Part shown: positions 1-63,231 of the stretch, piece after piece | Layout of the letters: each line of letters opens with the position of its first letter | How positions within the stretch are numbered: the first letter of the stretch is position 1 | Made by a program: the position numbers and the translations under genes | Notes under the pieces: generated by a model | The model's database searches: none | The model's input: the letters and a program-made list of their open reading frames with translations, nothing else | What the model was told of the DNA's origin: nothing | Assembly: GCA_029210695.1 (NCBI GenBank) | Contig: JARGFH010000017.1 | Location: 1 to 63,231, forward strand | Source of the DNA: Acidimicrobiia bacterium | GTDB taxonomy: Bacteria > Actinomycetota > Acidimicrobiia > Spongiisociales > JAHEDJ01 | DNA: 63,231 nt | Direction: 5' to 3'

Positions 1-77
1 TATCAGTGGTGGACCCGACCAGGAGGGGGTCAAAATTCGAGCGGTGATAAAGGGTCAGTATTCACCCGGTGGCGACA
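1..77 (-). mobile_element. Terminal end of an IS21-family-like insertion sequence (rest lies outside the window)
   Basis: Minus strand starts TGTCGCCACCGGGTGAATACTGACCC and repeats the motif as GAATTTTGACCCC. A TG terminus with tandem subterminal TGACCC motifs is typical of IS21 ends. It cuts the relaxase frame exactly here. Confidence 0.65.
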
Positions 78-680
78 GGTGGTCCCGTCGACGATCACGA
101 AGGTCCGGTCGGTGGTGACCCCTTGGGCTTTGTGACCCGTGAGGGCGTAGCCGTAGTCGACTTGGCGTTGCTCGAGATACCAGAGGGGCAGGTCTCTCTT
201 TTCGGGGTCACGGTCGAGCTGAACGGTGAGCGTGCCGTGGTCGGGGTCGACGGAGACAACAGTACCGAGGTCGCCGTTGAGTACCCCGAGCCGGCTCTGG
301 TTATTGCGGCAGAGGATCCGGTCCCCGGCTTGGAAGGGCTGTTCCCCTGCTTCGAGGGTGGGTCCGTTGAGTCGGTTGGATGCGGTCAGGTGGGTGCGGG
401 CCCTTTGGTTGAGTTCGGTGACGGTGGCGTTGTCATAGCCGATGAGCAGCCCTGCGGTGAGGTCACCGCTGGCTGTGATATGGCGATACCAATCCGCCAC
501 TGCTCGCCCCATGGTGTCGTCTCGGTTTGGTCCGATGATCACCCTCCCCCGCTGTCGGTACGCCTCGATCGCCTGGTCTACTGATCCGTCTCGGAGTTGG
601 CTGAGGGCCTTGCGTTCCCATGGGTGTTGCTGGCGGATGTTGTCAGTCAGCTCAACGGTGGGGAGCCGGTTGGCGAGAAC
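78..680 (-). pseudogene. Fragment of a MobF/TrwC-type relaxase-helicase (C-terminal SF1 helicase part)
   Basis: Frame reads VLANRLPTVELTDNIRQQHPWERKALSQLRDG...GDRILCRNN..LGVLNGDLG...YGYALTGHKAQGVT. The N-terminus is missing and the C-terminus is cut by the IS end. Confidence 0.8.
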
Positions 681-1280
681 CTCGTGCTGGCCGCCGCCTA
701 CACCGGTCTGCGATTCGGTGAACTGGCCGGCTTGCGAGTCGAACGTCTCAATCTATTGGCTCGAACGGTCACCGTCGCCGAGACCTGCAGCGAGGTCGCC
801 GGACGAATGGTGTTCGGCGAACCAAAGACCGCTGCCAGCCGTCGCACGATCACCCTCCCCCGCTTCCTCGTCGGGTCCCTCGCCGAACACCTGGCTGGCC
901 GACCTGCACACCAATCGGATCTCGTGTTCCAGGCGCCCGACGGAGGCCCCCTTCGCAGAACCACGTTTCGTGAACGCTTCTGGCTGCCCGCGGTGCGTGC
1001 CTCGGTGGGAGAGCCGTGTCGCTTCCACGATCTCCGGCACACGCATGTCGCCCTCCTGATCGCTCAAGGAGAACACCCGAAAGTGATCCAGCAGCGCCTC
1101 GGACATGCCTCGATCAGGACCACCCTCGACACTTACGGACACCTCTTCGAGGGCCTCGATGAGGCAGCCGCCGAGCGCCTCGATGCAGGCTTCCTTTTAC
1201 TTCCTGTTGACAGGATGTTGACAGAGCCCTCTTTTGGCGTCTCAGAAATCCATCCCAGGACGCAAGAAAACCCCCGTTGA
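681..1280 (+). pseudogene. Tyrosine recombinase/integrase, catalytic domain only (5'-truncated)
   Basis: Catalytic motifs GLRFGE, PKT, HDLRH, LGH and TYGH are present. The upstream 28 codons of the called ORF are antisense relaxase sequence. It converges on the tRNA 3' end. Confidence 0.85.
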
Positions 1281-1298
1281 CCAGGGGTATTCTATGGG

Positions 1299-1372
1299 TG
1301 GAGGTGAGGGGATTTGAACCCCTGACTTCTTCCGTGCGAGGGAAGCGCTCTGCCGGGCTGAGCTACACCCCC
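1299..1372 (-). tRNA. tRNA-Ala(CGC)
   Basis: GGGGGTGTAGCTCAG...CTTCC-CTCGCAC-GGAAG...GGTTCAAATCC...CACCTCCA. Anticodon CGC, G3:U70 alanine identity pair, CCA not fully encoded. Confidence 0.97.
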
Positions 1373-1418
1373 AAATGGGTGGCGCATGATACTCCACACC
1401 AATCGTGAGCCAAGCCGG

Positions 1419-2048
1419 TCACGACCCGAGGTGGCGCTGGAGATCTGCCCGAAGCCGCTCTTGCACGACGGTTGTCGTCAGGTCGGCCCGACTGCGTTCA
1501 ATCAAAGCCCGCGCCACGTCGGTGGTCCGGCGAAGCCCGCCCGTCATCCCATCGGGATAATCGAGAGAAGCCAGCAAATCGAGCACTTCGACCATTGCCA
1601 CGAGCGTTTCTTCTGCCTGTTCGAGCTCGCCTTTCCGAAGCAGGTCGAGAAGCCTTCGTCGCAGTTCCCCAACTGCCTCACCGAGTCCGTTGAGGTATGG
1701 GGCGGCTTCAACACCGATCTCGGCGGGCAGGGGTAGTCGCCGACCCGAGGACAACGCGGCGGTAAGGCGGGCCTCTGCGTATTCCTTGGCCGCATCAGAT
1801 ACGAACCCGGCGTGGAGAACGTCGGGATTGTCCCTGCAGGCCAGCCGGGCTTCATCGAGCAGGGCCGAGCCCTGTTCCATCAGATCCTCCGCTCGTTCGA
1901 TTTCACCTCGATGCAGAGCACGAATCGCATTCGCAGAGGTTCTGATCAGGGTTCGACTGGTCGTGAGTGCGACCTCGCGAGCAGCGAATTTCCCGTCGAG
2001 TTCGGTGCGAGCGGCGGATTCGACCTCATCGATTCCGGGAACAGACAT
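1419..2048 (-). CDS. Translin-family protein
   Basis: Helical protein with RE..L..SR..IR.S..AI...H, EYAEA, YLNGLGEAVGELRR and LRR..D..R motifs of translin/TRAX homologues. Confidence 0.8.
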   Translation of the reverse strand: MSVPGIDEVESAARTELDGKFAAREVALTTSRTLIRTSANAIRALHRGEIERAEDLMEQGSALLDEARLACRDNPDVLHAGFVSDAAKEYAEARLTAALSSGRRLPLPAEIGVEAAPYLNGLGEAVGELRRRLLDLLRKGELEQAEETLVAMVEVLDLLASLDYPDGMTGGLRRTTDVARALIERSRADLTTTVVQERLRADLQRHLGS

Positions 2049-2058
2049 CGGCTACGAG

Positions 2059-2499
2059 CTAGCTGGAGGCCAGGACGTGGATTTCCGGGGCAGTCGGCAT
2101 CTCTTGCACCCCATCACTCACGGGACGAACGGCAGTGACTTGCGTCAGCGCCTCCCGACGGTGCCTGAGTTGGACGAGCATGGCCAGATACCAGGCCACA
2201 CCGCCGTCGATAACGATGTGGGTGATGAGCATGGCAGGAGCCGACATCAAGACTGCGACCAACAGGCTTATGACGGCAGCTGCAAAAAGCAGGATGAGTG
2301 TGCGACGGCGACGCGCCAGAACCCGGTTGCGCGCAATCTGCGCAGGACCATTGGGGCGCTGAGCATTGGCCATGCGAGTGGTCCAGCGATTGAATTCTTG
2401 CGTCGTCGTCAGAGGCGCGCTCTTCCGAGAGCCGATGACCTCCGGAAGGAGGAATGCTCCCCAGACGGCTATGACGACGAGAACGACGGCCCATGCCAT
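2059..2499 (-). CDS. Membrane protein, SepX/GlpR-like
   Basis: N-terminal TM ending VWGAFLLP, RRRR motif before two further TMs, RBS GGAG. Located between moa genes and tRNA-Ala as in other actinobacteria. Confidence 0.55.
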   Translation of the reverse strand: MAWAVVLVVIAVWGAFLLPEVIGSRKSAPLTTTQEFNRWTTRMANAQRPNGPAQIARNRVLARRRRTLILLFAAAVISLLVAVLMSAPAMLITHIVIDGGVAWYLAMLVQLRHRREALTQVTAVRPVSDGVQEMPTAPEIHVLASS

Positions 2500-2649
2500 A
2501 AAGGTTCTTCTCCGCTCAGTCGACGCGGAGAGTAGCGAGATCGAAAGGCGACGACAAACGGACCAGAAGTTACTGGGTATTGAGACCACCCGGTCACTCA
2601 GGCGGGGGGGACGGTCCAAGTACCCGGAACCGGGTACCCAGTACCTCCT

Positions 2650-3123
2650 CTAGTGACTCGTCTCTTCGGAGCGCAGGAGCTCCACGCCGTGGCGCAACGC
2701 CGGCCCGATCACATCGAGGGACTCTTCGACGCCGCGCACCGAACCGGGGAGGTTGACGATCAGCGTCCCACCTCTGATCCCTGCTTCTCCCCTCGACAGC
2801 ATCCCGTGAGGGTTCGATCCAAAAGTGGCGCTTCGCATCGCCTCAACGAGTCCCGGCGCCGGGCGCTCGATCACCCGCCGGGTCGCCTCCGGCGTCAGGT
2901 CTCTGGGAGCAAAACCGGTGCCTCCGGTGGTCACCACCAGAGGGACTCCATTGTCGACTGCCGCCTTGAGGAAGCGCTCCACCGGGTCGATACCGTCGGG
3001 AACGACCTCGACCGTTGTTGTGAATCCGAGCCGTTCTAGTCGGGCGGCAGCTGCCGGCCCGGATTCGTCGACGGCCGATCCGGCGCTCACCCGGTCGCTG
3101 ACCGTCAGGACCACCGCCTTCAT
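2650..3123 (-). CDS. mog: MogA/MoaB molybdopterin adenylyltransferase
   Basis: LTVSDR, DESGP, TTGGTGFAPRDLTPEA and NLPGS motifs; ATGA overlap with moaC. Confidence 0.93.
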   Translation of the reverse strand: MKAVVLTVSDRVSAGSAVDESGPAAAARLERLGFTTTVEVVPDGIDPVERFLKAAVDNGVPLVVTTGGTGFAPRDLTPEATRRVIERPAPGLVEAMRSATFGSNPHGMLSRGEAGIRGGTLIVNLPGSVRGVEESLDVIGPALRHGVELLRSEETSH

Positions 3124-3590
3124 CGGTTCCACTCGCCGCTCTTTCCTCCGGATTTGTGCAACAATCGGGTTGCGGTGATGGCCGCCCCCCGTTCCACGCC
3201 TTTGACCATGTCGTAGATAGTCAAGGCCGTGACCGAGGCGGCGACCATGGCCTCCATCTCCACTCCGGTTCGATCGACGGTCTCTACACGAGCAAGGGCG
3301 CGCGCTCCGATGTCCACCGGCTCGATGTCGACAGTCGCATGTGAGATCCGCAGCGGATGACAGAGCGGAATCAACTCAGCTGTGCGCTTGGCGGCCATGA
3401 GCCCGGCGACCCGGGCCACAGCCACGGCATCTCCTTTCGGCAGACCACTCCCGAACATCAAGTCTCTGGTTTCGGCTGTCATCTCAACCACCGACTCGGC
3501 GACGGCTACGCGGCGGGTCGGTTCCTTGCCGCCAACGTCGACCATGCGCGCCCGTCCCTCTCCGTCGAGATGGGTCAGATCATCCGCCAT
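3120..3590 (-). CDS. moaC: Cyclic pyranopterin monophosphate synthase
   Basis: LTHLD..GRARMVDV, KGD, LIPLCHP, TGVEMEA and KSGGKSG motifs. Confidence 0.97.
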   Translation of the reverse strand: MADDLTHLDGEGRARMVDVGGKEPTRRVAVAESVVEMTAETRDLMFGSGLPKGDAVAVARVAGLMAAKRTAELIPLCHPLRISHATVDIEPVDIGARALARVETVDRTGVEMEAMVAASVTALTIYDMVKGVERGAAITATRLLHKSGGKSGEWNR

Positions 3591-4815
3591 TCAGCACCTC
3601 CTGCTCGGTACGGGATTCGGGCCAGCGGAACATCTCCAAGACAATCCGACTCCCGGCAGCTAGGCCGGCTGTGCCAACCGGAACCACTCCGAAGGCGTTC
3701 GCCCGCGCCAGCGCGGTGAGCTGATTCGACGATTGCCCGCCGGCCGGCCTTGCCAGCCACTCGTCTCCTTCGAGCTCCGCCACCATCCGCAAGAAGACTG
3801 TCTTGGCCGGATCGGTGTCGACGTCGACGGCGAGGGTCGCCGGGATACGCGGACGAAACAGCTTCCGGGCTCCCATCATCTTGAGGAGAGCGGGACGGGC
3901 GAACTGTTCAAAGCCGACGACCACCGAAACAGGATTACCCGGCAAACCAAAGAGCGGCGTTCCGGAGACGTGACCGAAGGCGAACGGTTTGGCCGGCTGG
4001 ATGGCGACCCGCCACACCGCCACGTCACCGGTCTCGGATAGGACCGCCTTGACCACGTCGTACTCCCCCATCGACACGCCGCCGGACGTGAAGAGCACGT
4101 CCGCCTCGGCCGCACCCCGCTGGAGAGTCGACCGGAGTGCGACGGCTTCGTCACCGACGATACCGAGGTCGATTGAATCGACACCGAGTTCATCGAGAAG
4201 CGCCAGGAGCTGAGGGCGATTTGAATCATGGATCTTGCCGGGCTCCAGTGACGCCTCGGGCGAAAGCACCTCATCACCTGTTGAAAGCACCCCGACTACC
4301 GGTCTCCGATGAACCAACGGCTTGCCAACCCCGATCGACGTCAACACTCCGAGATGGTGCGGCGTCAGTCTGGTTCCCGCCTCGAAGACGACCGATCCGG
4401 CGAGCAGGTCGCCGCCCGCGGCTCGCACATTCTCGCCCTGCTCCACAGCGTGATTGATGTGAACCGCCGCACCATCCTGATGAGTGTCCTCAACCCGCAC
4501 CACCGCATCCGCCCGGGCCGGCATCGGCGCACCGGTCATGATTTTGATGGCCGTCCCGGGAACGACCGTCCGATGAGCGACATGTCCGGCGGCGACGTCC
4601 TCAATCACGTTCAGAGTGACCGGGGCCTGCGCAGTCTCGTTGGCCAGAACTGCATATCCGTCCATTGCCGAGTTGGCAAAGGGTGGGACATCGTGGGGAG
4701 CCGGCACGTCAGCGGCGAGCACCAGGCCGTTCGCTTCCGCGATCGGGACCTGTATCGCTTCGAGGAGCCCGACGGCACTCAGCACATGGCGTTGCGCATC
4801 GGCCAACAGCTTCAA
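3580..4815 (-). CDS. moeA: Molybdopterin molybdenumtransferase
   Basis: PPFANSAMDGYA, IMTGAP, STGDE, SGGVSMG, QPAKP and LPGNP motifs; TTG start overlaps the galU stop. Confidence 0.95.
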   Translation of the reverse strand: MKLLADAQRHVLSAVGLLEAIQVPIAEANGLVLAADVPAPHDVPPFANSAMDGYAVLANETAQAPVTLNVIEDVAAGHVAHRTVVPGTAIKIMTGAPMPARADAVVRVEDTHQDGAAVHINHAVEQGENVRAAGGDLLAGSVVFEAGTRLTPHHLGVLTSIGVGKPLVHRRPVVGVLSTGDEVLSPEASLEPGKIHDSNRPQLLALLDELGVDSIDLGIVGDEAVALRSTLQRGAAEADVLFTSGGVSMGEYDVVKAVLSETGDVAVWRVAIQPAKPFAFGHVSGTPLFGLPGNPVSVVVGFEQFARPALLKMMGARKLFRPRIPATLAVDVDTDPAKTVFLRMVAELEGDEWLARPAGGQSSNQLTALARANAFGVVPVGTAGLAAGSRIVLEMFRWPESRTEQEVLNGG

Positions 4816-5630
4816 CGCAACTCCTCGAGCGACCTCAGGAAGGCAGTGAAGTCGTCCCTGAACTCGGGTCGTGCCAGGCCGAGTACAACCGCAGCCTCGA
4901 GCAGACCGAGCGGTATCCCGATGTCCAGCAGGTCGTGCTCTCCCACCACACCCCGGCATTTCCCTTGCCTGGCAACCAGGTCGATGGCGTCCGTCAGTTG
5001 GATCTCGCCACCGTGCCCCGGGTCGAGTCCGGCGAGCGCATCGATGATGTCGGAGGTGAACAGATACCGGCCCACCAGGCCCAGGTTCGATGGAGCGTGC
5101 TCGATGCCGGGTTTCTCGACCGCGCCGATCACATCTAATTCTGCTCCACGCCGGTCGCCCGGCACTGCGACACCGTATCGATCCAACATGTGGGGTCCCA
5201 CCTCGCGCAACGAAACAACCGAACCACCGTCGGAGGCTGCCACCAGAGATGGCAGAACGTCGGCACCCGGCCGCACAATGTTGTCGGCCAGCAGACAGAA
5301 GAAGGGTCGATCGCCGATGATTTCGCGAGCGGTCAGGACCGCATGGCCCAATCCGTGGGGTTCCTCCTGTACCGCGATTCGTATCTCGAGATCCTCTAGA
5401 CCCTCCAGGGTTTCCCCGTTCGTGAAGTGCTGCCTGATCAGCGATCCCACCCCGAGATCAACGATGAACACCACCTCCCGTACTCCCGCCCGGACCGCCT
5501 CTTCAGCCACGTGCTGGACGGCCGGGCGGTCGACGACCGGCAACAGGGCTTTGGGAATAGCTCTGGTGGCCGGGCGCATGCGTGTTCCCAGTCCGGCGGC
5601 CGGGACGACCGCTACCTCGACCTGCATCAT
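4812..5630 (-). CDS. galU: UTP--glucose-1-phosphate uridylyltransferase
   Basis: PAAGLGTRMRPAT..PK.LLP, Q..P.GLGHAV, VEKP and GEIQLTDAI motifs. Confidence 0.92.
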   Translation of the reverse strand: MMQVEVAVVPAAGLGTRMRPATRAIPKALLPVVDRPAVQHVAEEAVRAGVREVVFIVDLGVGSLIRQHFTNGETLEGLEDLEIRIAVQEEPHGLGHAVLTAREIIGDRPFFCLLADNIVRPGADVLPSLVAASDGGSVVSLREVGPHMLDRYGVAVPGDRRGAELDVIGAVEKPGIEHAPSNLGLVGRYLFTSDIIDALAGLDPGHGGEIQLTDAIDLVARQGKCRGVVGEHDLLDIGIPLGLLEAAVVLGLARPEFRDDFTAFLRSLEELR

Positions 5631-6211
5631 GACATCACCTTCCGCTCGCCGGACCCGAACAGCCGGCCGATATTTCCTTTGTGGCGATACGCAACCAGAG
5701 AAACCGCGGCCAGCAACCACAACAAGCCGGGCCACTCCACACCCTCATACCAGGCGAAGGGGATTGCCAGCACCAATACAGAAAGGGACCCGATGGAAGC
5801 CACCCTGGTAACTGCAACGATTATGGCCCAGACGGCGATGAGGACCAGGGCGGAGCGCGGAACGATCCACAATAAAACCCCGGCCGCCGTAGCTACTCCT
5901 TTGCCTCCCTTGAACTGATGGAACAGCGGAAAGCAGTGACCTACGACGGCGAAGAAACCGGCAGCCGCCGCTCCCCACCCGCCGGCCGCCGAGAACCCGA
6001 TCGCGGCCGCGATGACGCCCTTCAAGACGTCACCCATCATCGTCGCAGCCGCCGCGCCCTTGCCCATCGTTCGGAGTACGTTGGAAGTACCCGGATTGCC
6101 ACTCCCCACCTCGTAAATATCGACACCGCGCGCCCGGGCAACCACCACGGCGAAATCGAGGCTTCCGATGACATAGGCAGCCAGCATGGCCGCAACGATG
6201 GGGAAACTCAT
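5627..6211 (-). CDS. plsY: Glycerol-3-phosphate acyltransferase
   Basis: GSGNPGTSNVLR, GHCFP..FKGGKGVAT and H.GNI.RL..G.E motifs. Confidence 0.95.
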   Translation of the reverse strand: MSFPIVAAMLAAYVIGSLDFAVVVARARGVDIYEVGSGNPGTSNVLRTMGKGAAAATMMGDVLKGVIAAAIGFSAAGGWGAAAAGFFAVVGHCFPLFHQFKGGKGVATAAGVLLWIVPRSALVLIAVWAIIVAVTRVASIGSLSVLVLAIPFAWYEGVEWPGLLWLLAAVSLVAYRHKGNIGRLFGSGERKVMS

Positions 6212-6311
6212 AGAGGGGAGTCTAGAAGCGCGGGCGGCTCACGCCCCTCGATGACTCATGCGTCGGGCCAGTTGATATCATGCCGTGCCCAATCCCCCTT
6301 CGAGGACCGAC

Positions 6312-6626
6312 ATGCCAACCTACGAATACGCCTGCAAGAAGTGCGGTGAGCGACTGGAAGTCATGCAGTCGTTCTCAGACAAACCGCTCAAGAAGCACAA
6401 GACGTGCGGGGGCGACCTGCAGAAGGTGTTCCATCCGGCCGGTCTGATCTTCAAAGGATCCGGCTTCTACGTCACCGACTCCCGGTCATCGAGAAGCAGC
6501 AGCAGCAAGCGGAGCGCGACGAGCAGCGGCCCTAGTTCTAGCGCGGAGAGCAGTAGCTCAGACGCGAAAGACAAAGGCAGCAGCACCGGCAGCAGTCAGA
6601 GCAGCAAGAGCAGCAGCGACGACTGA
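6312..6626 (+). CDS. FmdB-family zinc-ribbon protein
   Basis: MPTYEYACKKCG...CGG.L.KVF...FKGSGFYVTD followed by a Ser-rich tail. Confidence 0.9.
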   Translation: MPTYEYACKKCGERLEVMQSFSDKPLKKHKTCGGDLQKVFHPAGLIFKGSGFYVTDSRSSRSSSSKRSATSSGPSSSAESSSSDAKDKGSSTGSSQSSKSSSDD

Positions 6627-6672
6627 TGTACTTCTGTTCTGCGGCGGGTGACCGTGCATTGAGGATCACACA

Positions 6673-7317
6673 GTGACGGCGTCATCTGCCCGAAGCGAGA
6701 TCCGCCGGCTGCCGGATCGGGGTTCCTACGACCCGGCCGTCATCAACGCAATTTTCGACGAGGCACTCATCTGCCACGTTGGCTTCCTCGACGAAGGGGG
6801 CCGCCCCGTCGTCATCCCGACCATCCATGCAAGGATCGGCGAGACGCTCTACCTCCACGGTTCCCCGGCCAGCCGGATGCTCCGCACTCTCGCCGCCGGC
6901 AGCCAGGTGTCTGTGACGGCGACTCTGGTGGACGCGATCGTGCTGGCCAAGTCCCACTTTCACCATTCGATGAACTACCGGTCTGCTGTCGTGTTCGGAA
7001 CCGCCAGAGCCGTGACCGACGCCGACGAGAAGACGGCCGCTTTTCGAGCGATCGTCGACCACCTTGTGGCCGGAAGGTGGGAGGGAGCGCGTCGCCCGAA
7101 CGAGAAGGAATCCAAAGCAACCGCGGTCGTAGCGATCGACATCGAGGAAGCGTCGGCCAAACAACGCACCGGCCCGCCGGTCGACGACGCTGAAGACATG
7201 GCCCTACCGCATTGGGCCGGTCTGATTCCGGTGGCACTCGAGCGTGGCCAATTAGAACCGGTAGACCAGACCCCGCTCCCCGACCACGTCCGCAACTGGA
7301 GTCCGGCTGGCAGCTGA
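6673..7317 (+). CDS. Pyridoxamine 5'-phosphate oxidase-like flavin-binding protein
   Basis: R..YD..I.DE...CHVGF, P.VIPT, LYLHGS, FHHSMNYRS and ASAK.R.GPP.D motifs. Confidence 0.88.
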   Translation: MTASSARSEIRRLPDRGSYDPAVINAIFDEALICHVGFLDEGGRPVVIPTIHARIGETLYLHGSPASRMLRTLAAGSQVSVTATLVDAIVLAKSHFHHSMNYRSAVVFGTARAVTDADEKTAAFRAIVDHLVAGRWEGARRPNEKESKATAVVAIDIEEASAKQRTGPPVDDAEDMALPHWAGLIPVALERGQLEPVDQTPLPDHVRNWSPAGS

Positions 7318-7324
7318 CGGAAAC

Positions 7325-7831
7325 GCGTTCTCCCCCCACGCAGTGGGGGGAGTGCCCCGAAGGGGCGAGGGGGCCGAACTCAGAACCAGCCAGTCGCCCC
7401 CTCTGCCTCGCAGACTCGGCATCTCCCCCGCTCACGCAGGGGAGAAACGCAACAACACGGTCGTGTTCTATCGAACGACGCTTCTCCCCCAAGCGGCAAC
7501 GAGGAAAACCAAGGCAGCGCGCGTTCTCCCCCCACGAAGTGTGTTGGTTTGCGCGACAGGCCCCGCCGTCTCAGCGGCGGTCATCCCACTACCGCGTGCT
7601 CTCCCGCTTGCGGGGAAGCTGTCCGGCGAAGCCGGACTGAGGGGGTGTCCTGCAGGTCCGGTCCCGGTCCGACAGGTGTTCGGCCATGCCCCCTCCGCCC
7701 TGCTGCATCGGCAGCAGGCCACCTCCCCCAGCTGACGCTGGTGGAGGACGTTTCTGAGTGGCCACGTGTCGACTCAGACCGCGACAAGACACCACGCAGT
7801 GGGGGGAGTGCCCCAAAGGGGCAAGGGGGGC
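7325..7831. repeat. Cluster of REP-like bipartite palindromes (family 2)
   Basis: Units of CTCCCCC-stem-GGGGGAG, a short hairpin and GAGGGGG at about 7330, 7396 (reversed), 7599, 7690 (reversed) and 7792, plus partial copies. Confidence 0.75.
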
Positions 7832-7909
7832 AAAACCCAAAACCTACAACCCAGAACCTCAAAAAGCCATCCCCCTTCCAATCGTCCGCCGGGCGCGGTA
7901 CGTTCGTCC

Positions 7910-8437
7910 GTGTACTGGTTCCGTCGCCCTCCCTATTTCCGCTGGGCCGCGTCCGCGCTCGTGGTAGCGGGCGCGTTGTGGATGGATCTCCGCGGCACCC
8001 CCACCGAACTCCGCCCGTTCGCCGTTGCCGACATCGAGGCAGGTGCGGCGATTCAGCCGGAAATGGTCGAGTACAGGGCGGTGCCAGCCGGGTTTCTTCC
8101 GGAAGTGAACCTCGTCGGGTTCACTCTGACATCCATCCCTGCCGGAGATCCCGTTACACCGGCCCTACTGACCGACCGAAGCGGCGTCCCCGACGGGTGG
8201 TGGGCCCTTGAGATGGGGGTCCCCTCGGGCGTGATCCCCGGTACGGAACTACGTCTGGCAATCGAGGCCGATGCCGGCATCGTCGTCCCGGGGGTGGTTA
8301 TCGGTCTCGTGTCACCCGAGGCACCGGGTGGTTGGTCTGAGAACACGGCGCTGGTCGCAGTGCCCTCGGATCAGGCTGCGACGGTGGCGACCTCGCTGGC
8401 CCGGGCCGGGGTGAGCGTTCTCGTGGTTGACTGGTGA
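7910..8437 (+). CDS. SAF-domain membrane protein
   Basis: N-terminal TM, then A..DI.AG..I....V....VP and IPAGDPVT SAF pattern; conserved position downstream of fmdB. Start uncertain. Confidence 0.65.
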   Translation: MYWFRRPPYFRWAASALVVAGALWMDLRGTPTELRPFAVADIEAGAAIQPEMVEYRAVPAGFLPEVNLVGFTLTSIPAGDPVTPALLTDRSGVPDGWWALEMGVPSGVIPGTELRLAIEADAGIVVPGVVIGLVSPEAPGGWSENTALVAVPSDQAATVATSLARAGVSVLVVDW

Positions 8438-8473
8438 TCGGCGGCGTGGCTCCGGAGGCTAGGCTCCGTCCCC

Positions 8474-9232
8474 GTGTTCCAAGCAATCGTCTGGGGCCTC
8501 GTTCAGGGCCTGACCGAGTTCCTCCCCATCTCATCGAGCGGCCACCTAGTTCTCGTGCCCGCCTTTTTGGGGATCGATCAACCAGATCTGGCGACTTCGG
8601 CCGTGCTGCACCTCGGGACGCTGACCGCCGTAGTTGCGTACTACCGCAGAGACCTCCTCAAGCTCACGCGTTTCAACCGTGACCCAGGTGCCAGACGAGT
8701 TCTGGGATTGCTGGCGCTAGGAACCGTGCCTGCAGTGATCGGGGTATTCGTTGAGGACCAAATCGGATCGCTGCAGGAAGACCCAACCGCCGTGGCACTG
8801 GCGTTGCTCGTCACGGGCGTTGTCTTGTTCTTCTCCGGACTGTTCATGAGCGGCCGTCTGTCGTTGGAACGACTGCCTATGCGCGACGGGTTCCTGATCG
8901 GCGTCGCTCAAGCCATTGCCCTCGTCCCGGGCATATCCCGCTCGGGAATGACCATCACCGCCGGGATGACTCGAAACCTCGAACGCTCCGAGGCCGCCCG
9001 TTTCTCGTTCCTGCTGGCAATACCGGCCATCGCAGGGGCGGGAGCCCAGCAAGGCCTGGAACTGGCGGGTAACGGAGGGATCGGAGCCGAAGTATGGGTC
9101 GGAATGGTTATAGCGGCGCTGTCGGGCTACATGGCGATCGCGCTGCTCCTCCGCTTGCTGACCCGTTTCGGTCTTCGGCCTTTCGCCATCTACTGTTTCG
9201 CCGTCGGGATCGTCGCGCTGATCGCCCTGTGA
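8474..9232 (+). CDS. uppP: Undecaprenyl-diphosphatase
   Basis: QGLTEFLPISSSGHL, PGISRSG.TI and AARFSFLLAIP motifs. Confidence 0.96.
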   Translation: MFQAIVWGLVQGLTEFLPISSSGHLVLVPAFLGIDQPDLATSAVLHLGTLTAVVAYYRRDLLKLTRFNRDPGARRVLGLLALGTVPAVIGVFVEDQIGSLQEDPTAVALALLVTGVVLFFSGLFMSGRLSLERLPMRDGFLIGVAQAIALVPGISRSGMTITAGMTRNLERSEAARFSFLLAIPAIAGAGAQQGLELAGNGGIGAEVWVGMVIAALSGYMAIALLLRLLTRFGLRPFAIYCFAVGIVALIAL

Positions 9233-9235
9233 ACC

Positions 9236-9263
9236 TCAAGTAGAGCTCACCGAGTGCCGACAT
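9236..9263 (+). promoter_or_regulatory. sigma28/WhiG-like promoter
   Basis: TCAA-N16-GCCGACAT, 15 nt before the kinase start. Confidence 0.5.
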
Positions 9264-9278
9264 AGGCCAGGGAACCCC

Positions 9279-10895
9279 ATGACCGAACCTGCAACACCCG
9301 AATCCGAAACGACCGCTCGCGACGTTGAGTTGATCTCGCGCGTCTCACACGAGTTGCGCACACCGCTCACCTCGGTCATTGGCATGCTCGACGTCGTACT
9401 CGATCCGGCTTTGCCGTTAGACGACGGCGAAAGCGCCGAGCTTCTGACCCTCGCCCGTCGCGAAGCGGATCAAATGCAGCATTTGATCGACAACCTCCTC
9501 TCGTATGCCCGGCTGCAACGGGCGACGCTCGTACCGTCCACGGAGGCCATCGATCTGCGACCGATCATCACGCGGGCCCTGGAGCGGCAGGGAGACGTGC
9601 ATCGGCGAACGCACATAGCAGTGGCGGTCGGGATCGGGGCCGTGGGAGACCCGGCGCTCGTGCTCCAGATCATCACCAACCTCATCCAGAATGTACACCG
9701 CTATGCACCGCAAGGCGCGGTCGAGATAGTTGTGGCATCCGACGATGCGGTCACCTCCATTTCGGTGAGCGATGAGGGGCCCGGCGTTCCGGTTGCGATG
9801 GCCGCAGACATCTTCGACACCCGGATACATTCGAGCAAAGGACTCGGCCTTGGTCTCTCCTTGAGCCGGGATCTGGCCAGGTCCATGCAAGGTGATCTGG
9901 TTCTGGACAAGGCACGCCGTGGCGGCGCTACCTTCACCCTGACCCTCCCGACCGCCCGGGTCAAAAGCTCCACTTCTGCAGAACGTCGACCAGAGCTGTC
10001 GGTGGCCACCACGCCGCGCGCCGGACTCCTCGTCGACGTAGCAGCCGCCCTCGCCGAATCGTCTCTCGACCAATCCGTCGCCGGCCTGCAAGGCATCTAC
10101 GCGAAAATCCTCGGCGCCACGAGCGCAGTTCTGATGGTGCCGGACGGGCAAGGACGGTTCCGGGGTCTGGGTGACTTCGCTTCTCTGGAAGGGGTACTGA
10201 TCCCCTCCGGGGATGAGCTGCTCGACCGTGTCATATCCGGGCAGCAGCCGCTACAGATCGAATCCCTTGGCGAAAGCGGTTTCGACCTGTGGGCGGGTGT
10301 CCTTGGTGCCGAATCGGCACTGGTCGTCCCTGTCGTGCTCGACGGAGTCGTAGCCGGGGTCCTTGCGCTCGGGTGGGCCGACGGGCACCTCATGCCCAAC
10401 ACTGGGAACGAGGTTGCCGCAGCCCTGGGAACGATCGCAGCGATTGCCGTCGATCGTTCAAATCTCGCCCATGAGGTCGCGTTCGAAAGATCGGTCAGGG
10501 AGTCGGTGATGGAGGCCCTCCCCATCGCGATCTCGGTGTTCGTAGGTGATCCCCCGAGCCTCGTCTACTGGAACCAGCGCGAACGCGACCTGCTGGCAAT
10601 CGCCGAGGACGGCAGCCGACCGACGGCCCTCCAGGAGACACAGGATCTCTTTGAGGTTTCGTTCGCCGACGGCACCCCGCTGACCCTCGAGAACGCTCCG
10701 GTCGTCGCCGCCATCCGCTCCGGACGAGGGACCGGTCCGTTCTTCCTTCGTATCAGTCGTCTCGACGGACGGGTCGCGTTCACCCGCACCTATTGCGCGC
10801 CGTTCTTCGACGGAAACGGAACAGTGGCCGGCGCAGTCGTCACGTCGGAAGAAGTGGACAAGATGGACGTCGAGTTCCACGGCCTTGCCACCTAG
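9279..10895 (+). CDS. Histidine kinase with N-terminal HisKA/HATPase and C-terminal GAF + PAS-like domains
   Basis: VSHELRTPL at about aa 22, then N box, DEGPG and GLGLGL. These are followed by a GAF-like VVPV.....GVLAL segment and a PAS-like YWNQRE...APFFDGNG.V.GAV segment. Confidence 0.85.
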   Translation: MTEPATPESETTARDVELISRVSHELRTPLTSVIGMLDVVLDPALPLDDGESAELLTLARREADQMQHLIDNLLSYARLQRATLVPSTEAIDLRPIITRALERQGDVHRRTHIAVAVGIGAVGDPALVLQIITNLIQNVHRYAPQGAVEIVVASDDAVTSISVSDEGPGVPVAMAADIFDTRIHSSKGLGLGLSLSRDLARSMQGDLVLDKARRGGATFTLTLPTARVKSSTSAERRPELSVATTPRAGLLVDVAAALAESSLDQSVAGLQGIYAKILGATSAVLMVPDGQGRFRGLGDFASLEGVLIPSGDELLDRVISGQQPLQIESLGESGFDLWAGVLGAESALVVPVVLDGVVAGVLALGWADGHLMPNTGNEVAAALGTIAAIAVDRSNLAHEVAFERSVRESVMEALPIAISVFVGDPPSLVYWNQRERDLLAIAEDGSRPTALQETQDLFEVSFADGTPLTLENAPVVAAIRSGRGTGPFFLRISRLDGRVAFTRTYCAPFFDGNGTVAGAVVTSEEVDKMDVEFHGLAT

Positions 10896-10919
10896 TACCC
10901 AGAACCTAGAACCTAGAAC
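10892..10919 (+). repeat. Heptamer tandem repeat (CTAGAAC family)
   Basis: CTAGTAC CCAGAAC CTAGAAC CTAGAAC. Confidence 0.8.
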
Positions 10920-10964
10920 CGCGTTCTACGATTCACGGCGACTGGGAAGAACCACTGGGCCGCG

Positions 10965-12593
10965 CTATTGCGAATAGTTTGAACTCATCCGCATTGTCTC
11001 GGCAATGTGGACGTTCACGAGGGCCGGTTTGCCGCTCGCAACCGCTCGCTCGAGGGCTGGAATGATCTGCGTCGCGTCATCAACGAACTCGCCGTAGCCA
11101 CCCAATCCCTCGACCATCGCATGGTACGGACGAACCCCCAGGTCGGTGGCCACCATTCGATCTGGATAGAACGAGCGATGGAAGGTCTTGATGTTGTTCC
11201 AAACACCATCGTTTCCGACCACGCCGACAATGGGCAGTCCGAGGCGCACCATCGAGTCGTACTCCATGCCGTTGAAGGCAAACGCCCCATCGCCGTAGAC
11301 AATGCCGACCAGCTTGTCGGGAAAGGCAACCTTGGCGGCGATGGCAAACGGGGCGCCGGTACCGAGGGTTCCGAACGGACCGGGATCGAGCACGTGACCT
11401 TGTTGTGAGACCTCGAGCCAGCGGGCGGTCGTCGAGACGATATCGCCCCCATCTACGGCAACGATGGCGTCAGGACCGAAGAAGGCCGCGACGTCTCTGC
11501 CAAATCGCTGCGGTTGCACGGGTGAGCTATCCACTGCCGCTTCGCTCTCTGCCGAAGCCCTACCGGCGGCCTCCATGGCCAGGATCTCCCCCGTCCAGGC
11601 CCGCCCGTTGGAGACCGTGAACTGAGCGGACCGGGCTGCAAGCTGACGAACGACTTCAGCCGGGTCGGCCACGACCCCAAGCTGAACCGGACGGTTCCAA
11701 CCGATCTTGGTCGAATCGGCGTCGATCTGGATCACCGTGGCATCGGGGGCGATTTTCCGGCCGTAGCCGGTGCGGAAGTCCCAATCGACGCCCAGCGCCA
11801 GGACGGTATCAGCGCCTGCGAAGGCTGCCGACCGGGCGTAGTTGCCGAGCAGCCGGTGACCGTTGGCGAGCGACCCCCGTGCGCGCGAGTTCAGGTAGGT
11901 CGGAGCCTCCAGCGCCTCGGCGATGATGGCGAGCTCATTCGCAGCCCCCCGGAAACCGGATCCGGCGAAGATCATCGGACGGTCCGCTCCGGTCAAGGCG
12001 TCGACGATCTCATCGACCACAGAGGCAACCGCACCCTGCACCTGATTCGCCCGATACTGATGAGGCCAGACAATCGAATCCTCATCAACAACATCGAACT
12101 GCACGTCCATCGGCACGTCCAGAAACACCGGGCCTCCACGGCCGGAGAAGGCTGCCCTGGCGGCCGTGGCGATGTAGTCGCCCAGCCGTTCGGTTTGCCA
12201 AGCAGTTCCGGCCCACTTCGTGATCGAGTGGAACATCCGGGGATGATCCATCTCCTGGAGGCCCCCCATGAGTTCCTGACGGACCAGATGCCGCCCACCC
12301 AACAAGAGCATCGACGAATCGGCGAAGTAGGCGTTGGCGATTCCGGTCATTGCGTCGGTCACGCCCGGACCGGCGGTGACGGCTGCAACGCCCAGCTTCC
12401 CGGTCAACCGGCCGTAGGCCTCGGCGGCATGAGCAACCGCCTGCTCGTGCCGCAGATCGACGATTCGGATGCCCTCCTGAACGCAACCATCGAGAATCGG
12501 GACGATGTGCCCACCGGTGAGAGTGAAGAGCGTGTCGACGCCTTCGTTTTTGAGTGCGCGGGCAATGATGTGCCCACCGTGAAGCTTGGCCAT
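10965..12593 (-). CDS. Thiamine-diphosphate enzyme (acetolactate synthase-like / 2-hydroxyacyl-CoA lyase group)
   Basis: LFTLTGGHI, RHEQ, TAGPG, GPFGTLG and GDGAF..N ThDP motif. Confidence 0.9.
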   Translation of the reverse strand: MAKLHGGHIIARALKNEGVDTLFTLTGGHIVPILDGCVQEGIRIVDLRHEQAVAHAAEAYGRLTGKLGVAAVTAGPGVTDAMTGIANAYFADSSMLLLGGRHLVRQELMGGLQEMDHPRMFHSITKWAGTAWQTERLGDYIATAARAAFSGRGGPVFLDVPMDVQFDVVDEDSIVWPHQYRANQVQGAVASVVDEIVDALTGADRPMIFAGSGFRGAANELAIIAEALEAPTYLNSRARGSLANGHRLLGNYARSAAFAGADTVLALGVDWDFRTGYGRKIAPDATVIQIDADSTKIGWNRPVQLGVVADPAEVVRQLAARSAQFTVSNGRAWTGEILAMEAAGRASAESEAAVDSSPVQPQRFGRDVAAFFGPDAIVAVDGGDIVSTTARWLEVSQQGHVLDPGPFGTLGTGAPFAIAAKVAFPDKLVGIVYGDGAFAFNGMEYDSMVRLGLPIVGVVGNDGVWNNIKTFHRSFYPDRMVATDLGVRPYHAMVEGLGGYGEFVDDATQIIPALERAVASGKPALVNVHIAETMRMSSNYSQ

Positions 12594-12666
12594 GACGGGA
12601 CAGTATCACCTATGAAGCTGCGCTGAACTTCGCGCCCCGGCCACCGTTTCGAGCTGAATAGAACCG

Positions 12667-12694
12667 TAAAGCCGCGACTCACTACTGCCGATCC
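12667..12694 (+). promoter_or_regulatory. sigma28/WhiG-like promoter
   Basis: TAAA-N16-GCCGATCC directly before the kinase start. Confidence 0.55.
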
Positions 12695-12700
12695 TCAAGG

Positions 12701-15442
12701 GTGATGCGAGAACGGACCGCGGCAGGGAGTCCACCCGACTTCGAGCGTATCGCAGCCGGCATGTCGAGACTGCGACGGCACGGCTATGGCGCCGCCGCCT
12801 CCTTCACGGCCATTGGTGCGATCGGCACGCGCGAGCCGATCTGGACGTTTGCCACACTTCTGGCGGCCGCCGGGTTCGCAGCCGGAAGCGGTTTCAGCAA
12901 TCCTCATCGGCGGCTCATCGCCGGGCTGTTGATCGACCATGTGGTTGCGCTGTCCCTCTGGTGGATGCTCGGGTCCGGCACCGTCGTCGACCTGATTCCG
13001 ATCGTAATCGTCTCGTTGTCCGCCTTCATTCTCCCGTTCCGCATGGCGATATTCACAACCCTGACGGGGATGCTCCTGGTTGCGATGCGAATTCCGCTCC
13101 ACATCGCGGGATCCGACTCGATCTTCCCGATGTACTGGGCAAGCGGACCCGTTCCCTTGTCTGAAGTCGCCGTCTCTACGTTCGCGCTGCTGATCCTGGC
13201 GATGGCCGCCGCCACAGTATTCCTGCGAGTCGGGCGATTGCTCGAGAAGTCGAGTACGCAGTTGGCGAAGTCGGCACAGCGATACCGCACCCTGGTCGAG
13301 GCATCACCGGACGGGATCCTGATTCATCAGGGCGGCTCCCTGAGGTACGTCAACGAGGCCGCCGCCGCGATGCTCGGGTACCGGACTCCGTCGGCCGGGA
13401 TTGGAATGCCGTACCTCGACCATATCGCACCAAAGGACCGGACGGCTGAAATCGAACGGATGCATCTGGTGGCGGAGGGACGGACGACCGACCTGGCCCG
13501 AATCCACCTTCTCAGGACCGATGGTTCCGAACAGATCACAGAAGCAGTCGGCATCCCTACCGACCTCGATGGGCGACCGGCGGTCCAAGTCGTAATGCGA
13601 GACGTCTCTGCAAGAGAAGCCCTCCGGGACACCGAGCAACTGTTCAATACGGCGTTCGACAGTTCGGTCACCGGAATGGCGGTCGTCGACGTCGACGGCA
13701 ACTACCTCAGAGTCAACAGAGCACAATGCGAACTCTTCGGTTACTCCGAGGAAGAGTTCCTCACGATGAACTGGAGAGACATCACCCATCCGGATGATCT
13801 CCCTGACAGCGAGCAAGCCGAAGCAGACATGCTCCGCGGGGTGGGCGACGACTCGTTCGTGTTGCTCAAACGGTATGTCGGTGCTGGGGGAAGACAACTC
13901 ACCGCCATCGTGTCGGTGACGCTCCTGCGGGACCAGGACGGGGCACCCGACTATGTGTATTCCCATGTGGTCGACATGACCGAAGCGACGGCCGCTGCGG
14001 AGGCGTTGCGGACTAGCGAGCAGAGGTACAGGAACCTCTTCGAGCGAATACCGGTCGCCATGTACAGGAGCACGCCGGATGGCGAGGTACTCGATGCGAA
14101 TCCCGCACTCGTTGAGTTGATGGGATTCGAAGCACGCGAATCTCTCGTGAATCTGGCATCGCATGAAATGTATTTAGACCCGAGCGTCCGTCTCGGATGG
14201 AAGACGGCGATCAATCGAGACGGAACCGTTGTCGGGTTCGAGGCCCAACTCCGGCGCAAAGACGGCAAGGTCTTCTGGGGGCAGGACACCGCCAGGATCG
14301 TCCGCGACTCTGACGGCAACACCCTGTACTACGAGGGCGCCATCATCGATGTCTCTGCCCAGAAGACGGCAGAGCAGGCACGCAATCGCCTCACCCGGAT
14401 CATCGAGGCGACCCCCGACATTGTGGTAGTCCTCGACCCGAGCGGCTGGGTCACATACGCCAACTCGGCCGCCCGCCGCCACTTCTCGATCGACGAGTCA
14501 ATGGAACCACCGTACCTCCACGTTTCGCAGGCCCTCGATCGTGCGACCATGCGCCTCCTTATCGAGGACATCATCCCTACCCTCAAAGAAGGCGAGGCCT
14601 GGACGGGTGAATTCGATCTCATTGCACCAGACGGCTCGGGGCTCCCGGTTTCAGCAGTCGGCCTTGCCCACCTCGCTGACGATGGCAGCTTCGCCCGATT
14701 CTCGGCGGTGCTGCGCGACGTGTCGGAACAGGTCGAAGCAACCCGGCAACTGAAAGACCTCGTCCAAACGAAGGACGAATTCGTCGCCTCCGTCAGTCAT
14801 GAGTTGCGGACTCCGCTGACGGCCGTCGTCGGCCTCGCCCAGGAATTGCGGGACAGCTGGAAGATGTTCGATGGGGAGGAACTCGAGGATCTGATCAGGC
14901 TCATCGCCGATCAGGCGACCGAGGTTTCCGCGATCGTGCAGGACCTCCTTGTCGCCGCTCGCGCCGACATAGGGACAATCACGATCAGCCCGACCGTCAT
15001 CCAGGTTTCCGAAGAGGTCGAGGCGGCAATCAAGACAGTCCCACCGGATCTGACCGATCGGATTCAGTTCGACATCACTTCGGTAAGCGCGTGGGCAGAC
15101 CCGGGACGCTTCCGTCAGATAATTCGCAACCTCGTTAGCAATGCCCTCCGCTACGGCGGACCGAGCGTGCGCATCCATGCCCACAACGGGGGCGGTAGGG
15201 CGGTGATCAACGTCACCGATGACGGAGCCGGTATCGCGTTGGAGGATCGCCAGAGGATCTTTGATCCGTACTACCGGGCTCACGATACTCCCTCACAACC
15301 GGCGTCGGTTGGCCTCGGTCTCAGCGTGTCTCGACAACTCGCAGTACTCATGGGCGGCGACTTGAGTTACGACTACTCAGATGGGCTGAGCACCTTCAGT
15401 GTGCGCCTCCCAGCCGGCCGAGGCCCAGACGCCCTCGCCTAG
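12701..15442 (+). CDS. Membrane multi-PAS sensor histidine kinase
   Basis: N-terminal TM region, four PAS repeats, VSHELRTPL, NLVSNA, DDGAG and GLGL motifs. Confidence 0.93.
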   Translation: MMRERTAAGSPPDFERIAAGMSRLRRHGYGAAASFTAIGAIGTREPIWTFATLLAAAGFAAGSGFSNPHRRLIAGLLIDHVVALSLWWMLGSGTVVDLIPIVIVSLSAFILPFRMAIFTTLTGMLLVAMRIPLHIAGSDSIFPMYWASGPVPLSEVAVSTFALLILAMAAATVFLRVGRLLEKSSTQLAKSAQRYRTLVEASPDGILIHQGGSLRYVNEAAAAMLGYRTPSAGIGMPYLDHIAPKDRTAEIERMHLVAEGRTTDLARIHLLRTDGSEQITEAVGIPTDLDGRPAVQVVMRDVSAREALRDTEQLFNTAFDSSVTGMAVVDVDGNYLRVNRAQCELFGYSEEEFLTMNWRDITHPDDLPDSEQAEADMLRGVGDDSFVLLKRYVGAGGRQLTAIVSVTLLRDQDGAPDYVYSHVVDMTEATAAAEALRTSEQRYRNLFERIPVAMYRSTPDGEVLDANPALVELMGFEARESLVNLASHEMYLDPSVRLGWKTAINRDGTVVGFEAQLRRKDGKVFWGQDTARIVRDSDGNTLYYEGAIIDVSAQKTAEQARNRLTRIIEATPDIVVVLDPSGWVTYANSAARRHFSIDESMEPPYLHVSQALDRATMRLLIEDIIPTLKEGEAWTGEFDLIAPDGSGLPVSAVGLAHLADDGSFARFSAVLRDVSEQVEATRQLKDLVQTKDEFVASVSHELRTPLTAVVGLAQELRDSWKMFDGEELEDLIRLIADQATEVSAIVQDLLVAARADIGTITISPTVIQVSEEVEAAIKTVPPDLTDRIQFDITSVSAWADPGRFRQIIRNLVSNALRYGGPSVRIHAHNGGGRAVINVTDDGAGIALEDRQRIFDPYYRAHDTPSQPASVGLGLSVSRQLAVLMGGDLSYDYSDGLSTFSVRLPAGRGPDALA

Positions 15443-15466
15443 CAAGCCACCGTCGCCCAACCCTGC

Positions 15467-15516
15467 GTTTTCGCGCGGGGTTCACCCCATATACGGTGCG
15501 ATTCCCGCGCGAAAAC
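15467..15516. repeat. 50-bp palindrome, family 1 copy A
   Basis: GTTTTCGCGCGGG-N24-CCCGCGCGAAAAC, between convergent genes. Confidence 0.92.
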
Positions 15517-15526
15517 GGGTTTGACC

Positions 15527-16738
15527 TCAGAAGTAGTGGGGGCACCACGGCTCGACGTGCCAGGAGAACATGGTGTCGGCGCGCCGCACCGCTTCCGGCG
15601 ATCCGTGCACCCGCCCGGCCTGCTGATACAACGAGAAGCTGCCTCCGCCCAGATACCGGCTCCCCAGAACACCGGCGTCGACGACGAGGTCGGCATCGTC
15701 GGTGGATCTTCTGCATTCGGCTCCGTCCGGACCGCCCTCGAGTGAGAACCGACCACCCTGCTCGGGGAGAAATCGATCGTCGACTTCGATCACAAGACGG
15801 CCTTCCGTCCGATAGCGTCTGGCAGACAAAGCGGCCGGGACATCCATCAACCGGGCCCAAAGCCCATCGACCCGACGGCTGGACAATCGCCTGCTGTCCG
15901 AGAGGAGCACCGAGAGAAGCTCCTGAATGGGACGATTCTGGGTACGAATCTTCTCGACGAGGTCCATCGAGAAGACGAACTGCCAGAGGGCCGCCTCCGC
16001 CATCGGAGTGAGGGCAATGAGCTCAGAGGCGAGGATCTCGTTTTTAGGAAGGTTGTGCTCCCACGTCTCTTTGGCCCGATAGCGAAGGTAACCCAACGCC
16101 GTCCCTTCTTCTTCGTAGATCGCGAACCGATTGGCCGTGAATCCGCCACGCCAGGACTCGAGGTCGGCGAACATGTGATCCCAGACCGCCTCTCGTCGCG
16201 AGAGGAATCCCGGTGTGGTGAGAGCAGCTTCGGCGTACAGGTCCGGCAGTATGCGGCGAGCCCGGTCGGTACCGACCAGCGACACGGTGCCCGGCGTCCC
16301 TGTGCCCGGCTCGAAGGCGGCGTCACGCTTCGCGATCTCCCAGCTTGCCTCGTGGGTGGAAATGCCGTAGCCCAACCGGCCGTAGATGACGCTCTCTGAC
16401 GCTCGCAGCAGCGCCAGCGGCTCCTCTCGCGCTTGAACGTCGGCGAAGTGGTAGCGCATCATCGAGGTGAGGACACCCTTCCGCCGATGGGTAGGCAGAA
16501 CTGCGATAGCGGTGAGCCCGGCGGCCGGGACGGAACCGCCGGGCACCGTCAGGTCGAAACTGAAGGCTCCGCCTGTACCGACGAAGTCCCCATCTTCCAC
16601 GACGACGATGCTGCGGTCGAACTCGTGCACCTTCGCCTCGAGTTCGAGTTCCTCGTCCTTCCCGTCGAAATTGAAGGTCCGTTCCCATACGCTGGCAAAG
16701 GCACGGAACTCGTCGGGTTTGATCGATCGAATGTCCAT
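15527..16738 (-). CDS. Eis-family GNAT acetyltransferase
   Basis: VLPTHRRKG, ASESVIYGRLGYG, LWARLMDVPAALSARRY and a C-terminal SCP2-like domain. Confidence 0.92.
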   Translation of the reverse strand: MDIRSIKPDEFRAFASVWERTFNFDGKDEELELEAKVHEFDRSIVVVEDGDFVGTGGAFSFDLTVPGGSVPAAGLTAIAVLPTHRRKGVLTSMMRYHFADVQAREEPLALLRASESVIYGRLGYGISTHEASWEIAKRDAAFEPGTGTPGTVSLVGTDRARRILPDLYAEAALTTPGFLSRREAVWDHMFADLESWRGGFTANRFAIYEEEGTALGYLRYRAKETWEHNLPKNEILASELIALTPMAEAALWQFVFSMDLVEKIRTQNRPIQELLSVLLSDSRRLSSRRVDGLWARLMDVPAALSARRYRTEGRLVIEVDDRFLPEQGGRFSLEGGPDGAECRRSTDDADLVVDAGVLGSRYLGGGSFSLYQQAGRVHGSPEAVRRADTMFSWHVEPWCPHYF

Positions 16739-16815
16739 CGGCAGAGGCTACCGACTCAAACCGCCGGCGACGGTTGAATAATCCGAAGACGGTTCCAAGT
16801 TATGGGTCTTAGGTT

Positions 16816-16926
16816 CTAGTGGTCTGTCTGCTATTTGATGACCGGGGTAGGCAGTGCCACGAACCCTGCCACAGCGGGGATCGTCCGGCAGGAGACCAAG
16901 TCACCAAATCCGCGACGGACCACTAG
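16816..16926 (+). mobile_element. MITE copy 1 (IS630-like, CTAG-bounded)
   Basis: 111 bp with imperfect 23-bp terminal inverted repeats; exact reverse complement of 59365-59475. Confidence 0.85.
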
Positions 16927-17044
16927 CGCGAACAGGGATGCACGCCAGAGAGAAGGCATCACTTCGAGAGCCTCAGGAAGATCCTCATATGGGCGACGTG
17001 ATTGGAACGCCACAAACCCATGACCTAGGACTCAGAACCTCGTG

Positions 17045-18130
17045 TTACTTGATCACCAGTTCCGGATGGGTTCGAATCCGCGGCCTGCGAGCGACGACAG
17101 CTTCGGCGAGCTTCTGGAAAGCCAGGTCGGCTTCCCCACCCGGATCGGCTACGACGACGGGCCGCCCGACATCCGCACCCTCCCGCATCGCCGGAACCAG
17201 CGGAATCTGCCCGAGGAGTTCCGAGCCGATCTCTTCGGCCAAAGCACCGCCACCACCCTCTCCAAAGAGGTAGTAGCGCTTTCCGTCGTCTCCCGTGAAC
17301 CAGGACATGTTCTCGATCACGCCGAGCACCTCCTGATTGACCTTCTCCGCCATCAGTGCGGCTCGTTTGGCGACACGTTGCGCAGCCGGTTGCGGAGTGG
17401 TCACGACGAGCACCTGGGCCCTGGGGAGGAACTGGCTGAGCGAAATGGCGATGTCCCCGGTGCCGGGAGGCATGTCGATCAACAGGAAGTCGGGATCGTC
17501 CCAGAAGACATCGACGAGGAATTGTTCCATCGCCTTGTGCAGCATCGGCCCGCGCCAGATGACGGCCTGATCTTCGGCGACGAAGTAGTCCATCGACATG
17601 ACTTTCACACCATGAGTCTCAGGCGCAATCATCGATTCATCGATCACGATGGGCGAATAGTCGGCACCCATCATCTTCGGAACCGAGAAGCCCCAGACGT
17701 CGGCATCGATCACTCCTACCGAGTGGCCCATCCTGGTCAACGCCACTGCCAGGTTGCTGGTGACGGAGGACTTGCCGACGCCTCCTTTGCCAGACGAGAT
17801 GCCGATAATGCGGGTCTTCGAACCGGGCCCTCCGACCATGTCACGGTTCGGGCGCAGGCGTTGCATGAGGGTTGCCCGTTCCTCATCGGTCATCAGGGTG
17901 AAGTCCACAGTTGCCGACTTGGCGCCTGCATCCACCGCAGCGGCGGTGACTTGTTCGACGAGTTGCTCCTGGAACGGGTGATTCGGAACGGTCAGCACCA
18001 CCTCGATGCGCGCTTTGCCGAGGGCGCCCACCGCCACCGTGCGCAGCATGCCCAGTGATTCGAGCGAACGGTGCAGAAGTGGATCTTCGAGAGCGCCGAC
18101 TGCGGCGCGGAGGGCATCGTGATCGGCCAT
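17045..18130 (-). CDS. mrp: Mrp/NBP35 Fe-S cluster carrier ATPase
   Basis: SGKGGVGKSS, DADVWG, WRGPML, DMPPGTGD, VTTPQ and ENMS motifs; N-terminal DUF59-like domain. Confidence 0.93.
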   Translation of the reverse strand: MADHDALRAAVGALEDPLLHRSLESLGMLRTVAVGALGKARIEVVLTVPNHPFQEQLVEQVTAAAVDAGAKSATVDFTLMTDEERATLMQRLRPNRDMVGGPGSKTRIIGISSGKGGVGKSSVTSNLAVALTRMGHSVGVIDADVWGFSVPKMMGADYSPIVIDESMIAPETHGVKVMSMDYFVAEDQAVIWRGPMLHKAMEQFLVDVFWDDPDFLLIDMPPGTGDIAISLSQFLPRAQVLVVTTPQPAAQRVAKRAALMAEKVNQEVLGVIENMSWFTGDDGKRYYLFGEGGGGALAEEIGSELLGQIPLVPAMREGADVGRPVVVADPGGEADLAFQKLAEAVVARRPRIRTHPELVIK

Positions 18131-18206
18131 GTGAATTCCCTAACGACGTAGTGTTTAGAAGGAAGGCGAAACTATAGTGAGCGCCCAGGCAAAGGAATCC
18201 AGTCGG

Positions 18207-18905
18207 ATGGACACACAGGCACTCTCACAGTCGATCGGCGATCTCACCTCTGCCCTGGGCGATCCAACCAGGCGCGGCATCTATATCGCGGTCCGAGAGG
18301 CCCCGGAGCCGGCCACGGCCTCACAGATCGCCGTCCTGTTTTCGATTCATCCGAACGTGGCCAGGCACCATCTCGACCGTCTAGCCGATGACGGGTACCT
18401 CGAAGTGACGAGGCGCCGGCCTGATGGGAAGACCGGCCCGGGGGCCGGGCGGCCTGCCAAGTGCTACACCGCTACCGCCAAGGAAATCGAGCTCCATTTC
18501 CCTGCCCGCCGCTACGACCTGCTGTCGGAACTCCTGGTCCGCGTCATCGAACGCATCGATCCCGGCAACCTCGGGGAGATCGCCGCTGCAGTAGGCCACG
18601 AGTACGGCCGGGAGATCGCCGCGGAGATCGGAGCTCCGAACGAATCCGGTTTCGACATGGCCGTGAGCGCGGTGGCCAGGGCCATGACCGGAATGGGATT
18701 CTCCACCGATCCGGACTCCGACACGCGGCGCCTCCTCACCAGCCATTGTCCGTTCGCCGAGACGGCGGCCAAACACCCGGAGGTCGTCTGCTCACTCGAC
18801 CGCGGTATCGTCTCCGGACTGATGGAGACCCTGTCAGATGACTGGCGTCCGGTGCAGGTGGTCTCGCACCCAGGCATTGCCGAGGACTGCATCGCCGAGG
18901 TGTGA
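18207..18905 (+). CDS. SufR-like winged-helix transcriptional regulator
   Basis: HTH IHPNVARHHL, GAGRPAK.Y, and a C-terminal HCPF...VC...C Cys set. Confidence 0.8.
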   Translation: MDTQALSQSIGDLTSALGDPTRRGIYIAVREAPEPATASQIAVLFSIHPNVARHHLDRLADDGYLEVTRRRPDGKTGPGAGRPAKCYTATAKEIELHFPARRYDLLSELLVRVIERIDPGNLGEIAAAVGHEYGREIAAEIGAPNESGFDMAVSAVARAMTGMGFSTDPDSDTRRLLTSHCPFAETAAKHPEVVCSLDRGIVSGLMETLSDDWRPVQVVSHPGIAEDCIAEV

Positions 18906-19024
18906 TCGGTTTCGGTGGTTGCCTTCCATCCGCGAATCCGGACGAAAAGGGGATGACCGGACACCGATAGCGGCGCCGAGGGCGTCCCGTAGACTGGCAC
19001 CTCACGACAACGAACGAGGTGATC

Positions 19025-21691
19025 ATGTCAGATCCGTTCAATGCCCGCTCGACGCTGTCGACGGCGCTCGGCGACCGGACCATCTACCGCCTCGACGCGC
19101 TGAAGTCGATCGGCGACGTCGACGCCCTGCCCTATGCCATCAAGGTCCTCCTCGAAGCCGCGCTGCGGAATTTCGACGGCCACATCGTGACGGATGAGGA
19201 CATCCGCGCAATAGCGTCATACGACGCCACCAAAGTCGGTGAGACCGAGATTGCGTTCTCGCCGGGCCGCGTCGTCCTCCAGGACTTCACCGGTGTTCCG
19301 GCCGTCGTCGACCTTGCCGCCATGCGCTCGGCGGTCGTCAAGATGACGGGTGACGAGTCTGCCGCCCAGAAGGTGAATCCACTCGTGCCGTGCGATCTCG
19401 TGATCGACCACTCCGTGCAAGTCGACGCCTTCAACTCCGGCATGGCGCTCCAGATCAACGCCGACAAAGAGTTCGGACGCAACCGCGAGCGCTACGAGTT
19501 TCTGAAGTGGGGCCAGTCGGCCTTCGACAACTTCCGGGTCGTTCCGCCGGCCACCGGCATCGTCCATCAGGTCAACCTCGAGTACCTCGCCAAGGTCGTC
19601 TGGGACAACGGTGCCGACCTCTATCCGGACAGCCTCGTCGGAACAGACAGCCACACAACAATGATCAACGGCCTCGGCGTTGTCGGCTGGGGAGTGGGCG
19701 GCATCGAGGCAGAAGCGGTCATGGTCGGACAACCGATCTACATGCTGTTGCCTGAAGTGGTCGGATTCAAACTCACCGGCAAACTCGCTGAGGGGGCCAC
19801 CGCTACCGACCTGGTGCTCAAGGTCACACAGATGCTGCGCGGCCACGGCGTCGTCGGCAAGTTCGTCGAGTTCTACGGACCGGGCCTCGCAGGTATGCCT
19901 CTCGCCAACCGGGCGACCATCGCCAACATGGCTCCGGAGTACGGAGCGACCATGGGGTTCTTCCCCGTCGACGAGCAGACCATTCGATACCTGCGGTTGA
20001 CCGGTCGGGACGAAGCTCTCGTCGCCACGGTTGAGCAGTACTACCGCGAGCAGGGGCTGTGGCGTGAGGACGATCGGGAGATCGTCTACTCCTCCCACCT
20101 CGAGCTCGACATGGGGACGATAGAACCGGCGCTGGCCGGCCCGAAGCGTCCGCAGGATCGCATCGTTCTTTCAAACATGAAGGCTCAGTGGCATACCGAT
20201 CTCGACGCCACGTTCGGCAAGGCAGGTGACGCCGCAGCGGTGGATGTCGAATCCGAGCAGCAGAGATTCGAGATGCACCACGGCGATGTGGTTGTGGCGG
20301 CGATCACGTCGTGCACCAACACATCGAATCCGGATGTGATGGTCGGCGCGGGATTGGTCGCCAGGAAGGCCAGGGCGAAGGGCCTGACACGCAAGCCGTG
20401 GGTCAAGACCTCACTGGCGCCCGGATCGACGGTCGTGACGGAGTACCTGACGCAGTCGGGCCTGCTGGAGGACCTCGAAGCAACCGGTTTCTACACGGTG
20501 GGGTATGGGTGCACAACGTGTATCGGCAACTCCGGACCTCTCCCCGAGGAGATCACGGCCGGCATCAACGAGGGCGATCTGGTGGCCGCCTCGGTGTTGT
20601 CGGGCAACCGCAACTTCGAGGGGCGCATAAACCCGGACGTACGGGCGAACTATCTCGCCTCACCACCGTTGGTCGTCGCCTACGCACTAGCCGGAACCGT
20701 CGACATCGATCTGACTACGGAACCCATCGGGCAGGATCATGCCGGCAGCGACGTGTACCTCCGCGATCTCTGGCCGTCGCAAGCTGAAGTCGACGAGATC
20801 GTGGCGGCCAACGTCACCGAGAAGCAATTCCGGACCCAGTATGCGGATGTGTTTCGCGGGCCGGAAGCCTGGCGGGCAATCGAAACCTCGGGTGGCGCCC
20901 TGTACTCATGGGATGCCGCGTCCACCTATGTGCAGGAGCCACCATTCTTCGACGACCTGACGACCGACACGGGCACGATCGTGCCAATTTCCGGAGCGAG
21001 GGTGTTGGCCAAACTCGGCGACTCGGTCACCACCGACCACATCAGTCCGGCCGGATCTATCGCCCCCGACTCACCTGCCGGCCGTTATCTGACGGCGAAC
21101 GGTGTGGCTCCGGCGATGTTCAATTCGTATGGCTCGCGGCGCGGCAACGACCAGGTGATGACCAGGGGCACGTTCGCCAATATCCGGGTTCGCAACCAGT
21201 TGGCGCCGGGAACAGAAGGTGGGTGGACAACCGACTTCACCGACGGTGAGGTCAAGAGCATCTACGACGCCAGCCTCAACTACAAGGCGGCCGGCACTCC
21301 GCTGGTGGTCCTCGGCGGCATCGACTACGGCATGGGATCATCGCGCGACTGGGCCGCCAAGGGGACCTTCCTCCTCGGCGTGAAGGCCGTGATCGCCCGG
21401 TCCTTCGAGCGGATCCACCGATCCAACCTGATCGGCATGGGTGTGCTTCCGCTCGAGTTCCCCGAAGGTACCGACGCCGACGCGCTGGGGCTCGACGGAA
21501 CGGAGACGTTCGACATAACCGTCGACGACTCGATCCAGCCGCGCCAGGGCGTGGTCGTAAAGGCGACCAAGGCCGACGGCACCGTGATCGAGTTCACCGC
21601 CACCTGCCGGATCGACACGCCGGTCGAGGTCGACTATTACCGCAACGGAGGCATCCTCCACACGGTCCTGAAACAGATGGCCTTGAGCTAG
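19025..21691 (+). CDS. acnA: Aconitate hydratase A
   Basis: [34 protein letters not shown] and TTDHISP motifs. Confidence 0.98.
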
Positions 21692-21705
21692 TCCCCCAAA
21701 ACGCC

Positions 21706-21755
21706 GTTTTCGCGCGGGGTTTCCACCCTATGTGGGGTGAATCCCGCGCGAAAAC
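21706..21755. repeat. 50-bp palindrome, family 1 copy B
   Basis: Same 13-bp arms and 24-nt spacer; contains the stop codon of the DUF559 gene. Confidence 0.92.
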
Positions 21756-22690
21756 ACATCGGGATGGCCAAGTTCGAGCAGGAAGCTCCGAGTCTTGGCA
21801 ACGACTTCGTGGGGCCTCTGCCAGAGTTCATCGTCCCAAATCGTGAGCACCCTCAAACCCATGCTGGAGAGTGACTGGAATCGACGATCGTCTGACTCCC
21901 GATCGAGCTTCGAGGTGTGATAGCGGCGACTCAGAACCTCGACGACGCCGCCGACCTGCTCATAGAAGAGATCAACCCGGCCGATAATTCCGCCGTCCCC
22001 AAGCACAACCTGACGGCGCGGCACCGGCAATCCAGCTTCGCTCAGCAGGGCAAGGGTCCTCGCTTCATTACCGCTCTCGGGCGGCACGAAATCGCCGAGG
22101 CGTGCTGCAATCAGCTCCCGAATCAGCCTAATGCCGTTGCGGCCCCGCGCCGCCAGTCGATCGAGTAGCGCACTAAGAACCGGCCCGTTGAGAAGGCCCA
22201 TCGCCCAGGCGTTGTCGAGCGCCCGTTCGGTCTTTGCCGGATGTACCATTCCAGCCAGATGGAACATGGTCAGGGCCGGGGACGTCACCGGAATCTGTCT
22301 CAGCCAGACCACGTGGTCTAGCGGGAAGTCCTTCTGATAATGCACGACGGCGAGGCGGCCACGACGGTCGATGCCCTGTCTTGGAACCGTGACGTGGAAT
22401 GGCTCCGAAAGTCGAAATCCGGGGATATCCCAGTAGGCAGCAGCAGAAGTGTGAGAGAGCGCCGCTCCGGGTGGGCTATCAAGCACGGCGGCCATCGCTC
22501 TCTTTTCGCCCGAATCGGGCGTTCCAACGAGCTCGAGGACCTCTGGAGAAACGGACTTCCAATCACCACGCTGTATCCGGCGTTCAAGGCGCCGATAGCT
22601 CACACCAAGGTCATGAGCCTGCTGCCTGCCGACGAGGCCGTACTGGCGTTCGGCGAGAGCTCTGAGTTCGAGGTCGGAATGCATAGCCAC
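21728..22690 (-). CDS. AbiEi-type wHTH + DUF559 (Vsr-like) endonuclease-domain protein
   Basis: LAERQYGLV.R.Q N-terminus, ALSHTSAA..W, VTSP..T, ES..E, RVDL.Y..VVEV...YH and D..R...L...G.RVL.IW motifs. Confidence 0.85.
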   Translation of the reverse strand: MAMHSDLELRALAERQYGLVGRQQAHDLGVSYRRLERRIQRGDWKSVSPEVLELVGTPDSGEKRAMAAVLDSPPGAALSHTSAAAYWDIPGFRLSEPFHVTVPRQGIDRRGRLAVVHYQKDFPLDHVVWLRQIPVTSPALTMFHLAGMVHPAKTERALDNAWAMGLLNGPVLSALLDRLAARGRNGIRLIRELIAARLGDFVPPESGNEARTLALLSEAGLPVPRRQVVLGDGGIIGRVDLFYEQVGGVVEVLSRRYHTSKLDRESDDRRFQSLSSMGLRVLTIWDDELWQRPHEVVAKTRSFLLELGHPDVFSRGIHPT

Positions 22691-22737
22691 ACCCTGACCT
22701 ATCCGGACTCGAGAATCTAGAGGGTTGATCTCCCCCT

Positions 22738-22787
22738 GTTTTCGCGCGGGAATCCCACCGCATAAGGTGCTATTCCCGCGCGAAAAC
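22738..22787. repeat. 50-bp palindrome, family 1 copy C
   Basis: Same arms and spacer length; lies between divergent genes. Confidence 0.92.
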
Positions 22788-22811
22788 GGGGAGGGAGTAG
22801 TGTCCCTGGCT

Positions 22812-23387
22812 ATGGATCAACCCCTCGTTTGGATCGACCTGGAGATGACCGGACTCGATCCGGATAACGACGTCATCCTGGAGATCGCATGCATCGTCAC
22901 CGATGGGAACCTCTCGGAAATCGTCGAGGGTCCGAACCTCATCCTCAACGCCACCGCCGAACAGCTCGACGGTATGGTCGAAATCGTCACAGAGATGCAC
23001 ACGAAATCGGGCCTCGTCGAAGAGGTCCCGCACTCCACGATGACCGTCGCTCAAGCAGAGAGACTCGTACTCGAGTTCATCGCCAAGCACGTTCCCGGGC
23101 CCGGATTGGCTCCGCTGGCCGGAAATAGCGTGCACGCCGACCGCGCCTTCCTTCGTCGCTTCATGCCTGCCCTCAACGACTTCCTGCACTATCGCATCGT
23201 CGACGTCTCGACCATCAAGGAACTCGCCAGGCGCTGGTTCCCTCAGGCAATAGAGAACGCTCCGAAAAAACACGGCGACCATCGAGCGCTGGCCGACGTC
23301 CGGGAGTCCATCCAGGAACTCCGCTACTTCCGCGAGGCCGTGTTCCGGCCGCCGGCGACCAGGCCGGAAACCGAATTCCCTAGCTGA
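22812..23387 (+). CDS. orn: Oligoribonuclease
   Basis: LVWIDLEMTGL, LAGNSV..DR.FL, HYR.VDVST.KEL and HRAL.D motifs. Confidence 0.96.
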   Translation: MDQPLVWIDLEMTGLDPDNDVILEIACIVTDGNLSEIVEGPNLILNATAEQLDGMVEIVTEMHTKSGLVEEVPHSTMTVAQAERLVLEFIAKHVPGPGLAPLAGNSVHADRAFLRRFMPALNDFLHYRIVDVSTIKELARRWFPQAIENAPKKHGDHRALADVRESIQELRYFREAVFRPPATRPETEFPS

Positions 23388-23411
23388 ACCCCGCTACTAC
23401 CCTGCCGGGTT

Positions 23412-24035
23412 ATGAGCATCGAACCTGGTCCCCTGCCACGGCGTGGCGGCCTTCTCAGCATCGTCTTCCTCGTGGCGGTTGGTGCAGCCGTCATCATTGC
23501 TGCGGTTGTCAGCACACGCGATGACCCGGCGAGTGCCGCGGCCGCAGTGCAAGGCGCCGCAAAAGAAAACGCGGAGTCGGCGGAAGAGGTGTTTCATCCG
23601 CCGGGCGGTCCGCTGGCGGGGACACTGGCAGCCGACTTCGATGTCGAGCTCCTTTCGGGTGAGACCTTCGACCTCTCCGATCACCTGGCCAATGACGGCC
23701 GCCCTATCGTCCTGAACTTCTGGGCCTCCTGGTGCCCGCCATGCCGGGCCGAGATGCCCGACTTCGACAGGGTTGCGCTGGAACGCTCCGACATCCTGAT
23801 ACTCGGCGTCGCCGTCGAAGACGACCCTGGTGCTGCCACCGCCTTCGGCAACGAGATCGGTGTCTCCTATCCCCTCGGCATCGACGTCACCGGCGTCATT
23901 GCCGGCCACTTCCCATACCTCGGGCTACCGACCACCTGGTTCATCGATGGCGACGGCATCATCATCCGCCAATGGACCGGGATGCTCACCTACGAGGACC
24001 TGATCGCCAGGATCGACGCGGACTTCTCTTCGTAG
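23412..24035 (+). CDS. TlpA/ResA-family thiol-disulfide reductase
   Basis: TM anchor, LNFWASWCPPC..EMP and GLPTT motifs. Confidence 0.92.
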   Translation: MSIEPGPLPRRGGLLSIVFLVAVGAAVIIAAVVSTRDDPASAAAAVQGAAKENAESAEEVFHPPGGPLAGTLAADFDVELLSGETFDLSDHLANDGRPIVLNFWASWCPPCRAEMPDFDRVALERSDILILGVAVEDDPGAATAFGNEIGVSYPLGIDVTGVIAGHFPYLGLPTTWFIDGDGIIIRQWTGMLTYEDLIARIDADFSS

Positions 24036-24235
24036 CCGCCTGGCCATTACCTTCGACCAGGATCGATGGGAACTTTCCCGGGATGAAACTTCGTTAAACC
24101 GGTTGCCATCGCGAAGGGTCGGGGCCAGCACAGAATCCGCCTTCACAGATCCCGGCCCTTCGCAACTCGGGATCACTAACCGCACCCGGCGATCCCGCCA
24201 CAGACCGGCCCCAGTTGCAGTTCCCGGCTATCGGT

Positions 24236-24394
24236 CTAGGCAGGCGGTTCGCCGATCACTCCCCCACTGTCCAGCAGGTCGCCCGCCCACTCGAAGAGAA
24301 AAACGAGTGCAGTCAGCACGGCAACCACGATCACGACCGTGATCAGCACCTTGACGACGACCGGCCCCGGCAAGTTGGCGTACAGCCGTCGCAT
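24236..24394 (-). CDS. 52-aa single-TM protein coupled to the sortase gene
   Basis: MRRLYANLPGPVVVKVL...LFEW; TGATG overlap with the sortase stop. Confidence 0.7.
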   Translation of the reverse strand: MRRLYANLPGPVVVKVLITVVIVVAVLTALVFLFEWAGDLLDSGGVIGEPPA

Positions 24395-25122
24395 CAGGAC
24401 ATCGGTTCGAGGAACTCGTCGACCTGTGCCTGCGCGTAGGGGAGATTCGGGCCGTCGATGAGTTCCGCCTGAATCACGAGTCGCTCCCGGGCCGAAAAGC
24501 GCGGGTTGCAGGTCGTCAGGGTGATCCACGCCCCGCGTTTGGGGTTCGTTACCCACACATCGGTCGGGAGAACGATCAATACCTCCCGGATCGCGAATAC
24601 GTGATCGCCCAGGGCAGTCTCCACCACGATTTCGTCGCCGGGCTCGAGGAGATCGAGGTCGTAGAACGGGGCGCCATATGTGGTGCGGTGGCCACTGATC
24701 ACCGCGTTCCCCGGCTGACCGGGCAACGGCGTCCACGGCATGTGACCGGGACCGTCTTTGAGCGTCTCCCGGCCGACACCCTCCATCAGCACATGTTCGA
24801 GTTCGATCTTGGGAATGCTGATGATCCCGAATGCCTGTCCCTCCTCAGGCATCGGCTCTTCGAAGAGGACCGGTGCGGGCGGCACAACGAACGTGCCGTG
24901 AGTCGTAGCATCGTCGTCATCAAGAACGACTGCGGGCGGGAAATCACCTTCTTCGAGGAGTTGGTCTCGCACCGAGGTGAAGCGGGCGGCGACCTCATCT
25001 GCGGCGGCCTCCTGGGCGCGACTGGCGATCAGGTTTGTGCCGACGAGTTGGTAGGCGAGGAAGGCCAGGATCAGTCCACCGGCCCAGATCATCGTCCAAC
25101 CCAGAATTCGCAGCGTCTTCAT
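24394..25122 (-). CDS. Class E sortase
   Basis: TM anchor, GPGH, GN.VISGHRTTYGAPF and TLTTCNP.FSA.ER motifs. Confidence 0.93.
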   Translation of the reverse strand: MKTLRILGWTMIWAGGLILAFLAYQLVGTNLIASRAQEAAADEVAARFTSVRDQLLEEGDFPPAVVLDDDDATTHGTFVVPPAPVLFEEPMPEEGQAFGIISIPKIELEHVLMEGVGRETLKDGPGHMPWTPLPGQPGNAVISGHRTTYGAPFYDLDLLEPGDEIVVETALGDHVFAIREVLIVLPTDVWVTNPKRGAWITLTTCNPRFSARERLVIQAELIDGPNLPYAQAQVDEFLEPMS

Positions 25123-25201
25123 TGGTCCCCAGAGACGTCGTATCGCTACAACTCTACCGCCAACACCCAACTATCCGATCTCATCGTGGTTGCGCGACCA
25201 C

Positions 25202-25972
25202 TCAGCGTCCATGCCACTTCGGACTCCGCTTTTCCATGAAGGCGGCCACCCCTTCAGTGGCATCTTCGGTCATGGAGACCAGAGTCAACGCGCCTTGCAG
25301 GTGGTCGAGCGCGGCGTCAAAACCCATGTCCTCAGCAGCGTAGAAAGCGTCGCGTCCGAGTTCGAGTATCGCCGGGCTCTTCGAGGCAAGCTCCGTGACG
25401 GTCTCATCGACGACGTCATCGAGACTTCCGGTCGCTACCACCCGTGAAACCACCCCAAGTCGGAAGGCCTCCTCAGCAGTGATGAGCCGGCCGGTCATCA
25501 TCAGCTCCAGGGCGGCCTTACGCGGCATGGATCGTTGAAGAACCGCACTGATCATCATCGGCCAGAGTCCAACGTTGATTTCCGGCATTCCAAACTTCGC
25601 CCGATCAACGGCGATCACGATGTCACATGCGGCTGCCAGCCCGAAACCGCCCGCCAGAGCGTGCCCGTTCACCCGCGCCACCGTCGGCTTCCCTCCTCTT
25701 CTCATGAGGCGGAAGATCTCGGCCAGCACCCCGCGGGCATGATGGAGCGCAATCGGCTCGTCGACGAAACCGCCCGAGAGGTCCCCGCCCGCGGAGAACG
25801 CTCGATCACCTGCGCCGGTGATCACAATCACCTTCACGGCCCGGTCGGCGATGGCTTCCCTCAACCGGTCCAGTACCGCCTGCATCACCTCGACCGACAT
25901 CGGGTTCATTCGGGTCGGATCGTCGAGCATGAGTGTGGCCCGCGGCGCAACAACCTCGTATGTGAGCATCAT
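25202..25972 (-). CDS. Enoyl-CoA hydratase/isomerase
   Basis: FSAGGDL, GHALAGG, PEINVG and EG..AF.EKR.P.W motifs. Confidence 0.92.
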   Translation of the reverse strand: MMLTYEVVAPRATLMLDDPTRMNPMSVEVMQAVLDRLREAIADRAVKVIVITGAGDRAFSAGGDLSGGFVDEPIALHHARGVLAEIFRLMRRGGKPTVARVNGHALAGGFGLAAACDIVIAVDRAKFGMPEINVGLWPMMISAVLQRSMPRKAALELMMTGRLITAEEAFRLGVVSRVVATGSLDDVVDETVTELASKSPAILELGRDAFYAAEDMGFDAALDHLQGALTLVSMTEDATEGVAAFMEKRSPKWHGR

Positions 25973-26151
25973 GTCCTTCCGACCCGGTCAAACTAGTGGC
26001 CCGCCACACAATTGGTGGGAACGAATTTCCGCGACAGTCGGTTGCCGTTGCGTCGAAGTGGAGTACGCCACCAACTGCGCCGAGGGCCGGGGGGAAGGCA
26101 ATCGAAGCCATGATGCGCTGAGTAGGTCTCTGTGAGTGGTACGGTTCGCGC

Positions 26152-26742
26152 ATGGTCTGGTTGGCCCTCGTCCTATTCCTCGCGGCGACCATCGCGGTCA
26201 TTCGTGGTGGCAAACTGCGCAACCTGTCCGACATTCGATTGCGCTTGTGGTGGCTGCTGATACTGGGCTTCGGACTCCAGTCGATCACAGGTTTCTTCCC
26301 ACAAGACGCCACCTGGGCAAGGCCCACCGGCATCACGCTGATCCTGGTTTCATACGTCCCGTTGCTCATCATGGTGATCCTCAACAGGGATAGGCCCGGA
26401 ATGTGGTTGGCAGGACTCGGGATCCTCATGAACTTCTCAGTGATCGCGGCCAACGGCGGTATGCCGGTACTCGAAGGAGCCGCCATCGTGGCAGGCGGGT
26501 TTCCCGAGTCGGTGGACCTAACCAGCAACTACAAACACCTCGTCCTCGACGAAGGCACACGTCTGGCGTTCCTCGCCGACGTCATCCCATTGCGGTTCAT
26601 CGGCCAGGGTCAGGTCATCTCACTCGGTGATGTGTTGCTGGCCGTGGGCCTCGGCCGGTTCCTGGAGCACGAGCTGCGCCGCCCTGTGCGCTGGTTCAAA
26701 CACGGAGCGCAGGCGGAGGCCGGCTCGGCGCGTCGCGTCTAA
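26152..26742 (+). CDS. DUF5317-family membrane protein
   Basis: N..PG..L.GLG.L.N..VI.ANGGMPV, TRL.FLADVIP and VISLGDVL motifs; family recognised from memory. Confidence 0.8.
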   Translation: MVWLALVLFLAATIAVIRGGKLRNLSDIRLRLWWLLILGFGLQSITGFFPQDATWARPTGITLILVSYVPLLIMVILNRDRPGMWLAGLGILMNFSVIAANGGMPVLEGAAIVAGGFPESVDLTSNYKHLVLDEGTRLAFLADVIPLRFIGQGQVISLGDVLLAVGLGRFLEHELRRPVRWFKHGAQAEAGSARRV

Positions 26743-26755
26743 CACCCCCAACCTC

Positions 26756-26805
26756 GTTTTCGCGCGGGATTCGCTCCATATACGGTGGAATCGCCGCGCG
26801 AAAAC
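26756..26805. repeat. 50-bp palindrome, family 1 copy D
   Basis: Same arms with one mismatch, extended by a perfect 10-bp CCCCAACCTC/GAGGTTGGGG pair. Confidence 0.92.
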
Positions 26806-26815
26806 GAGGTTGGGG

Positions 26816-28048
26816 TTACAGGTTGGCGTCGGCGATTTCGCGGAGGGCTTCCACGACGTCGGGGTCGTAGTCATAAGCGGCACCCCGGTGCAATACCTCG
26901 AGCGCCTCGAGGTGGGAAAACCCGAGTTCCGTCGTCGCGTGGTCGTAGGCGCTGGTGGCCTTGATCACTTTGGACGCCATCGGTAACTCGAGGTCCTTGA
27001 ACTCGCCGGGGCGCCGGTAGGGATGATGCTGCTGGCGAACCAGGTGAGCGATGCGATCGAGGTAGGGCGACTCGGCGATGATCTCGGCGCCCCACCTGGC
27101 GATGTCCTCGTCGGTGAAACCCATCTTGATCACATTCGGCTCATTCAGCGTCACCCGACCGATGTCGTGCATCATTGCCGCGAACCTGATGTCCTCTACC
27201 TCGTCCGGCGAAAGGCCGAGTCGCTGCCCGACCTCCACCGCCATGGCCGACGTCCGATCGCCGTGACCGTCCGGTGACAAACCGGCGACCTCCGGGATCC
27301 GCGAGAGCGCACGGATCGTCTGCCAGTAGGTGGTCCTCGCATCCTGATACCGATGAAATGCCAGATGAGCGAACGCATACGGCACGGCTACCACGATCAC
27401 CGCAGCCCACAGGTCGATCCTGGCGTAGGCGAATCCGAACAAGGCTCCCGTCGCCAGCAGACTCAACGCCACCATCCAGTCCTTGACGGCCAGCAGCCAG
27501 AGGTAGCGGCGGCTGATGCGCCGCCGGCCGAACGTCACGAACGCCCACAAGAACATCTCGAGCATGAACCAGGTCGCCGATCCGAGCGTGAAGCCGATCA
27601 AGTCGGCGGCGTCCGAGTCGAGACCCCAGCCGCCCAGCGTCGGGGCCACATATCGGAGAACCGTCGCGTAGACGCCGGCGCCGACTGCCCTGCGCAATGC
27701 GATGGCCAAGGAAATCACCGCTTCTTCGCCACGCAGAACGGCGATCGCCCACGAAACAAGCGCTCCTCCCACGAAGACGGCGCCGCTGGCGACCAGATCG
27801 ATGGCGCCGCCAGGTGTCCGCATCACGAGCGGAACGGCCGCCGCCACTGCAAACCCAAGAGATAGCCGGTTGCCACTAGTCGCCGGAACCATGATTTGCG
27901 ACGCGCCGGCCAGTGCAGCGACGCCCACGAGGATCTCCGCCAGTTCACCGCGAACTTCAATCAGCAAGAGAGCGAAGAGGGCGGCGGCAGCCAACGCCCA
28001 CATCACGTCCATCAGCCGTGAACGCGGCGCCGGCTCAGTTCTGCCCAC
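26816..28048 (-). CDS. Membrane protein with degenerate HD-GYP domain
   Basis: Multi-TM N-terminus, GH..R and MHDIG present; no GYP loop and TSAYD instead of ADAFD. GTG start with GGAGG RBS. Confidence 0.85.
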   Translation of the reverse strand: MGRTEPAPRSRLMDVMWALAAAALFALLLIEVRGELAEILVGVAALAGASQIMVPATSGNRLSLGFAVAAAVPLVMRTPGGAIDLVASGAVFVGGALVSWAIAVLRGEEAVISLAIALRRAVGAGVYATVLRYVAPTLGGWGLDSDAADLIGFTLGSATWFMLEMFLWAFVTFGRRRISRRYLWLLAVKDWMVALSLLATGALFGFAYARIDLWAAVIVVAVPYAFAHLAFHRYQDARTTYWQTIRALSRIPEVAGLSPDGHGDRTSAMAVEVGQRLGLSPDEVEDIRFAAMMHDIGRVTLNEPNVIKMGFTDEDIARWGAEIIAESPYLDRIAHLVRQQHHPYRRPGEFKDLELPMASKVIKATSAYDHATTELGFSHLEALEVLHRGAAYDYDPDVVEALREIADANL

Positions 28049-29378
28049 GCGTCCTCCCTTCCGCCATCCGGCGCGCCTGCTCGTCGTCGGTGAAGCCGGG
28101 CGAGCCGTACCGCTCTCCGGTACGGGCGAGAGCCCGCGCCAGGGACTCGACGATGTGCGGATCGAATTGCGTCCCGGCATTGCGCCGAAGTTCGTCAAAT
28201 GCGTAATCCTGGCTGAGGGCCATCCGGTATGAACGGGTGCTGGTCATCGCATCGAAGGCGTCCGCTACCGCCAGAATCCGGGCCTCCATGGCGGGACGCT
28301 GGCCGTGTTGGTGACCACTTCCGCCGTAGCCGTTGCCGTCGAACTGCGAGTGATGACCGGAGGCGATTTCCACCATCGGCCGGAGGAACTCGACCTCGGC
28401 GAGGATGTCTTCCACCACGTGGGCGTGAGCCTGAAGATTCTCGTACTCATCCTCGGTGAGACGGCCTCGTTTGCGAATGAGATCACGCGGGACTGCCAGC
28501 TTGCCGACATCGTGGATCAGGGCGGCGACGCGAACCCGCTCGAGCCGGGAACCACGAAAGCCGAGATCCTCGCCGATCAGCTGAGCGAAGTAGGCGACCC
28601 GCTCGGTATGGCCCCTGGTATATAGGTCCTTGGCCTCGAGGGCTTTGATGAATCCCCGCAGCGTCGCCTCATGGGCCTCCCGGAGTTCTCCGTAGGAGGC
28701 GAAGGTGTAGTGGCCGGCAACGAAGACCACGAGAATCAGAGGCAACACCGCAAATCCGACGGCGCTGTAGACGATGCCGAGGAATCCGCCGAGCACACCC
28801 ATCACGAGGTATGACACGAGAATCATCGCCATCCCCGACCACGGCCGAATGTCGCGCCGCCCAAAGGCAAGGCGCACAATCGTCCGAACCTGGCCGTAGT
28901 TCAACACTGCGTAGACAATGGCCGCCACAGATGCGGCACCTACCACCCGGGCGATATTCCCGGCTGCGCCCGGGTCGATGCCAGACGGGATCAGCAGGTC
29001 GAGCGCAAGGCCGGCGGATCCTGCGCTGACCACCAGCTGTCCGAAGTTCACGGCTGGTTGGAACCAGCGACGCTCCCGGATGTCGCGAGGCACCAGGGGG
29101 CCGAGCGCGGCGATGGTGGCGATGCCCAACGCGGCACTGCTGCCCTCGAGTGCAAAAATCGTGCCGCCGGTGAGTGCCACCATGATGGTCGAACTCGCCA
29201 TTAGCTGATCGTTTATCTCGACGGCCCTCCATTCGAGATACACGAATGGGACGGCGAACGCCGCCCAGAGTGCGACATTGGGGAATGACTGCGTGAGGAT
29301 CAGCGCCGTGAGCACGATCACACCAATCGCCACATAGGCGACGGCCAGTCGGATTCGTACAAGCCTCTGGGTACTCAC
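28035..29378 (-). CDS. Membrane HD-GYP phosphodiesterase
   Basis: Multi-TM N-terminus, EAKD.YT.GH.ERV, HDVGK, HH..FDG.GYG and RILAVADAFDAMTS.R.YR motifs. Confidence 0.9.
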   Translation of the reverse strand: MSTQRLVRIRLAVAYVAIGVIVLTALILTQSFPNVALWAAFAVPFVYLEWRAVEINDQLMASSTIMVALTGGTIFALEGSSAALGIATIAALGPLVPRDIRERRWFQPAVNFGQLVVSAGSAGLALDLLIPSGIDPGAAGNIARVVGAASVAAIVYAVLNYGQVRTIVRLAFGRRDIRPWSGMAMILVSYLVMGVLGGFLGIVYSAVGFAVLPLILVVFVAGHYTFASYGELREAHEATLRGFIKALEAKDLYTRGHTERVAYFAQLIGEDLGFRGSRLERVRVAALIHDVGKLAVPRDLIRKRGRLTEDEYENLQAHAHVVEDILAEVEFLRPMVEIASGHHSQFDGNGYGGSGHQHGQRPAMEARILAVADAFDAMTSTRSYRMALSQDYAFDELRRNAGTQFDPHIVESLARALARTGERYGSPGFTDDEQARRMAEGRTRGQN

Positions 29379-29414
29379 GTCTCGCCCTTTTTGGAAAGAT
29401 GCCCGGACGGGCGC

Positions 29415-29504
29415 TCAGCCAACCTTGAATGATGCAGCACCGGCGACGATTAACGCCGACAAGCTGCTTGCAATCGCAATGAAACGGGCCACTTTGGCCT
29501 TCAT
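29415..29504 (-). CDS. Unannotated 29-aa signal-peptide-like small protein MKAKVARFIAIASSLSALIVAGAASFKVG
   Basis: ATG with AGGTGA RBS upstream. Basic n-region, hydrophobic core, short polar/aromatic tail. Ends 36 nt before the HD-GYP start on the same strand. Confidence 0.75.
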   Translation of the reverse strand: MKAKVARFIAIASSLSALIVAGAASFKVG

Positions 29505-29815
29505 AAGGAGCTATCACCTAAAGGGATGTCTCTTCATAGTCGCTAGTGACCATGACGAATGTTCCGCTTCGCTGTGGGATTAGTTCCTGGCTGATCGCTC
29601 TATCCGGGCATCCTCCTCCCACCGGCATCTGCCGGTTGGACCTCCAAACTTCAATTCCAGAGGCTCCCAAGTTGCCCAGCCCCGCTCTCGGCGAGTCGAG
29701 CCAGCACGCCCGCTCCGCCATTCGTCGTCGAAGACGACTGGCCGGAGCCTACCAGTGCATTGGTTCGCATCTCAATTACTTCGTCGTGCCGGACGGCAAC
29801 GCTACATTGACGGTG

Positions 29816-30433
29816 ATGCGCTATCAGGAACTCGAAGAGACCCTCTGCCGTCTTCCGACCGTTGATGCCGCCAGAGTGGTCGGGACCAATGGAACCATCA
29901 GCGAGATCCACATCCTGGGCACCCCCGGGAAGGCTCCCAAGCAGGTAGTGCGCGATGTCCAGTCCCTGGCAATGGCCCAATTCGGGCTGACCGTCGACCG
30001 CCGGGTCATCTCGGTGGTGCAGATCGAGAACGAGGAGATTGGCCGGAGCGACAGGCCGGCGATCGTCGACATCCTGGAGGAACCGGTCGGATCCCGGCTG
30101 ACGGTGACCGTCACGCTGGCCTGGCAGAACGAGATGATCACCGGGGTAGCGAGTGGCCCCAGTGCCGCGACAACTCGCCTCCGCTCAGTTGGCGAAGCAA
30201 CGGTGGCCGCCCTCGAACACGGCATCGGGGATGACACGGCACTGGCGCTTGCCGCCCTAGAAACGCCGACGATTGGATCCCGCCAGGTGGCCGTTGCACA
30301 GATCGTGATCGTGTCCGGCGGCGAGGAACGGCTCGTCGTCGGATCCGCCCTGGTCGGCCCGAACGAGGCACAGGCCGCAGTGCGCGCCGTTCTCGATGCC
30401 GTCAACCGGCTCGTGCCGGGCTTCAGGCGTTAG
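29816..30433 (+). CDS. Conserved hypothetical protein
   Basis: EIHIL....PKQVVRDVQS......VDRRVISVVQ motif; C-terminal A.VRAVLDAVNR resembles a LeuA-regulatory-like domain. Confidence 0.75.
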   Translation: MRYQELEETLCRLPTVDAARVVGTNGTISEIHILGTPGKAPKQVVRDVQSLAMAQFGLTVDRRVISVVQIENEEIGRSDRPAIVDILEEPVGSRLTVTVTLAWQNEMITGVASGPSAATTRLRSVGEATVAALEHGIGDDTALALAALETPTIGSRQVAVAQIVIVSGGEERLVVGSALVGPNEAQAAVRAVLDAVNRLVPGFRR

Positions 30434-30445
30434 CGCCTGCACACC

Positions 30446-32014
30446 ATGCTGCGCCGGATCGAGGCACAGACGTTCGGGGATGTAGTCGTCACGGCGCATG
30501 ATCTCAGTACGCAAGCCGCAATGGAGATCCTGGCAACAGGCGGAAACGCCGTGGATGCCGCTATCGCCGCCAACGCCGTTCTCGGTGTATGCGAGCCCCA
30601 AACCTGTGGCATCGGTGGCGACCTCTTCGCCATCATCTTTGACCCGGGAGCGGAAGCGCCCACTGCCTTGAACGCATCTGGTCGTGCCGGAGCAGGAGCA
30701 GATCCCAACGCCATCCGCGCGTCGGGTGCAGTGGCGATCCCGTGGGATCACCCACTAACCGCCACCGTTCCCGGATGCGTCGATGGATGGGAAGCCCTGT
30801 CCGCTCGATACGGCTCGATGCCACTTTCCGACGCTCTCACGCCCGCCATCCGGCTGGCCGAAGGCGGGTTCCCGGCCTCAACCGAACTGGCCGGAGCCCT
30901 TCGTAACCTGGATCCGTCGTTCCGCGAGCAGCCGTCGGCCCGGGCCTTCTTCGAGGCCGGCGAACCGCAACGCGGCGATCGTATCCGGCGCCCGGACTTG
31001 GAACGTTCGTTGCGCAGCATCGCAGAGGGAGGGCGCCGGGCCTTCTACGAAGGTCCACCAGGCGAGGCCATCATCGCCGCCACCGGATCTCTGATCACGG
31101 CCGCCGACCTCAAACGGCAACAGGCCGACTGGATAGACCCGCTCGCCCTCGACGTCTTCGGCCGGACAGCTTGGACCATTCCTCCGAATACACAGGGCTA
31201 CCTCACGCTGGCGACTACCTGGATCTTCGATCACCTCGGCCCACCTGCAGATCCGAACGATCCACAGTACGTTCACACCCTCATCGAGGCCTACCGCTCG
31301 ATGGCCTGGGAACGCAACGATCTGGTGTCCGACGCCGATTTCGCTCCTCTCCCCCCCGCCGAACTCGTTTCCCCTCAACGACTCCACACCCGGAGCCGAC
31401 GCATCACCGACCGGGCCGCGACATGGCCAACCGACGCGACCCCACCGGGAGGCACCACCTACCTGTGCGCGCTGGATCGGAACGGGCTCGGCATCTCTCT
31501 CATCCAATCGAATTTCATGGGGATCGGAAGCGGAATCGCGGCGGGCGACCAGGGGTTCTTCCTCCACAACCGGGGAGCAGGATTCAATCTCGTTCCCGGC
31601 CATCCGAACGAGCTTGCACCTGGCAAGCGGCCACTCCACACGCTCTCTCCATCACTGTGGACGAAGGACGGAGGGCTCGATTTGATTCTCGGAACGAGGG
31701 GCGGCCACCAGCAACCCCAGCTCCTGGCCCAGGTCGCCGCGCACCTGTACGCCGCAGGCGATCGACCGGGTACCGCGCAGGCGAGACCCCGGTGGACGAC
31801 TGAAGACCTCTCGGGATCCTCCCGGATTCGGGTTGAGGCACGTATGCCGGAGGCCGTGCAAAGCGACCTGCGCCGCCGTGGCCACGACATCGAGGTGGCC
31901 GGGGATCTCGAAGGTGGGTGGGGGCCAGTGTCGCTGATCACCGTCGATGCGGGCGGACTGAGGACCGGCGCGCCGGACCCCCGGGTAGAAACCACCTCGG
32001 TCGGTGTGCGATGA
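30446..32014 (+). CDS. Gamma-glutamyltransferase family protein
   Basis: GGNAVDAAIA, GIGGDLF, TVPG.V.GW, PPNTQG, TTY nucleophile, SLIQSN and KRP.HTL motifs. Confidence 0.92.
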   Translation: MLRRIEAQTFGDVVVTAHDLSTQAAMEILATGGNAVDAAIAANAVLGVCEPQTCGIGGDLFAIIFDPGAEAPTALNASGRAGAGADPNAIRASGAVAIPWDHPLTATVPGCVDGWEALSARYGSMPLSDALTPAIRLAEGGFPASTELAGALRNLDPSFREQPSARAFFEAGEPQRGDRIRRPDLERSLRSIAEGGRRAFYEGPPGEAIIAATGSLITAADLKRQQADWIDPLALDVFGRTAWTIPPNTQGYLTLATTWIFDHLGPPADPNDPQYVHTLIEAYRSMAWERNDLVSDADFAPLPPAELVSPQRLHTRSRRITDRAATWPTDATPPGGTTYLCALDRNGLGISLIQSNFMGIGSGIAAGDQGFFLHNRGAGFNLVPGHPNELAPGKRPLHTLSPSLWTKDGGLDLILGTRGGHQQPQLLAQVAAHLYAAGDRPGTAQARPRWTTEDLSGSSRIRVEARMPEAVQSDLRRRGHDIEVAGDLEGGWGPVSLITVDAGGLRTGAPDPRVETTSVGVR

Positions 32015-32658
32015 GTACGACCTACGCGCTGCTCGTCAGGCACGGGGAAGCCGTCGGCAATCGAGAAGGCCGGCTCATCGGACAAACAGATGCACCGCTC
32101 TCGGAACTCGGACATCAACAGGCAGAGGCGGTCGGCGTCCGACTCTCGAACCTTCCAATCGGCCGCATCATCTCGAGCGACCTTCCCCGAACCATGCAGA
32201 CGGCGGAGCCGCTCGCCGGCCTTCTCGATCTCGAGGTCGAGACCGAACCCCGGTTGCGTGAGATTGCCAATGGTGCGTGGGAAGGGCGCATGCCCGATGA
32301 AGTCGAGGCTGAGTGGCCCGACCTCTGGAAGAGGTATCGAGCCCACGAAGACGTGTCCCGACCTGCAGGCGAGTCCTGGGCCGAGGTCGGAAAGCGGGCA
32401 GTCGCAGCCATTCGAGAAATCCCGGCTGCCGAGGACAACCTGGTGGTGGTCTTCACCCACGGCGGCCCCATCATCCAGATCCTGCGGTGGGCAATCGGCC
32501 TCCCCCACGACACACACGTGTACACGGGGCCGATGGGAGCGATGGCCAACACCGGGATCAGCACGATCACATTCCCCGAGCCCCGGCTCCTCGGCTATAA
32601 CGATGTCGGACACCTGACGGGCCTCGTTCGCCATCCGGATCACCCGTTCTTTGGTTGA
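32011..32658 (+). CDS. Histidine phosphatase family protein
   Basis: LVRHGE, SSDL.R..QTA, LREI..G.WEG and THGG motifs. Confidence 0.92.
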   Translation: MSTTYALLVRHGEAVGNREGRLIGQTDAPLSELGHQQAEAVGVRLSNLPIGRIISSDLPRTMQTAEPLAGLLDLEVETEPRLREIANGAWEGRMPDEVEAEWPDLWKRYRAHEDVSRPAGESWAEVGKRAVAAIREIPAAEDNLVVVFTHGGPIIQILRWAIGLPHDTHVYTGPMGAMANTGISTITFPEPRLLGYNDVGHLTGLVRHPDHPFFG

Positions 32659-32817
32659 TTTCGCGACCCGGTTGCGGAGGCTGAATGCCGATCGGGCCAT
32701 CCCATCTTTTCCCAGATTCGAGCTTGCGCTCGATTTGCACACCCCCTAGCCTGACCGTCGATCCCACCATCACGAGCATGTGCTGGCTCGCGGGGAACAT
32801 GGAGGCGGAGTTTTTTT

Positions 32818-33615
32818 ATGCGCTTTGTTCGTTTCATCGCGGTTGTTGCGTGGGCCGGCGTAGCCCTCCTGGCGGTAGCCGGGTTCGCAGCTTTCTCCCC
32901 CGGTACCACCGACGCAACGGCTGTCCAAGCTGCGCCGTCGGAAGCGGTTACCGGGGTAACAGACGCGCGCGGTGGAGTTGCCGGTCTGGTCGCTGCACAG
33001 GCATTCTCAGGACGGCAAGTCGAGAGCACGGGGCCCGGGGTTGCCGAGTTCTCGGAGACCGCAGAACTCGAGGTGTTTGCCCGTCTCGTCCCTCCTCAGA
33101 TCATCGCCACCACGACGACCACAACCACCAGCAGCACGACTACCACCACCGTCGCTCCCACGACGACCACCGCTCCTCCGACCACGACGACCCCTACGAC
33201 GGCGCCACCCCCATCGCCGACGAGCATCCCGGGTGACGGAACTGTCGAAGCGACCGGCGGAGTTGGTCCCTGCGGTGCCTCCTACTACGGCGCCGCCTTC
33301 GCCGGGAAGACCACGGCCAACGGCGAATCGTTCGATCCGAACGCGATGACTGCTGCTACCCACTTCGTTGATTTCAACACGGTCGTGACCGTGACGAGAG
33401 TTGACACAGGAGCATCGGTTCAGGTTCGAATCAACGACCGCGGCCCGTACATGTCGGACCTCAAGACCCGGCACAGCAGCCGCTGCATCGACCTTTCTAC
33501 GGCGGCCATGGAGGCACTCAGCGGTACCGGCGCCGGCGTCATCCAGGTGACGCTCACCATGCCGGCAGATACCAACGGTCTCGCCAGACTCCAGGCGAAA
33601 TACGGCGCTCTCTGA
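32818..33615 (+). CDS. rlpA: RlpA-family lytic transglycosylase with Thr-rich linker
   Basis: Signal peptide, ASYYG, TANGE.F...AMTAA, VRINDRGP and IDLS motifs. Confidence 0.85.
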   Translation: MRFVRFIAVVAWAGVALLAVAGFAAFSPGTTDATAVQAAPSEAVTGVTDARGGVAGLVAAQAFSGRQVESTGPGVAEFSETAELEVFARLVPPQIIATTTTTTTSSTTTTTVAPTTTTAPPTTTTPTTAPPPSPTSIPGDGTVEATGGVGPCGASYYGAAFAGKTTANGESFDPNAMTAATHFVDFNTVVTVTRVDTGASVQVRINDRGPYMSDLKTRHSSRCIDLSTAAMEALSGTGAGVIQVTLTMPADTNGLARLQAKYGAL

Positions 33616-33657
33616 TCCGATCCTGCCGGCAGTGATCGAATCTTCTACAATCCTGTC

Positions 33658-34050
33658 ATGAAACGCCTGGCTCGTACGCTTGCATTCACCGTCGCCATCG
33701 CCGCCGGCATCTGGGCGATGCGCGATCGCTTCCTCTCTCTCGCCCTTCCTCGCGAACCACAACCACCCGCCTTCCGCCACCCGGACGATCATCCCGACGT
33801 CCCCCATCGCCCGCATCAGGTGGAACCGACCGTGCAGAAGTCGACCCAGCAACAACCGGCCCGGTCGACGCCAGACGACCTCACGGCGATCAAGGGAATA
33901 GGCCCGGTGTTCGCCTCAAAGCTCTCGGACATCGGGATCACCACCTTCAAAGCCCTGGCCGCCGCCGCGCCCGGCGACACTGCCTCGAAGCTCGACACAT
34001 CCGAATCTCGTCTCGCCGACTGGATCGACCAGGCGCAACAGCGAGCCTGA
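33658..34050 (+). CDS. Membrane-anchored helix-hairpin-helix protein
   Basis: DDLTAIKGIGP....KL..GITTF..LA and WIDQA motifs. Confidence 0.8.
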   Translation: MKRLARTLAFTVAIAAGIWAMRDRFLSLALPREPQPPAFRHPDDHPDVPHRPHQVEPTVQKSTQQQPARSTPDDLTAIKGIGPVFASKLSDIGITTFKALAAAAPGDTASKLDTSESRLADWIDQAQQRA

Positions 34051-34077
34051 GCGACCCGCAACTCGCGAGTCGCGATG

Positions 34078-35481
34078 TCACATCCGCAGCTTGGACACCA
34101 TCTCCCGGGCGTGGATCCTCCAGCGTCCGAGTCCCGTGTAGATAGACAGGCTCACGAGCATCGACAGCAGGATTGGTGGAAGGCCGACTGCTTCCGCGAT
34201 CGGAGCGTCGCTCGGGATCAGAGACTCGAGCGGCGTGACCCAGGCTTCCGGCCCGACCGGCCGCAGGACGATCGCAGTGAAGAAGCCTGCCAACACCGCT
34301 ACGAGTCCGTAGATGTTGACGCCGGCGTAAGTACCTTTTCGCCGGTAGAACTCGTCGGTTTCGTAGTACTTGCGTCTCACGAGGAAGTAGTCGGCGAGCA
34401 GCACGGCCAGCATCTGCGCAATTACCACCACGAAAAGTTCTGTGATCTCCCGGATGGTTGTGCGTGAGACGACGAGTGCAACAACGACGCTCATCGCCAG
34501 GATGGCAAGCGCTTGCACACGACCGGCGAAACGATCGCTGATCGTTGAGAGAGCCGTCGCTCCACTGAAACTGAGGATGAAAGGCTGATCAACGCCCGAC
34601 ACAATCAGCCATCCGACGATGACGACGGCGACGAATGAGGTAACGCCGTCGAGTAGAAAGGCCGTCGGGTCGCCGCCGGTGACGTCGACCGAGACAGCCC
34701 TCAACCCACCGACCAGGACCAGCACGAGGGCTGCGACGCTGAACCCGGTCCCGGCACCCGAGGCGGCGGCTGGAGCCGCGGAGACGAACCGTGCCGTATC
34801 TGCCACAACCGGGAAGAAGACAACGCCCAGAGCCATCACTCCATCAACGCCGAGCCAGAAGTTGTTCGCATCTGGTGTCACCTCGAACAGGGCGACCAGG
34901 TTGCCGTCCGACAAGAAGCTCCAGGCCAGCACCACAATGAGCACCAGCGCCGCCCAGAAGGCAAAGCGATACAGCCAGATCTGGGTGACCCAGGCGAGTC
35001 CGGCCACCAGGAGACCGGTAGCAGCCAGTGCCAGGCCGCCGATCACCAGCGCCTTTGGCAATCCGTCGACTCCCAGTGCATCCAATGCACTGACGAAGGC
35101 TGCGCCGCCGAACTCGAGCTCCAAAGCGGTCCATGCAATGAAGAATGCAACTTGCACCAGTGCAGCCGCCCAGGATCCGACAACACCGAGCGCCGGCCTC
35201 ATCAGCAACCCGGTCGGCACGCCGTTCTCTGCCGCTACCCAGGCCGCAGCTGCGATCAATCCTGCTGCGAACACAATGCCGAGCGGCGCGGCCAGAATCA
35301 GTTGCGAGACCGTCAGACCGAGTCCTGGGTCGACACCGAGGAGATCGATACCGACGATCAACGCGGGGGCTCCAAAAGCCAGGGATGCAATCAGGACTGC
35401 GAATTCGGGCGCCCCGAACGCCCGTTCAGACAGTCCAACGGGGTCACTCGAAGACGTTGCCAGCCAAGGACGTTTTGCCAC
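34078..35481 (-). CDS. NCS1 (cytosine/purine permease) family transporter
   Basis: About 12 TM segments, G.P...R..LG..GS, AD..RF and LLADYF.VR motifs. Confidence 0.85.
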   Translation of the reverse strand: MAKRPWLATSSSDPVGLSERAFGAPEFAVLIASLAFGAPALIVGIDLLGVDPGLGLTVSQLILAAPLGIVFAAGLIAAAAWVAAENGVPTGLLMRPALGVVGSWAAALVQVAFFIAWTALELEFGGAAFVSALDALGVDGLPKALVIGGLALAATGLLVAGLAWVTQIWLYRFAFWAALVLIVVLAWSFLSDGNLVALFEVTPDANNFWLGVDGVMALGVVFFPVVADTARFVSAAPAAASGAGTGFSVAALVLVLVGGLRAVSVDVTGGDPTAFLLDGVTSFVAVVIVGWLIVSGVDQPFILSFSGATALSTISDRFAGRVQALAILAMSVVVALVVSRTTIREITELFVVVIAQMLAVLLADYFLVRRKYYETDEFYRRKGTYAGVNIYGLVAVLAGFFTAIVLRPVGPEAWVTPLESLIPSDAPIAEAVGLPPILLSMLVSLSIYTGLGRWRIHAREMVSKLRM

Positions 35482-35572
35482 CAGGGCAGTCTAGGGAGGT
35501 GGCGCGGCCCCAGCAGGCGGCAGGCAACCTGTGAGAGACCAGGTACCAAGTACCTCTGGGTACCCTTGTGTC

Positions 35573-36604
35573 GTGCCCTACCTGACCCACCCCGACGAAC
35601 TCGTGCAGCTGTTCCCGGATGAAGCGCCCTACCGGTCGCAGCAGCTGTACCACTGGCTCTATCGGCGGCCGACCCTGAGCGCGGCCTCGATGACCGATCT
35701 TCCTCCGGGAATGCGGAACGCTCTGATCGACCGTCTGTGGCCGTTCGTAGTTGAGGTCGAACAGATCACCGACAAGGGATCCACGGTCAAATGGTTGTTC
35801 AGGGCACCGGACGGCGCCGCTATCGAAGCTGTGCTGATGGGGTATCCGGGGCGCACCACACTTTGCATATCCAGTCAGGTCGGATGCGCACTTGCCTGCT
35901 CATTTTGCGCCACGGGGCAGTTCGGGTTCGAACGTCATTTGCAGGCTGGCGAGATCGTTGCGCAGGTCGCATACGCCGGAGCGTACCTTCGGGAAGTCGG
36001 CCTCTCGGTAGGACCCGATCATGTGACCAACATCGTCTTCATGGGCATGGGGGAACCGCTGGCCAACTACGACCGGGTCAGGGAATCCATTCGTCGGATT
36101 GTCGACGACATGGAGATGTCGCCGCGGCGTTTGACCGTCTCGACCGTCGGTCTGGTCCCCGGCATGCAGCGACTGACCGAGGAGCCGTGGCAGCTCAACC
36201 TGGCCGTCAGCTTGCATGCGGCAGACGACGAACTCCGCAATACGCTGGTCCCGATCAACAAGCGGTACCCCCTCGCCGAGGTCGAGGCGGCGGCTGCCGC
36301 CTATTTCGATCGAAAGGGCAGGAGAGTGTCCATCGAATGGACGCTGATCGACAACGTGAACGACACCATCGAGCAGGCCACCAAGCTGGCTGCGATTGCC
36401 CGCCGCCTGGGCGCTCATGTCAATGTGATCCCGCTCAATCCCACCCCCCTCAGCACCGACCAGCCGTCCCCATTCGCCCAGATCCGATCATTTGTCAGAC
36501 ACCTCCGCTCGCTCGATGTCAACGCCACGATCCGCGACACCCGCGGCTCCGACATCGACGCCGCCTGCGGCCAACTTCGGGCCGGCCGCGCCGCGTCGAG
36601 CTAA
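35573..36604 (+). CDS. rlmN: 23S rRNA/tRNA m2A methyltransferase
   Basis: CISSQVGC...C.FC.TG, MGMGEP, SLHA and DIDAACGQL motifs; start approximate. Confidence 0.95.
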   Translation: MPYLTHPDELVQLFPDEAPYRSQQLYHWLYRRPTLSAASMTDLPPGMRNALIDRLWPFVVEVEQITDKGSTVKWLFRAPDGAAIEAVLMGYPGRTTLCISSQVGCALACSFCATGQFGFERHLQAGEIVAQVAYAGAYLREVGLSVGPDHVTNIVFMGMGEPLANYDRVRESIRRIVDDMEMSPRRLTVSTVGLVPGMQRLTEEPWQLNLAVSLHAADDELRNTLVPINKRYPLAEVEAAAAAYFDRKGRRVSIEWTLIDNVNDTIEQATKLAAIARRLGAHVNVIPLNPTPLSTDQPSPFAQIRSFVRHLRSLDVNATIRDTRGSDIDAACGQLRAGRAASS

Positions 36605-36622
36605 TACATGACGAAGAAGACC

Positions 36623-36650
36623 TCAAGGAGTACAGTGACCCGTCCGATTG
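36623..36650 (+). promoter_or_regulatory. Possible sigma28/WhiG-like promoter
   Basis: TCAA-N16-TCCGATTG upstream of the LysM/M23 gene. Confidence 0.35.
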
Positions 36651-36737
36651 CTGTATCGGTGGCTCCCCGCGCTGGGGTTGACATGAGACACCGATGAGAT
36701 AGTTTTGTAGTGGAGCGGGCGGAGCATTGGAGGATTG

Positions 36738-37679
36738 ATGCTCGCGCCGTCGCCTACCCGTCGAACGATCACGACACTGGCCGTCGCCCTATTCGTGATC
36801 GTGTCCGGTGCCACGTATACCGTTCAACCGGGTGACACCCTCTCTGAGATCGCCGCCAAGAACGGGACGACGATCCGAGCGCTCGTCGAGAAGAACAATC
36901 TCCCGAACGCCGACCGCATCTACGTCGGTCAGAAGTTGAACCTCCCGGATGCCTCGGCGGCCGGCGCATCATCTGCGACCCACATCGTCCAGTCCGGTGA
37001 GTCGCTCTCAACGATTGCAGCCAAATATGGATTAACCGTCGTCCAACTGGCGGCCGCCAACGGCATCACCAACACCAACGTGGTGTACATCGGCACCAAG
37101 CTCTCGCTGTCCGGTCCGATTTCGGACTTCACACCAGGTTCCGGATCTTCCGGTGCTCACGTTGTGGCAAAGGGCGACACGCTCGGCAAGATCGCCGCCG
37201 CCTACGGCACGACAGTCTCAGTACTCGCCGAACTCAACGGCCTGGCCAACCCCAATGTGATCCGCATCGGGCAGGTCCTCACGGTGCCGGGCGGTGGCTG
37301 GATCTGCCCCGTTCCCGGAGGAACGTACTTCAACGACTACGGATTCCCTCGCACCGGCGGCCGTTTCCACGAGGGCACCGATCTCTTCGCCACCAGGGGC
37401 ACGCCGGTCCTGGCTCCGGTGTCGGGACGCGTCGAGTTCACAATCGGCACCATCGGAGGCATGCAGTACAAGTTGTACGGCGACGACGGCGCCACCTACA
37501 TCGGCTCCCACATGGACAGCTTCGGAACGGCAGGCAAAGTAACGGCCGGTACCGTGATCGGGTCGGTCGGGGATTCTGGCAATGCCAAGGGATCGCGCAC
37601 TCACCTGCACTTCGAGATCCACCCGGACGATGGAGCCGCGGTCAACCCGTACCCCTACCTCCAGGATGCTTGTCGGTAG
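36738..37679 (+). CDS. Secreted 3xLysM + M23 peptidase
   Basis: Three V..GDTL..IA LysM repeats; H.G.D and HLHFE motifs. Confidence 0.93.
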   Translation: MLAPSPTRRTITTLAVALFVIVSGATYTVQPGDTLSEIAAKNGTTIRALVEKNNLPNADRIYVGQKLNLPDASAAGASSATHIVQSGESLSTIAAKYGLTVVQLAAANGITNTNVVYIGTKLSLSGPISDFTPGSGSSGAHVVAKGDTLGKIAAAYGTTVSVLAELNGLANPNVIRIGQVLTVPGGGWICPVPGGTYFNDYGFPRTGGRFHEGTDLFATRGTPVLAPVSGRVEFTIGTIGGMQYKLYGDDGATYIGSHMDSFGTAGKVTAGTVIGSVGDSGNAKGSRTHLHFEIHPDDGAAVNPYPYLQDACR

Positions 37680-38499
37680 AGTCGCCGGTCGTTGCCAGGC
37701 GGGCCTTCGTTATCGCAACTGCTTCCGCACTACTGTCGACCAGCAAGTAGCGACGGTCCAGTTCCTGGGCTGCTACGCCGACGGTGCCGCTTCCGCAGAA
37801 GAAGTCCGCGACGAGATCGCCCGAATTCGATGAGGCGCTGATGATTCTTCGTGCGAGCCCGAGCGGCTTCTGAGTCGGATAGCCGGTTCGCTCGGCGCTG
37901 TTGGTCGGGACGATTGTCATCCACCAAACATCGGTCGGCAGCTTCCCCCTGGCCGCCTTGGCGGGCCCGACCAATCCCGGAGCCATGTAGGGGATGCGAT
38001 CGATCTCGTCGCGATTGAACGTCCAACTGTCTCCCTTGGCGTACCAGAGAATCGAATCGTGTTTGCGTGGCCAGCGATCGCGGTGCCGGCCGCCGTAGTC
38101 GTAGGCCCAGATGATCTCGTTGAGAAAGCGCTCCGGGCCGAATACCTCGTCGAGGATGATCCTTGCGTAATGGACGGCGTGATGGTCGAGGTGGAGATAC
38201 AGGGATCCTCGAGGTGAAAGCACCCGGCGCATCTCGCGTAAACGGATTTCGAGGAACCCGAGGTATTCATTGAAAGGCAGGTCGTCGCGATACTCAATCG
38301 TCGACACGACTTCGAACGGATAGCGGCGGTCGCCGAATCCGGTGCGGACCTGGTCGCCTTCCCCGGTGCGGATCGAATCGAGGCGCCTTCGCTTGCCGGT
38401 CCCGAACGGTGGATCTGTGTAGATCAAATCGACCGCTCCGTCTGGAAGGCCGCGCATGATCTCGAGGTTGTCTCCACACTCCACCAACCGTTTGATCAT
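37642..38499 (-). CDS. Orphan beta-class N6/N4 DNA methyltransferase
   Basis: DPPF near the N-terminus; YPTQKP and DFFCGSGT near the C-terminus. Confidence 0.92.
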   Translation of the reverse strand: MIKRLVECGDNLEIMRGLPDGAVDLIYTDPPFGTGKRRRLDSIRTGEGDQVRTGFGDRRYPFEVVSTIEYRDDLPFNEYLGFLEIRLREMRRVLSPRGSLYLHLDHHAVHYARIILDEVFGPERFLNEIIWAYDYGGRHRDRWPRKHDSILWYAKGDSWTFNRDEIDRIPYMAPGLVGPAKAARGKLPTDVWWMTIVPTNSAERTGYPTQKPLGLARRIISASSNSGDLVADFFCGSGTVGVAAQELDRRYLLVDSSAEAVAITKARLATTGDSTDKHPGGRGTG

Positions 38500-38535
38500 C
38501 GGGCGAGCTTATCCCAGATGGCTACGCTCGCGCAG

Positions 38536-39024
38536 ATGATGATCGAACCGATGCAGTCCTCGGACTGGCCGGAAGTCGCACACATCTACACAGAGGGGAT
38601 CGCCACCGGAAACGCAACGTTCGAGGTCGAAGCTCCGAGTTGGGCCGACTGGGACGCCGGGCATCTCCAGGAAGGCAGGATCGTTGCCCGGAGTCCGGGC
38701 CGGATCGATGGATGGGCGGCCCTCAGCCCGGTCTCCGACCGGTGTGCCTATGGCGGAGTCGCCGAGGTGAGCGTCTACGTGGCGGTCGAAGCCCAGACTC
38801 GTGGCATTGGCAGAGCGCTCCTAGAACGGCTGATCACCGAATCCGAACGGGCCGGTATATGGATGCTCCAGGCAGGGATCTTCCCGGAGAACCGGGCTTC
38901 GATTGCGCTGCATCAGACCTGTGGATTTCGCATCGTCGGGACAAGAGAAAGACTCGGTCAGATGAACGGCCGCTGGCGCGATGTGACCCTGCTCGAGCGT
39001 CGGAGCGCAGTCGTCGGGGTATAG
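38536..39024 (+). CDS. GNAT N-acetyltransferase (Pat/YncA type)
   Basis: GIATGNATFE, S.R..Y.GVAEVSVYV and EN.ASI.LH motifs. Confidence 0.9.
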   Translation: MMIEPMQSSDWPEVAHIYTEGIATGNATFEVEAPSWADWDAGHLQEGRIVARSPGRIDGWAALSPVSDRCAYGGVAEVSVYVAVEAQTRGIGRALLERLITESERAGIWMLQAGIFPENRASIALHQTCGFRIVGTRERLGQMNGRWRDVTLLERRSAVVGV

Positions 39025-39059
39025 AACGAGAGGCCGGTCCGGAGGGGCGGGGCGCCCTT

Positions 39060-39284
39060 CTACTTGTAGCGCCAGACGATGCGACCGCGAGTCGGGTCGT
39101 ATGCAGAGAGTTCCACGTCGACGCGATCGCCGGGCAGGATCCGGATGTAGCGTCCACGCCGCATCTTCCCGGCAGCGCGAGCAAGCACCTCGAGGCCACC
39201 ATCGACCTCGACGCGAAAGGTGGCATTGGGAAGCGTCTCAACGACGACACCCTGCACCCGAATTACATCATCCTGCTTGGCCAC
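39060..39284 (-). CDS. infA: Translation initiation factor IF-1
   Basis: [27 protein letters not shown]...GRI..RYK. Confidence 0.96.
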
Positions 39285-39442
39285 GAGGCTCCTTGGATTA
39301 CCGACTGCCCAGAAGCGTACATGGTGAACGGTCTATTCGGAATTCGAGGCACCGGCGATCGATACCGCCGCCGCCGGGGTTCTGACCCAGGAGTCTGAGT
39401 TCCGGCGAGGCAGCAACCACAACTTGCGACGAATGCACCGAC

Positions 39443-40153
39443 CTACGGGCGAATGAACGTGAGCTGAAGCTCAATCTGCCCGTGGTCTTCCACCCCGACG
39501 AGGACGGGGGCGGATGGCAGGTCGATGCCGAAGTCGCCGTAGGTGACGTCCACGCTTCCCACCACCACGATTCGCTCACCGACCAGCTGCGCTTCGAGCT
39601 GGATCTCGACGGGTCGGGTCGTTCCGTGCAGGGTCAGATCACCGATTGCGGTGACGTTGACGGGGACGCCTTCGGTCGGAACCGAGCCAAGCTCGATTGG
39701 TTGGGTCAGTCGAAACGAGGCCGTCGGGAAAGCCCCGGTCTCGAGAGCTCGCTGCCGCATTGCCCCGTCACGACGATTGTCATCGGACCGGAGCGACGAC
39801 ATATCGACCTCGATGCCGACTGCGGTCAGTGTTGATCCTTCGAGCTCGAGCGAACCGGTCACGGCACTAGTTCGGCCGACTGCCTCGGTGACGCCGATCC
39901 CCACCAGTTCCTCGCCGACCCGGTATCCGGCAAACGAAGCGTCGTCTGCGAGCACGGTCCACGTTCCATCCAGTCCGGCATCGACTGCTTCCTCGAGGAG
40001 GGTCGTTTCTGAAACGGTAGTCGGGTCGGTTGCGGCTTCGACCGCGTCGCTGAGCGAGACGGGGTCAGGGTTGTCCGACCGCAAGAAGAAGAACCACAGC
40101 GCCGCCATCCCGACTACCGCGACGCCGGCAAGCACTATCCATCTTTTCACCAT
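39443..40153 (-). CDS. YceI-family protein
   Basis: N-terminal TM, GYRV.E, SD..RRD, FP.A.F and GDLTLHG.T motifs. Confidence 0.88.
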   Translation of the reverse strand: MVKRWIVLAGVAVVGMAALWFFFLRSDNPDPVSLSDAVEAATDPTTVSETTLLEEAVDAGLDGTWTVLADDASFAGYRVGEELVGIGVTEAVGRTSAVTGSLELEGSTLTAVGIEVDMSSLRSDDNRRDGAMRQRALETGAFPTASFRLTQPIELGSVPTEGVPVNVTAIGDLTLHGTTRPVEIQLEAQLVGERIVVVGSVDVTYGDFGIDLPSAPVLVGVEDHGQIELQLTFIRP

Positions 40154-40227
40154 CAGGTCCCTCCCTCAATTCCGGCTGGTAATAATACGGGCTTGTCGGT
40201 CGTAGGGTTCGCATGACCGCTCGCTGG

Positions 40228-40827
40228 CTAGGGAGCAACGCCTCCGCCGCCGGGCCCGCCACCGCCGCCGGGACGGAAGCCCGATTCGCCGAAGATGTCA
40301 CGGCAGACTTCGTCGGCCGCCAGGAAGACGGGATCGTCGCGATCCTCGAGACCACCGAAGATCCCGCCACCTCCGCCTTGTCCGGAGCCGGGCTGGAATC
40401 CGCTGAGATCTGGATCCGCCATCTCATATCCGTTCTCGCGCATGCATGACGCATATTCCAGGAGCATGTCCTGGAACTCGGTCGTGTTTCGCTGCTCGAA
40501 TCCGAGTGTCACGCCTTCGAGAAAACCCGAACACGCCTCACGGGCAGCCTGCATAGCGTCCCGGTCGCCATCCTCTGCCGGGCGCGGCATACGCAGCTGA
40601 CCATCGGCTCCGACCTCCGGGTCGTCGACTTCCATTCCTTCGTCCCGGAGGCATTGGGTGAAGGCCAGGAGCGCGGTTTCTCGATCGACCTCTTCGTCGA
40701 CGACGGGATCGACGATGTCATCTGTGGCAGTCGCGGTTAGCGAGGCAACCTCATCGCCTGCGCTCCCCGACGAACAGGCCGCGGTCACCAGAGAGATGCC
40801 GACGACAACCAATAACAAACGCCGCAC
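40228..40827 (-). CDS. Lipoprotein of unknown function
   Basis: Lipobox TAAC and two (F/Y)..C(L/M)R..G..(V/M).DP repeats. Confidence 0.8.
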   Translation of the reverse strand: MRRLLLVVVGISLVTAACSSGSAGDEVASLTATATDDIVDPVVDEEVDRETALLAFTQCLRDEGMEVDDPEVGADGQLRMPRPAEDGDRDAMQAAREACSGFLEGVTLGFEQRNTTEFQDMLLEYASCMRENGYEMADPDLSGFQPGSGQGGGGGIFGGLEDRDDPVFLAADEVCRDIFGESGFRPGGGGGPGGGGVAP

Positions 40828-40873
40828 TGGATTCAGACTCCTTGTTGTATCTGCCGAGTATGGCCCGGAGCCC

Positions 40874-40944
40874 TAAACCTAGGGTGAAGGCGAACTGAAG
40901 AATCGATGAGAAAGCTCGCTCACCGTTTTCTCATCTTGCTCTCA
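40874..40944. promoter_or_regulatory. OmpR/MprA-type 11-bp periodic direct repeats
   Basis: TGAAG/TGAAG/TGAGA at 40885, 40896 and 40907; TCTCA at 40929 and 40940. Confidence 0.55.
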
Positions 40945-41008
40945 AACAGTTCATACAACCCGCTCGTACCGTGTCCCCATGCAATCCCCAATCGGCCATA
41001 CTGATGCC

Positions 41009-41680
41009 ATGCGTGTACTTGTCGTGGAGGATGACGCTCAAGTTCGGTCGGCTTTGTCAAGAGCCCTCAACTTCGAGGGTTACGACGTCGACACCGCCAA
41101 CGATGGAGCGGATGCGCTCGAACGGGTTCTCAAAACGACGCCGGACGCCATCGTTCTGGATGTCATGATGCCGCATGTCGATGGTCTCGAAGCCACCAGA
41201 CGGCTCCGGGCGCGCGGCGACACGACTCCTATCCTGCTGCTCACGGCCAGGCACGAAGTGTCCGACCGGGTGGCCGGTCTCGATGCCGGCGCCGATGACT
41301 ATCTGGTCAAACCGTTTGCCCTCGAGGAGTTGCTGGCTCGCCTCCGTGCACTGCTGCGTCGATCCGAACCGGAAACCAATGAGATCATGAAGGTGGGAGA
41401 CCTGACGCTTGACCCTGCTACCCGTCTGGTGAAGCGTGGGGACACACCGATCGAACTAACCAAGACCGAGTTCCAGCTACTCGAGCTCCTGATGTTCAAC
41501 GAAGGCATCGTGCTGACGCGTGAAACTATCTACGAACGCATCTGGGGTTTCGATTTCGGGACGTCGTCGAACTCCCTCGACGTGTACGTCGGCTACCTCC
41601 GACGAAAGACCGAACCGGACGGCGCCCCTCGCCTGATTCAGACTGTGCGGGGTGTCGGCTATGTGATCCGGGACGTATGA
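41009..41680 (+). CDS. OmpR-family response regulator (MprA-like)
   Basis: [34 protein letters not shown] and TVRGVGY motifs. Confidence 0.93.
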
Positions 41681-43080
41681 GCCTTCGCCTCCGCCTCACG
41701 CTCTTTGTTGCCGGAGCCGCCGCGGTAGCGGTCGCGGCGGTGGCAACCGCGGCCTACCTCTCTGCTGCCGATGAGGTATACGGCGAGGTCGATGCGTTCC
41801 TTGAACAGCGTATCGGGTTCCTCGGCGCATTCAGTCTCTTCGATGGAGGCGCAGGTGATCCGCTCCGGCTGGCCGACGACCCGATCATGGGCATGGGCAT
41901 GGGCATCGGTGGTCGCGGCTCCCGATTCGTCCAACCCGACTCAGTCGTGCAGATCCTCTCCGCAGACGGGACCATCTTCGCCACGTCGGGCCCGCTCCCC
42001 GTCGATGACGTCGATCGGGAGGTTCTCGGCGGGGAGCGACAGGCAACCATCCACACGGTCGACGTGGACGGCGAGCAGTATCGCATCATCACCGCCCCGT
42101 TCACCATCCCCACCGTCGGCGACCATCCGCTCGGAGCCGTGCAGGTGGGCCGTTCGTTGACCGAGGCACTCGCCGTCCTCGACGGCATGCGCTTCAAGAT
42201 GTTCGCTACCGGCGCGCTCGGCGTCGCAATCGCCGCCCTGGCCGGTTGGCTGATCGCCGGCCGTGCACTGCGACCGGTCGGCGAGCTCACCGCGGCCGCA
42301 GAGCACGTGGCGGCCACGCAGGATCTCGAGTCGCCGATCGCCGTCGTGCAGGAAGATGAGATCGGACGCCTGGCGAAGTCCTTCAACTCGATGCTCGGCG
42401 CGCTGGCAGACTCGAAGCGGCAGCAGCAGCAGCTCGTGGCCGACGCCGGGCATGAGCTGCGGACGCCTCTGACCAGCCTCCGGACGAATATCGAACTCCT
42501 GGCCCGGGCCACCAGCCTTCCCGCCGACCAACGGCGCGAGCTGCTGGATGACGCGACGACTGAACTCGAAGAGCTCTCCGAGCTGGTCGGGGAACTCGTC
42601 GACCTCGCCGCCGATCGGCCCGTCGACGAACCTCTCTCCGACGTGCGACTCGACCAGATCGTTGAATCTGTCGCAAAGCGTGCACAGCGACGGTGGGACC
42701 GGCAGGTGAACGTCGACAGCGAGCCAACCGTTCTGCGAGCCCGAATGGGAGGAGTCGAGCGTGCCGTCTCCAACCTCATCGAGAACGCCGTCAAGTGGGG
42801 GCCGCCCGGCACGCCGGTCGAGGTTGTCCAGCGCCGCGGACTCGTGACTGTCCGCGATCACGGACCCGGGATCGAGGCGTCCGACCAGACCAGGGTGTTC
42901 GATCGCTTCTACCGGGCGACGGCGGCCCGGACGATGCCGGGCTCCGGCCTCGGCCTGGCCATCGTGCGCCAGATCGCACAGGAGCATGGCGGTACGGTTA
43001 GCGCGGCAAACGCTCCCGACGGAGGCGCGGTCGTGGGTTTCGAACTCCCCGAAGCTGAACCAGTAGGCAGCGGGCAGTAG
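41677..43080 (+). CDS. HAMP sensor histidine kinase (MprB-like)
   Basis: Two TMs, [25 protein letters not shown] and GSGLGLAI motifs. Confidence 0.93.
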
Positions 43081-43091
43081 GCACTGCTCTC

Positions 43092-44429
43092 TCATCCACT
43101 CCTGGCCACGAGGATGAGGTCTCCCACATTCGTGCCGGTCGGCCCGGTCACGATGACATCACCCACCGTAGAGAGATACGAGTAGCTGTCGTTCCTGGCC
43201 AGGAAGTCCGCAGCATCGAGACCGTGCACCACCCCACGCTCGACCGTCCACCCGTCGGCGAACGCACCTGCCGCTTCCGTCACTCCGTCTATGCCGTCGG
43301 TTCCGGCAGACAGCAGCACCAGATCGCTGCTACCCGCCAGCTCAGCGGCGGCCGCCAAGGCCAGTTCCTGATTGCGGCCCCCTCGGCCGTCCCCGGCTAC
43401 CGTGACGGTCGTCTCGCCTGCATAGATCAGCAACTCCCCCGGGCGGAGTTCCCGGGCGGCTCCGACGATTTCGACGGCGACCTCACGCGCTTCGCCGGTG
43501 ACGGTGGCTGAGACCAACTCCGGTTCCCACCCGAGTTTTCGGGCGGCCTCGGCTGCCCCTTCCGCAGCCCTGGTTGCATCGGCAATGATGGCGATGGTCT
43601 GGCGATCGAGTCCGACCCCCTCGACCGGCGTTTCGGGAACCCTCCCCTCTTCACCGGCGGTCAAATGCTCGAGCACAGGCACCGGCACTCGCCCGGCTAC
43701 GCCGTAGCGATCGAGGACCGCGGCCGCCTCCCTATAGGTCGAGTGATCCGGCACGGTTGGTCCGGAGGCGATGATCTCGAGGTCGTTGCCGACGACGTCG
43801 GAGATCACCAGAGTGAGGACCACACCTGCACCGGCCGCCGCCTCGATCAGACGCCCCCCGCTGACTGCCGACAGATGTTTCCTGACCGTGTTGAGGTCTC
43901 CAATGGAGGCGCTGCTGCGAAGAAGCAGGGAGGTGGTGGCGGCCAGATCGCTCAACTTCAACCCGCCGGCAGGCATCGTCAGCAACGAAGACCCTCCGCC
44001 GGAGATAGCAACCATCACGAGATCGTTCGGTCCGGCCCCCCTCGCCAGATCGAGGAGTTCGGTGGCTGCTGCCACGCTGCGTTCATCGGGAACGGGATGG
44101 CTTCCTTCCACGACTCGCAACCCGGGAACCGCTCCAACCTGGTTGGTAACGACGATACCCTCGACCCGCATCCCATCGACCGCGCGGATGATCCCCCTGG
44201 CCATCGGGACGGACGCTTTCCCGAAGGCGAGCACCAGACACCGGTCGATCGCAGCTAGCTCGACCGGCCGTCCGGCCAGTGTCAAGCGGTCCTCATCCCG
44301 TTGAAGCGCAGCGAGAACCGCCGCCTCTGGATCGACGGCGTCGAGAGCGCCGGCGAAGACGCGCATGAGGCTCCCGCGCCGGCCCGGATCATTGGCAATC
44401 GCGCGCCGGTCGAACGCGCCTCCAGTCAT
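43092..44429 (-). CDS. Glycerate 2-kinase (MOFRL/TtuD type)
   Basis: GKAS..MA, HPVPD, SGGGS, N.VRKHLS..GG, SDV.G...IASGPT, GETTV, GRNQE, TDG.DG and TGTNV.D motifs; ATGA overlap with mgs. Confidence 0.93.
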   Translation of the reverse strand: MTGGAFDRRAIANDPGRRGSLMRVFAGALDAVDPEAAVLAALQRDEDRLTLAGRPVELAAIDRCLVLAFGKASVPMARGIIRAVDGMRVEGIVVTNQVGAVPGLRVVEGSHPVPDERSVAAATELLDLARGAGPNDLVMVAISGGGSSLLTMPAGGLKLSDLAATTSLLLRSSASIGDLNTVRKHLSAVSGGRLIEAAAGAGVVLTLVISDVVGNDLEIIASGPTVPDHSTYREAAAVLDRYGVAGRVPVPVLEHLTAGEEGRVPETPVEGVGLDRQTIAIIADATRAAEGAAEAARKLGWEPELVSATVTGEAREVAVEIVGAARELRPGELLIYAGETTVTVAGDGRGGRNQELALAAAAELAGSSDLVLLSAGTDGIDGVTEAAGAFADGWTVERGVVHGLDAADFLARNDSYSYLSTVGDVIVTGPTGTNVGDLILVARSG

Positions 44430-45574
44430 AGGCCCGGCGCCGCCCGACTCACATAACCGGCGACCATGGCCTGCAAGTACCGCTGCGAATGGTCGTATCC
44501 GCGCAGCGCTCGGGTAACGGTGTAGTTGATCACTCGCGTGACCCAGAGACGAAAAAGGAGCGCCTCCCATTCGGCATCGCCTGGAACAAACTGCTCGAGG
44601 AGGACCTCGTAGGTGTCGTGCCAGGCTTCTTCGTCCATGAAGAGGAAGGTCGGGCGCAGGCGGTTCGTGAGCATTCCATCGCGTACAACCACAGGGAAGT
44701 GTTCGAGGAGGCCAACCTGGCCCTCGGTCCAATCCCCACTGAGAAGCCGCAACGTCACCTCGAGGTTGTAGCCGACCTCCTCGGTGATCGAAGCCGGGAC
44801 GGCATCCGTCGCCTCGACCTGGTGGGGCACCGCCCCGGCGATCTGCTGACCGGCGAGGCTCTGCATCGCAGAGAAACACTCAACCAGCATGGCGCGCAGA
44901 TCAGTGAGGCCGCCGTACAAGGCGTGCGCCTTGCCCTGCGATATGTAGGTCTCGTACAAGGAGAAACCCGCCTGCACGGTCGAGAACGTATACAGCGTGT
45001 CGATGCCCCAGTCGCTCTGGGCCTGCACTCGATCATTTGCGATAAGAGCTTCCACCACCGGACGCGTGAACAGGAGTTCGCCACCGAGCGGCTGCTCGAC
45101 TCTCGGGAGGTCGGAGCCGGGCCACAACAAGGCGAACCCGGTCCTGGTCACCATCCAGGTGATCATTGCATCGGTGCTCGAACGGGGAAAGAAATGCCGC
45201 ACGACGTCGTACCCGAGATCGGCTCCCCTCTCTGCTTGCGTGATCCACTCCGGGCCGAAACTGGTGATGTCGGCGTCGTAGAAATGCAGGCGATCGGCGC
45301 TGGTCTCCGTGAGGAAGTAGCGGAGCGCGGTGTTCATCCCGTCGCCCTTGCCGGGTCGTTTGGACCCGATCCGCGCCTGGAGGATCAGGTCGAGGGGGGT
45401 CGAAGTCGCTGCTGAGATCGCGCTGCGGGCCGCCTCAACCGCCGCGAACGTGGACTCCGCTTCAGCGCCCACCGCCAGAACCAGGTCCACTGCAGGATGG
45501 GAGGCGGCGATCCGGAGGTTGTTCAGAACCACCTCGGGATCTTCAACCCTGAACGGAAACACGACGAGGCTCAT
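44426..45574 (-). CDS. mgs: Mannosylglycerate synthase (GT78)
   Basis: MSLVVFPF, RPGKGDGMNTALRYFL, HFYDADITSF, STDAMITW, QPLGGE, SDWGIDT and KAH.LYGGL match Rhodothermus marinus MGS as I recall it. Confidence 0.9.
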   Translation of the reverse strand: MSLVVFPFRVEDPEVVLNNLRIAASHPAVDLVLAVGAEAESTFAAVEAARSAISAATSTPLDLILQARIGSKRPGKGDGMNTALRYFLTETSADRLHFYDADITSFGPEWITQAERGADLGYDVVRHFFPRSSTDAMITWMVTRTGFALLWPGSDLPRVEQPLGGELLFTRPVVEALIANDRVQAQSDWGIDTLYTFSTVQAGFSLYETYISQGKAHALYGGLTDLRAMLVECFSAMQSLAGQQIAGAVPHQVEATDAVPASITEEVGYNLEVTLRLLSGDWTEGQVGLLEHFPVVVRDGMLTNRLRPTFLFMDEEAWHDTYEVLLEQFVPGDAEWEALLFRLWVTRVINYTVTRALRGYDHSQRYLQAMVAGYVSRAAPGL

Positions 45575-45625
45575 AACGGGGCCCAACCTACTCGTGATGA
45601 GCGCTGTGGGTGTTCTCGGTGTTGC

Positions 45626-45646
45626 CAATTGGCAATTGGCAATTGG
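45626..45646. repeat. (CAATTGG)3 heptamer tandem
   Basis: Three perfect copies, flanked by opposing GGTGTT/AACACC-type heptamer tracts. Confidence 0.8.
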
Positions 45647-45789
45647 CCACGTGCCATACGCGGTGTCAATAAGAACGTTCGACGCGATAGAACCCAACAC
45701 CCAGAACCTATAACGCCGACCCGCGACTAGAAAGCCGCGAAAATATTCTCTAGATCCAGTTCGTATCCCGGACGGCGATCGCCCATAAT

Positions 45790-45818
45790 CTGAAACGTGA
45801 CTCAGGTGTCAACTTCAG
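45790..45818. promoter_or_regulatory. Putative TetR operator
   Basis: CTGAA..TGAC-N6-GTCA..TTCAG dyad overlapping the TetR start, just after a CATAAT -10-like box. Confidence 0.5.
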
Positions 45819-46423
45819 CCGTCACCGCTCCCCCCACCGCCCGTGGCCGGGCGACAAGGCAAGCGATCCTCGATGCAGCAGAAGAGGTTTTCGGGGAGCT
45901 TTCGTTCGACCGGGCCTCCGTCGCTGAGATCACCCGCCGTGCCGGAGTCGCGCAAGGGACGTTCTACGTCTACTTTCCCGACAAGAAGGCAGCCTTCAGC
46001 GAGCTGGTCCGCCACCTCAATCACACGTTGCGGGAGACAATCGCCAGGTCCGTGGGGGAACTCACCGATCGCCGGGAAATCGAACGAGCCGGCTTCCGGG
46101 CCTTCTTCGACTACGTGCGGGACCATCGTTCGCTGTACATGGTCGTCAGGGAGGCCGAGTTCGTCGACCCCGCCGTCTACCGCTGGCACTACGACACCCT
46201 CGGCGACGGATACGTCCGCGGCCTCGAACAGGCGAAAACGATTGGCCAGCTCCCGGCCTCGCTGCATTCGGAGACGATTGCCCACCTCTTGATGGGCATC
46301 GCCGAGTTCATGGGAGCCCGCTACGTCCTTCGAGCGGATGCAGATCTATCAGAGGACGTCTTCGAACAGGTCATGGCATTCATCGACCGGGGCCTCGGCT
46401 ACCTGGAAGGAGGCAGATCGTGA
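45797..46423 (+). CDS. TetR-family regulator
   Basis: TR..IL.AA..VF, V.EI..RAGVA.GTFYVYF.DK HTH. Confidence 0.92.
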   Translation: MTQVSTSAVTAPPTARGRATRQAILDAAEEVFGELSFDRASVAEITRRAGVAQGTFYVYFPDKKAAFSELVRHLNHTLRETIARSVGELTDRREIERAGFRAFFDYVRDHRSLYMVVREAEFVDPAVYRWHYDTLGDGYVRGLEQAKTIGQLPASLHSETIAHLLMGIAEFMGARYVLRADADLSEDVFEQVMAFIDRGLGYLEGGRS

Positions 46424-47499
46424 CCGTTCCGATTCTCCCCGGGATCCGAGCCGAAACTCTTGCCACCCGGCGACTCACCACCAGGGTGCTATTCAGCGGA
46501 CCCGTTGAAGGCGAGCCCATCCTCTTCCTGCACGGAAACTTGTCATCCGCCACGTGGTGGGAAACCACCATGCTCCGGATTCCTCAACGGTTCCGGGTCA
46601 TCGCCCCGGACCAGCGGGGATTCGGTGGCGCCGACCCGACCGCCACGATCGACGCGACGAATGGCCTCGGAGATCTCGTTGACGACGCGCTGGCGCTGCT
46701 CGACCATCTGGGCATCGATGCGGCTCACGTCGTCGGCAACTCAATGGGAGGCGGCGTCGTGTGGCGCCTGATGGCAGAGGCCCCCGATCGAATGCGCACT
46801 GTGACACTCGTGTCGCCCGGATCACCGTACGGCTTCGGAGGGACGAAGGGCGAAGACGGCGAACCTTGCTGGAGCGACTTCTCCGGATCGGGTGGCGGGC
46901 TCATCAATCCGCAACTCGTCGAACGTCTGCGATCGGCAGACTCCGGTCTGGAAAGCCCCTTCTCGCCGCGCAACGCGTTGCGCACACTCATCGTCGCACC
47001 CGGGTCGGTTCCCGAGAACGAGGACGCCCTTGTTGGTGCCATGCTGTCCACACACCTCGGAGAGCAGCACTACCCGGGTGACATGACCCCGAGCGGCAAC
47101 TGGCCGTTCGCGGCGCCGGGAACGATGGGCGTCAACAATGCGCTTTCGCCGAAGTACACCGGCGATCTCGTCCACCGACTCCTTTCTGCCGAACCCAAAC
47201 CGCCGGTCGCCTGGATTCGAGGCGAACTCGACAAGGTCGTCGCAGACAATGCCCTCGGCGACCCGGGAACGCTGGGCGCACTCGGCCTCATCCCCGGTTG
47301 GCCGGGAGCAGACATCTATCCGTCCCAGCCGATGCTCGCCCAGACGCGACGCGTCCTCGACCGCTATCGAGCGGCAGGCGGCTCTTACACCGAAACCATC
47401 ATCGAGGGAGCGGCGCACGTGCCCTTCATCGAGGATCCAACCACATTCGATGCCGTGTTCCACGCGCACATCGACAACACAGGAGGAAACGACACATGA
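46420..47499 (+). CDS. Alpha/beta hydrolase
   Basis: FLHGN, PDQRGFG, GNSMGG nucleophile elbow and a C-terminal H.P..E motif. Confidence 0.9.
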   Translation: MTVPILPGIRAETLATRRLTTRVLFSGPVEGEPILFLHGNLSSATWWETTMLRIPQRFRVIAPDQRGFGGADPTATIDATNGLGDLVDDALALLDHLGIDAAHVVGNSMGGGVVWRLMAEAPDRMRTVTLVSPGSPYGFGGTKGEDGEPCWSDFSGSGGGLINPQLVERLRSADSGLESPFSPRNALRTLIVAPGSVPENEDALVGAMLSTHLGEQHYPGDMTPSGNWPFAAPGTMGVNNALSPKYTGDLVHRLLSAEPKPPVAWIRGELDKVVADNALGDPGTLGALGLIPGWPGADIYPSQPMLAQTRRVLDRYRAAGGSYTETIIEGAAHVPFIEDPTTFDAVFHAHIDNTGGNDT

Positions 47500-48890
47500 A
47501 GAGAACAGCCTGGCGCATCCCCGCGCTCCTGGTCGTTATGGCCTTGGTCTTCGCTGCTTGCAGCGGGACCGAAGACACAACGACCACCGAGCAGCAATCG
47601 ACCACCCAGACGACGCTGGCCGACATGGTCACCGAGACCACAATGGCCGACGACACGACCGAGACGACGATGGCGGATGCCATGCTGGGCGTGACCTGCG
47701 ATGAGCCCATCGTTGTCGGCGTAGTCACCGACCTCACCGGCCCGCTGGCAATCTACGGCGCCCACATCAACCGAGGAGTGCCAATCGGGTTCGCCTACGC
47801 CACCGGCGGCGAGGTTGGCTCCGGACTGGAACAGAGCTACATGGTCGACGACTGCGAGGTCCAGGTGATCTTCAAGGACGACCAGAGCAATCCCGAATTG
47901 ACTGCAACGGCAGGCCGGGAACTGATCGAGATCGAGGGCGCCGACATCATCATCGGCACGGTCAGCTCCGGCGCCACCGCCGGCTTGCAGAGCCTGGCAC
48001 TCGAGAACGACATCATCTTGATTGCCGCACCTGCGGCTGCCAACGACATCACCGGCAAGGACTTCAATGAGAACACCTTCCGGGCGAGTCGCAACAACTA
48101 CCAGGATGCCATGGCGATCTGTGATCAGTTCGTCAACGTCGATGGATACGAGACGTTCGTCCAGATCGCTCCCGACTACTCGTTCGGATACGGCGGCGCC
48201 GCCGGTTACAAGGATGCCTGCACCTTCGAAGGTGGCGAGTTCATCGCCGACGATGTGTTCGCTCCGGCCGATACGACCGACTTCACCTCCTTCCTGGAGC
48301 CGCTGGCCGATACCGACGCCGACGCCTTCCTGGTCACCTGGGCCGGCGGCGGCTTCGTGCCGTTGCTGCAAGGCGCCCTGGACCTCGGCGTCGTCGACGC
48401 CGACACCGTCCTCGGTTCGCCGTTCGTCGACAACGTGGTCATGCCGGCGTTCTTCGCCAACGCGATCGGCTCGACGGCCTCGATCATCTACCACTACACG
48501 GCCCCCGACAATGCCATCAACGACTACCTGATCGAGAAGGACGCCGAACTCGGCGCCATTCCCGACCTGTTCGATGCCGACGGCATGAACGCCGCGATCA
48601 TGACGGTCGAGGCCATCAGGGCGACACATGGGGCGGTAGATGCCGATTCGTTGCGCGCCGCGCTCGAAGGCATGGAGTTCGAAGGTCCCAAGGGCACCAT
48701 CAACATCAGGGCTGAGGACCATGTTGCCGTCCAGGACATGTACATCGTCAAGCTCTTGAACATCGACGACCCCGAGTTCAAGTACTACGAATACGTGGGA
48801 ACAGTTCGGCCCGAGCCGCCCTGCTTGCTCGAAGGCGACAACCTCGCACGATGCGGGGATCTGCCGGCCGGCAGTCTTACCGGTAGCTGA
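47496..48890 (+). CDS. BCAA-type ABC transporter substrate-binding lipoprotein
   Basis: Lipobox FAAC, Thr-rich linker, D.TGPL..YG, G.VSSG, DY.FG and GPKG...IR..DH motifs. Confidence 0.9.
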   Translation: MKRTAWRIPALLVVMALVFAACSGTEDTTTTEQQSTTQTTLADMVTETTMADDTTETTMADAMLGVTCDEPIVVGVVTDLTGPLAIYGAHINRGVPIGFAYATGGEVGSGLEQSYMVDDCEVQVIFKDDQSNPELTATAGRELIEIEGADIIIGTVSSGATAGLQSLALENDIILIAAPAAANDITGKDFNENTFRASRNNYQDAMAICDQFVNVDGYETFVQIAPDYSFGYGGAAGYKDACTFEGGEFIADDVFAPADTTDFTSFLEPLADTDADAFLVTWAGGGFVPLLQGALDLGVVDADTVLGSPFVDNVVMPAFFANAIGSTASIIYHYTAPDNAINDYLIEKDAELGAIPDLFDADGMNAAIMTVEAIRATHGAVDADSLRAALEGMEFEGPKGTINIRAEDHVAVQDMYIVKLLNIDDPEFKYYEYVGTVRPEPPCLLEGDNLARCGDLPAGSLTGS

Positions 48891-48899
48891 GTCACGATC

Positions 48900-48927
48900 G
48901 GGTGGGGCGGCTTCGGCCGCCCCACCC
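48900..48927 (+). other. Intercistronic 12-bp GC hairpin with UUCG loop (likely mRNA stabiliser)
   Basis: GGGTGGGGCGGC-TTCG-GCCGCCCCACCC with no U-tract, after the binding-protein gene. Confidence 0.75.
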
Positions 48928-48941
48928 TCAATGGCGTAACG

Positions 48942-49718
48942 ATGAGCGATGTCATCCTCGAAACACGGAACCTGCGCCGGGAGTTCGGCGCACTGGTGGC
49001 CGTCGACGACATGTCGATCTCGATCGAAGCGGGTTCCCTGCATTCGATCATCGGGCCGAACGGCGCAGGCAAGACCACCTTCTTCAACCTGGTGAGCGGA
49101 ACGCTTCGCCCCACCAGCGGACGTGTGTTCCTCAGAGGCGACGACATCACAGACCTGCCCTCCCACCGGACAATCCATCGGGGCATCGGCAGGTCGTTTC
49201 AGATCACGAATCTCTTTCCGAATCTCACAGTGTTCGAAAACGTCCGCCTCGCCGCCCAGGCGATGGGAAGCGACAGCCTCAGGTTCTTTCGCTCGCACAG
49301 GAAGTTCAGCAGGTACCTCGAGCGGACCAACGAGGTGCTCGAACAAGTGGGACTATCCGACAAGGCCCTGCAACCGGCAGGGACATTGCCCCACGGCGAT
49401 CAACGCAAACTCGAACTCGGCATGATCCTCGCCCCGGACCCTGAGGTCTTGATGCTCGACGAGCCAACGGCCGGGATGGCGTCCGAGCAGGTGCCCGAGC
49501 TCATGGCATTGGTTCAATCCATCCAGGCGTCCGGTCGCAAGACTGTTGTGCTCGTCGAGCACAACATGAACGTGGTGATGTCGGTCTCGGACCGCATCAC
49601 CGTCATGCATCAGGGTGCCCTGCTGGCAGAGGGTTCCCCGACTGAAATCTCGGCAGACGAACGAGTCCAGACCGCCTACCTCGGCGAGCTCTACAAAGAG
49701 CAGGGAGGCCGCCCGTGA
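48942..49718 (+). CDS. ABC ATP-binding protein (LivG-like)
   Basis: GPNGAGKTT, RSFQIT, LDEPTAG and VEH motifs. Confidence 0.93.
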   Translation: MSDVILETRNLRREFGALVAVDDMSISIEAGSLHSIIGPNGAGKTTFFNLVSGTLRPTSGRVFLRGDDITDLPSHRTIHRGIGRSFQITNLFPNLTVFENVRLAAQAMGSDSLRFFRSHRKFSRYLERTNEVLEQVGLSDKALQPAGTLPHGDQRKLELGMILAPDPEVLMLDEPTAGMASEQVPELMALVQSIQASGRKTVVLVEHNMNVVMSVSDRITVMHQGALLAEGSPTEISADERVQTAYLGELYKEQGGRP

Positions 49719-50416
49719 GCCTGCTCGAAGTTACTGAAGCCCACACATTCATTGGTCAATACCACATTCTCGAAGGCGTATCGCTGGACGTACCGGCCGG
49801 GGACATCGTTGCGCTGCTAGGGCGCAACGGAGCGGGCAAGACCACCACGCTCAAGACCATCCTCGGCCTGACGCCGGCCCGTTCAGGCTCGATCCATTTC
49901 GATGGGCAAGACATCACCAACCGGCGCAGTTTCGACGTTGCCAATCTGGGAATCGGCTACGTCCCGGAGCACCGGGCGATCTTCGCCGACCTCAGCGTTG
50001 AGCAGAACTTGCGCATCGCCGAGCGCGCCAAGGGCGAACTCGACCAACGGGAGGAGCTGATATTCGGCCTATTCCCAGACCTGAAACGTCTCATTCGCCT
50101 GCCGGGCACCAACCTCTCGGGCGGACAACAACAGATGCTCGCCGTCGCCAGGGCCCTCGTCCCGGACAATCGACTCCTGCTGATCGACGAACCGAGCGAG
50201 GGCCTCGCCCCCGTCATCATCGAGCAGATGATGCACGCCATCACCCGCCTCTCGGAGCACTCCACCGTGCTGCTCGTCGAGCAGAACTTCATCGTCGCCA
50301 GCCGCCTCGCCCAGCACTACGTGATCATCGAAGAGGGCAAGTCGGTGAAAGCCGGCTCAATGGCCGATCTGGTCGACGACGACGAAACGATCAAGCGATA
50401 CCTGGGGGCGGCGTGA
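49715..50416 (+). CDS. ABC ATP-binding protein (LivF-like)
   Basis: GRNGAGKTT, LSGGQQQM, DEPSEGLAP and VEQN motifs. Confidence 0.93.
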   Translation: MSLLEVTEAHTFIGQYHILEGVSLDVPAGDIVALLGRNGAGKTTTLKTILGLTPARSGSIHFDGQDITNRRSFDVANLGIGYVPEHRAIFADLSVEQNLRIAERAKGELDQREELIFGLFPDLKRLIRLPGTNLSGGQQQMLAVARALVPDNRLLLIDEPSEGLAPVIIEQMMHAITRLSEHSTVLLVEQNFIVASRLAQHYVIIEEGKSVKAGSMADLVDDDETIKRYLGAA

Positions 50417-50468
50417 AGAGGCTCGCTGTGTCTCCAGTAGCTAGTAGCCGGTACCCCGGCGGTGTCGC

Positions 50469-52052
50469 ATGACGGCCGACACCCGCACTTCGTCTCCGGC
50501 CCGCCGCCGCTCTGACTGGTTCAGGCAGCATCGCACGCGGGTCACCACGCTGGCGATCCTCGTCTTCCTGCTCCTCGCCGCCATGTCGGGTCTCGAGCGC
50601 GACGACTGGTTCTCGACGATCATGCAGGGGCTATCCGTCGGCGCCATCACGTTCCTGGTTGCCTCCGGGCTCTCGCTCATCTTCGGGTTGATGGACGTAC
50701 TCAACCTTGCCCACGGTGAGCTGTTCATGCTCGGTGCGTACGTGGGATGGACGGTTTACACGCGGTTCGACACGGTCGTCGACGTTCTGGTACCCCTCCT
50801 GGTCCTGGCCGCCCCCTTCACCCTTCTGCCGCTCTGGCGCCGCCTGGCCGTCACCATCGGAACGACACCGCTCCGCCGGCGCTGGGGTGGTTTGGGACTG
50901 CTGGCCTCAGGAGGGGTCATTGCCTGGCTCTCTGTGACTCGCTTTCCGCTCGTCATCTGGGATCCAGGGAACTTCGCGATGAGTCCGAGCAACTACTCGG
51001 TCCAGATCGACCTCGGAACGCTCGCTCCCCTCCCCGCCGGCTCTTTCGGATGGCCCGCCGCCGTCGTCATACCGGCAACACTGGTCGGAGGGGCACTGCT
51101 GGCGCTCGGATTCAACGTGCTCCGGAACCAGGTCAGCGTACACATGACCGTCGACCGCAAGCATTTGGCCGGGTTCGGCACACTCCTGGTGTCCTCAATC
51201 GTCCTCCTGGCGGTCAAGGGACCGCTCAACGACTGGGTGTTCGGACTGAGCACGACCTGGCGATTCTTCCTGGCGATGATCGTCTCCGTCTCCCTGGGCG
51301 CAATGGCAGGGGCCCTCATCGAGGTGGCGCTCATCCGCCCGCTATACGACCGTCCGATCTACCAGCTGATGGTGACTCTTGGAGTGGGATTCATCCTCAT
51401 CGAGTTGGTGCGCGAGGTGTGGGGTCGGCCCGAGTTCACAATGAGCCGGCCGGCCGCCTTCAACGGCACGGGACCTGGTTGTCCCGGAGAAGGCGTGGGC
51501 GGGTTCTTCAGCGGATGCTCGACTCTCGAGGCGTTCGGAAGCAGGCTCCGGGTCTATAACGAGGGGTTCGTTGTCCTCGCCGGCATCGTCGTACTGGTGG
51601 GCGTGACCCTGCTGCTTAGAAGAACTCGTATCGGCATGATCATTCGCGCCGGGGTTCAGGATCCGGAAATGGTCGAAGCGCTCGGCATCAACGTGCGCAG
51701 GGTGTTCACACTCGTGTTCGCCCTCGGTTCCGGCCTGGCCGCATTCGGAGGTGTCCTGGCCGCACCCTCGATAGGGCTCAGCACCGGCATGGGGGCAGTG
51801 TTCCTCCTCTCCGCCATCGTGGCACTGGCCATTGGTGGTCTGACCAGCTTCCCGGGGGCGGCGGCCGGCGCCGTGCTGGTCGGGTTGCTCCAGCAGATCA
51901 TCATTCGCTACGGACAGTCGGGCATCAACCTGCCGTTCCTGGATGAGCCGTTCAAGCCTTCCCCGACACTCATTCCGGCTGCGGCGATCCTGCTGATGGT
52001 CATCGTGTTGCTGGCACTCCCGGCCGGCTTGTTCGGGAGGAGCGAAAGATGA
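50469..52052 (+). CDS. ABC permease (LivH-like) with large internal insertion
   Basis: GLSLIFGLMDVLNLAHG, T.IG..IRA...D.EM..ALGI and IGGL.S motifs; 527 aa. Confidence 0.88.
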   Translation: MTADTRTSSPARRRSDWFRQHRTRVTTLAILVFLLLAAMSGLERDDWFSTIMQGLSVGAITFLVASGLSLIFGLMDVLNLAHGELFMLGAYVGWTVYTRFDTVVDVLVPLLVLAAPFTLLPLWRRLAVTIGTTPLRRRWGGLGLLASGGVIAWLSVTRFPLVIWDPGNFAMSPSNYSVQIDLGTLAPLPAGSFGWPAAVVIPATLVGGALLALGFNVLRNQVSVHMTVDRKHLAGFGTLLVSSIVLLAVKGPLNDWVFGLSTTWRFFLAMIVSVSLGAMAGALIEVALIRPLYDRPIYQLMVTLGVGFILIELVREVWGRPEFTMSRPAAFNGTGPGCPGEGVGGFFSGCSTLEAFGSRLRVYNEGFVVLAGIVVLVGVTLLLRRTRIGMIIRAGVQDPEMVEALGINVRRVFTLVFALGSGLAAFGGVLAAPSIGLSTGMGAVFLLSAIVALAIGGLTSFPGAAAGAVLVGLLQQIIIRYGQSGINLPFLDEPFKPSPTLIPAAAILLMVIVLLALPAGLFGRSER

Positions 52053-53146
52053 CCGCGTCAAAGCCGGAGGCAACGCTCGAGGCGGGAGCAGGGCTGCCAA
52101 CGACCGTGCGCGACTGGCTGGCGTACCGGCGGGGACTCCTGATCGTCACGGGGCTGATGGTGCTCTTCCCCTTCGTGATCTCACTCGTCGTGGATGGCCG
52201 GGGCATCGGCTCGGTGCTGGCCAATGACCAAGGCAACGCCCTCTTCTTGCAGGGCCTCGCCATCGAGATCTTCATCCTTTCCCTCTATGCGTTGAGCTAC
52301 GACCTCATTCTCGGAGTCACCGGTTTGCTGTCGTTCGGGCACGCCATGTTCTTCGCAGTGGGCGCCTACACATTCGGCATCATGCTGAAGACGTTCGAAA
52401 TGGGGTGGCCCGCAGCTCTCCTCGTGGTGCTGACGGCCGCCGTGCTGCAGGCATTGCTGTTCGGAGTGGTGCTTCCTCGCGTGAAGGGGATCACGTTCGC
52501 CCTGGTCACGCTGGGCATAGCCTCTATGTTCTGGATCGTGATCCAGTCCAGCGACCTCTCCGACTACGCCGGCGCCGAGATCGGCCTTCAGGGGGTGCCT
52601 GCTCCTGCTCGGTTCCTCGATAGCACCAATGAGCGATTCATCTTCTACCTGATCACGCTGGCCCTTGTGGTGCTGGTCTACCTGTTGTACACGCGGATCG
52701 CCGACTCGCCGCTCGGCAAGGTCGCCAATGCGATCCGCGACAACGAGGACCGTGCCCTGATGCTCGGATACAACACCCTCTGGTTCAAACTGGTCGTACT
52801 GGTGGTTGCCTCGATGACGGCGGCGCTGGCCGGCACGATCCACACGATCCACCAGCCGATCGTGACGCCCAACGTGGCCGGCCTCGGCTACACAGTCACT
52901 GCTTTGCTGGTCATCCTCATCGGCGGGGTCGGCACCATCAGTGGAGCCGTCGTCGGCGCCGCCGTATTCAGATTGCTCCAGTACTTCCTCGACCGTTGGT
53001 TCGGCGGTGCCTCCGACTTGTTGATCGGAATCGCCTATGTCCTGTTGGTCCTCTACCTGCCGTACGGGATCGTCGGGACGTGGAGGGTGAAGCGCTTGCA
53101 GATTACGAGCGGCCGGAAACGCCTGGCCGCGCTCTTCCGGTCCTAG
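52049..53146 (+). CDS. ABC permease (LivM-like)
   Basis: DL.LG.TGLLSFGHA, SP.G....AIRDNE.RA..LGY and IGG.GT motifs. Confidence 0.92.
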   Translation: MTASKPEATLEAGAGLPTTVRDWLAYRRGLLIVTGLMVLFPFVISLVVDGRGIGSVLANDQGNALFLQGLAIEIFILSLYALSYDLILGVTGLLSFGHAMFFAVGAYTFGIMLKTFEMGWPAALLVVLTAAVLQALLFGVVLPRVKGITFALVTLGIASMFWIVIQSSDLSDYAGAEIGLQGVPAPARFLDSTNERFIFYLITLALVVLVYLLYTRIADSPLGKVANAIRDNEDRALMLGYNTLWFKLVVLVVASMTAALAGTIHTIHQPIVTPNVAGLGYTVTALLVILIGGVGTISGAVVGAAVFRLLQYFLDRWFGGASDLLIGIAYVLLVLYLPYGIVGTWRVKRLQITSGRKRLAALFRS

Positions 53147-53154
53147 GAGGTTAG

Positions 53155-54681
53155 ATGCCTATCAACACACTTCTGACCCGGCACACCGCCTACTACCCGG
53201 ACAAATTGGCGGTCGTGTTTGATGATCACCGACTGACCTTCTCGGAGTTCAACGCCCGCGTCAACCGCCTCGCCAACGCCCTGGCTGGTCTGGGCTTGAG
53301 GAAGGGCGACAAGGTTGCCACGATTCTCGGAAATTCCCTCGAGGTCCTCGAGGTATATCAAGCCGTCGCCAAGACCGGCATGGTGGTGGTACCGCTCAGC
53401 CCGCTGCTGCGCGGCGAGGGCCTGTCGAACCTCATAAACGACTCCGACTCCGTGGCCGTTATCAGCCAGGCCGACTTGGCTCCGCACCTCGACGAAGTGC
53501 GCGAAGTCCTTACGGCCGTGCCGGACGACCGTTTCCTCTTGATCGACGCGGAACTGCCGGGATTCCGGTCGTATCAAACGCTGACCGATCTCGCCTCCGA
53601 CGCCGAACCTCCGGGGGTCACGATCGACCGGGACGACACATACAACATCATCTATAGCTCCGGCACCACCGGCCTTCCCAAGGGGATCGTCCACACGCAC
53701 CAGATTCGCGAGGCCTACTGCACGGGCTTCGCCTCGTCATACCGGATCAAACCGGAGAGCGTCGTGCTGCACTCCGGGTCGCTCGTATTCAATGGCGCCT
53801 TCCTAACTCTGATGCCGGCCTTCTACCTCGGTTGTACCTACGTGCTGCATCCGTCATTCGACGCCCGCCGGATGATCGACTCGATGGCCTCCGAGGGTGT
53901 GACCCACGTCATGCTGGTGCCTTCCCAGATAATCGACCTCCTTGCGCACGACGACTTCAATGAGGACCACCTCCCGAACCTCGAGATGATCGGATCGGTC
54001 GGTGCACCACTACTGCTCGAGCACAAACAAGAACTGGCCCGTCGCCTACCGAACCGGTTCTCCGAGCTCTACGGACTGACCGAGGGGTTCGTGACGATCC
54101 TCGATCGCGACGACTACGAGTCGAAACCCGGCTCGGTCGGGATCCCGCCCCCGCTCTACGAGATGCGGATCATCGACGATCAGGGCAACGACCTCCCCGC
54201 CGGCGAAGTCGGCGAGATCATCGGGCGCGGCCCGATCACCATGCCCGGCTACTACAAGCGGCCCGATCTCACCGCAGAGGCGATCAAGGATGGCTGGCTC
54301 TACTCGGGTGATCTCGGCTACGTGGACGAGGATGGTTTCTTGTTCCTCGTCGATCGCAAGAAGGACCTCATCATCTCCGGCGGAGTGAACGTGTATCCGC
54401 GCGATATCGAGGAGATCATCGTACAGCATCCCGACGTTACCGATGTAGCCGTATTCGGCGTTCCCCACGCGCGCTGGGGCGAGACACCCATCGCCGCCGT
54501 CGTGTTGATGGCGGGCTCGGCTGCCTCAGCCGATGACGTGCGCGACTGGGTGAACGAACGCGTTTCGGCACGCTTCCAGAAGGTGAGCGAGGTCCTGGTG
54601 CTCGATGCCTTCCCCCGCAGCGTGGCCGGGAAGACGCTGCGGCGCATCATCAAACAGGACTACGTCGAGGAGTCGCCATGA
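53155..54681 (+). CDS. Acyl-CoA synthetase (ANL family)
   Basis: [30 protein letters not shown] and GK motifs. Confidence 0.93.
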
Positions 54682-55526
54682 CCGACCGCTACGTCGAGAC
54701 GAACGGCATTCGACTTCACTACCTCGAATACGGTGCAGGAGATCAAACGCTGATACTCACCCACGGCCTGACGGCCAACGCCCATTCGTTCGACGGACTG
54801 ATCCAGTCGGGACTCGCAGACGGTCTGCGCGTTATCTCCATCGACCTGCGTGGCCGCGGGGAGAGCGACAAGCCGGAGACCGGATACACAATGGCCGACC
54901 ACGCGACCGACCTTCTTGGCATGTTCGATGCCATGGGCCTCGACCGCGTGACGCTGGGAGGGCATTCGTTTGGCGGTCTGCTCACCTACTACCTGGCCGC
55001 CAACCACCCGGATCGGGTCGACCGATGCATCCTGCTAGACGCCCCGGCAGAAGTCCACGAGGGCATCCTCGACCAGATCAAACCGTCGTTGGATCGGCTC
55101 GAAATGGTCCTCCCGTCCTGGGAGCACTACCTCGACCTCATCAAGTCCATGCCCTACTACGACGGATGGTGGGATCCGACGATCGAGGCCTTCTACCGGG
55201 CAGACGTTCAGGACAACGCAGACGGAACCGTGCAGGCGAGATCGCATCCCGGGCACATCCGGCAGGCGGTCGAAGGCACACTGGTGGTCGACTGGCCCCA
55301 ACTGGTTTCGACCATTCACCAGCCAACACTGTTTCTGCGGGCCACCGACCCGTTCGGTCCGCCCGGCGCTCTGCCGATCGTTCCCGAAGACCAGGGGAAG
55401 GCCACCATCGAGCGCATCCGCAACAGCCGCCTCGAGTCGATCCCCGGAAATCACATCACCTACCTATTCGGTTCGAGCGCCCCCTTGCTGGTTGCTGCCA
55501 TCCGGGAATTCTTGGAGCAGGCGTGA
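54678..55526 (+). CDS. Alpha/beta hydrolase
   Basis: HGLTAN, DLRGRG.S, GHSFGG and PGNH motifs. Confidence 0.9.
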
Positions 55527-56521
55527 CGCCGGTCAACATCGTCGATGTAGCCGCCTGGTTGCCGGAACGGTGGATGACGGCTGCCGAAATCGGAGAACGC
55601 TCGGGAATCGACGAGCAGATCATCGTCGAGCGTTTCGGACTCGACGGCAAACATATCGCCGGCCCGGAAGATCACAACTCCGATATGAGCGCCCGGGCGG
55701 GATTGCTGGCACTGGCGAGAGCCGGCATTGCTCCGGAAGAGGTCGACGTCGTCGCCTACTTCGGGTCGATGTGGCGTGACTACGAAGTCTGGTCGGTCAG
55801 CCCGAAGATCATGCACCTGGTCGGAGCAACGAACGCTTGGGCGTTCGAAATGGCGAACGTGTCGTGTGGTGCTCCCGTTGCGTTGAAGGTGGCCGCCGAT
55901 TTCCTACGGGGCGCCGAAGATGTTGACACGATGCTGCTGGTGGGAGCCAGTCGCGAGTCTCACCTCCTGGATTACACAAACCAGCGCTCGAGGTTCATGT
56001 TCAACTTTGGCGACGGCGGTGCCGCGGCGGTGCTGTCGAAATCACGACCGGGCCATCCGATCATCTCCTCGGCGATCATCACCGACGGGCAGTTCGCCGA
56101 CGACGTCGCGGTCTATGCCGGAGGCAGCAAACACCCGGCCACCCACGCGACGATCGACGCCGGCATGCACTACCTCGACGTCGGGGACCCGGTCTCGATG
56201 AAGGAGCGCCTCGACCCGGTCTCCGGACCGAACTTCATCAAGGTCGCCGGGCAGGCACTCGAGCGAGCGGGCATCACTTCCGGAGATCTTGCGCTGATGG
56301 TGCCCTTGCACTTCAAGCGCTCGTTTCTCGACTGGGTGCTGGAGGAACTCGACATACCGGAGGACAAGACGGTGTATCTCAGAACAACCGGACACATGTC
56401 CGGCATCGATCCGATCGTCGGATTGAACGAGCGGCGGGAGCATCTGCAGCCCGGTGACTATGTTCTCTTGATCTCGGCGGGAACCGGATATACGTGGGCG
56501 GCGAACGTGGTGAGGTGGTAG
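55523..56521 (+). CDS. FabH/3-oxoacyl-ACP synthase III-like condensing enzyme
   Basis: Catalytic C (NVSC), FGDG, H (PLHF), GH, and AGTGYTWAA motifs; GTGA overlap. Confidence 0.88.
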   Translation: MTPVNIVDVAAWLPERWMTAAEIGERSGIDEQIIVERFGLDGKHIAGPEDHNSDMSARAGLLALARAGIAPEEVDVVAYFGSMWRDYEVWSVSPKIMHLVGATNAWAFEMANVSCGAPVALKVAADFLRGAEDVDTMLLVGASRESHLLDYTNQRSRFMFNFGDGGAAAVLSKSRPGHPIISSAIITDGQFADDVAVYAGGSKHPATHATIDAGMHYLDVGDPVSMKERLDPVSGPNFIKVAGQALERAGITSGDLALMVPLHFKRSFLDWVLEELDIPEDKTVYLRTTGHMSGIDPIVGLNERREHLQPGDYVLLISAGTGYTWAANVVRW

Positions 56522-56523
56522 CG

Positions 56524-58014
56524 ATGGCAGTACCGGCATACGATTGGATCGGCTTCCATGCCGGCATCCGCCCACAGGCGGTAGCGCTGATCGACGACTA
56601 CACCGGCAAGCGCCACACCTTCGCACAACTCGACGATCGAGTGAGGAGCATGGCGGCATGGTTGGCCGGGAAGGGCGTCGGCGAGGGCGACCGGGTGGCG
56701 TTCCTCTCCGGCAACACGATCGACATCTTCGAAGTGCTGTTCGCCTGTGCCCATTTGAAGGCGATCATCGTCCCGCTCAACTGGCGGCTGGCAGTGCCCG
56801 AGTTGCAGTTCATCATCGGTGACTGCCGCCCTCAGCTTCTCATCTACGAGGACCAATTCCAGGAGGCAGTCGATCAACTCGTGGTGCCAACACACCTGCG
56901 ACTGGGCGACGACTACGAGGCGGCGCTCGCCGGCGCCGACCCCGCCACCGCTCCCCCGGTGACGGCGACCCACGACGATCCGCTGGCGATCATGTACACA
57001 TCCGGGACGACCGGCCACCCCAAGGGCGCCTTGATCACCCACCGGATGTTCTTCTACAACGCCATCAACATCGGCGACGCCGTCGGCCTCACCTACAAGT
57101 CCACGAATCTCAACGTGTTGCCAACCTTCCATACAGGAGGCTTGAACCTCTACACGACACCGTGCTTACGACTGGGCGGTTCGTCGGTCAACCTCCGCGA
57201 GTTCGACCCCGAGCGGTTGCTGCACTGGCTGACGTCCGGCGAGATCACCCACTTCTTCGGCGTTCCGGCCGTGTATCAGTTCCTGGCGGAGTACGAAGGT
57301 TGGGAAACGGCCGATCTGTCCAAGGTGGAGTCCTGGGCGTGCGGTGGCTCGGCGATGCCGGTGACCTTGTTGGAGCGCTATGCGGCGCGCGGCATCCACA
57401 TCCGGCAGGGCATGGGGCTGACGGAAACCAGCCCGACGCTGTTCTTGACCGACGAAGAACATGCACTATCCAAGGCCGGATCGGTTGGCAAGCCGGTCTT
57501 GCACACCGCGATCCGCGTGGTCGACGAGGAGGGCACGGACGTTCCGACCGGAGACATCGGCGAACTCTGGGCAAAGGGGCCGAACGTGACGCCCGGCTAC
57601 TGGGAAAGGCCTGAGGCAAACCGTGAGTCGTTCACAGACGGCTGGCTGCACACCGGCGACGCGGCCAGGATCGACGAGGACGGCTACGTCTACATCGTCG
57701 ATCGGTGGAAGGACATGTACATCTCGGGCGGCGAGAATGTGTACCCAGCCGAAGTCGAGCAAACCCTGTTCCGGCACGACAACGTCCTGGACGTTGCAGT
57801 GATAGGTGTGCAGGACGAGCGCTGGGGCGAGTCCGGTTTGGCGGTGGTCGTGCCCCGCAACCCGGATGCATTCGATCCCGCAGACATCATCCACTTCTGC
57901 GACGACAAACTGGCCCGCTACAAGATCCCGAAGCGGGCAGTGGCGGTGGACGAGTTGCCCCGCAATGCAGCCGGAAAGGTCTTGAAGCGCCAACTCCGCC
58001 AAGAGCTGGGGTAG
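56524..58014 (+). CDS. Long-chain fatty-acid--CoA ligase
   Basis: YTSGTTGHPKG, GLTE, GWLHTGD, SGGENVYP and AGKVLK motifs. Confidence 0.92.
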   Translation: MAVPAYDWIGFHAGIRPQAVALIDDYTGKRHTFAQLDDRVRSMAAWLAGKGVGEGDRVAFLSGNTIDIFEVLFACAHLKAIIVPLNWRLAVPELQFIIGDCRPQLLIYEDQFQEAVDQLVVPTHLRLGDDYEAALAGADPATAPPVTATHDDPLAIMYTSGTTGHPKGALITHRMFFYNAINIGDAVGLTYKSTNLNVLPTFHTGGLNLYTTPCLRLGGSSVNLREFDPERLLHWLTSGEITHFFGVPAVYQFLAEYEGWETADLSKVESWACGGSAMPVTLLERYAARGIHIRQGMGLTETSPTLFLTDEEHALSKAGSVGKPVLHTAIRVVDEEGTDVPTGDIGELWAKGPNVTPGYWERPEANRESFTDGWLHTGDAARIDEDGYVYIVDRWKDMYISGGENVYPAEVEQTLFRHDNVLDVAVIGVQDERWGESGLAVVVPRNPDAFDPADIIHFCDDKLARYKIPKRAVAVDELPRNAAGKVLKRQLRQELG

Positions 58015-58041
58015 GAAGAGGTACTGGGTTCTAGGTACTAC

Positions 58042-59364
58042 TGGCGAACCGCCAGGGCATCGTTCCCACATTTCCGCCAGGGCATCGTTCCCACTTTGGA
58101 TGATTCTCCCAATCGATATGGGAGGGTCAGATGGGCGAGTTCGAGTCCGAAGAGGCGCGACGGGCAGAAGCGTTGCGGCTGGTCACCGAGGAAGGCTGGT
58201 CGGTCACGGCTGCAGCCGCGGTAATTGGCCGGTCGCGTCGCTGGCTGTCGAAATGGGCCGCTCGGTTCAACGCCGGTGAGGGACTATCGGAGCGGTCTCG
58301 AGCGTCTTCGACCTCGTTCCAGTCGTCCTCTGGCGAGCTTGTCGATGTGGTGTTGGAGTATCGGCGTCGACTCGAAACCGATCCGGTGTCATCGGTGGGT
58401 GGGTTGTCGATCCTGGCGGCGATGGAACGCGACGGGCTCACCGGGTTGCCGTCGGTGCGGTCGATCGAACGGATCCTCACCCGAGCCGGGATGACCCACC
58501 CGAAAACCAAGAAGACGTCACGGTCGACGGTTCCGATCCTGCCGTTACCCCAGGTCGGTCACCTCCCAGGTGTGTGGCATCAGAGCGACTGGATCCAGGA
58601 TCGCTATCTCGAGGGCGGGATCAGATACAACTCGATCCAACTCGTCGACATGGGATCAGGGGGCGGGATCGCCCGTCAATACCGGCATCGCAGCATGACC
58701 AGCGTGGCCGAGTTCTGGACCCTGTTTGTGCGTCTCTGCCTGTTCTTCGGGACCGAACCGGTCATCTCGCCGCCCCGAGAGCTGGGATGGACCAACGGGG
58801 CGGAGAACTTCAACAACCTCTTCCAAGATCGCACCATCGCCAAACGCCGCTACTCCACTCTTGAGTTGTTGGCCGGCGACACCGACCTGTTCAACCATTG
58901 GGCCAACCATCTCCGGCCCCTCCACCCGCCAGCTGTTGCTGGCACCCGCTACCCGGATGTGCTGGTCGACAACTTCCGTGACACACTCAGATGGCCGCCA
59001 TCGCTGTTCCTCGCCAACCACCAAGACTCCAAAGGCCGTCTTCGGATCCCCCTCACCGACGGGCGGGTCACCTTCCTGCGTCGCGTCCACCAACAAGCCA
59101 TCACCATCGCGCAACACCGCTGGCCGATCGATCTGCCCGACCACCGCCTCGTCGTCGCATCGATCACCACGAGAGACGCCACCCTCACCCTCCGCCACCA
59201 AACCGAAACACTCGCCACCCACACCTACCCGATCCCACACCCCGTCACCAACCCCTACTACCCACCCCACCCCCACAGCATCTACCACCACGCCCAGATG
59301 AGAACGATGCCGTGACGGTATAGACGGTCTACACAGGTGAGAACGATCCCGTGGCGGACTGCCA
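58042..59364 (+). mobile_element. IS481-like insertion sequence, about 1.32 kb
   Basis: TG...CA ends with 28-bp imperfect IRs; a 21-bp motif occurs twice at each end (58049, 58074, 59298, 59337). Confidence 0.8.
58131..59315 (+). CDS. DDE transposase (HTH + rve-like core), probably internally deleted
   Basis: HTH ...KWAARF, PSVRSIERIL, WHQSDW and NGAENFN motifs; the middle-Asp segment appears to be missing. Confidence 0.8.
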   Translation: MGEFESEEARRAEALRLVTEEGWSVTAAAAVIGRSRRWLSKWAARFNAGEGLSERSRASSTSFQSSSGELVDVVLEYRRRLETDPVSSVGGLSILAAMERDGLTGLPSVRSIERILTRAGMTHPKTKKTSRSTVPILPLPQVGHLPGVWHQSDWIQDRYLEGGIRYNSIQLVDMGSGGGIARQYRHRSMTSVAEFWTLFVRLCLFFGTEPVISPPRELGWTNGAENFNNLFQDRTIAKRRYSTLELLAGDTDLFNHWANHLRPLHPPAVAGTRYPDVLVDNFRDTLRWPPSLFLANHQDSKGRLRIPLTDGRVTFLRRVHQQAITIAQHRWPIDLPDHRLVVASITTRDATLTLRHQTETLATHTYPIPHPVTNPYYPPHPHSIYHHAQMRTMP

Positions 59365-59475
59365 CTAGTGGTCCGTCGCGGATTTGGTGACTTGGTCTCC
59401 TGCCGGACGATCCCCGCTGTGGCAGGGTTCGTGGCACTGCCTACCCCGGTCATCAAATAGCAGACAGACCACTAG
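59365..59475 (-). mobile_element. MITE copy 2
   Basis: Exact reverse complement of 16816-16926; abuts the IS right end. Confidence 0.85.
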
Positions 59476-59485
59476 GTACTAGTTG

Positions 59486-59751
59486 GCGTTTCTCCCTCGC
59501 GCAGCGGGGGAGATGCCGAGTCTTCGAGGCAGAGGGGGAGATGCCGAGTCTTCGAGGCAGAGGGGGCACCCAACCAGGGACAAACCGACCCAAGACGAAC
59601 GCCGACCCTCCCGCCTCGCCGGCCAGCAACAGCCGGCCGCCACTCCCCCCACGAAACCGTGAGGGGAGAACCCGCCCACAACACACCGCACAAACTCGCG
59701 TTTCTCCCCCGCGCAGCGGGGGAGATGCCGAGCCTTCGAGGCAGAGGGGGC
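59486..59751. repeat. REP-like cluster (family 2) with a 28-bp tandem duplication
   Basis: Units at 59486 and 59698 resemble the reverse complement of 7396-7450; 59506-59533 equals 59534-59561. Confidence 0.8.
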
Positions 59752-59880
59752 ACCGAAGGCAAGGGCCGTTTCTGCGAGTCGGGTAGGATCTAAGCGAAAG
59801 AGCAGCGAGCCGGAGTATCTCCGATCGAGGACGGACCTCGCAGTTCACGCCGACCTCTGTGCGCTCGAGGCCCATGCGAC

Positions 59881-60228
59881 CTACTCGACGTAGATGGTTC
59901 CGTCCCTTTCGACGACGCGGCCGCGCCGAAGCGGCAGCACCAGGGTCAGGGCTTTGAAGGCGGTGCCCAAGCCGGGGATCCTGGCGAAGATGCCCTGCGG
60001 GCCGCGCACCATCCTGCCGGATTCCACGTTGTACTTGGCACCGTGCCAGGGGCAAACCAGACACCCGGCGTCGTCGATGCTCCCGTGGGCGAGGTCGGCG
60101 TAGAGGTGGCGGCATCGGCGACCGACTGCAAACAAAGCATCGGCGTTGCCGACTGCGTAGGGACCGGCGCCCACCACGGTGCCGGGAGGGAGCTCGGAGG
60201 CCATCCCCACTTCCATTTCGTCGGACAT
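59881..60228 (-). CDS. Rieske [2Fe-2S] ferredoxin-like protein
   Basis: CRH and CPWH motifs; GGAGG RBS. Confidence 0.9.
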   Translation of the reverse strand: MSDEMEVGMASELPPGTVVGAGPYAVGNADALFAVGRRCRHLYADLAHGSIDDAGCLVCPWHGAKYNVESGRMVRGPQGIFARIPGLGTAFKALTLVLPLRRGRVVERDGTIYVE

Positions 60229-60384
60229 GGCTGCGCCTCCTCTGCTGGTTCTTCGTGACACCACGACCCTACCCGGCATCGAGGTAGCCGAAGTCGTCGA
60301 TTCGGATCGAGGCTCCGTTGCGAGTCGAGTGCGATCCGGTCGGCTGCGGGGAATCGGTTCCGGGGACCCGCCGCTCCGCAGCTA

Positions 60385-60912
60385 CTAAATGACCTCGTAT
60401 TCGAGTTGCACCCAGGAATTCTCATACGCGGTTGACCTGACCAGCCGCAGATCGACGTCGGCGTCGAGGTCGCCAAACAGTGGGATGCCTGTCCCGATGA
60501 GGACGGGCAAACGCGTGACGATCATCCGGCGCACGAGACCGGCACGCAAAAAGCTCCGGATGGTTTCGCCTCCATCAACGTAGACATGCTCGATGCCGCG
60601 CCGATCGAGTTCCCCGGCTACGGCCTCCGGCGAGAGTCCCAACGGCTCAACCCGTCCCGGGAATCCCGGAAGAAGTTCGAGCCGGCGATTGGTAAGGACC
60701 AAGACCGGTGTTTCACCGTACGCCCACTCGCCGGTCGTCATCACGAAGTCGAACGTATTGCGGCCCATGACCAGCGCATCGACGGAGGCCATGAAGGCCT
60801 CGAACCCGTAGTCCTCATCGCCCGGGTCGGCCCCGGTCAGCCAGTCGAGTCCACCGTCCTTTCGAGCGATGAACCCGTCGGTGGTGGTCGCGATGAAGAC
60901 GGAAGCACGCAT
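60385..60912 (-). CDS. Dihydrofolate reductase/RibD-C family protein
   Basis: IATTTDGFIA, MGRNTF, YVDGG and P.LIG.GIPLF motifs. Confidence 0.9.
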   Translation of the reverse strand: MRASVFIATTTDGFIARKDGGLDWLTGADPGDEDYGFEAFMASVDALVMGRNTFDFVMTTGEWAYGETPVLVLTNRRLELLPGFPGRVEPLGLSPEAVAGELDRRGIEHVYVDGGETIRSFLRAGLVRRMIVTRLPVLIGTGIPLFGDLDADVDLRLVRSTAYENSWVQLEYEVI

Positions 60913-61067
60913 CAACAACCGACATTAGCGCCAGACGGGTTGGCTCCATCGACTGCAGATGTCCACCGCCTCAATGCCATCTCTGTCACCCACCCGACAA
61001 TACAGGCAGTTGCGCCGGCTGACGGGGTTCTCACCCATGAAAGGTGCATCTACCAAGGAGGTCCACC

Positions 61068-61994
61068 GTGGCCATCACCTTCGACAAGTTGATCCGACCG
61101 GCCGCCGGAACGGATTACCGGCAACCAACCAGGCACCGCAAGCTCGGGCTCGGCATCGCGGTGCTCGGAGTGGCTCTTGCCACGATCACACTCATCGCCA
61201 ACTTCGTGGCAGGCGACCTGCTCGCACAGGGCGAAGAGGCTTCGGGCATCCTCGCCTGGTCCTTTGGGCTGACCACGCTCGCCTTCGGAACGGTCAAGTT
61301 CGGCGTCGCCATCATCCTGGTCGGCATCGTCGTCCGCCTGTGGCTCCGGGTCGAGTCTGTGGAGGCCGCCCTCCCCGACCTGGTCGGGGCCAACCCATCG
61401 ACCGAGATCCGGGCGGGCGAAGTCGACACTGACTACGGAGTGGCAACCGTCGCCGCCGGTAGCTCCAACCCGCTCCCCATCCACAGGATGGCTCGCACGC
61501 TGTGGGCCCCGATGCTGGCCATGGGGGCTATGGCGGTGATAGCCGGGTTCTTCATCTCGCTGGGATGGGCGAATACCGGGGATACAACCGCCGCTGCCTG
61601 GACGCAAGGCCTCCAGTTCCTCGGCGAGGCATTCCTATTGTCCGGCGTGTCGTTCCTGCTGGCATCGATCCTCGGTACCCTCCGGGACGGTGGCGGTCGC
61701 ATCCAGGAGGGGCTCGGCCTGCCCGTCCTCACCCTCAAGATGCCCATGACAGCCAAGCTCTTCATAGCTCTGATGGCGACCGGGCTGATGCTGGGCATCT
61801 TCCAATTCGTTGCCTACCTGGCGCTGGCAGCCAATGGAACAGACGTCGCGGCCGGCTTCGCCTGGCTCGGCCCGATCCGTGAGCTGAGTCTGGGTCTGTT
61901 GCTATCCGGCATCGTTCTAGCACTGGCGACCATCGGCAATGCACTCGGCTTCCAACTCAATCGCCTGCGCGAGATCGTCGCGGCGGGCAGGTAG
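61068..61994 (+). CDS. Uncharacterised ~6-TM membrane protein with three internal repeats
   Basis: AAGGAGG RBS; hydrophobic hairpin repeats; paralogous to the next gene. Confidence 0.8.
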   Translation: MAITFDKLIRPAAGTDYRQPTRHRKLGLGIAVLGVALATITLIANFVAGDLLAQGEEASGILAWSFGLTTLAFGTVKFGVAIILVGIVVRLWLRVESVEAALPDLVGANPSTEIRAGEVDTDYGVATVAAGSSNPLPIHRMARTLWAPMLAMGAMAVIAGFFISLGWANTGDTTAAAWTQGLQFLGEAFLLSGVSFLLASILGTLRDGGGRIQEGLGLPVLTLKMPMTAKLFIALMATGLMLGIFQFVAYLALAANGTDVAAGFAWLGPIRELSLGLLLSGIVLALATIGNALGFQLNRLREIVAAGR

Positions 61995-62003
61995 GAGAAC
62001 CCC

Positions 62004-62648
62004 ATGACCACCACACTCACGACAACCGAATTCAGAATCGATATCACCGACCGGGCGCTGGGGCGCAACCTGCCCCAGGTAGCCGGCAATCGCTTGTGGC
62101 GACCGATGCTGGTGATGGCCTTGATGGCCTTCCCGGCCGGCGTCATCCTGGCCGTCATTCGCTCCAACGCCATCGCAACAGGAAGCGACGCTTCGACGAT
62201 CGCCTCCCTCGGCCACTTCGGACCGGCCGTGATGTTCACCGGCTTCGCCGCGGTGTTCGCCGCGATTTCGTTTGCGATCGCCCGAATCCTCGGCGAGCTC
62301 AGGGTGGGCGGCGGACGGCTGCAGGAGTCGACCGGCGCTCAGGTCGAAACGTTGAAGATGCCGTCAACGGCCCGAGCATTCATCGGACTGATGGCAATGA
62401 GCATGATGATTCTCCTGGCGGCCATCATCGCCCACTTCGTCATCGGCGCCCGGATCGCTGGTGGGAGCGCATCGGCGCTTGCCACCTCCGAGCAATGGGC
62501 GATCTGGCTAGAAGGCATTCGCAGGTTCGGCGTTGCTCTCTATCTGCTCGCCATTGCCTTCGGATTGTCGACCATCATCCATGTGCTGCGATTCCAGTCG
62601 ATCCGGGTGCGTGAACTGCCACAGGAGGCCCACGCACACCACGGATAG
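62004..62648 (+). CDS. Uncharacterised ~4-TM membrane protein, paralog of the previous gene
   Basis: Shares LW.PML.M, ILG.LR.GGG..QE, TLKMP.TA..FI.LM and FQ..R.RE motifs with the previous gene. Confidence 0.8.
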   Translation: MTTTLTTTEFRIDITDRALGRNLPQVAGNRLWRPMLVMALMAFPAGVILAVIRSNAIATGSDASTIASLGHFGPAVMFTGFAAVFAAISFAIARILGELRVGGGRLQESTGAQVETLKMPSTARAFIGLMAMSMMILLAAIIAHFVIGARIAGGSASALATSEQWAIWLEGIRRFGVALYLLAIAFGLSTIIHVLRFQSIRVRELPQEAHAHHG

Positions 62649-62784
62649 CAACCACCGAGAATCCGCAGTCCGTCGAGAGCGGCCGGGCCAGCCGGGGCTC
62701 GGCCGCTCACATTGGCGGCGAATGCTGCAGGTTGTCTACCGTCGTGCCAGAATCCCTCCGACGTCGCGACCCGAGTAGGAGACA

Positions 62785-63159
62785 GTGACCCAACGCATTC
62801 TTGTCATCGACGACGCCCCCGCCACGCTGCGACTCCTCGAGATCGCGCTGGGCCGGGAGGGGTACGAAGTGCTCACCGAGGTCGACGGAGAGTCGGGCCT
62901 GGCCGCCAGCTTCGAGCAGATCCCGGACCTCATCATCCTGGACATCGCTCTGCCCGATCTCGACGGTTGGGAAATCCTCGCACGACTGCGCGACGACGAG
63001 CGGACGACGGAGATTCCGGTACTGATCATGTCGGCGCACGATCACGACGCCATCAGCGGGAGGGCCGACGTCACCAACGCCTCTGCTTTCATCGGCAAAC
63101 CGTTCGCTCCCGCCCACCTTCGCACGCAGGTACGACGTCTGCTCGATCTCGACGCCTAA
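62785..63159 (+). CDS. Single-domain response regulator
   Basis: ILVIDD, LDIALP.LDG, SA and KPF motifs. Confidence 0.9.
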   Translation: MTQRILVIDDAPATLRLLEIALGREGYEVLTEVDGESGLAASFEQIPDLIILDIALPDLDGWEILARLRDDERTTEIPVLIMSAHDHDAISGRADVTNASAFIGKPFAPAHLRTQVRRLLDLDA

Positions 63160-63231
63160 TGGGGGTCTACGGGGCTTCTGCGGTTGTGGGAGTCTTGTGG
63201 CTGAGCCTGCTGGCCGGTGAGCACTGCCGGC

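What the first reader, a model, noticed from the sequence alone, without database searches (positions are those of the whole stretch)
21706..22787. AbiEi/DUF559 nuclease gene bracketed by a fixed-length 50-bp palindrome that is also dispersed solo
Seen: four copies (15467, 21706, 22738, 26756), each exactly 13+24+13 bp, with arms GTTTTCGCGCGGG and related spacers (about ATTCACCCCATATACGGTGGAAT). Two copies flank the gene between acnA and orn, and one of them supplies its stop codon. Copy C lies between divergent genes, so it is not simply a terminator. There is no AbiEii toxin partner. Known: REP/RAYT systems have this layout with an HUH transposase. Inference: a REP-like selfish system driven by a Vsr-like nuclease.
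Basis: partly seen in the sequence, partly recalled or inferred. Interest (0 to 1): 0.75.

Follow-up and report, generated by a model that had tools for sequence, protein, structure and literature searches.

The report
Nuclease gene bracketed by dispersed palindromes
A 50-base hairpin repeat scattered through this bacterium's genome is tied to one nuclease gene that it brackets, an arrangement like the known REP-transposase partnerships but built on a different kind of enzyme.

Summary
Four 50-bp palindromes are at the stated places, and two of them bracket a 320-aa gene whose stop codon lies in one palindrome's loop.

The element is a REP-like hairpin with a 23-24 bp stem, a 4-nt loop and invariant outer arms. 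The inner stem keeps pairing through compensatory changes. All 32 copies seen in Acidimicrobiia-type DNA are exactly 50 bp.

The protein is a complete AbiEi-type DNA binder fused to a Vsr/DUF559-type nuclease. Its closest fold match is the homing endonuclease I-Bth0305I.

The main new result is that the palindrome can be read in the proteins of the gene's relatives. Of 121 family members, 54 end F-x-R-x5-stop and 15 read through a full 16-codon palindrome. In 13 of those 15, the residues coded by the two arms covary as complementary DNA requires. A control family showed this 0 of 120 times. Family members also sit on gene-sized contigs far more often than the control (26/120 vs 2/119).

Gene and palindromes are conserved in place in a relative about 90% identical, and the gene's dN/dS is 0.11.

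The gene-palindrome link is therefore real and old. That the nuclease moves the palindromes is inferred, not shown: no empty site, no new insertion and no binding data were obtained.

The parts
15467..15516 (.). Solo palindrome A, between the convergent 3' ends of a PAS histidine kinase (12701-15442, +) and a GNAT/SCP2 acetyltransferase (15527-16738, -)
   Evidence: (I3); an orthologous copy in Ww199 has one arm mismatch
21706..21755 (.). Palindrome B, 14 bp after the aconitase stop. It supplies the last 8 codons and the TAG stop (21728-21730) of the nuclease gene.
   Evidence: (I6)
21728..22690 (-). Gene for a 320-aa fusion protein. Residues ~8-185 are AbiEi-type (winged-helix DNA binder plus its C-terminal domain). 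Residues ~225-306 are a Vsr/DUF559/EDxHD-type endonuclease domain with D240, E251, H258, D267 and R270 invariant in 56 aligned relatives.
   Evidence: dN/dS 0.11 against the Ww199 ortholog; GC3 0.66 against 0.76-0.82 in neighbours
22738..22787 (.). Palindrome C, 47 bp upstream of the nuclease gene's start and 12 bp upstream of the orn GTG (22800). It is a possible operator of the nuclease gene. Its extended outer stem (22729-22796) includes the Shine-Dalgarno-like GGAGGGAG of orn (22790-22797).
   Evidence: (I1)
26756..26805 (.). Solo palindrome D, between the convergent 3' ends of a DUF5317 gene (26152-26742, +) and an HD-domain gene (26816-28198, -). The outer stem extends to 26746-26815.
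   Evidence: (I2)
19019..21691 (+). Context: aconitase gene (left border of the cassette)
22800..23387 (+). Context: RNase T/oligoribonuclease-type exonuclease gene (right border of the cassette). Removing 21706-22787 would leave a 26-bp acnA-orn junction.

Best explanation
The 50-bp element is a REP-like hairpin repeat scattered through intergenic DNA of a group of Acidimicrobiia genomes. Its outer 12-13 bp are invariant. Its inner stem can change as long as it still pairs, and its length is fixed.

The gene it brackets encodes a complete AbiEi-type DNA-binding module fused to a Vsr/DUF559-type endonuclease domain with intact catalytic residues. Gene and palindrome form a cognate pair that has stayed together through long divergence of the gene family, in the way RAYT transposases stay with their REP/REPIN repeats, but with a hydrolytic PD-(D/E)xK-type nuclease in place of a HUH transposase.

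Most likely mechanism (inferred): the protein binds the conserved outer arms as a symmetric dimer through its AbiEi modules, which would explain the fixed 50-bp length. It then nicks or cuts near the centre. The break is repaired from another copy by gene conversion, as in homing. This would spread and homogenise the palindromes and now and then copy the whole palindrome-gene-palindrome cassette into a solo palindrome. The upstream copy probably also serves as the gene's operator.

Shown here: the repeat family, its hairpin covariation and fixed length, the protein's folds and conserved catalytic residues, the family-wide gene-palindrome linkage, purifying selection, and vertical inheritance.

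Inferred only: binding, cutting, dimerisation, and any movement.
For: 1. Repeat family. There are 32 copies in Acidimicrobiia-type DNA: 4 in the window, 16 in MAG Ww199, 5 in CSMAG_694, 3 in Dino_bin56, 2 in LejiaD_63_54 and 2 in SMAG_U7924.

2. Hairpin. 87.2% of cells are paired. Ten of 24 pairs show changes on both sides, in 52 cells. The covariation score is 0.174 against 0.086 in shuffles (0 of 500 reach it), and slid controls pair at 56% or less.

3. Linkage seen in proteins. Of the query plus the 120 listed homologs, 54 end F-x-R-x5-stop, the frame in which the window's arm is read as FSRG and the loop TAG stops the ORF. Fifteen read through a full 16-codon palindrome, 6 are near-variants and 46 have none. 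In 13 of the 15 read-throughs the arm residues covary as complementary DNA requires: Ser TCG with Arg CGA, or Trp TGG with Pro CCA. One protein (P0081) reads through two tandem palindromes. The same patterns occur 0 of 120 times in a control family.

4. The junction lies at six different distances from the conserved W285 (18, 28, 29, 33, 34 and 40 residues), always in the stopping frame.

5. Upstream copies. Four homologs with over-long predicted N-termini begin with arm-like peptides 42-57 nt before the true start, compared with 47 nt in the window.

6. Gene-sized contigs. For 26 of 120 homologs the longest contig exceeds the ORF by less than 250 nt, against 2 of 119 for a control family of similar length from the same window (Fisher p = 8e-7). 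This fits assembly breaks at repeats on both sides. The window unit is 1082 bp.

7. Protein. The AF2 model has pLDDT 90.2. The N-terminal ~200 aa match AbiEi 6y8q (TM 0.67), and PADLOC AbiEi gives E = 3.3e-28. The C-terminal ~100 aa match the I-Bth0305I catalytic domain 3r3p (TM 0.81-0.82), NGO0050 3hrl (0.81) and Vsr (0.44-0.46). The family profile hits 3hrl at 8e-5 and 3r3p at 7e-4. The D/E/H/D residues are invariant.

8. Precedents, from abstracts only. I-Bth0305I is a homodimer that footprints ~60 bp and is centred on a pseudopalindrome (PMC3239194). AbiEi binds inverted repeats in its own promoter (PMC7319586).

9. The gene is functional and old at this site. dN/dS is 0.11, and B, C, D and A are all conserved in Ww199 at ~90% nt identity.

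10. None of the ORFs next to the copies is a Y1/HUH transposase.
Against: - Seen from the palindrome's side there is no enrichment. Only 4 of the 32 copies (B and C, and their two orthologs in Ww199) touch a family gene. A profile of the family found no other member in about 760 kb of fetched DNA plus the window.
- In 4 of the 5 MAGs that hold the palindrome, no family gene lies within 10 kb of any exact-arm copy. However, only those neighbourhoods were seen, and gene-sized contigs would tend to be lost from bins.
- There is no direct sign of movement. All four copies and the gene are in the same places in the window and in Ww199, no empty acnA-orn site could be examined, and flanks show no target-site duplication (0 of 32).
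- B and C differ at about half of their inner positions, so they are not a recent duplication.
- Pfam's nuclease models score below their gathering cut-offs.
- A palindrome-coded tail also ends an unrelated MFS-transporter ORF.
- Hairpins with the same 12-nt arms occur in a Terriglobia MAG (16 copies, 43 bp) and in two Betaproteobacteria MAGs (38 bp), with no family gene within 10 kb. The arms may therefore be read by something else.
- Only two genomic contexts of the gene family are known: acnA/orn, and a downstream GATase gene in the fusions P0063 and P0069.
- The contig-length contrast rests on a single control family.
Confidence: 0.45

Rival explanations
1. Regulatory coupling only. The palindromes are a general host hairpin (REP-like, mRNA-end or terminator-type) spread by some other means. 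The gene family keeps one copy as its transcript end and one as the operator to which its AbiEi module binds for autoregulation. The nuclease domain acts on something else.
For: AbiEi antitoxins autoregulate by binding inverted repeats in their own promoters (abstract of PMC7319586). Copy C lies 47 bp upstream of the gene's start. Solo copies favour 3' gene ends: of the 28 non-window copies, 11 are convergent, 11 tandem, 5 divergent and 1 unknown. The gene is single-copy in the sampled DNA, in a stable position and under purifying selection.
Against: This reading leaves the conserved nuclease domain without a role. The hairpin is not followed by a T-run (T's precede the stem and A's follow it), and no palindrome was called terminator-like. 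About 16 copies in a whole MAG cannot serve as the general terminator. The linkage is roughly hundred-fold above that background (75 of 121 family members against 0 of 120 controls). It was also re-made at six junction positions.
Confidence: 0.22
2. Autonomous homing cassette. The palindrome-gene-palindrome unit (~1.08 kb) is itself the mobile element. It enters a solo palindrome by cut-and-repair, using the two flanking copies as homology arms. Many solo copies are what remains after recombination between the two flanking copies deletes the gene, like solo LTRs.
For: For 26 of 120 homologs the longest contig is gene-sized, against 2 of 119 for the control. GC3 is 0.66 against 0.76-0.82 in neighbours, both here and in Ww199. 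Removing 21706-22787 leaves a compact 26-bp acnA-orn junction with the usual C-rich and G-rich flanks. The junction positions are diverse. The best fold match is a homing endonuclease.
Against: Only one copy of the gene was seen per sampled genome. The gene has not moved between the window and Ww199. B and C are not alike inside. No empty site has been seen. The gene is absent from plasmid and phage collections.
Confidence: 0.18
3. Classical REPs mobilised by a RAYT-type (HUH) transposase encoded elsewhere in the genome. The nuclease gene merely lies in a spot where such repeats tend to settle.
For: The dispersed short palindromes in tight intergenic gaps, without target duplications, look like REPs. 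The whole genomes were not searched for a RAYT.
Against: RAYT genes are flanked by their own REPs, yet none of the ORFs next to the 32 copies is a Y1 transposase. Four of those ORFs have no family match. Chance settlement cannot explain palindrome-coded tails in 75 of 121 family members with arm covariation.
Confidence: 0.07
4. A defence or toxin-antitoxin-like module: an AbiEi-type sensor/repressor fused to a nuclease effector, with the palindromes incidental.
For: PADLOC AbiEi models match residues 8-185 at E = 3.3e-28. The fold matches AbiEi 6y8q.
Against: There is no AbiEii partner and no defence neighbours; the gene sits between acnA and orn. This reading does not explain the linkage to the palindrome.
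Confidence: 0.05

Closest known systems
REP/REPIN-RAYT systems (repetitive extragenic palindromes with their REP-associated tyrosine transposase)
   Same: Short palindromes are dispersed in intergenic DNA. A cognate gene is flanked by copies of the same repeat, is single-copy in the DNA seen, is vertically inherited and is under purifying selection. Repeat sequence varies by lineage. For the REPIN-RAYT side I saw only the search listing and abstracts (bioRxiv 10.1101/2022.05.22.493013, PMC3337134, 10.1101/119735).
   Different: The enzyme is an AbiEi-type binder fused to a Vsr/PD-(D/E)xK-type hydrolytic nuclease, not a HUH Y1 transposase. The repeat is one long, fixed-length 50-bp hairpin. The copy number is low: 14 exact-arm copies in the whole Ww199 MAG plus 2 near-exact. 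The repeat overlaps the gene's coding end in frame.
EDxHD / Vsr-like homing endonucleases (I-Bth0305I, PDB 3r3p)
   Same: The catalytic domain has the same fold (TM 0.81-0.82; profile E = 7e-4). The build is multidomain, with a separate DNA-binding part. I-Bth0305I is a homodimer with a ~60-bp footprint centred on a pseudopalindrome (abstract of PMC3239194), which is close to a 50-52 bp palindrome.
   Different: This gene is free-standing between two chromosomal genes, not inside an intron or intein. Its DNA-binding part is AbiEi-like. The presumed target is a multi-copy repeat rather than one site in a conserved gene. No activity is shown.
AbiE type IV toxin-antitoxin systems (AbiEi antitoxin with AbiEii nucleotidyltransferase toxin)
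   Same: The N-terminal ~185-200 residues match whole AbiEi. AbiEi binds inverted repeats in its own promoter (abstract of PMC7319586), and here a palindrome lies 47 bp upstream of the start.
   Different: There is no AbiEii gene. A nuclease domain is fused in cis.
Hairpin-ended IS200/IS605-type elements and their palindrome-only derivatives (recalled from general knowledge; not looked up here)
   Same: Subterminal hairpins flank a small gene, palindromic non-autonomous copies exist, and there is no target-site duplication.
   Different: The enzyme class differs, and here the two ends are copies of the same symmetric palindrome.

Membership tests
REP/REPIN-RAYT system | Short palindromic repeats dispersed in extragenic DNA, many copies per genome | tested here: met
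   There are 32 copies in Acidimicrobiia-type DNA, all intergenic or overlapping gene ends by up to 28 bp. The number per genome is modest: 14 exact-arm copies in the Ww199 MAG.
REP/REPIN-RAYT system | Cognate gene flanked by copies of the repeat | tested here: met
   B and C bracket the gene in the window and in Ww199. Protein tails and N-terminal extensions indicate the same in homologs.
REP/REPIN-RAYT system | The cognate gene encodes a HUH/Y1 (IS200/IS605-like) tyrosine transposase | tested here: not met
   Pfam, PADLOC and Foldseek give AbiEi plus a Vsr/DUF559-type nuclease. No Y1 transposase was found among ORFs next to any copy.
EDxHD (Vsr-like) homing endonucleases | Vsr-type catalytic domain with conserved acidic and His residues | tested here: met
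   3r3p TM 0.81-0.82 and profile E = 7e-4. D240, E251, H258 and D267 are invariant in 56 sequences.
EDxHD (Vsr-like) homing endonucleases | Gene lies in an intron or intein, or next to its cleavage site, and is copied into cut alleles | not testable with these tools
   The gene is free-standing between acnA and orn. No empty allele was available and there is no activity assay.
DUF559 (PF04480) / REase_MTES_1575 (PF18741) | Score at or above Pfam's gathering cut-off | tested here: not met
   17.6 vs 20.6 bits and 21.7 vs 38.2 bits. Many homologs carry these domains in the precomputed column, and the fold agrees, so this is a diverged relative rather than a clean member.
AbiE type IV toxin-antitoxin | AbiEi-type antitoxin | tested here: met
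   AbiEi_4 25.2 bits against a cut-off of 25; PADLOC AbiEi 3.3e-28; 6y8q TM 0.67.
AbiE type IV toxin-antitoxin | Adjacent AbiEii (DUF1814) nucleotidyltransferase toxin in a two-gene operon | tested here: not met
   The neighbours are aconitase and an RNase T-type exonuclease.
Intrinsic (rho-independent) terminator | G+C-rich hairpin followed by a run of T | tested here: not met
   The stem starts with GTTTTC and ends with GAAAAC followed by G, on both strands. None of the palindromes in 21500-23000 was called terminator-like.
DDE-type MITE / insertion sequence | Terminal inverted repeats with a target-site duplication | tested here: not met
   Direct-repeat flanks of 2-8 bp were seen in 0 or 1 of 32 copies at every offset, no more than expected.

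The most novel reading that the evidence does not exclude
A second, enzymatically unrelated class of REP-type replicators. A fixed-length 50-bp hairpin is recognised and cut by its own AbiEi-Vsr fusion nuclease and spreads by break-and-repair (homing into dispersed repeats). The palindrome-gene-palindrome cassette would be the autonomous form and the solo palindromes its non-autonomous copies or footprints. By extension, the very large family of AbiEi-DUF559 fusion proteins of Actinobacteria-type genomes (24,598 representative clusters at E <= 0.001) would be repeat-associated nucleases rather than orphan antitoxins.
Probability: 0.3. Interest if true: 0.9.

Novelty: new variant of a known kind. 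Interest (0 to 1): 0.77.

Why it matters
REP-type repeats are so far tied to one enzyme class, the RAYT HUH transposases. A cognate pair built on a hydrolytic Vsr-type nuclease would show that the same genome-resident repeat lifestyle evolved on a different chemistry.

It would also give a first functional context to a huge, uncharacterised family of AbiEi-DUF559 fusions: 24,598 representative clusters at E <= 0.001.

It offers a simple bench test, protein against a 50-bp hairpin.

The finding also yields a practical method. A DNA palindrome can be detected, with its arm covariation, in protein databases through ORFs that end in it or read through it.

In the library searched, no paper holds DUF559 together with AbiEi. 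The three papers that hold DUF559 together with 'palindrom' are unrelated by title and abstract. None holds Acidimicrobiia together with 'repetitive extragenic palindrom'. The 25 papers holding DUF559 were seen only as a listing of 22 titles and abstracts.

Tried and rejected
- Rfam at gathering threshold on the whole window gave only a tRNA, with no family at the palindromes.
- The sigma-70 promoter and terminator scan of 21500-23000 placed nothing at the palindromes.
- tblastn of the protein against plasmids and phages found no match. Whether more distant family members have palindromes of their own could therefore not be tested on DNA.
- A search for longer (fused) forms of the protein found none, which the tool itself calls weak evidence.
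- The profile search of 1.84 billion representatives gave the size of the family. At 50% clustering the tail-bearing clade collapses: only 2 of the 146 new representatives carry the tail.
- Three pairs of orthologous regions between different MAGs (65-80% nt identity) were compared for filled and empty sites. The palindromes are not at orthologous positions in 3 of 3 comparisons, but gene order or the intergenic DNA also differs, so none is a clean empty site.
- An empty acnA-orn site could not be examined.
Paralogs per genome and source organisms of the homologs stayed unchecked.
- Complex prediction (two copies of the protein) was not available, so dimerisation is untested.
The tail evidence is from proteins only.
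- Chance co-location was considered and rejected because of the family-wide tails.
- Plain terminators were considered and rejected because no T-run follows the stem.
Full report
**1. The observation**

The arm GTTTTCGCGCGGG occurs ten times in the window at up to two mismatches, against 3.49 expected; 0 of 100 shuffles reach ten. Eight of these matches form four 50-bp palindromes at 15467, 21706, 22738 and 26756. Seven arms are exact and one has a single mismatch. The other two matches are lone arms with two mismatches, as chance would give.

The four copies align without gaps. As single strands they fold far better than shuffles: -22 to -35.4 kcal/mol for 74-nt stretches, z from -4.4 to -9.8.

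The ORF 21728-22690 (-) gives 320 aa. Its TAG lies in the loop of copy B, and its last eight residues, FSRGIHPT, are read from the palindrome. The neighbours are aconitase (19019-21691, +) and an RNase T/orn-type exonuclease. The exonuclease's in-frame GTG at 22800 follows a GGAGGGAG that abuts copy C. A, B and D lie between convergent gene ends, and C lies between divergent starts. No AbiEii gene is present.

**2. What the repeat is**

It returned 42 loci.

With up to two mismatches allowed per arm, the fetched DNA plus the window hold 50 copies:
- 32 are in Acidimicrobiia-type DNA: window 4, MAG Ww199 16, CSMAG_694 5, Dino_bin56 3, LejiaD_63_54 2, SMAG_U7924 2. Every one of them is exactly 50 bp.
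- 16 copies of 43 bp are in one Terriglobia MAG.
- 2 copies of 38 bp are in two Betaproteobacteria MAGs.

The base just outside each arm is C in 53 of 64 pooled flanks, so the unit is effectively C+50+G.

On the 32 copies, a 24-pair stem with a 4-nt loop has 87.2% of cells paired. Ten pairs have changes on both sides, in 52 cells. The covariation score is 0.174 against 0.086 in shuffles (0 of 500 reach it), and versions slid by 1-3 columns pair at 56% or less. The outer 12 bp never vary, which is partly because the search required them. The inner stem differs between genomes but keeps pairing.

The copies fill tight intergenic gaps, often 2-30 bp from the ORF ends. Of the 28 non-window copies, 11 are between convergent genes, 11 between tandem genes, 5 between divergent genes and 1 is unknown. 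These counts come from a crude ORF caller, and I corrected two window rows by hand.

The flanking ORFs are housekeeping genes such as dnaK, uvrB, mnmA, sufS, ftsK, RNase J, pth and glpK. I scanned 47 of the 54 flanking ORFs with NCBIfam. The other 7 are orthologs of window ORFs already scanned. Nine ORFs without a match were then scanned with Pfam, and 4 still have none. None is a transposase.

There is no target-site duplication, no Rfam family and no T-run after the stem. This is a REP-like repeat. It is not a canonical terminator and not a DDE-type MITE.

**3. What the gene is**

Pfam gives AbiEi_4 at its cut-off, and DUF559 and MTES_1575 below theirs. PADLOC's AbiEi models match residues 8-185 at 3.3e-28.

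An AlphaFold2 model built on 56 relatives has pLDDT 90.2. Foldseek against the PDB gives:
- N-terminal ~200 residues: the whole AbiEi antitoxin 6y8q (TM 0.67), and Rv2827c.
- C-terminal ~100 residues: the catalytic domain of the homing endonuclease I-Bth0305I (3r3p, TM 0.81-0.82), the DUF559 protein NGO0050 (3hrl, 0.81) and Vsr (0.44-0.46).

The family profile finds 3hrl at 8e-5 and 3r3p at 7e-4 by sequence. D240, E251, H258, D267 and R270 are invariant. The protein is therefore a DNA binder fused to a probably active Vsr-type nuclease.

**4. Conservation**

The window is 89-90% identical and syntenic to contig JAHEDK010000008.1 of MAG Ww199 over window 11594-36678. The gene (89% aa identity) and all four palindromes are at the same places there. 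The gene's dN/dS is 0.11 with dS 0.52. Thirteen of the 14 neighbouring genes give 0.01-0.19; my orn row was mis-framed and should be ignored. The gene's GC3 is 0.66 in both genomes, against 0.76-0.82 for the neighbours measured in the window.

**5. The link between gene family and palindrome**

A search of the 5.8-billion-protein collection gave 340 relatives at E <= 0.001 among the 8000 candidates scored; the best 120 were listed.

The ends of these proteins show the palindrome. Of the 121 proteins (query included), 54 end F-x-R-x5-stop, with F eight residues from the end. This is the frame in which the window's arm reads FSRG and the loop TAG stops the ORF. Fifteen lack that stop and read through a complete 16-codon palindrome. 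Six are near-variants. Forty-six show nothing, and most of these are the more distant hits that carry classical DUF559 domains.

In the 15 read-throughs, the residue coded by the left arm and the one coded by the right arm covary as reverse-complementary DNA requires. Ser (TCG) goes with Arg (CGA) in 8 and Trp (TGG) with Pro (CCA) in 5, making 13 of 15. Two do not fit. One protein (P0081) reads through two palindromes in tandem. Two (P0063, P0069) run on into a glutamine-amidotransferase gene, a genomic context different from acnA/orn.

The same patterns occur 0 of 120 times in a control family, the LysM-M23 peptidase relatives of window ORF 36735-37679.

The palindrome joins the ORF at six different distances from the invariant W285: 18 residues in 47 proteins, 28 in 7, 29 in 4, 33 in 2, 34 in 8 and 40 in 1. 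The junction has therefore been remade or remodelled repeatedly, always in the stopping frame.

For the upstream copy the evidence is thinner. Four homologs with over-long predicted N-termini start with arm-like peptides 42-57 nt before the true start, against 47 nt in the window.

Independent support for repeats on both sides comes from contig lengths. For 26 of 120 homologs the longest contig exceeds the ORF by less than 250 nt, against 2 of 119 for the control (Fisher p = 8e-7; among contigs under 3 kb, 26 of 65 against 2 of 41). The window's palindrome-gene-palindrome unit is 1082 bp. This rests on one control family, and I could not see the contigs themselves.

**6. Results that cut the other way**

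- A profile of the 121 proteins found no further family member in the six-frame translation of all fetched DNA plus the window. So only 4 of the 32 copies touch a family gene, and in 4 of the 5 MAGs no exact-arm copy has one within 10 kb.
- There is no evidence of movement between the window and Ww199.
- Three orthologous regions between more distant MAGs have palindromes at different places, but none is a clean filled-versus-empty pair.
- B and C differ at about half of their inner positions.
- An unrelated MFS-transporter ORF in L023 also ends ...FSRGDPTS* in a palindrome.
- The same 12-nt arms occur on shorter hairpins in two other phyla without the gene nearby. In the Terriglobia MAG they sit inside a longer conserved repeat.

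**7. Reading**

The link between gene and palindrome is real, specific to one clade of a very large family, and old. The family has 24,598 representative clusters at E <= 0.001 and 1,947 at E <= 1e-30, and only 2 of the 146 new representatives carry the tail.

The arrangement is that of a RAYT with its REPs: a single flanked gene, vertically kept, with repeat variants that differ by lineage. I saw only abstracts for that comparison. The enzyme is not a HUH transposase, so this is not a member of that system.

The closest working model is a homing-type nuclease. By its abstract, I-Bth0305I is a homodimer with a ~60-bp footprint centred on a pseudopalindrome. AbiEi proteins bind inverted repeats (abstract).

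I therefore think it most likely (0.45) that the protein reads the two invariant arms as a dimer, which would fix the length at 50 bp. It would then cut near the centre, and repair from other copies would spread and homogenise the repeats and keep the gene bracketed.

Rival readings are: regulation only (0.22); an autonomous homing cassette with solo copies as footprints (0.18, a bolder form of the same idea); a RAYT elsewhere in the genome (0.07); and a defence module (0.05). Binding, cutting, dimerisation and mobility are all inferred.

**8. Novelty**

No paper in the searchable library holds DUF559 together with AbiEi. None holds Acidimicrobiia together with 'repetitive extragenic palindrom'. 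The three papers that hold DUF559 with 'palindrom' are unrelated by title and abstract. I rate the finding a new variant of a known kind: a REP-like repeat with a cognate gene of a different enzyme class.

Noticed in passing
L005, L007, L009-L011, L015, L016, L020, L024, L026, L028, L034-L036 (match at about 10001-10043 in each): One Terriglobia MAG holds 16 copies of a 43-bp hairpin with the same 12-nt outer arms as the window's palindrome. The hairpin is embedded in a longer repeat with conserved flanks of some 40-60 nt on one side. No AbiEi-DUF559 family gene lies within 10 kb of any copy. Why the arms are identical across phyla is unexplained.
   Followed up: partly
L008 10001-10038; L029 1454-1491: Two Betaproteobacteria MAGs each hold a 38-bp hairpin with the same 12-nt arms. 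Its stem is extended by complementary flanks, tctcgt on the left and acgaga on the right.
   Followed up: no
L023 10023-11294 (-): An MFS-transporter ORF of MAG Ww199 ends inside a solo palindrome with the tail ...LFSRGDPTS*, in the same reading frame as the nuclease gene's tail. The palindrome can therefore supply stop codons to unrelated genes.
   Followed up: partly
window 22729-22796: The stem of copy C extends outward: 31-nt arms, 84% complementary, -30.3 kcal/mol. The extension pairs a C-rich stretch with the GGAGGGAG just upstream of the orn GTG at 22800. If transcribed, the hairpin could mask orn's ribosome-binding site. In Ww199 the right flank is kept and the left flank differs.
   Followed up: no
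proteins P0122-P0267: 34 of the 146 new representatives of the wider AbiEi-DUF559 family end in Ala-Ala, and many end ...RRAA or ...LAAA. This may be another conserved feature at the 3' end of these genes, but no DNA was available to check.
   Followed up: no
window 21728-22690: The nuclease gene's GC3 is 0.66, both here and in its Ww199 ortholog, against 0.76-0.82 for the neighbouring genes measured in the window. This codon composition is atypical for the host.
   Followed up: partly
window 48900-48927: A perfect 12-bp G+C-rich inverted repeat with a 4-nt loop lies right after the ORF 47298-48890. It is unrelated in sequence to the 50-bp family.
   Followed up: no
window 26816-29378 (-): Two HD-domain (HD_5) ORFs lie in tandem on the minus strand. 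Their longest-ORF calls overlap by 164 nt (26816-28198 and 28035-29378), so the start of the downstream one is probably called too far upstream.
   Followed up: no

Follow-up and report, generated by a model that had tools for sequence, protein, structure and literature searches.

The window analysed here, a stretch of 63,231 nucleotides from an Acidimicrobiia bacterium (contig JARGFH010000017.1), encodes a small membrane protein of the DUF5317 family and raises the question of whether this protein is a peptidase resembling signal peptidase II (LspA) and, if so, which substrate it cuts. The preliminary description of the locus had named it a DUF5317 protein and had proposed a membrane aspartyl peptidase. 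The family assignment was confirmed by Pfam (E 1.5e-31, 109.9 bits against a cut-off of 25, positions 2–149 of the 151-position profile); no other Pfam family was found in the protein up to E 1, and the NCBIfam search gave no match. The gene is present in one copy in the genome, and the nearest relatives of its product carry the Acidimicrobiia label. A feature search of the ESM Atlas returned DUF5317 clusters only and opened no route to LspA. Among the genomes sampled, 112 of the 301 from Actinomycetota and 72 of the 201 from Bacillota carry DUF5317; Thermus and Thermotoga yielded matches to both DUF5317 and MASE9, and a plasmid collection gave two weak records. A scan for sigma-70 promoters and terminators gave chance-level signals. 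The features of the locus are listed in Table 1.

Table 1. Features of the DUF5317 locus, with one SpoIIM-like gene from another genome as an example
Feature	Coordinates	Strand	Remarks
DUF5317 (PF17248) membrane protein, 196 aa	26152..26742	+	ATG start; candidate aspartyl peptidase
Five predicted membrane helices and outward-facing insertion	DUF5317 protein		Predicted model
G90-x3-N94 in predicted membrane helix 84–101	26419..26433	+	Both residues 131/131
D143 in FLADVIP, candidate first catalytic Asp	26578..26580	+	Start of strand 143–149
S157-x-G159-D160-x5-G166, candidate second catalytic Asp motif	26620..26649	+	LspA: N-x-A-D-x5-G
Palindromic dispersed repeat, 22-bp perfect arms	26746..26815	.	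Between converging genes
Second membrane sensor, degenerate HD-GYP	26816..28012	-	Start codon inferred
MASE9-like + HD-GYP protein, 447 aa	28035..29378	-	Predicted c-di-GMP phosphodiesterase
29-aa signal-peptide-like ORF, candidate substrate	29415..29504	-	2.7 kb from DUF5317 gene
Conserved leader: AGCGRAGCGR, then hairpin with UAGCG loop	29534..29573	-	30–70 nt upstream of peptide start
Divergent 205-aa soluble protein	29816..30433	+	Often accompanies module
SpoIIM-like gene, example	L207:2424-2948	minus	After MASE9-HD-GYP gene

Conservation was assessed in two sets of homologues, the first comprising the window protein and representatives of 50% clusters, 160–240 aa long, taken from 150 listed (131 sequences), and the second 140 homologues drawn from genomes of Actinomycetota and Bacillota, the latter phylum contributing 20. 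The Gly and Asn noticed earlier in a membrane helix are G90 and N94, invariant in the first set together with N101 (131/131 each), and would correspond to Gly102 and Asn106 of LspA in Staphylococcus aureus numbering. The two Asp residues reported from FLADVIP and ISLGDVL, 17 residues apart, are D143 and D160 (codon at 26629). Both are conserved in the first set (127/130 and 127/129) and among the genomic homologues (D143 in 137/140, with one Glu and two gaps; D160 in 138/140, with two gaps), and they are the sole near-invariant acidic residues of DUF5317. The residues around D160 are retained to a similar degree (S157 127/129, G159 128/129, G166 125/129 in the first set). Other pointers to LspA in the preliminary description fared less well. 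The distance between the two Asp residues proved non-diagnostic, being 13–22 in the 140 DUF5317 homologues and 14–19 in LspA (14 in 21 of 22 actinobacterial sequences, 18 in the S. aureus enzyme according to PMC6952399 and 19 in a solved LspA sequence), and this argument was dropped, as the spacing varies in both families. The Asp of the LspA pattern GN..D is missing from DUF5317, which has V97/I98 at the positions matching Asp109-Arg110. The latter belong to the 14 conserved residues of LspA, as do Asp21/Lys25 and Asn52/Gly54 (PMC6952399); no conserved D..K or N-x-G is found in the N-terminal half of DUF5317. S157-x-G159 stands where LspA has Asn133-x-Ala135, and N101, M104-P105 and H129 (the last in 121/140) are invariant residues of DUF5317 that are absent from LspA.

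The AlphaFold2 model of the protein is confident (pLDDT 91.8) and features helices 2–17, 34–48, 56–77, 84–101 and 158–175, a hairpin formed by strands 143–149 and 152–157, and an outer insertion of 36 residues between helix 84–101 and the hairpin. In the predicted fold D143 opens the beta-hairpin and D160 belongs to the initial turn of the helix that follows, which is the layout of LspA; the hairpin geometry would bring the two residues close together. The density of K/R is 0.22–0.24 per residue in segments 18–33, 78–83 and 172–185 and 0.04–0.08 in segments 49–56 and 102–157. Because of this charge bias, D143 and D160 are placed at the outer face of the membrane, where the catalytic dyad of LspA is located (PMC6952399).

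The model was compared with 48,161 chains using an exhaustive structure aligner, whose own significance bar is Z 8. With the whole model, the LspA structures 6RYP and 5DIR ranked fourth and fifth at Z 5.5, below this bar (rmsd 4.0 and 3.0 over 94 and 92 residues, respectively). With the core 33–178, also below the bar, 5DIR was second (Z 6.2, rmsd 2.9, 92 residues aligned) and 6RYP third (Z 6.0, rmsd 2.4, 86 residues), and in both searches their sequence identities were the highest or joint-highest among the 50 matches listed. Judged by where the core alignments end, and provided that the last helix is gapless, D160 coincides with residue 136 of 6RYP and with residue 143 of 5DIR; Asp136 is catalytic in S. 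aureus LspA (PMC6952399). Values of Z 5.5–6.2 are shared with unrelated bundles, a designed helical barrel ties with or beats LspA in both searches, and scores under 8 may reflect nothing beyond a common helix arrangement. Weight is given to these sub-threshold matches because LspA had been named before the search.

Sequence-level and rapid structural comparisons did not bear out the relationship. Foldseek returned nothing at E ≤ 0.001 with either the whole or the core model, and LspA was absent among the matches listed, a blank which is no evidence for a different fold. HHalign of 143 DUF5317 against 22 LspA sequences gave a probability of 3% in a wrong register, the PDB sequence search with DUF5317 up to E 10 found no LspA, and PF01252 was absent among the best 25 of 68 Pfam families for the 143 members. 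When segments were slid along the LspA profile, those of D143 and D160 both chose the catalytic motifs as their best register, with scores lower than the best null (6.2 vs. 11.8 and 9.0 vs. 13.4), and the G90/N94 segment did not settle in the register expected of it. Assignment of DUF5317 to LspA or family A8 was rejected, the sequence comparisons being negative and several LspA-defining residues absent; the true LspA of this genome is encoded on another contig. The proposal of a membrane aspartyl peptidase was upheld in one part only: an LspA-like function is plausible, and neither of the conditions that the preliminary description held would speak against it, poorly conserved or separated Asp residues and an unrelated predicted fold, arose, but membership of LspA is unsupported by sequence. 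An LspA-like catalytic core in DUF5317 is probable, and on balance we are inclined to think that the protein works like LspA.

A candidate substrate is encoded directly upstream of two membrane HD-GYP genes, by an ORF whose 29 codons are short enough to evade annotation; the preliminary description had overlooked this probable substrate as well as the neighbouring sensor genes. The deduced peptide has a basic start, a hydrophobic core, a small-residue motif ending at an invariant Ala24 and a 5-residue tail. With the peptide profile, 60 such ORFs turned up in DUF5317 loci, and the 30 control loci around LspA, which were shorter (100 kb in all), had none. Among the ORF and 31 relatives of equal length, third-position differences numbered 542, against 390 and 230 at the other positions, and a ribosome-binding-like site precedes 81 of 106 peptide ORFs. 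Judging by these sequence features, the ORF is a real gene. Of 98 distinct peptides (eight SpoIIM-type peptides, whose hmmalign register was shifted, were left out of the counts), 97 carry K/R within the first eight residues and 95 the anchor Ala, at which a small-x-small motif ends in the same number. The tail is 4–5 residues long in 89, K/R stands three residues past the anchor in 83, and 79 distinct tails were counted, with K/R in 92 peptides, D/E in three and Cys within the last nine residues in two. An L/V/I-A-G lipobox-like stretch two residues before the anchor is found in 66 peptides. The peptide looks like a precursor with two possible cut registers, after the anchor Ala or two residues earlier. 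LspA cuts a lipobox before a diacylglyceryl-Cys and is sensitive to globomycin; such a reaction is unlikely for DUF5317, as 96 of the 98 presumed substrates lack the Cys. At one locus (L067:5249-5887), four peptide genes of two alternating types lie directly upstream of DUF5317.

In Actinomycetota, genome searches located the peptide in 77 of 112 DUF5317-positive and 6 of 189 negative genomes, the latter figure rising to at least 16 after MASE9 loci were added. The proportion in positives was 71/106 without six profile-seeding genomes and 75/108 without four genomes flagged as unpublished, and 35 of the 112 had no peptide match. In Bacillota, the peptide was found in 59 of 72 positive (48/61 without seeds) and 5 of 129 negative genomes; 53 of 66 matches lie within 4 kb of DUF5317, mostly in an operon in the order peptide, MASE9-HD-GYP, DUF5317. 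Kin genomes are not independent in these counts, and P values were given no weight; a quickly built tree was poorly resolved, and no claim is based on it. Among the ORFs following a peptide, 29 of the 49 picked were scanned, and 24 of them had a MASE9 match at E ≤ 0.001 combined with an HD-GYP or histidine-kinase output; the remainder comprised two HD-GYP and two GGDEF-EAL proteins lacking a MASE9 match and one mis-picked gene. Since the outputs behind MASE9 vary, the peptide goes with the sensor domain and not with one output. MASE9 occurs in 119 of the 301 Actinomycetota genomes, and 13 of 19 MASE9 loci from DUF5317-negative genomes carry a peptide, four of them of the ordinary type (L211, L212, L214 and L215, in drafts 93–99% complete with no DUF5317 detected). 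The peptide tracks MASE9 more tightly than it tracks DUF5317, which counts against an obligatory role of DUF5317. In locus L171 (G117:C5), the peptide gene lies between two MASE9-type histidine kinase genes, the second apparently split into two ORFs, and DUF5317 converges on them.

In the window, the two HD-GYP genes converge on the DUF5317 gene. The product of the gene nearer the peptide retains HDVGK, HHSQFDGNGYG and DAFDAM, with intact metal motifs and GYP reading GYG. It matches HD_5 at E 1.6e-33 and MASE9 at 18.4 bits, below the cut-off of 24.3; a profile of 20 homologous sensors matches it at E 4.7e-14. The second protein keeps HD, and the HDxGK, GYP and DxxDAM patterns are unmatched in it. 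A third MASE9-like sensor of the source genome, also sub-threshold, is combined with GAF-GGDEF-EAL (L222:915-3494, minus strand, G000 contig C5). The genome contains one peptide gene and none was detected beside this sensor, which could respond to the same peptide.

The leader motif upstream of the peptide gene occurs in 60 of 102 leaders and in 40 of 4000 background windows; the second motif is unpaired inside a stem in 29 of 34. The leader is conserved in Actinomycetota and Bacillota, and the full pattern is present three times in the source genome. Rfam gave no credible match at the leader and one tRNA in the whole window (1299–1372, minus strand). The element has the look of a target for some RNA-binding regulator, and the 205-aa protein, which has tblastn matches in 79 of 160 loci, including 15 of 20 from Bacillota, and LeuA_dimer as its sole, sub-threshold domain match, is a candidate binder. 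The palindromic repeat next to the DUF5317 gene is not specific to the module. It belongs to a REP-like family of palindromic intergenic repeats of about 55–65 nt, which has four copies in the window (15452–15516, 21691–21755, 22723–22787 and 26741–26805) and 22 pattern matches in the genome. A perfect 111-nt inverted duplicate (16816–16926 and 59365–59475, 42 kb apart) may represent a mobile repeat or stem from the assembly, and GC-rich short repeat families are common to 7336–7432, 7792–7834 and 59465–59757.

From the conservation, the predicted fold and the gene linkage we infer, with belief tipping slightly in favour, that DUF5317 is a dedicated aspartyl peptidase which releases a 5–7-residue tail sensed by MASE9. 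As its scaffold the enzyme would use the helical core of LspA together with the catalytic hairpin. The precursor of 29 aa would insert in the membrane so that its basic N-terminus faces inward, and its helix may dock against the helices of DUF5317. D143 and D160, at the outer face, would activate water and cut within the small-residue motif. A cut after V20-A21-G22, in the lipobox-like register, would give a 7-residue product, and an alternative cut after the invariant A24 a 5-residue product; in neither case would a cysteine lipid be necessary. The short cationic tail with aromatic and aliphatic residues, or else the shortened membrane stub, would alter the activity of the adjacent MASE9 sensors. 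As gene order suggests, the active/degenerate HD-GYP pair would here lower c-di-GMP, and elsewhere histidine kinases or GGDEF-EAL proteins would take this place.

Docking was modelled on a cognate pair from locus L058, comprising a DUF5317 protein 37% identical to that of the window and a 30-aa peptide, and not on the window's own pair. The predicted complex scored 0.60, against 0.00 for the best control. The mark for such predictions was reached by 116 of 157 solved and 2 of 215 mismatched pairs, of which 18 solved and both mismatched pairs stood at 0.60 or below; the runs agree in at least 97% of contacts, with a partner pLDDT of at least 74. The prediction gives weak support to binding of the peptide by DUF5317, and not to its cutting. 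Regulators of the MgrB kind, single-helix micro-proteins, act uncut in the membrane on their sensor, and DUF5317 might similarly be a non-cutting membrane co-receptor or chaperone, keeping the uncleaved micro-protein at the MASE9 sensor while its aspartates bind the K/R tail. We regard this main rival as unlikely, although several observations suit it. The complex prediction speaks to binding at most, and the cationic tails described above, with their near absence of D/E, match a pair of conserved acidic residues. Helices also pack against each other through small-residue motifs. Galperin and Chou argue for ligand binding by MASE9 inside the membrane (bioRxiv 10.1101/2021.11.05.467447), and peptides occur without detectable DUF5317. 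However, a non-cutting partner leaves unexplained why N94, S157, D143, D160, G159 and G166 are retained in LspA order on a scaffold resembling that of LspA, and why an invariant Ala keeps a fixed spacing to the C-terminus ahead of a variable tail. A peptidase remains the preferred reading.

In one family, whose genomes have DUF5317 in 0/22 and MASE9 in 14/22 cases (one protein is labelled Candidatus Humimicrobiaceae), the operon slot of DUF5317 is filled by a SpoIIM-like membrane protein in all ten loci examined (L201–L210). Its invariant residues are N70, H108, E123, R127 and E166. A peptide with a changed motif accompanies it in nine of the ten loci, in two to three tandem copies at L202, L203 and L207, and the AGCG leader motif was found with 0/8 of these peptides. 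The SpoIIM label comes from the ESM Atlas as a lead (score 0.93, TM 0.70); Pfam gave no match, and no solved relative was found. The protein was ruled out as a remote DUF5317 (HHalign 0.1%), and a diverged DUF5317 was absent from five genomes of this family (93–98% complete; best E 0.23) and from 20 loci. We infer that the position occupied by DUF5317 or the SpoIIM-like protein is a replaceable peptide-processing slot.

The same substitution bears on a second alternative, in which the Asp pair is catalytic in another reaction or on another target, namely transpeptidation, acylation or cyclisation of the peptide, its clearing after some other enzyme has cut it, or cutting of the MASE9 protein itself. 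The SpoIIM (DUF95) family is linked to clusters for head-to-tail cyclisation (PMC8659200), the extra invariants N101, M104-P105 and H129 and the 36-residue insertion suggest altered chemistry, and DUF5317 also exists fused to MFS transporters. We consider this alternative improbable, as the peptides have neither a conserved Cys nor any other acceptor, and no gene for a modifying enzyme recurs beside them among the 30 proteins scanned. The fusions were seen in five proteins (L159:5920-7719, P0247 and P0285–P0287), hinting at processing coupled to transport. That the likeness to LspA is mere chance on a helix bundle, with signal peptidase I, which reads small-x-small motifs, cutting the peptide and DUF5317 acting in transport or assembly, would suit the negative sequence and Foldseek comparisons, the small-x-small motif in 95/98 peptides and the 35/112 positive genomes without a peptide match, but is very improbable given both LspA representatives in the top five and then the top three of 48,161 chains with a catalytic Asp in register, and the tight linkage of peptide and DUF5317 in two phyla.

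With dedicated peptide release by DUF5317 as the favoured reading, the wider proposal, put forward tentatively and with rather more doubt than belief, is that DUF5317 forms a second LspA-type family with no need for a lipid-bearing Cys, which would release 4–7-residue cationic ligands of MASE9 in an undescribed quorum-type system of Actinomycetota and Bacillota, acting straight on kinases or c-di-GMP enzymes, with a SpoIIM-like alternative cutter. The literature search, with most subscription papers outside its scope, retrieved no paper on DUF5317 or PF17248 and nothing relevant linking an LspA-like peptidase, a peptide signal, c-di-GMP/HD-GYP or SpoIIM, a single paper on PilA being judged unrelated; the available parts of PMC8689077 and PMC12462473 added nothing on the family. 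LspA, an antibiotic target, stands structurally isolated among enzymes. If the proposal is true, a relative cutting non-lipidated peptides would enlarge its family and reveal the active-site parts responsible for the chemistry, a function would be assigned to a domain found in 112/301 Actinomycetota and 72/201 Bacillota genomes, and MASE9 would gain a concrete, synthesisable ligand. The SpoIIM swap, in turn, bears on what cuts the leaders of circular bacteriocins.

Compared with LspA (PF01252, Peptidase_A8; 5DIR, 6RYO, 6RYP, 9EMZ), DUF5317 shares an outward-facing Asp pair, of which one member lies on a hairpin strand and the other where the last helix begins, together with G-x3-N in the helix before and D-x5-G, and 86–94 residues superpose at 2.4–4.0 Å; the partner peptides likewise have a signal-peptide-like helix, with L/V/I-A-G in 66/98. 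The two differ in having five and four helices, respectively, and in the absence of detectable sequence-level homology. The match begins at LspA residue 56–59, leaving the N-terminal beta-cradle part unmatched; the gap corresponding to N94–D143 is 40–56 residues in DUF5317 and 12–19 in LspA; and DUF5317 lacks DR after the Asn, its presumed substrate lacking a lipidated Cys.

The sensors resemble Thermotoga maritima TM1467 and Streptomyces venezuelae HdgA/HdgB in joining a membrane sensor to HD-GYP, and hdgA-hdgB are likewise a tandem active and degenerate pair (PMC6205966). Al-Bassam et al. suggested that the activating signals of HdgA/HdgB were missing under their conditions (PMC6205966). The available text of the two MASE9-HD-GYP accounts (bioRxiv 10.1101/2021.11.05.467447 and PMC6205966) names no ligand, micro-gene or processing enzyme; the word "peptide" has no occurrence in either main text, and the string "DUF53" none in the former. 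Clusters for head-to-tail cyclised bacteriocins share SpoIIM with the DUF5317 slot of one family. There SpoIIM is a core gene, the leader-cutting enzyme is described as unidentified, and no peptidase activity of SpoIIM is shown in the available text (PMC8659200).

The overall arrangement is closest in outline to Gram-positive peptide signalling. In agrB/agrD a dedicated membrane peptidase processes AgrD, which forms a ring through Cys or Ser, and Phr are short exported peptides. The module shares with these systems a tiny precursor gene, a co-encoded membrane processing protein, a membrane or cytoplasmic receptor and a variable mature peptide. It differs from agr in that no AgrB Pfam match is found here and no thiolactone Cys is conserved (Cys in 2/98 peptides), in the proposed aspartyl chemistry, as opposed to the cysteine of AgrB, and in its presumed receptor, a MASE9 domain whose output is a c-di-GMP enzyme or a kinase.

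Follow-up and report, generated by a model that had tools for sequence, protein, structure and literature searches.

Comparative sequence evidence for a conserved 29-codon mini-gene in the leader RNA of membrane HD-GYP operons of uncultured Acidimicrobiia

Small membrane proteins such as MgrB and SafA modulate a membrane sensor, PhoQ, and in phage MS2 translation of the upstream coat ORF opens a long-distance helix, which couples it to translation of the replicase. Passages of PMC8450073 and 10.1101/604074 describe TnaC (tnaCAB) and SpeFL (speFL-speF) as termination-arrest leader peptides, encoded by upstream ORFs (uORFs) of 24 and 34 codons, respectively. In Streptomyces venezuelae, the hdgA-hdgB operon encodes a 6TM-HD-GYP protein followed by a 6TM-degenerate HD-GYP protein, as set out in portions of PMC6205966, and an excerpt of 10.1101/2021.11.05.467447 names HdgA as the only characterised MASE9 protein. 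The same portions of these two sources give no known input signal for membrane HD-GYP enzymes of the HdgA/MASE9 type, and no phenotype in Streptomyces. In the literature that we searched, nothing in print dealt with a mini-gene and RNA leader in front of membrane HD-GYP genes.

We analyzed a window of 63,231 nucleotides from an Acidimicrobiia bacterium, this being the whole stretch of DNA under study. A first-pass annotation had proposed a short ORF, and it is present as described, running on the minus strand from ATG to TGA (29504..29415) and encoding the peptide MKAKVARFIAIASSLSALIVAGAASFKVG. The ribosome-binding site that had been claimed for it is there as well (AGGTGAT, 29519-29513), and its stop codon is followed, after 36 nt, by the start of a membrane HD-GYP gene (GTG 29378). 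Judged by the comparisons reported below, this mini-gene is a real gene, conserved across an order of uncultured Acidimicrobiia. It lies among the following features.

29415..29504, minus strand: 29-codon uORF (mini-gene, putative leader peptide), with ATG at 29504-29502 and stop TGA at 29417-29415
29513..29519, minus strand: SD-like AGGTGAT, 8 nt 5' of the mini-gene ATG
28035..29378, minus strand: membrane HD-GYP protein (HdgA-like), 447 aa, with a polytopic, weakly MASE9-like N-terminal domain and an HD_5 domain
26816..28198, minus strand: second membrane HD protein, without the GYP motif (HdgB-like)
26152..26742, plus strand: DUF5317 membrane protein gene, convergent on the HD operon
29816..30433, plus strand: divergent accessory gene, 205 aa, of an unnamed family with a weak LeuA_dimer likeness

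A membrane HD-GYP gene followed by a gene for a membrane paralogue without GYP is also the two-gene layout of hdgA-hdgB, but the portions of PMC6205966 that describe the Streptomyces operon mention no uORF or leader. The HdgA-like protein matches HD_5 (PF13487, E 1.6e-33), and its motif reads HHSQFDGNGYG, with GYG in place of GYP. Unlike HdgA, it matches MASE9 (PF20972) only below the Pfam cut-off (E 0.0022, 18.4 bits against 24.3 bits), and in the genomes sampled its membrane domain was not found outside the order: 284 of 401 genomes sampled within the order have it, and among 301 genomes sampled across the phylum only the 7 that belong to the order do. The true start of the HdgB-like protein probably lies downstream of that of the maximal ORF. 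With TnaC and SpeFL, as the cited passages describe them, the mini-gene shares a short length (29 codons), a position directly upstream of the genes that would be regulated, and conserved residues beside the stop. It differs in having no sequence homology to them, the 29-aa peptide giving no Pfam or NCBIfam match at E ≤ 1, in using three stop codons, and in encoding a hydrophobic peptide.

The two flanking genes belong to the cassette in most relatives. DUF5317 occurs in 33 of 41 genomes, is adjacent to the operon where the contig permits, and is syntenic in most families. Of 33 relatives that match the accessory gene, 32 have it adjoining the leader (our own reading of the contigs). Eight of 19 family members match LeuA_dimer weakly, short of the cut-off (best E 1.7e-4), look-alikes of the accessory protein form clusters of 'hypothetical proteins' in several phyla, and a PDB profile search with the 205-aa protein gave no hits. 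Paralogues of 125 aa occur elsewhere in the genomes. The accessory protein may act as a regulator that recognizes the leader. A few kilobases downstream are genes for a sortase (24394-25170) and an AbiEi-like protein (21728-22690), both on the minus strand, and we saw nothing that links them to the cassette.

Conservation upstream of orthologous HD-GYP genes was what the first-pass annotation had staked its ORF on, and we find the ORF kept there and evolving as coding sequence. We gathered 109 regions upstream of HD-GYP orthologues, all from one order of Acidimicrobiia that is known mostly from metagenome bins, although several of the genomes sampled consist of one contig each and may come from isolates. 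The filter required AGCGRAGCG and, 100-190 nt later, an ORF ending [KRSTQ][VILM][GDSNA]-stop; 98 of the 109 loci pass it directly upstream of a membrane HD-GYP orthologue, one of them (L075) probably being a false pick. A start codon stands exactly 29 codons before the stop in 77 of the 98 loci. Other lengths are rare (28 codons in 7 loci, 27 in 2, 26 in 2, and 25 in 1), and 9 loci have no start codon 25-29 codons before the stop. The start codons are ATG (40), GTG (27), TTG (17), and CTG (5), each behind an SD-like purine run, which in the other loci lies 6-10 nt upstream. The 11 loci that fail the filter comprise 2 cut by contig ends, 1 that is frameshifted, 1 without a stop, and 7 that by our own reading are intact 28-29-codon ORFs in which the anchor varies or the final residue is T or N.

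In five of the loci, from families f3 and f11 (L008, L012, L015, L017, and L128), CTG is the only possible start at the 29-codon position and stands behind a good SD, which suggests CTG initiation in these cases. Two copies, L099 (G256) and L078 (G373), are aberrant: in one the stop has become CAA and the frame runs on toward the HD-GYP gene, and the other is frameshifted before the last codons.

A search of 41 relatives with the 29-aa peptide gave matches directly upstream of the HD-GYP orthologue and on the same strand, as in G001 (mini-gene 56500-56586, HD-GYP at 56629) and G017 (mini-gene 23685-23599, HD-GYP at 23499). The window's own genome holds a single match, so the mini-gene is single-copy there. 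Three genomes carry two copies of mini-gene and leader, each beside an HD-GYP paralogue (G021, contigs C169 and C220; G022, C2 and C26; G011, C52 and C91). Family f5 is represented by rows from G010 and G021, both flagged as unpublished, which are included in the alignments and counts; no conclusion rests on them. Of 10 exact peptide variants queried, five already have entries in public protein databases, each a 29-aa protein that is unnamed or called 'hypothetical'.

The ORF is under coding selection. Over 218 pairs with less than 30% nucleotide divergence, pN/pS is 0.25 in frame versus 1.23 and 2.56 in the shifted frames; because the sampled genomes are related, neither pairs nor loci are independent, and these values, like the locus statistics, overstate independence. 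The window and L003 differ at 10 positions in the ORF, all 10 of them synonymous. Along the peptide, the ratio is 0.39 at residues 2-7, 0.21 at residues 8-20, and 0.41 at residues 25-29, and it falls to 0.055 in the A-G-x-A block (21-24), the most constrained part. In close relatives, three metatranscriptome libraries gave contigs across the ORF; their 8 differences within it are all synonymous by our own codon reading. As contigs, they cannot prove transcription or translation. Run X21 contributed no contigs, and the stretches that X11 and X13 leave uncovered carry no information. In one RNA run (X14), a contig covering 29217-29823 ends at 29823 and another (29817-29900) starts at 29817. These ends fall at the start of the divergent gene, just upstream of the putative promoter region, and are weak evidence.

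The layout of the peptide is conserved too. In an alignment of 40 peptides, a basic N-terminus is followed by about 13 hydrophobic residues and then A-G-[A/S]-A. By inspection this agrees with a Sec-type, signal peptidase I layout, with K/R at positions 2, 4, and 7 and small residues at −3 and −1. For most families, the sequence predicts a single-helix hydrophobic peptide with a basic N-terminus, and its whole length is under purifying selection. At position −3 from the C-terminus, K or R occurs in 89 of 97 loci, a count conditioned on the regular expression that selected the ORFs. The codons used there are AAG, AAA, AGA, AGG, and CGN; the Gly is written with all four GGN codons, and all three stop codons are in use.

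The mini-gene does not stand alone. It is embedded in a conserved leader of about 360 nt, a length that follows from the position of a −10-like hexamer (TAGGCT at 29751-29746 in the window; TAGATT, TACATT, or TAACTT in relatives). From 5' to 3', the leader holds P0, P1, strand A, the anchor, P2, the SD, the ORF, and strand A'. Its elements in the window, apart from the SD and ORF given above, are these.

29379..29745, minus strand: whole 5' leader of the operon, its 5' end placed only from the conserved −10-like hexamer, with a putative transcription start near 29740
29641..29663, minus strand: hairpin P0, pairing by eye and in the MFE fold, with the position of a conserved TTGACA-like motif in its loop
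29617..29640, minus strand: hairpin P1, pairing by eye and in the MFE fold, its stem sequence varying between families with the pairing kept
29589..29616, minus strand: purine-rich 5' strand A of the long helix (GGAGGATGCCCGGA...)
29564..29573, minus strand: anchor motif AGCGRAGCGG, in invariant columns of alignments A1 and A4
29534..29556, minus strand: hairpin P2, between anchor and SD, from covariation and the MFE fold
29393..29420, minus strand: 3' strand A' of the long helix, from the Gly29 and stop codons to 22 nt past the stop, GCCCG/CGGGC included

The anchor reads AGCGAAGCGG in the window (29573-29564), and AGCGRAGCGG is matched in 101 of the 109 loci. Downstream of the stop, the first-pass annotation had noted a small GCCCG/CGGGC hairpin. 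The letters are present (29412-29408 and 29405-29401), but with the two arms only 2 nt apart a full local hairpin is impossible; these bases instead form part of the 3' strand of a long-range helix with 29589-29616. In this helix, GATGCCCGGA of strand A pairs with TCCGGGCATC of strand A', and the pairing runs on through the stop and Gly codon.

The A:A' helix is about 25 bp long and covaries. Across 91 non-redundant loci, cognate A/A' duplexes average −50.2 kcal/mol versus −38.4 (sd 6.8) for partners from other families, and in 56 of the 91 the cognate pair is better than all 15 sampled non-cognates. The predicted duplexes include the Gly codon in 62-70 of the 91 loci, the first base of the stop in 61, and the K/R codon in 20-23; the types of base pair covary, the third Gly base included. 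For the window's 381-nt leader, the MFE fold contains P0, P1, P2, and the long helix (z = −3.86). Hairpin P2 is paired in 67% of cells versus 48% in shuffles (model-fitted alignment, 62 loci), with a covariation score of 0.275 versus 0.114 when shuffled (reached by 0 of 500) and 0.03-0.07 for slid partners; on a MAFFT alignment the score is 0.31 versus 0.16. RNAalifold returned no structure on MAFFT alignments A1 and A5 because the stems are misaligned there, and duplex tests and a hand-given structure were used in its place.

No described RNA or protein family matches the leader or the mini-gene. An Rfam cmscan of 28900-30300 on both strands gave no match at E ≤ 1, c-di-GMP-I and c-di-GMP-II riboswitches included. 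Searched with R1, a model built on the anchor-P2-SD segment, the window's own genome yields a single copy, and all 18 R1 hits with E < 0.001 in 41 genomes fall on the HD-GYP leader; weaker hits away from the cassette (E 0.001-0.01) were taken as chance.

Several other signals were considered and set aside. The TTGACA-like motif (TTGAAG in the window, 29649-29654, minus strand) was rejected as a −35 box: no −10 follows it, it sits inside covarying RNA, and the −10-like hexamer is about 100 nt farther upstream. For a terminator there was one weak hit inside the ORF, no more than shuffles yield. A second long-range pairing, of the 5' region (GCCTC or the TTGACA motif) with the HD-GYP start, was inconsistent across families and showed no covariation in f1. 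Part of f4 has ACATGTC, complementary to the TTGACA-like motif, just before the HD-GYP start codon, and f6 has an anti-SD/SD match; in the loci examined we found no consistent sequestration of the HD-GYP ribosome-binding site. In most families strand A is SD-like, with GGAGG runs, and strand A' is C-rich and anti-SD-like. In part of f4, GGTGAGC is common to strand A and the mini-gene SD, so A' could pair with either.

Some lineages lack the hydrophobic segment. In f9 it is absent from all 13 loci with the anchor, and all 13 keep [A/G]TG-x-W-[K/R]-[I/V]-G-stop at the same place, one of them with an extra codon. The R is written CGT, CGG, or AGG and the K AAG, varied codons that point to conservation at the level of the peptide. 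Residues upstream of this terminal motif differ through frameshifts. In four f9 loci, the stop codon of a first uORF overlaps the start codon of the six-codon ORF (ATGA in L028, L030, and L168; GTGA in L165). This first uORF reads MW.TVG..., and the six-codon ORF reads M-x-W-[K/R]-[I/V]-G; in L131 a single frame joins the two. Subsets of f2, f4, and f10 have non-hydrophobic forms that still end [K/R]-[V/I]-[G/D]-stop. From the f9, f2, f4, and f10 forms together, we infer that translation up to this stop, with a basic residue at −3, is what is kept everywhere. For the V/I and Gly, RNA and peptide constraints are inseparable since the helix overlaps both codons.

Our leaning, only slightly firmer than even, is that the mini-gene acts chiefly in cis, as a leader peptide that controls the hdgA/hdgB-like operon. 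The ORF is under coding selection with its length and stop position fixed, the A:A' helix and P2 covary, and the ending [aromatic/aliphatic]-[K/R]-[V/I]-G-stop survives even in lineages whose peptide has otherwise decayed. The mini-gene would be the translated first cistron of a cassette made up of the divergent 205-aa gene, the structured leader with the mini-gene, the HdgA-like gene, the gene for the HdgB-like degenerate HD-GYP protein, and the convergent DUF5317 gene. The leader would fold into P0, P1, P2, and the long helix (about 25 bp), in which the segment 5' of AGCGRAGCGG pairs with the one starting at the mini-gene's last codon and stop. A ribosome completing the ORF would have to melt the inner half of this A:A' helix, so the frequency and duration of termination there would set the conformation of the leader and with it expression of the HD-GYP genes 36 nt downstream. 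Translation may turn the operon on or off, and may act at the level of translation initiation, Rho access, or RNA processing.

A termination event likewise decides the fate of the downstream RNA for TnaC and SpeFL in the passages describing them; unlike the rut site given there, the RNA partner of the mini-gene is a long-range helix, and stalling and a ligand are putative here. In MS2 the helix is opened by upstream translation, but the helix proposed here encloses the ORF and ends at its stop, and an effect on the downstream ribosome-binding site is putative. Simple termination-reinitiation is unlikely to be general since the spacer from the mini-gene stop to the HD-GYP start varies widely among loci, from about 30 to about 100 nt by eye. 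The C-terminal motif may in part reflect a constraint on the RNA because the V/I and Gly codons lie partly inside the helix.

Some of the evidence fits a membrane protein acting in trans equally well: purifying selection over the whole peptide, small residues on one face of the helix, and a weak complex prediction. In addition to its proposed cis role, the peptide in most families probably persists as a small membrane protein of the cassette, which would be a second function. The main rival reading, somewhat unlikely in our view, goes further and makes the function purely trans-acting. The single helix would bind the membrane domain of the HdgA-like or HdgB-like protein, or DUF5317, as MgrB does PhoQ, and the RNA helix would matter solely for mRNA stability, processing, or co-expression. 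Like MgrB and SafA, the mini-gene codes for a peptide of about 30 aa with a single helix, next to a polytopic membrane signalling enzyme; interaction of the peptide with that enzyme is weakly predicted. The mini-gene has no homology to them, lies inside the enzyme's own leader RNA, and encodes a hydrophobic helix that some lineages dispense with.

The purifying selection is strongest at AGxA, and by our own reading of the alignment the small residues recur on one helix face. The predicted complex of the peptide with the HD-GYP membrane domain is weak, at 0.38 versus 0.01 for the best of 3 controls, with a chain of fewer than 30 residues that lies outside the calibration of the method. In calibration, 116 of 157 solved complexes passed the method's mark, as did 2 of 215 mismatched pairs; passes at 0.60 or under comprised only 18 of the 157 solved complexes and both of the mismatches. 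With our own alignments, the runs agree in at least 71% of contacts, and the partner's pLDDT is at least 60. In passages of 10.1101/2021.11.05.467447, the MASE9 authors propose ligand binding within the membrane, which counts in favour of this alternative.

DUF5317 was not found in any of the 8 f9 genomes searched, the family without the hydrophobic uORF segment, and f9 retains the HdgB-like gene. This co-loss, however, is a single lineage event, and four genomes (G007, G009, G020, and G039) have DUF5317 but non-hydrophobic peptides. A purely trans-acting peptide also leaves unexplained why non-hydrophobic or six-codon ORFs are retained with the same stop, and why that stop sits at the base of the helix.

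A more elaborate form of the leader peptide, which we consider doubtful, is a ligand-sensing composite riboregulator. The 29-residue nascent peptide would fill the tunnel and stall the terminating ribosome at the foot of the helix, inducing the phosphodiesterase operon in response to a ligand such as c-di-GMP or a breakdown product. In f9 the arrest peptide would be reduced to the six codons M-x-W-[K/R]-[I/V]-G. The peptide may have two partners in this, the invariant AGCGRAGCGG element and the divergent LeuA-regulatory-domain-like protein. Such a device would amount to TnaC-style substrate induction applied to a second messenger.

Precursors of the enterococcal inhibitor peptides (iCF10, iAD1) and of SHP are signal-like chains of 21-23 aa in which the signal is the C-terminal 7-8 residues. 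The mini-gene product resembles them, and the first-pass annotation had read it in a similar way, as a precursor that is almost all signal sequence and releases about AASFKVG or SFKVG, with VAG|A mimicking a lipobox. Generalized across the families, this would be a precursor cut after A-G-[A/S]-A, its secreted product of 5-7 residues then acting as a signal for the HD-GYP sensor. We judge this very unlikely. The signal-peptide-like layout did prove to be conserved, with n-, h-, and c-regions and small residues at −3 and −1 before A24 or S25, and the K/R at −3 from the C-terminus recurs as counted above, the count being filter-conditioned. However, none of the 40 aligned peptides has a Cys, and the position in question is an invariant Ala; the site is therefore not a lipobox, and lipoprotein processing does not apply. 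Cleavage and export found no support. Positions 25 and 26, which would belong to the mature peptide, are among the most variable, and the cassette showed no gene for a peptidase, exporter, or importer. A precursor of this kind does not predict the f9, f2, f4, and f10 forms without the hydrophobic part: f9 and the other decayed forms could not be exported, yet they keep the C-terminus.

Least of all do we expect a toxin like those of type I, a small hydrophobic peptide with its mRNA silenced by the long-range pairing. The size and hydrophobic character of the peptide and the extensive structure of its mRNA, long-range helix included, recall the hok, tisB, and aapA-type loci. The mini-gene, however, is single-copy (1 match in its own genome), keeps strict vertical synteny with the HD-GYP operon in the order-wide sample, has its SD left uncovered by the long helix, lies near no evident antisense RNA gene, and persists in non-hydrophobic versions.

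With these results, the operon of an order-wide family of HD-GYP enzymes gains a first gene that had escaped annotation, together with a large RNA leader that is conserved. The mini-gene and its leader offer handles on when the enzyme is made and what controls its production. If the peptide does sense a ligand in the ribosome, it would represent a new class of arrest peptide.
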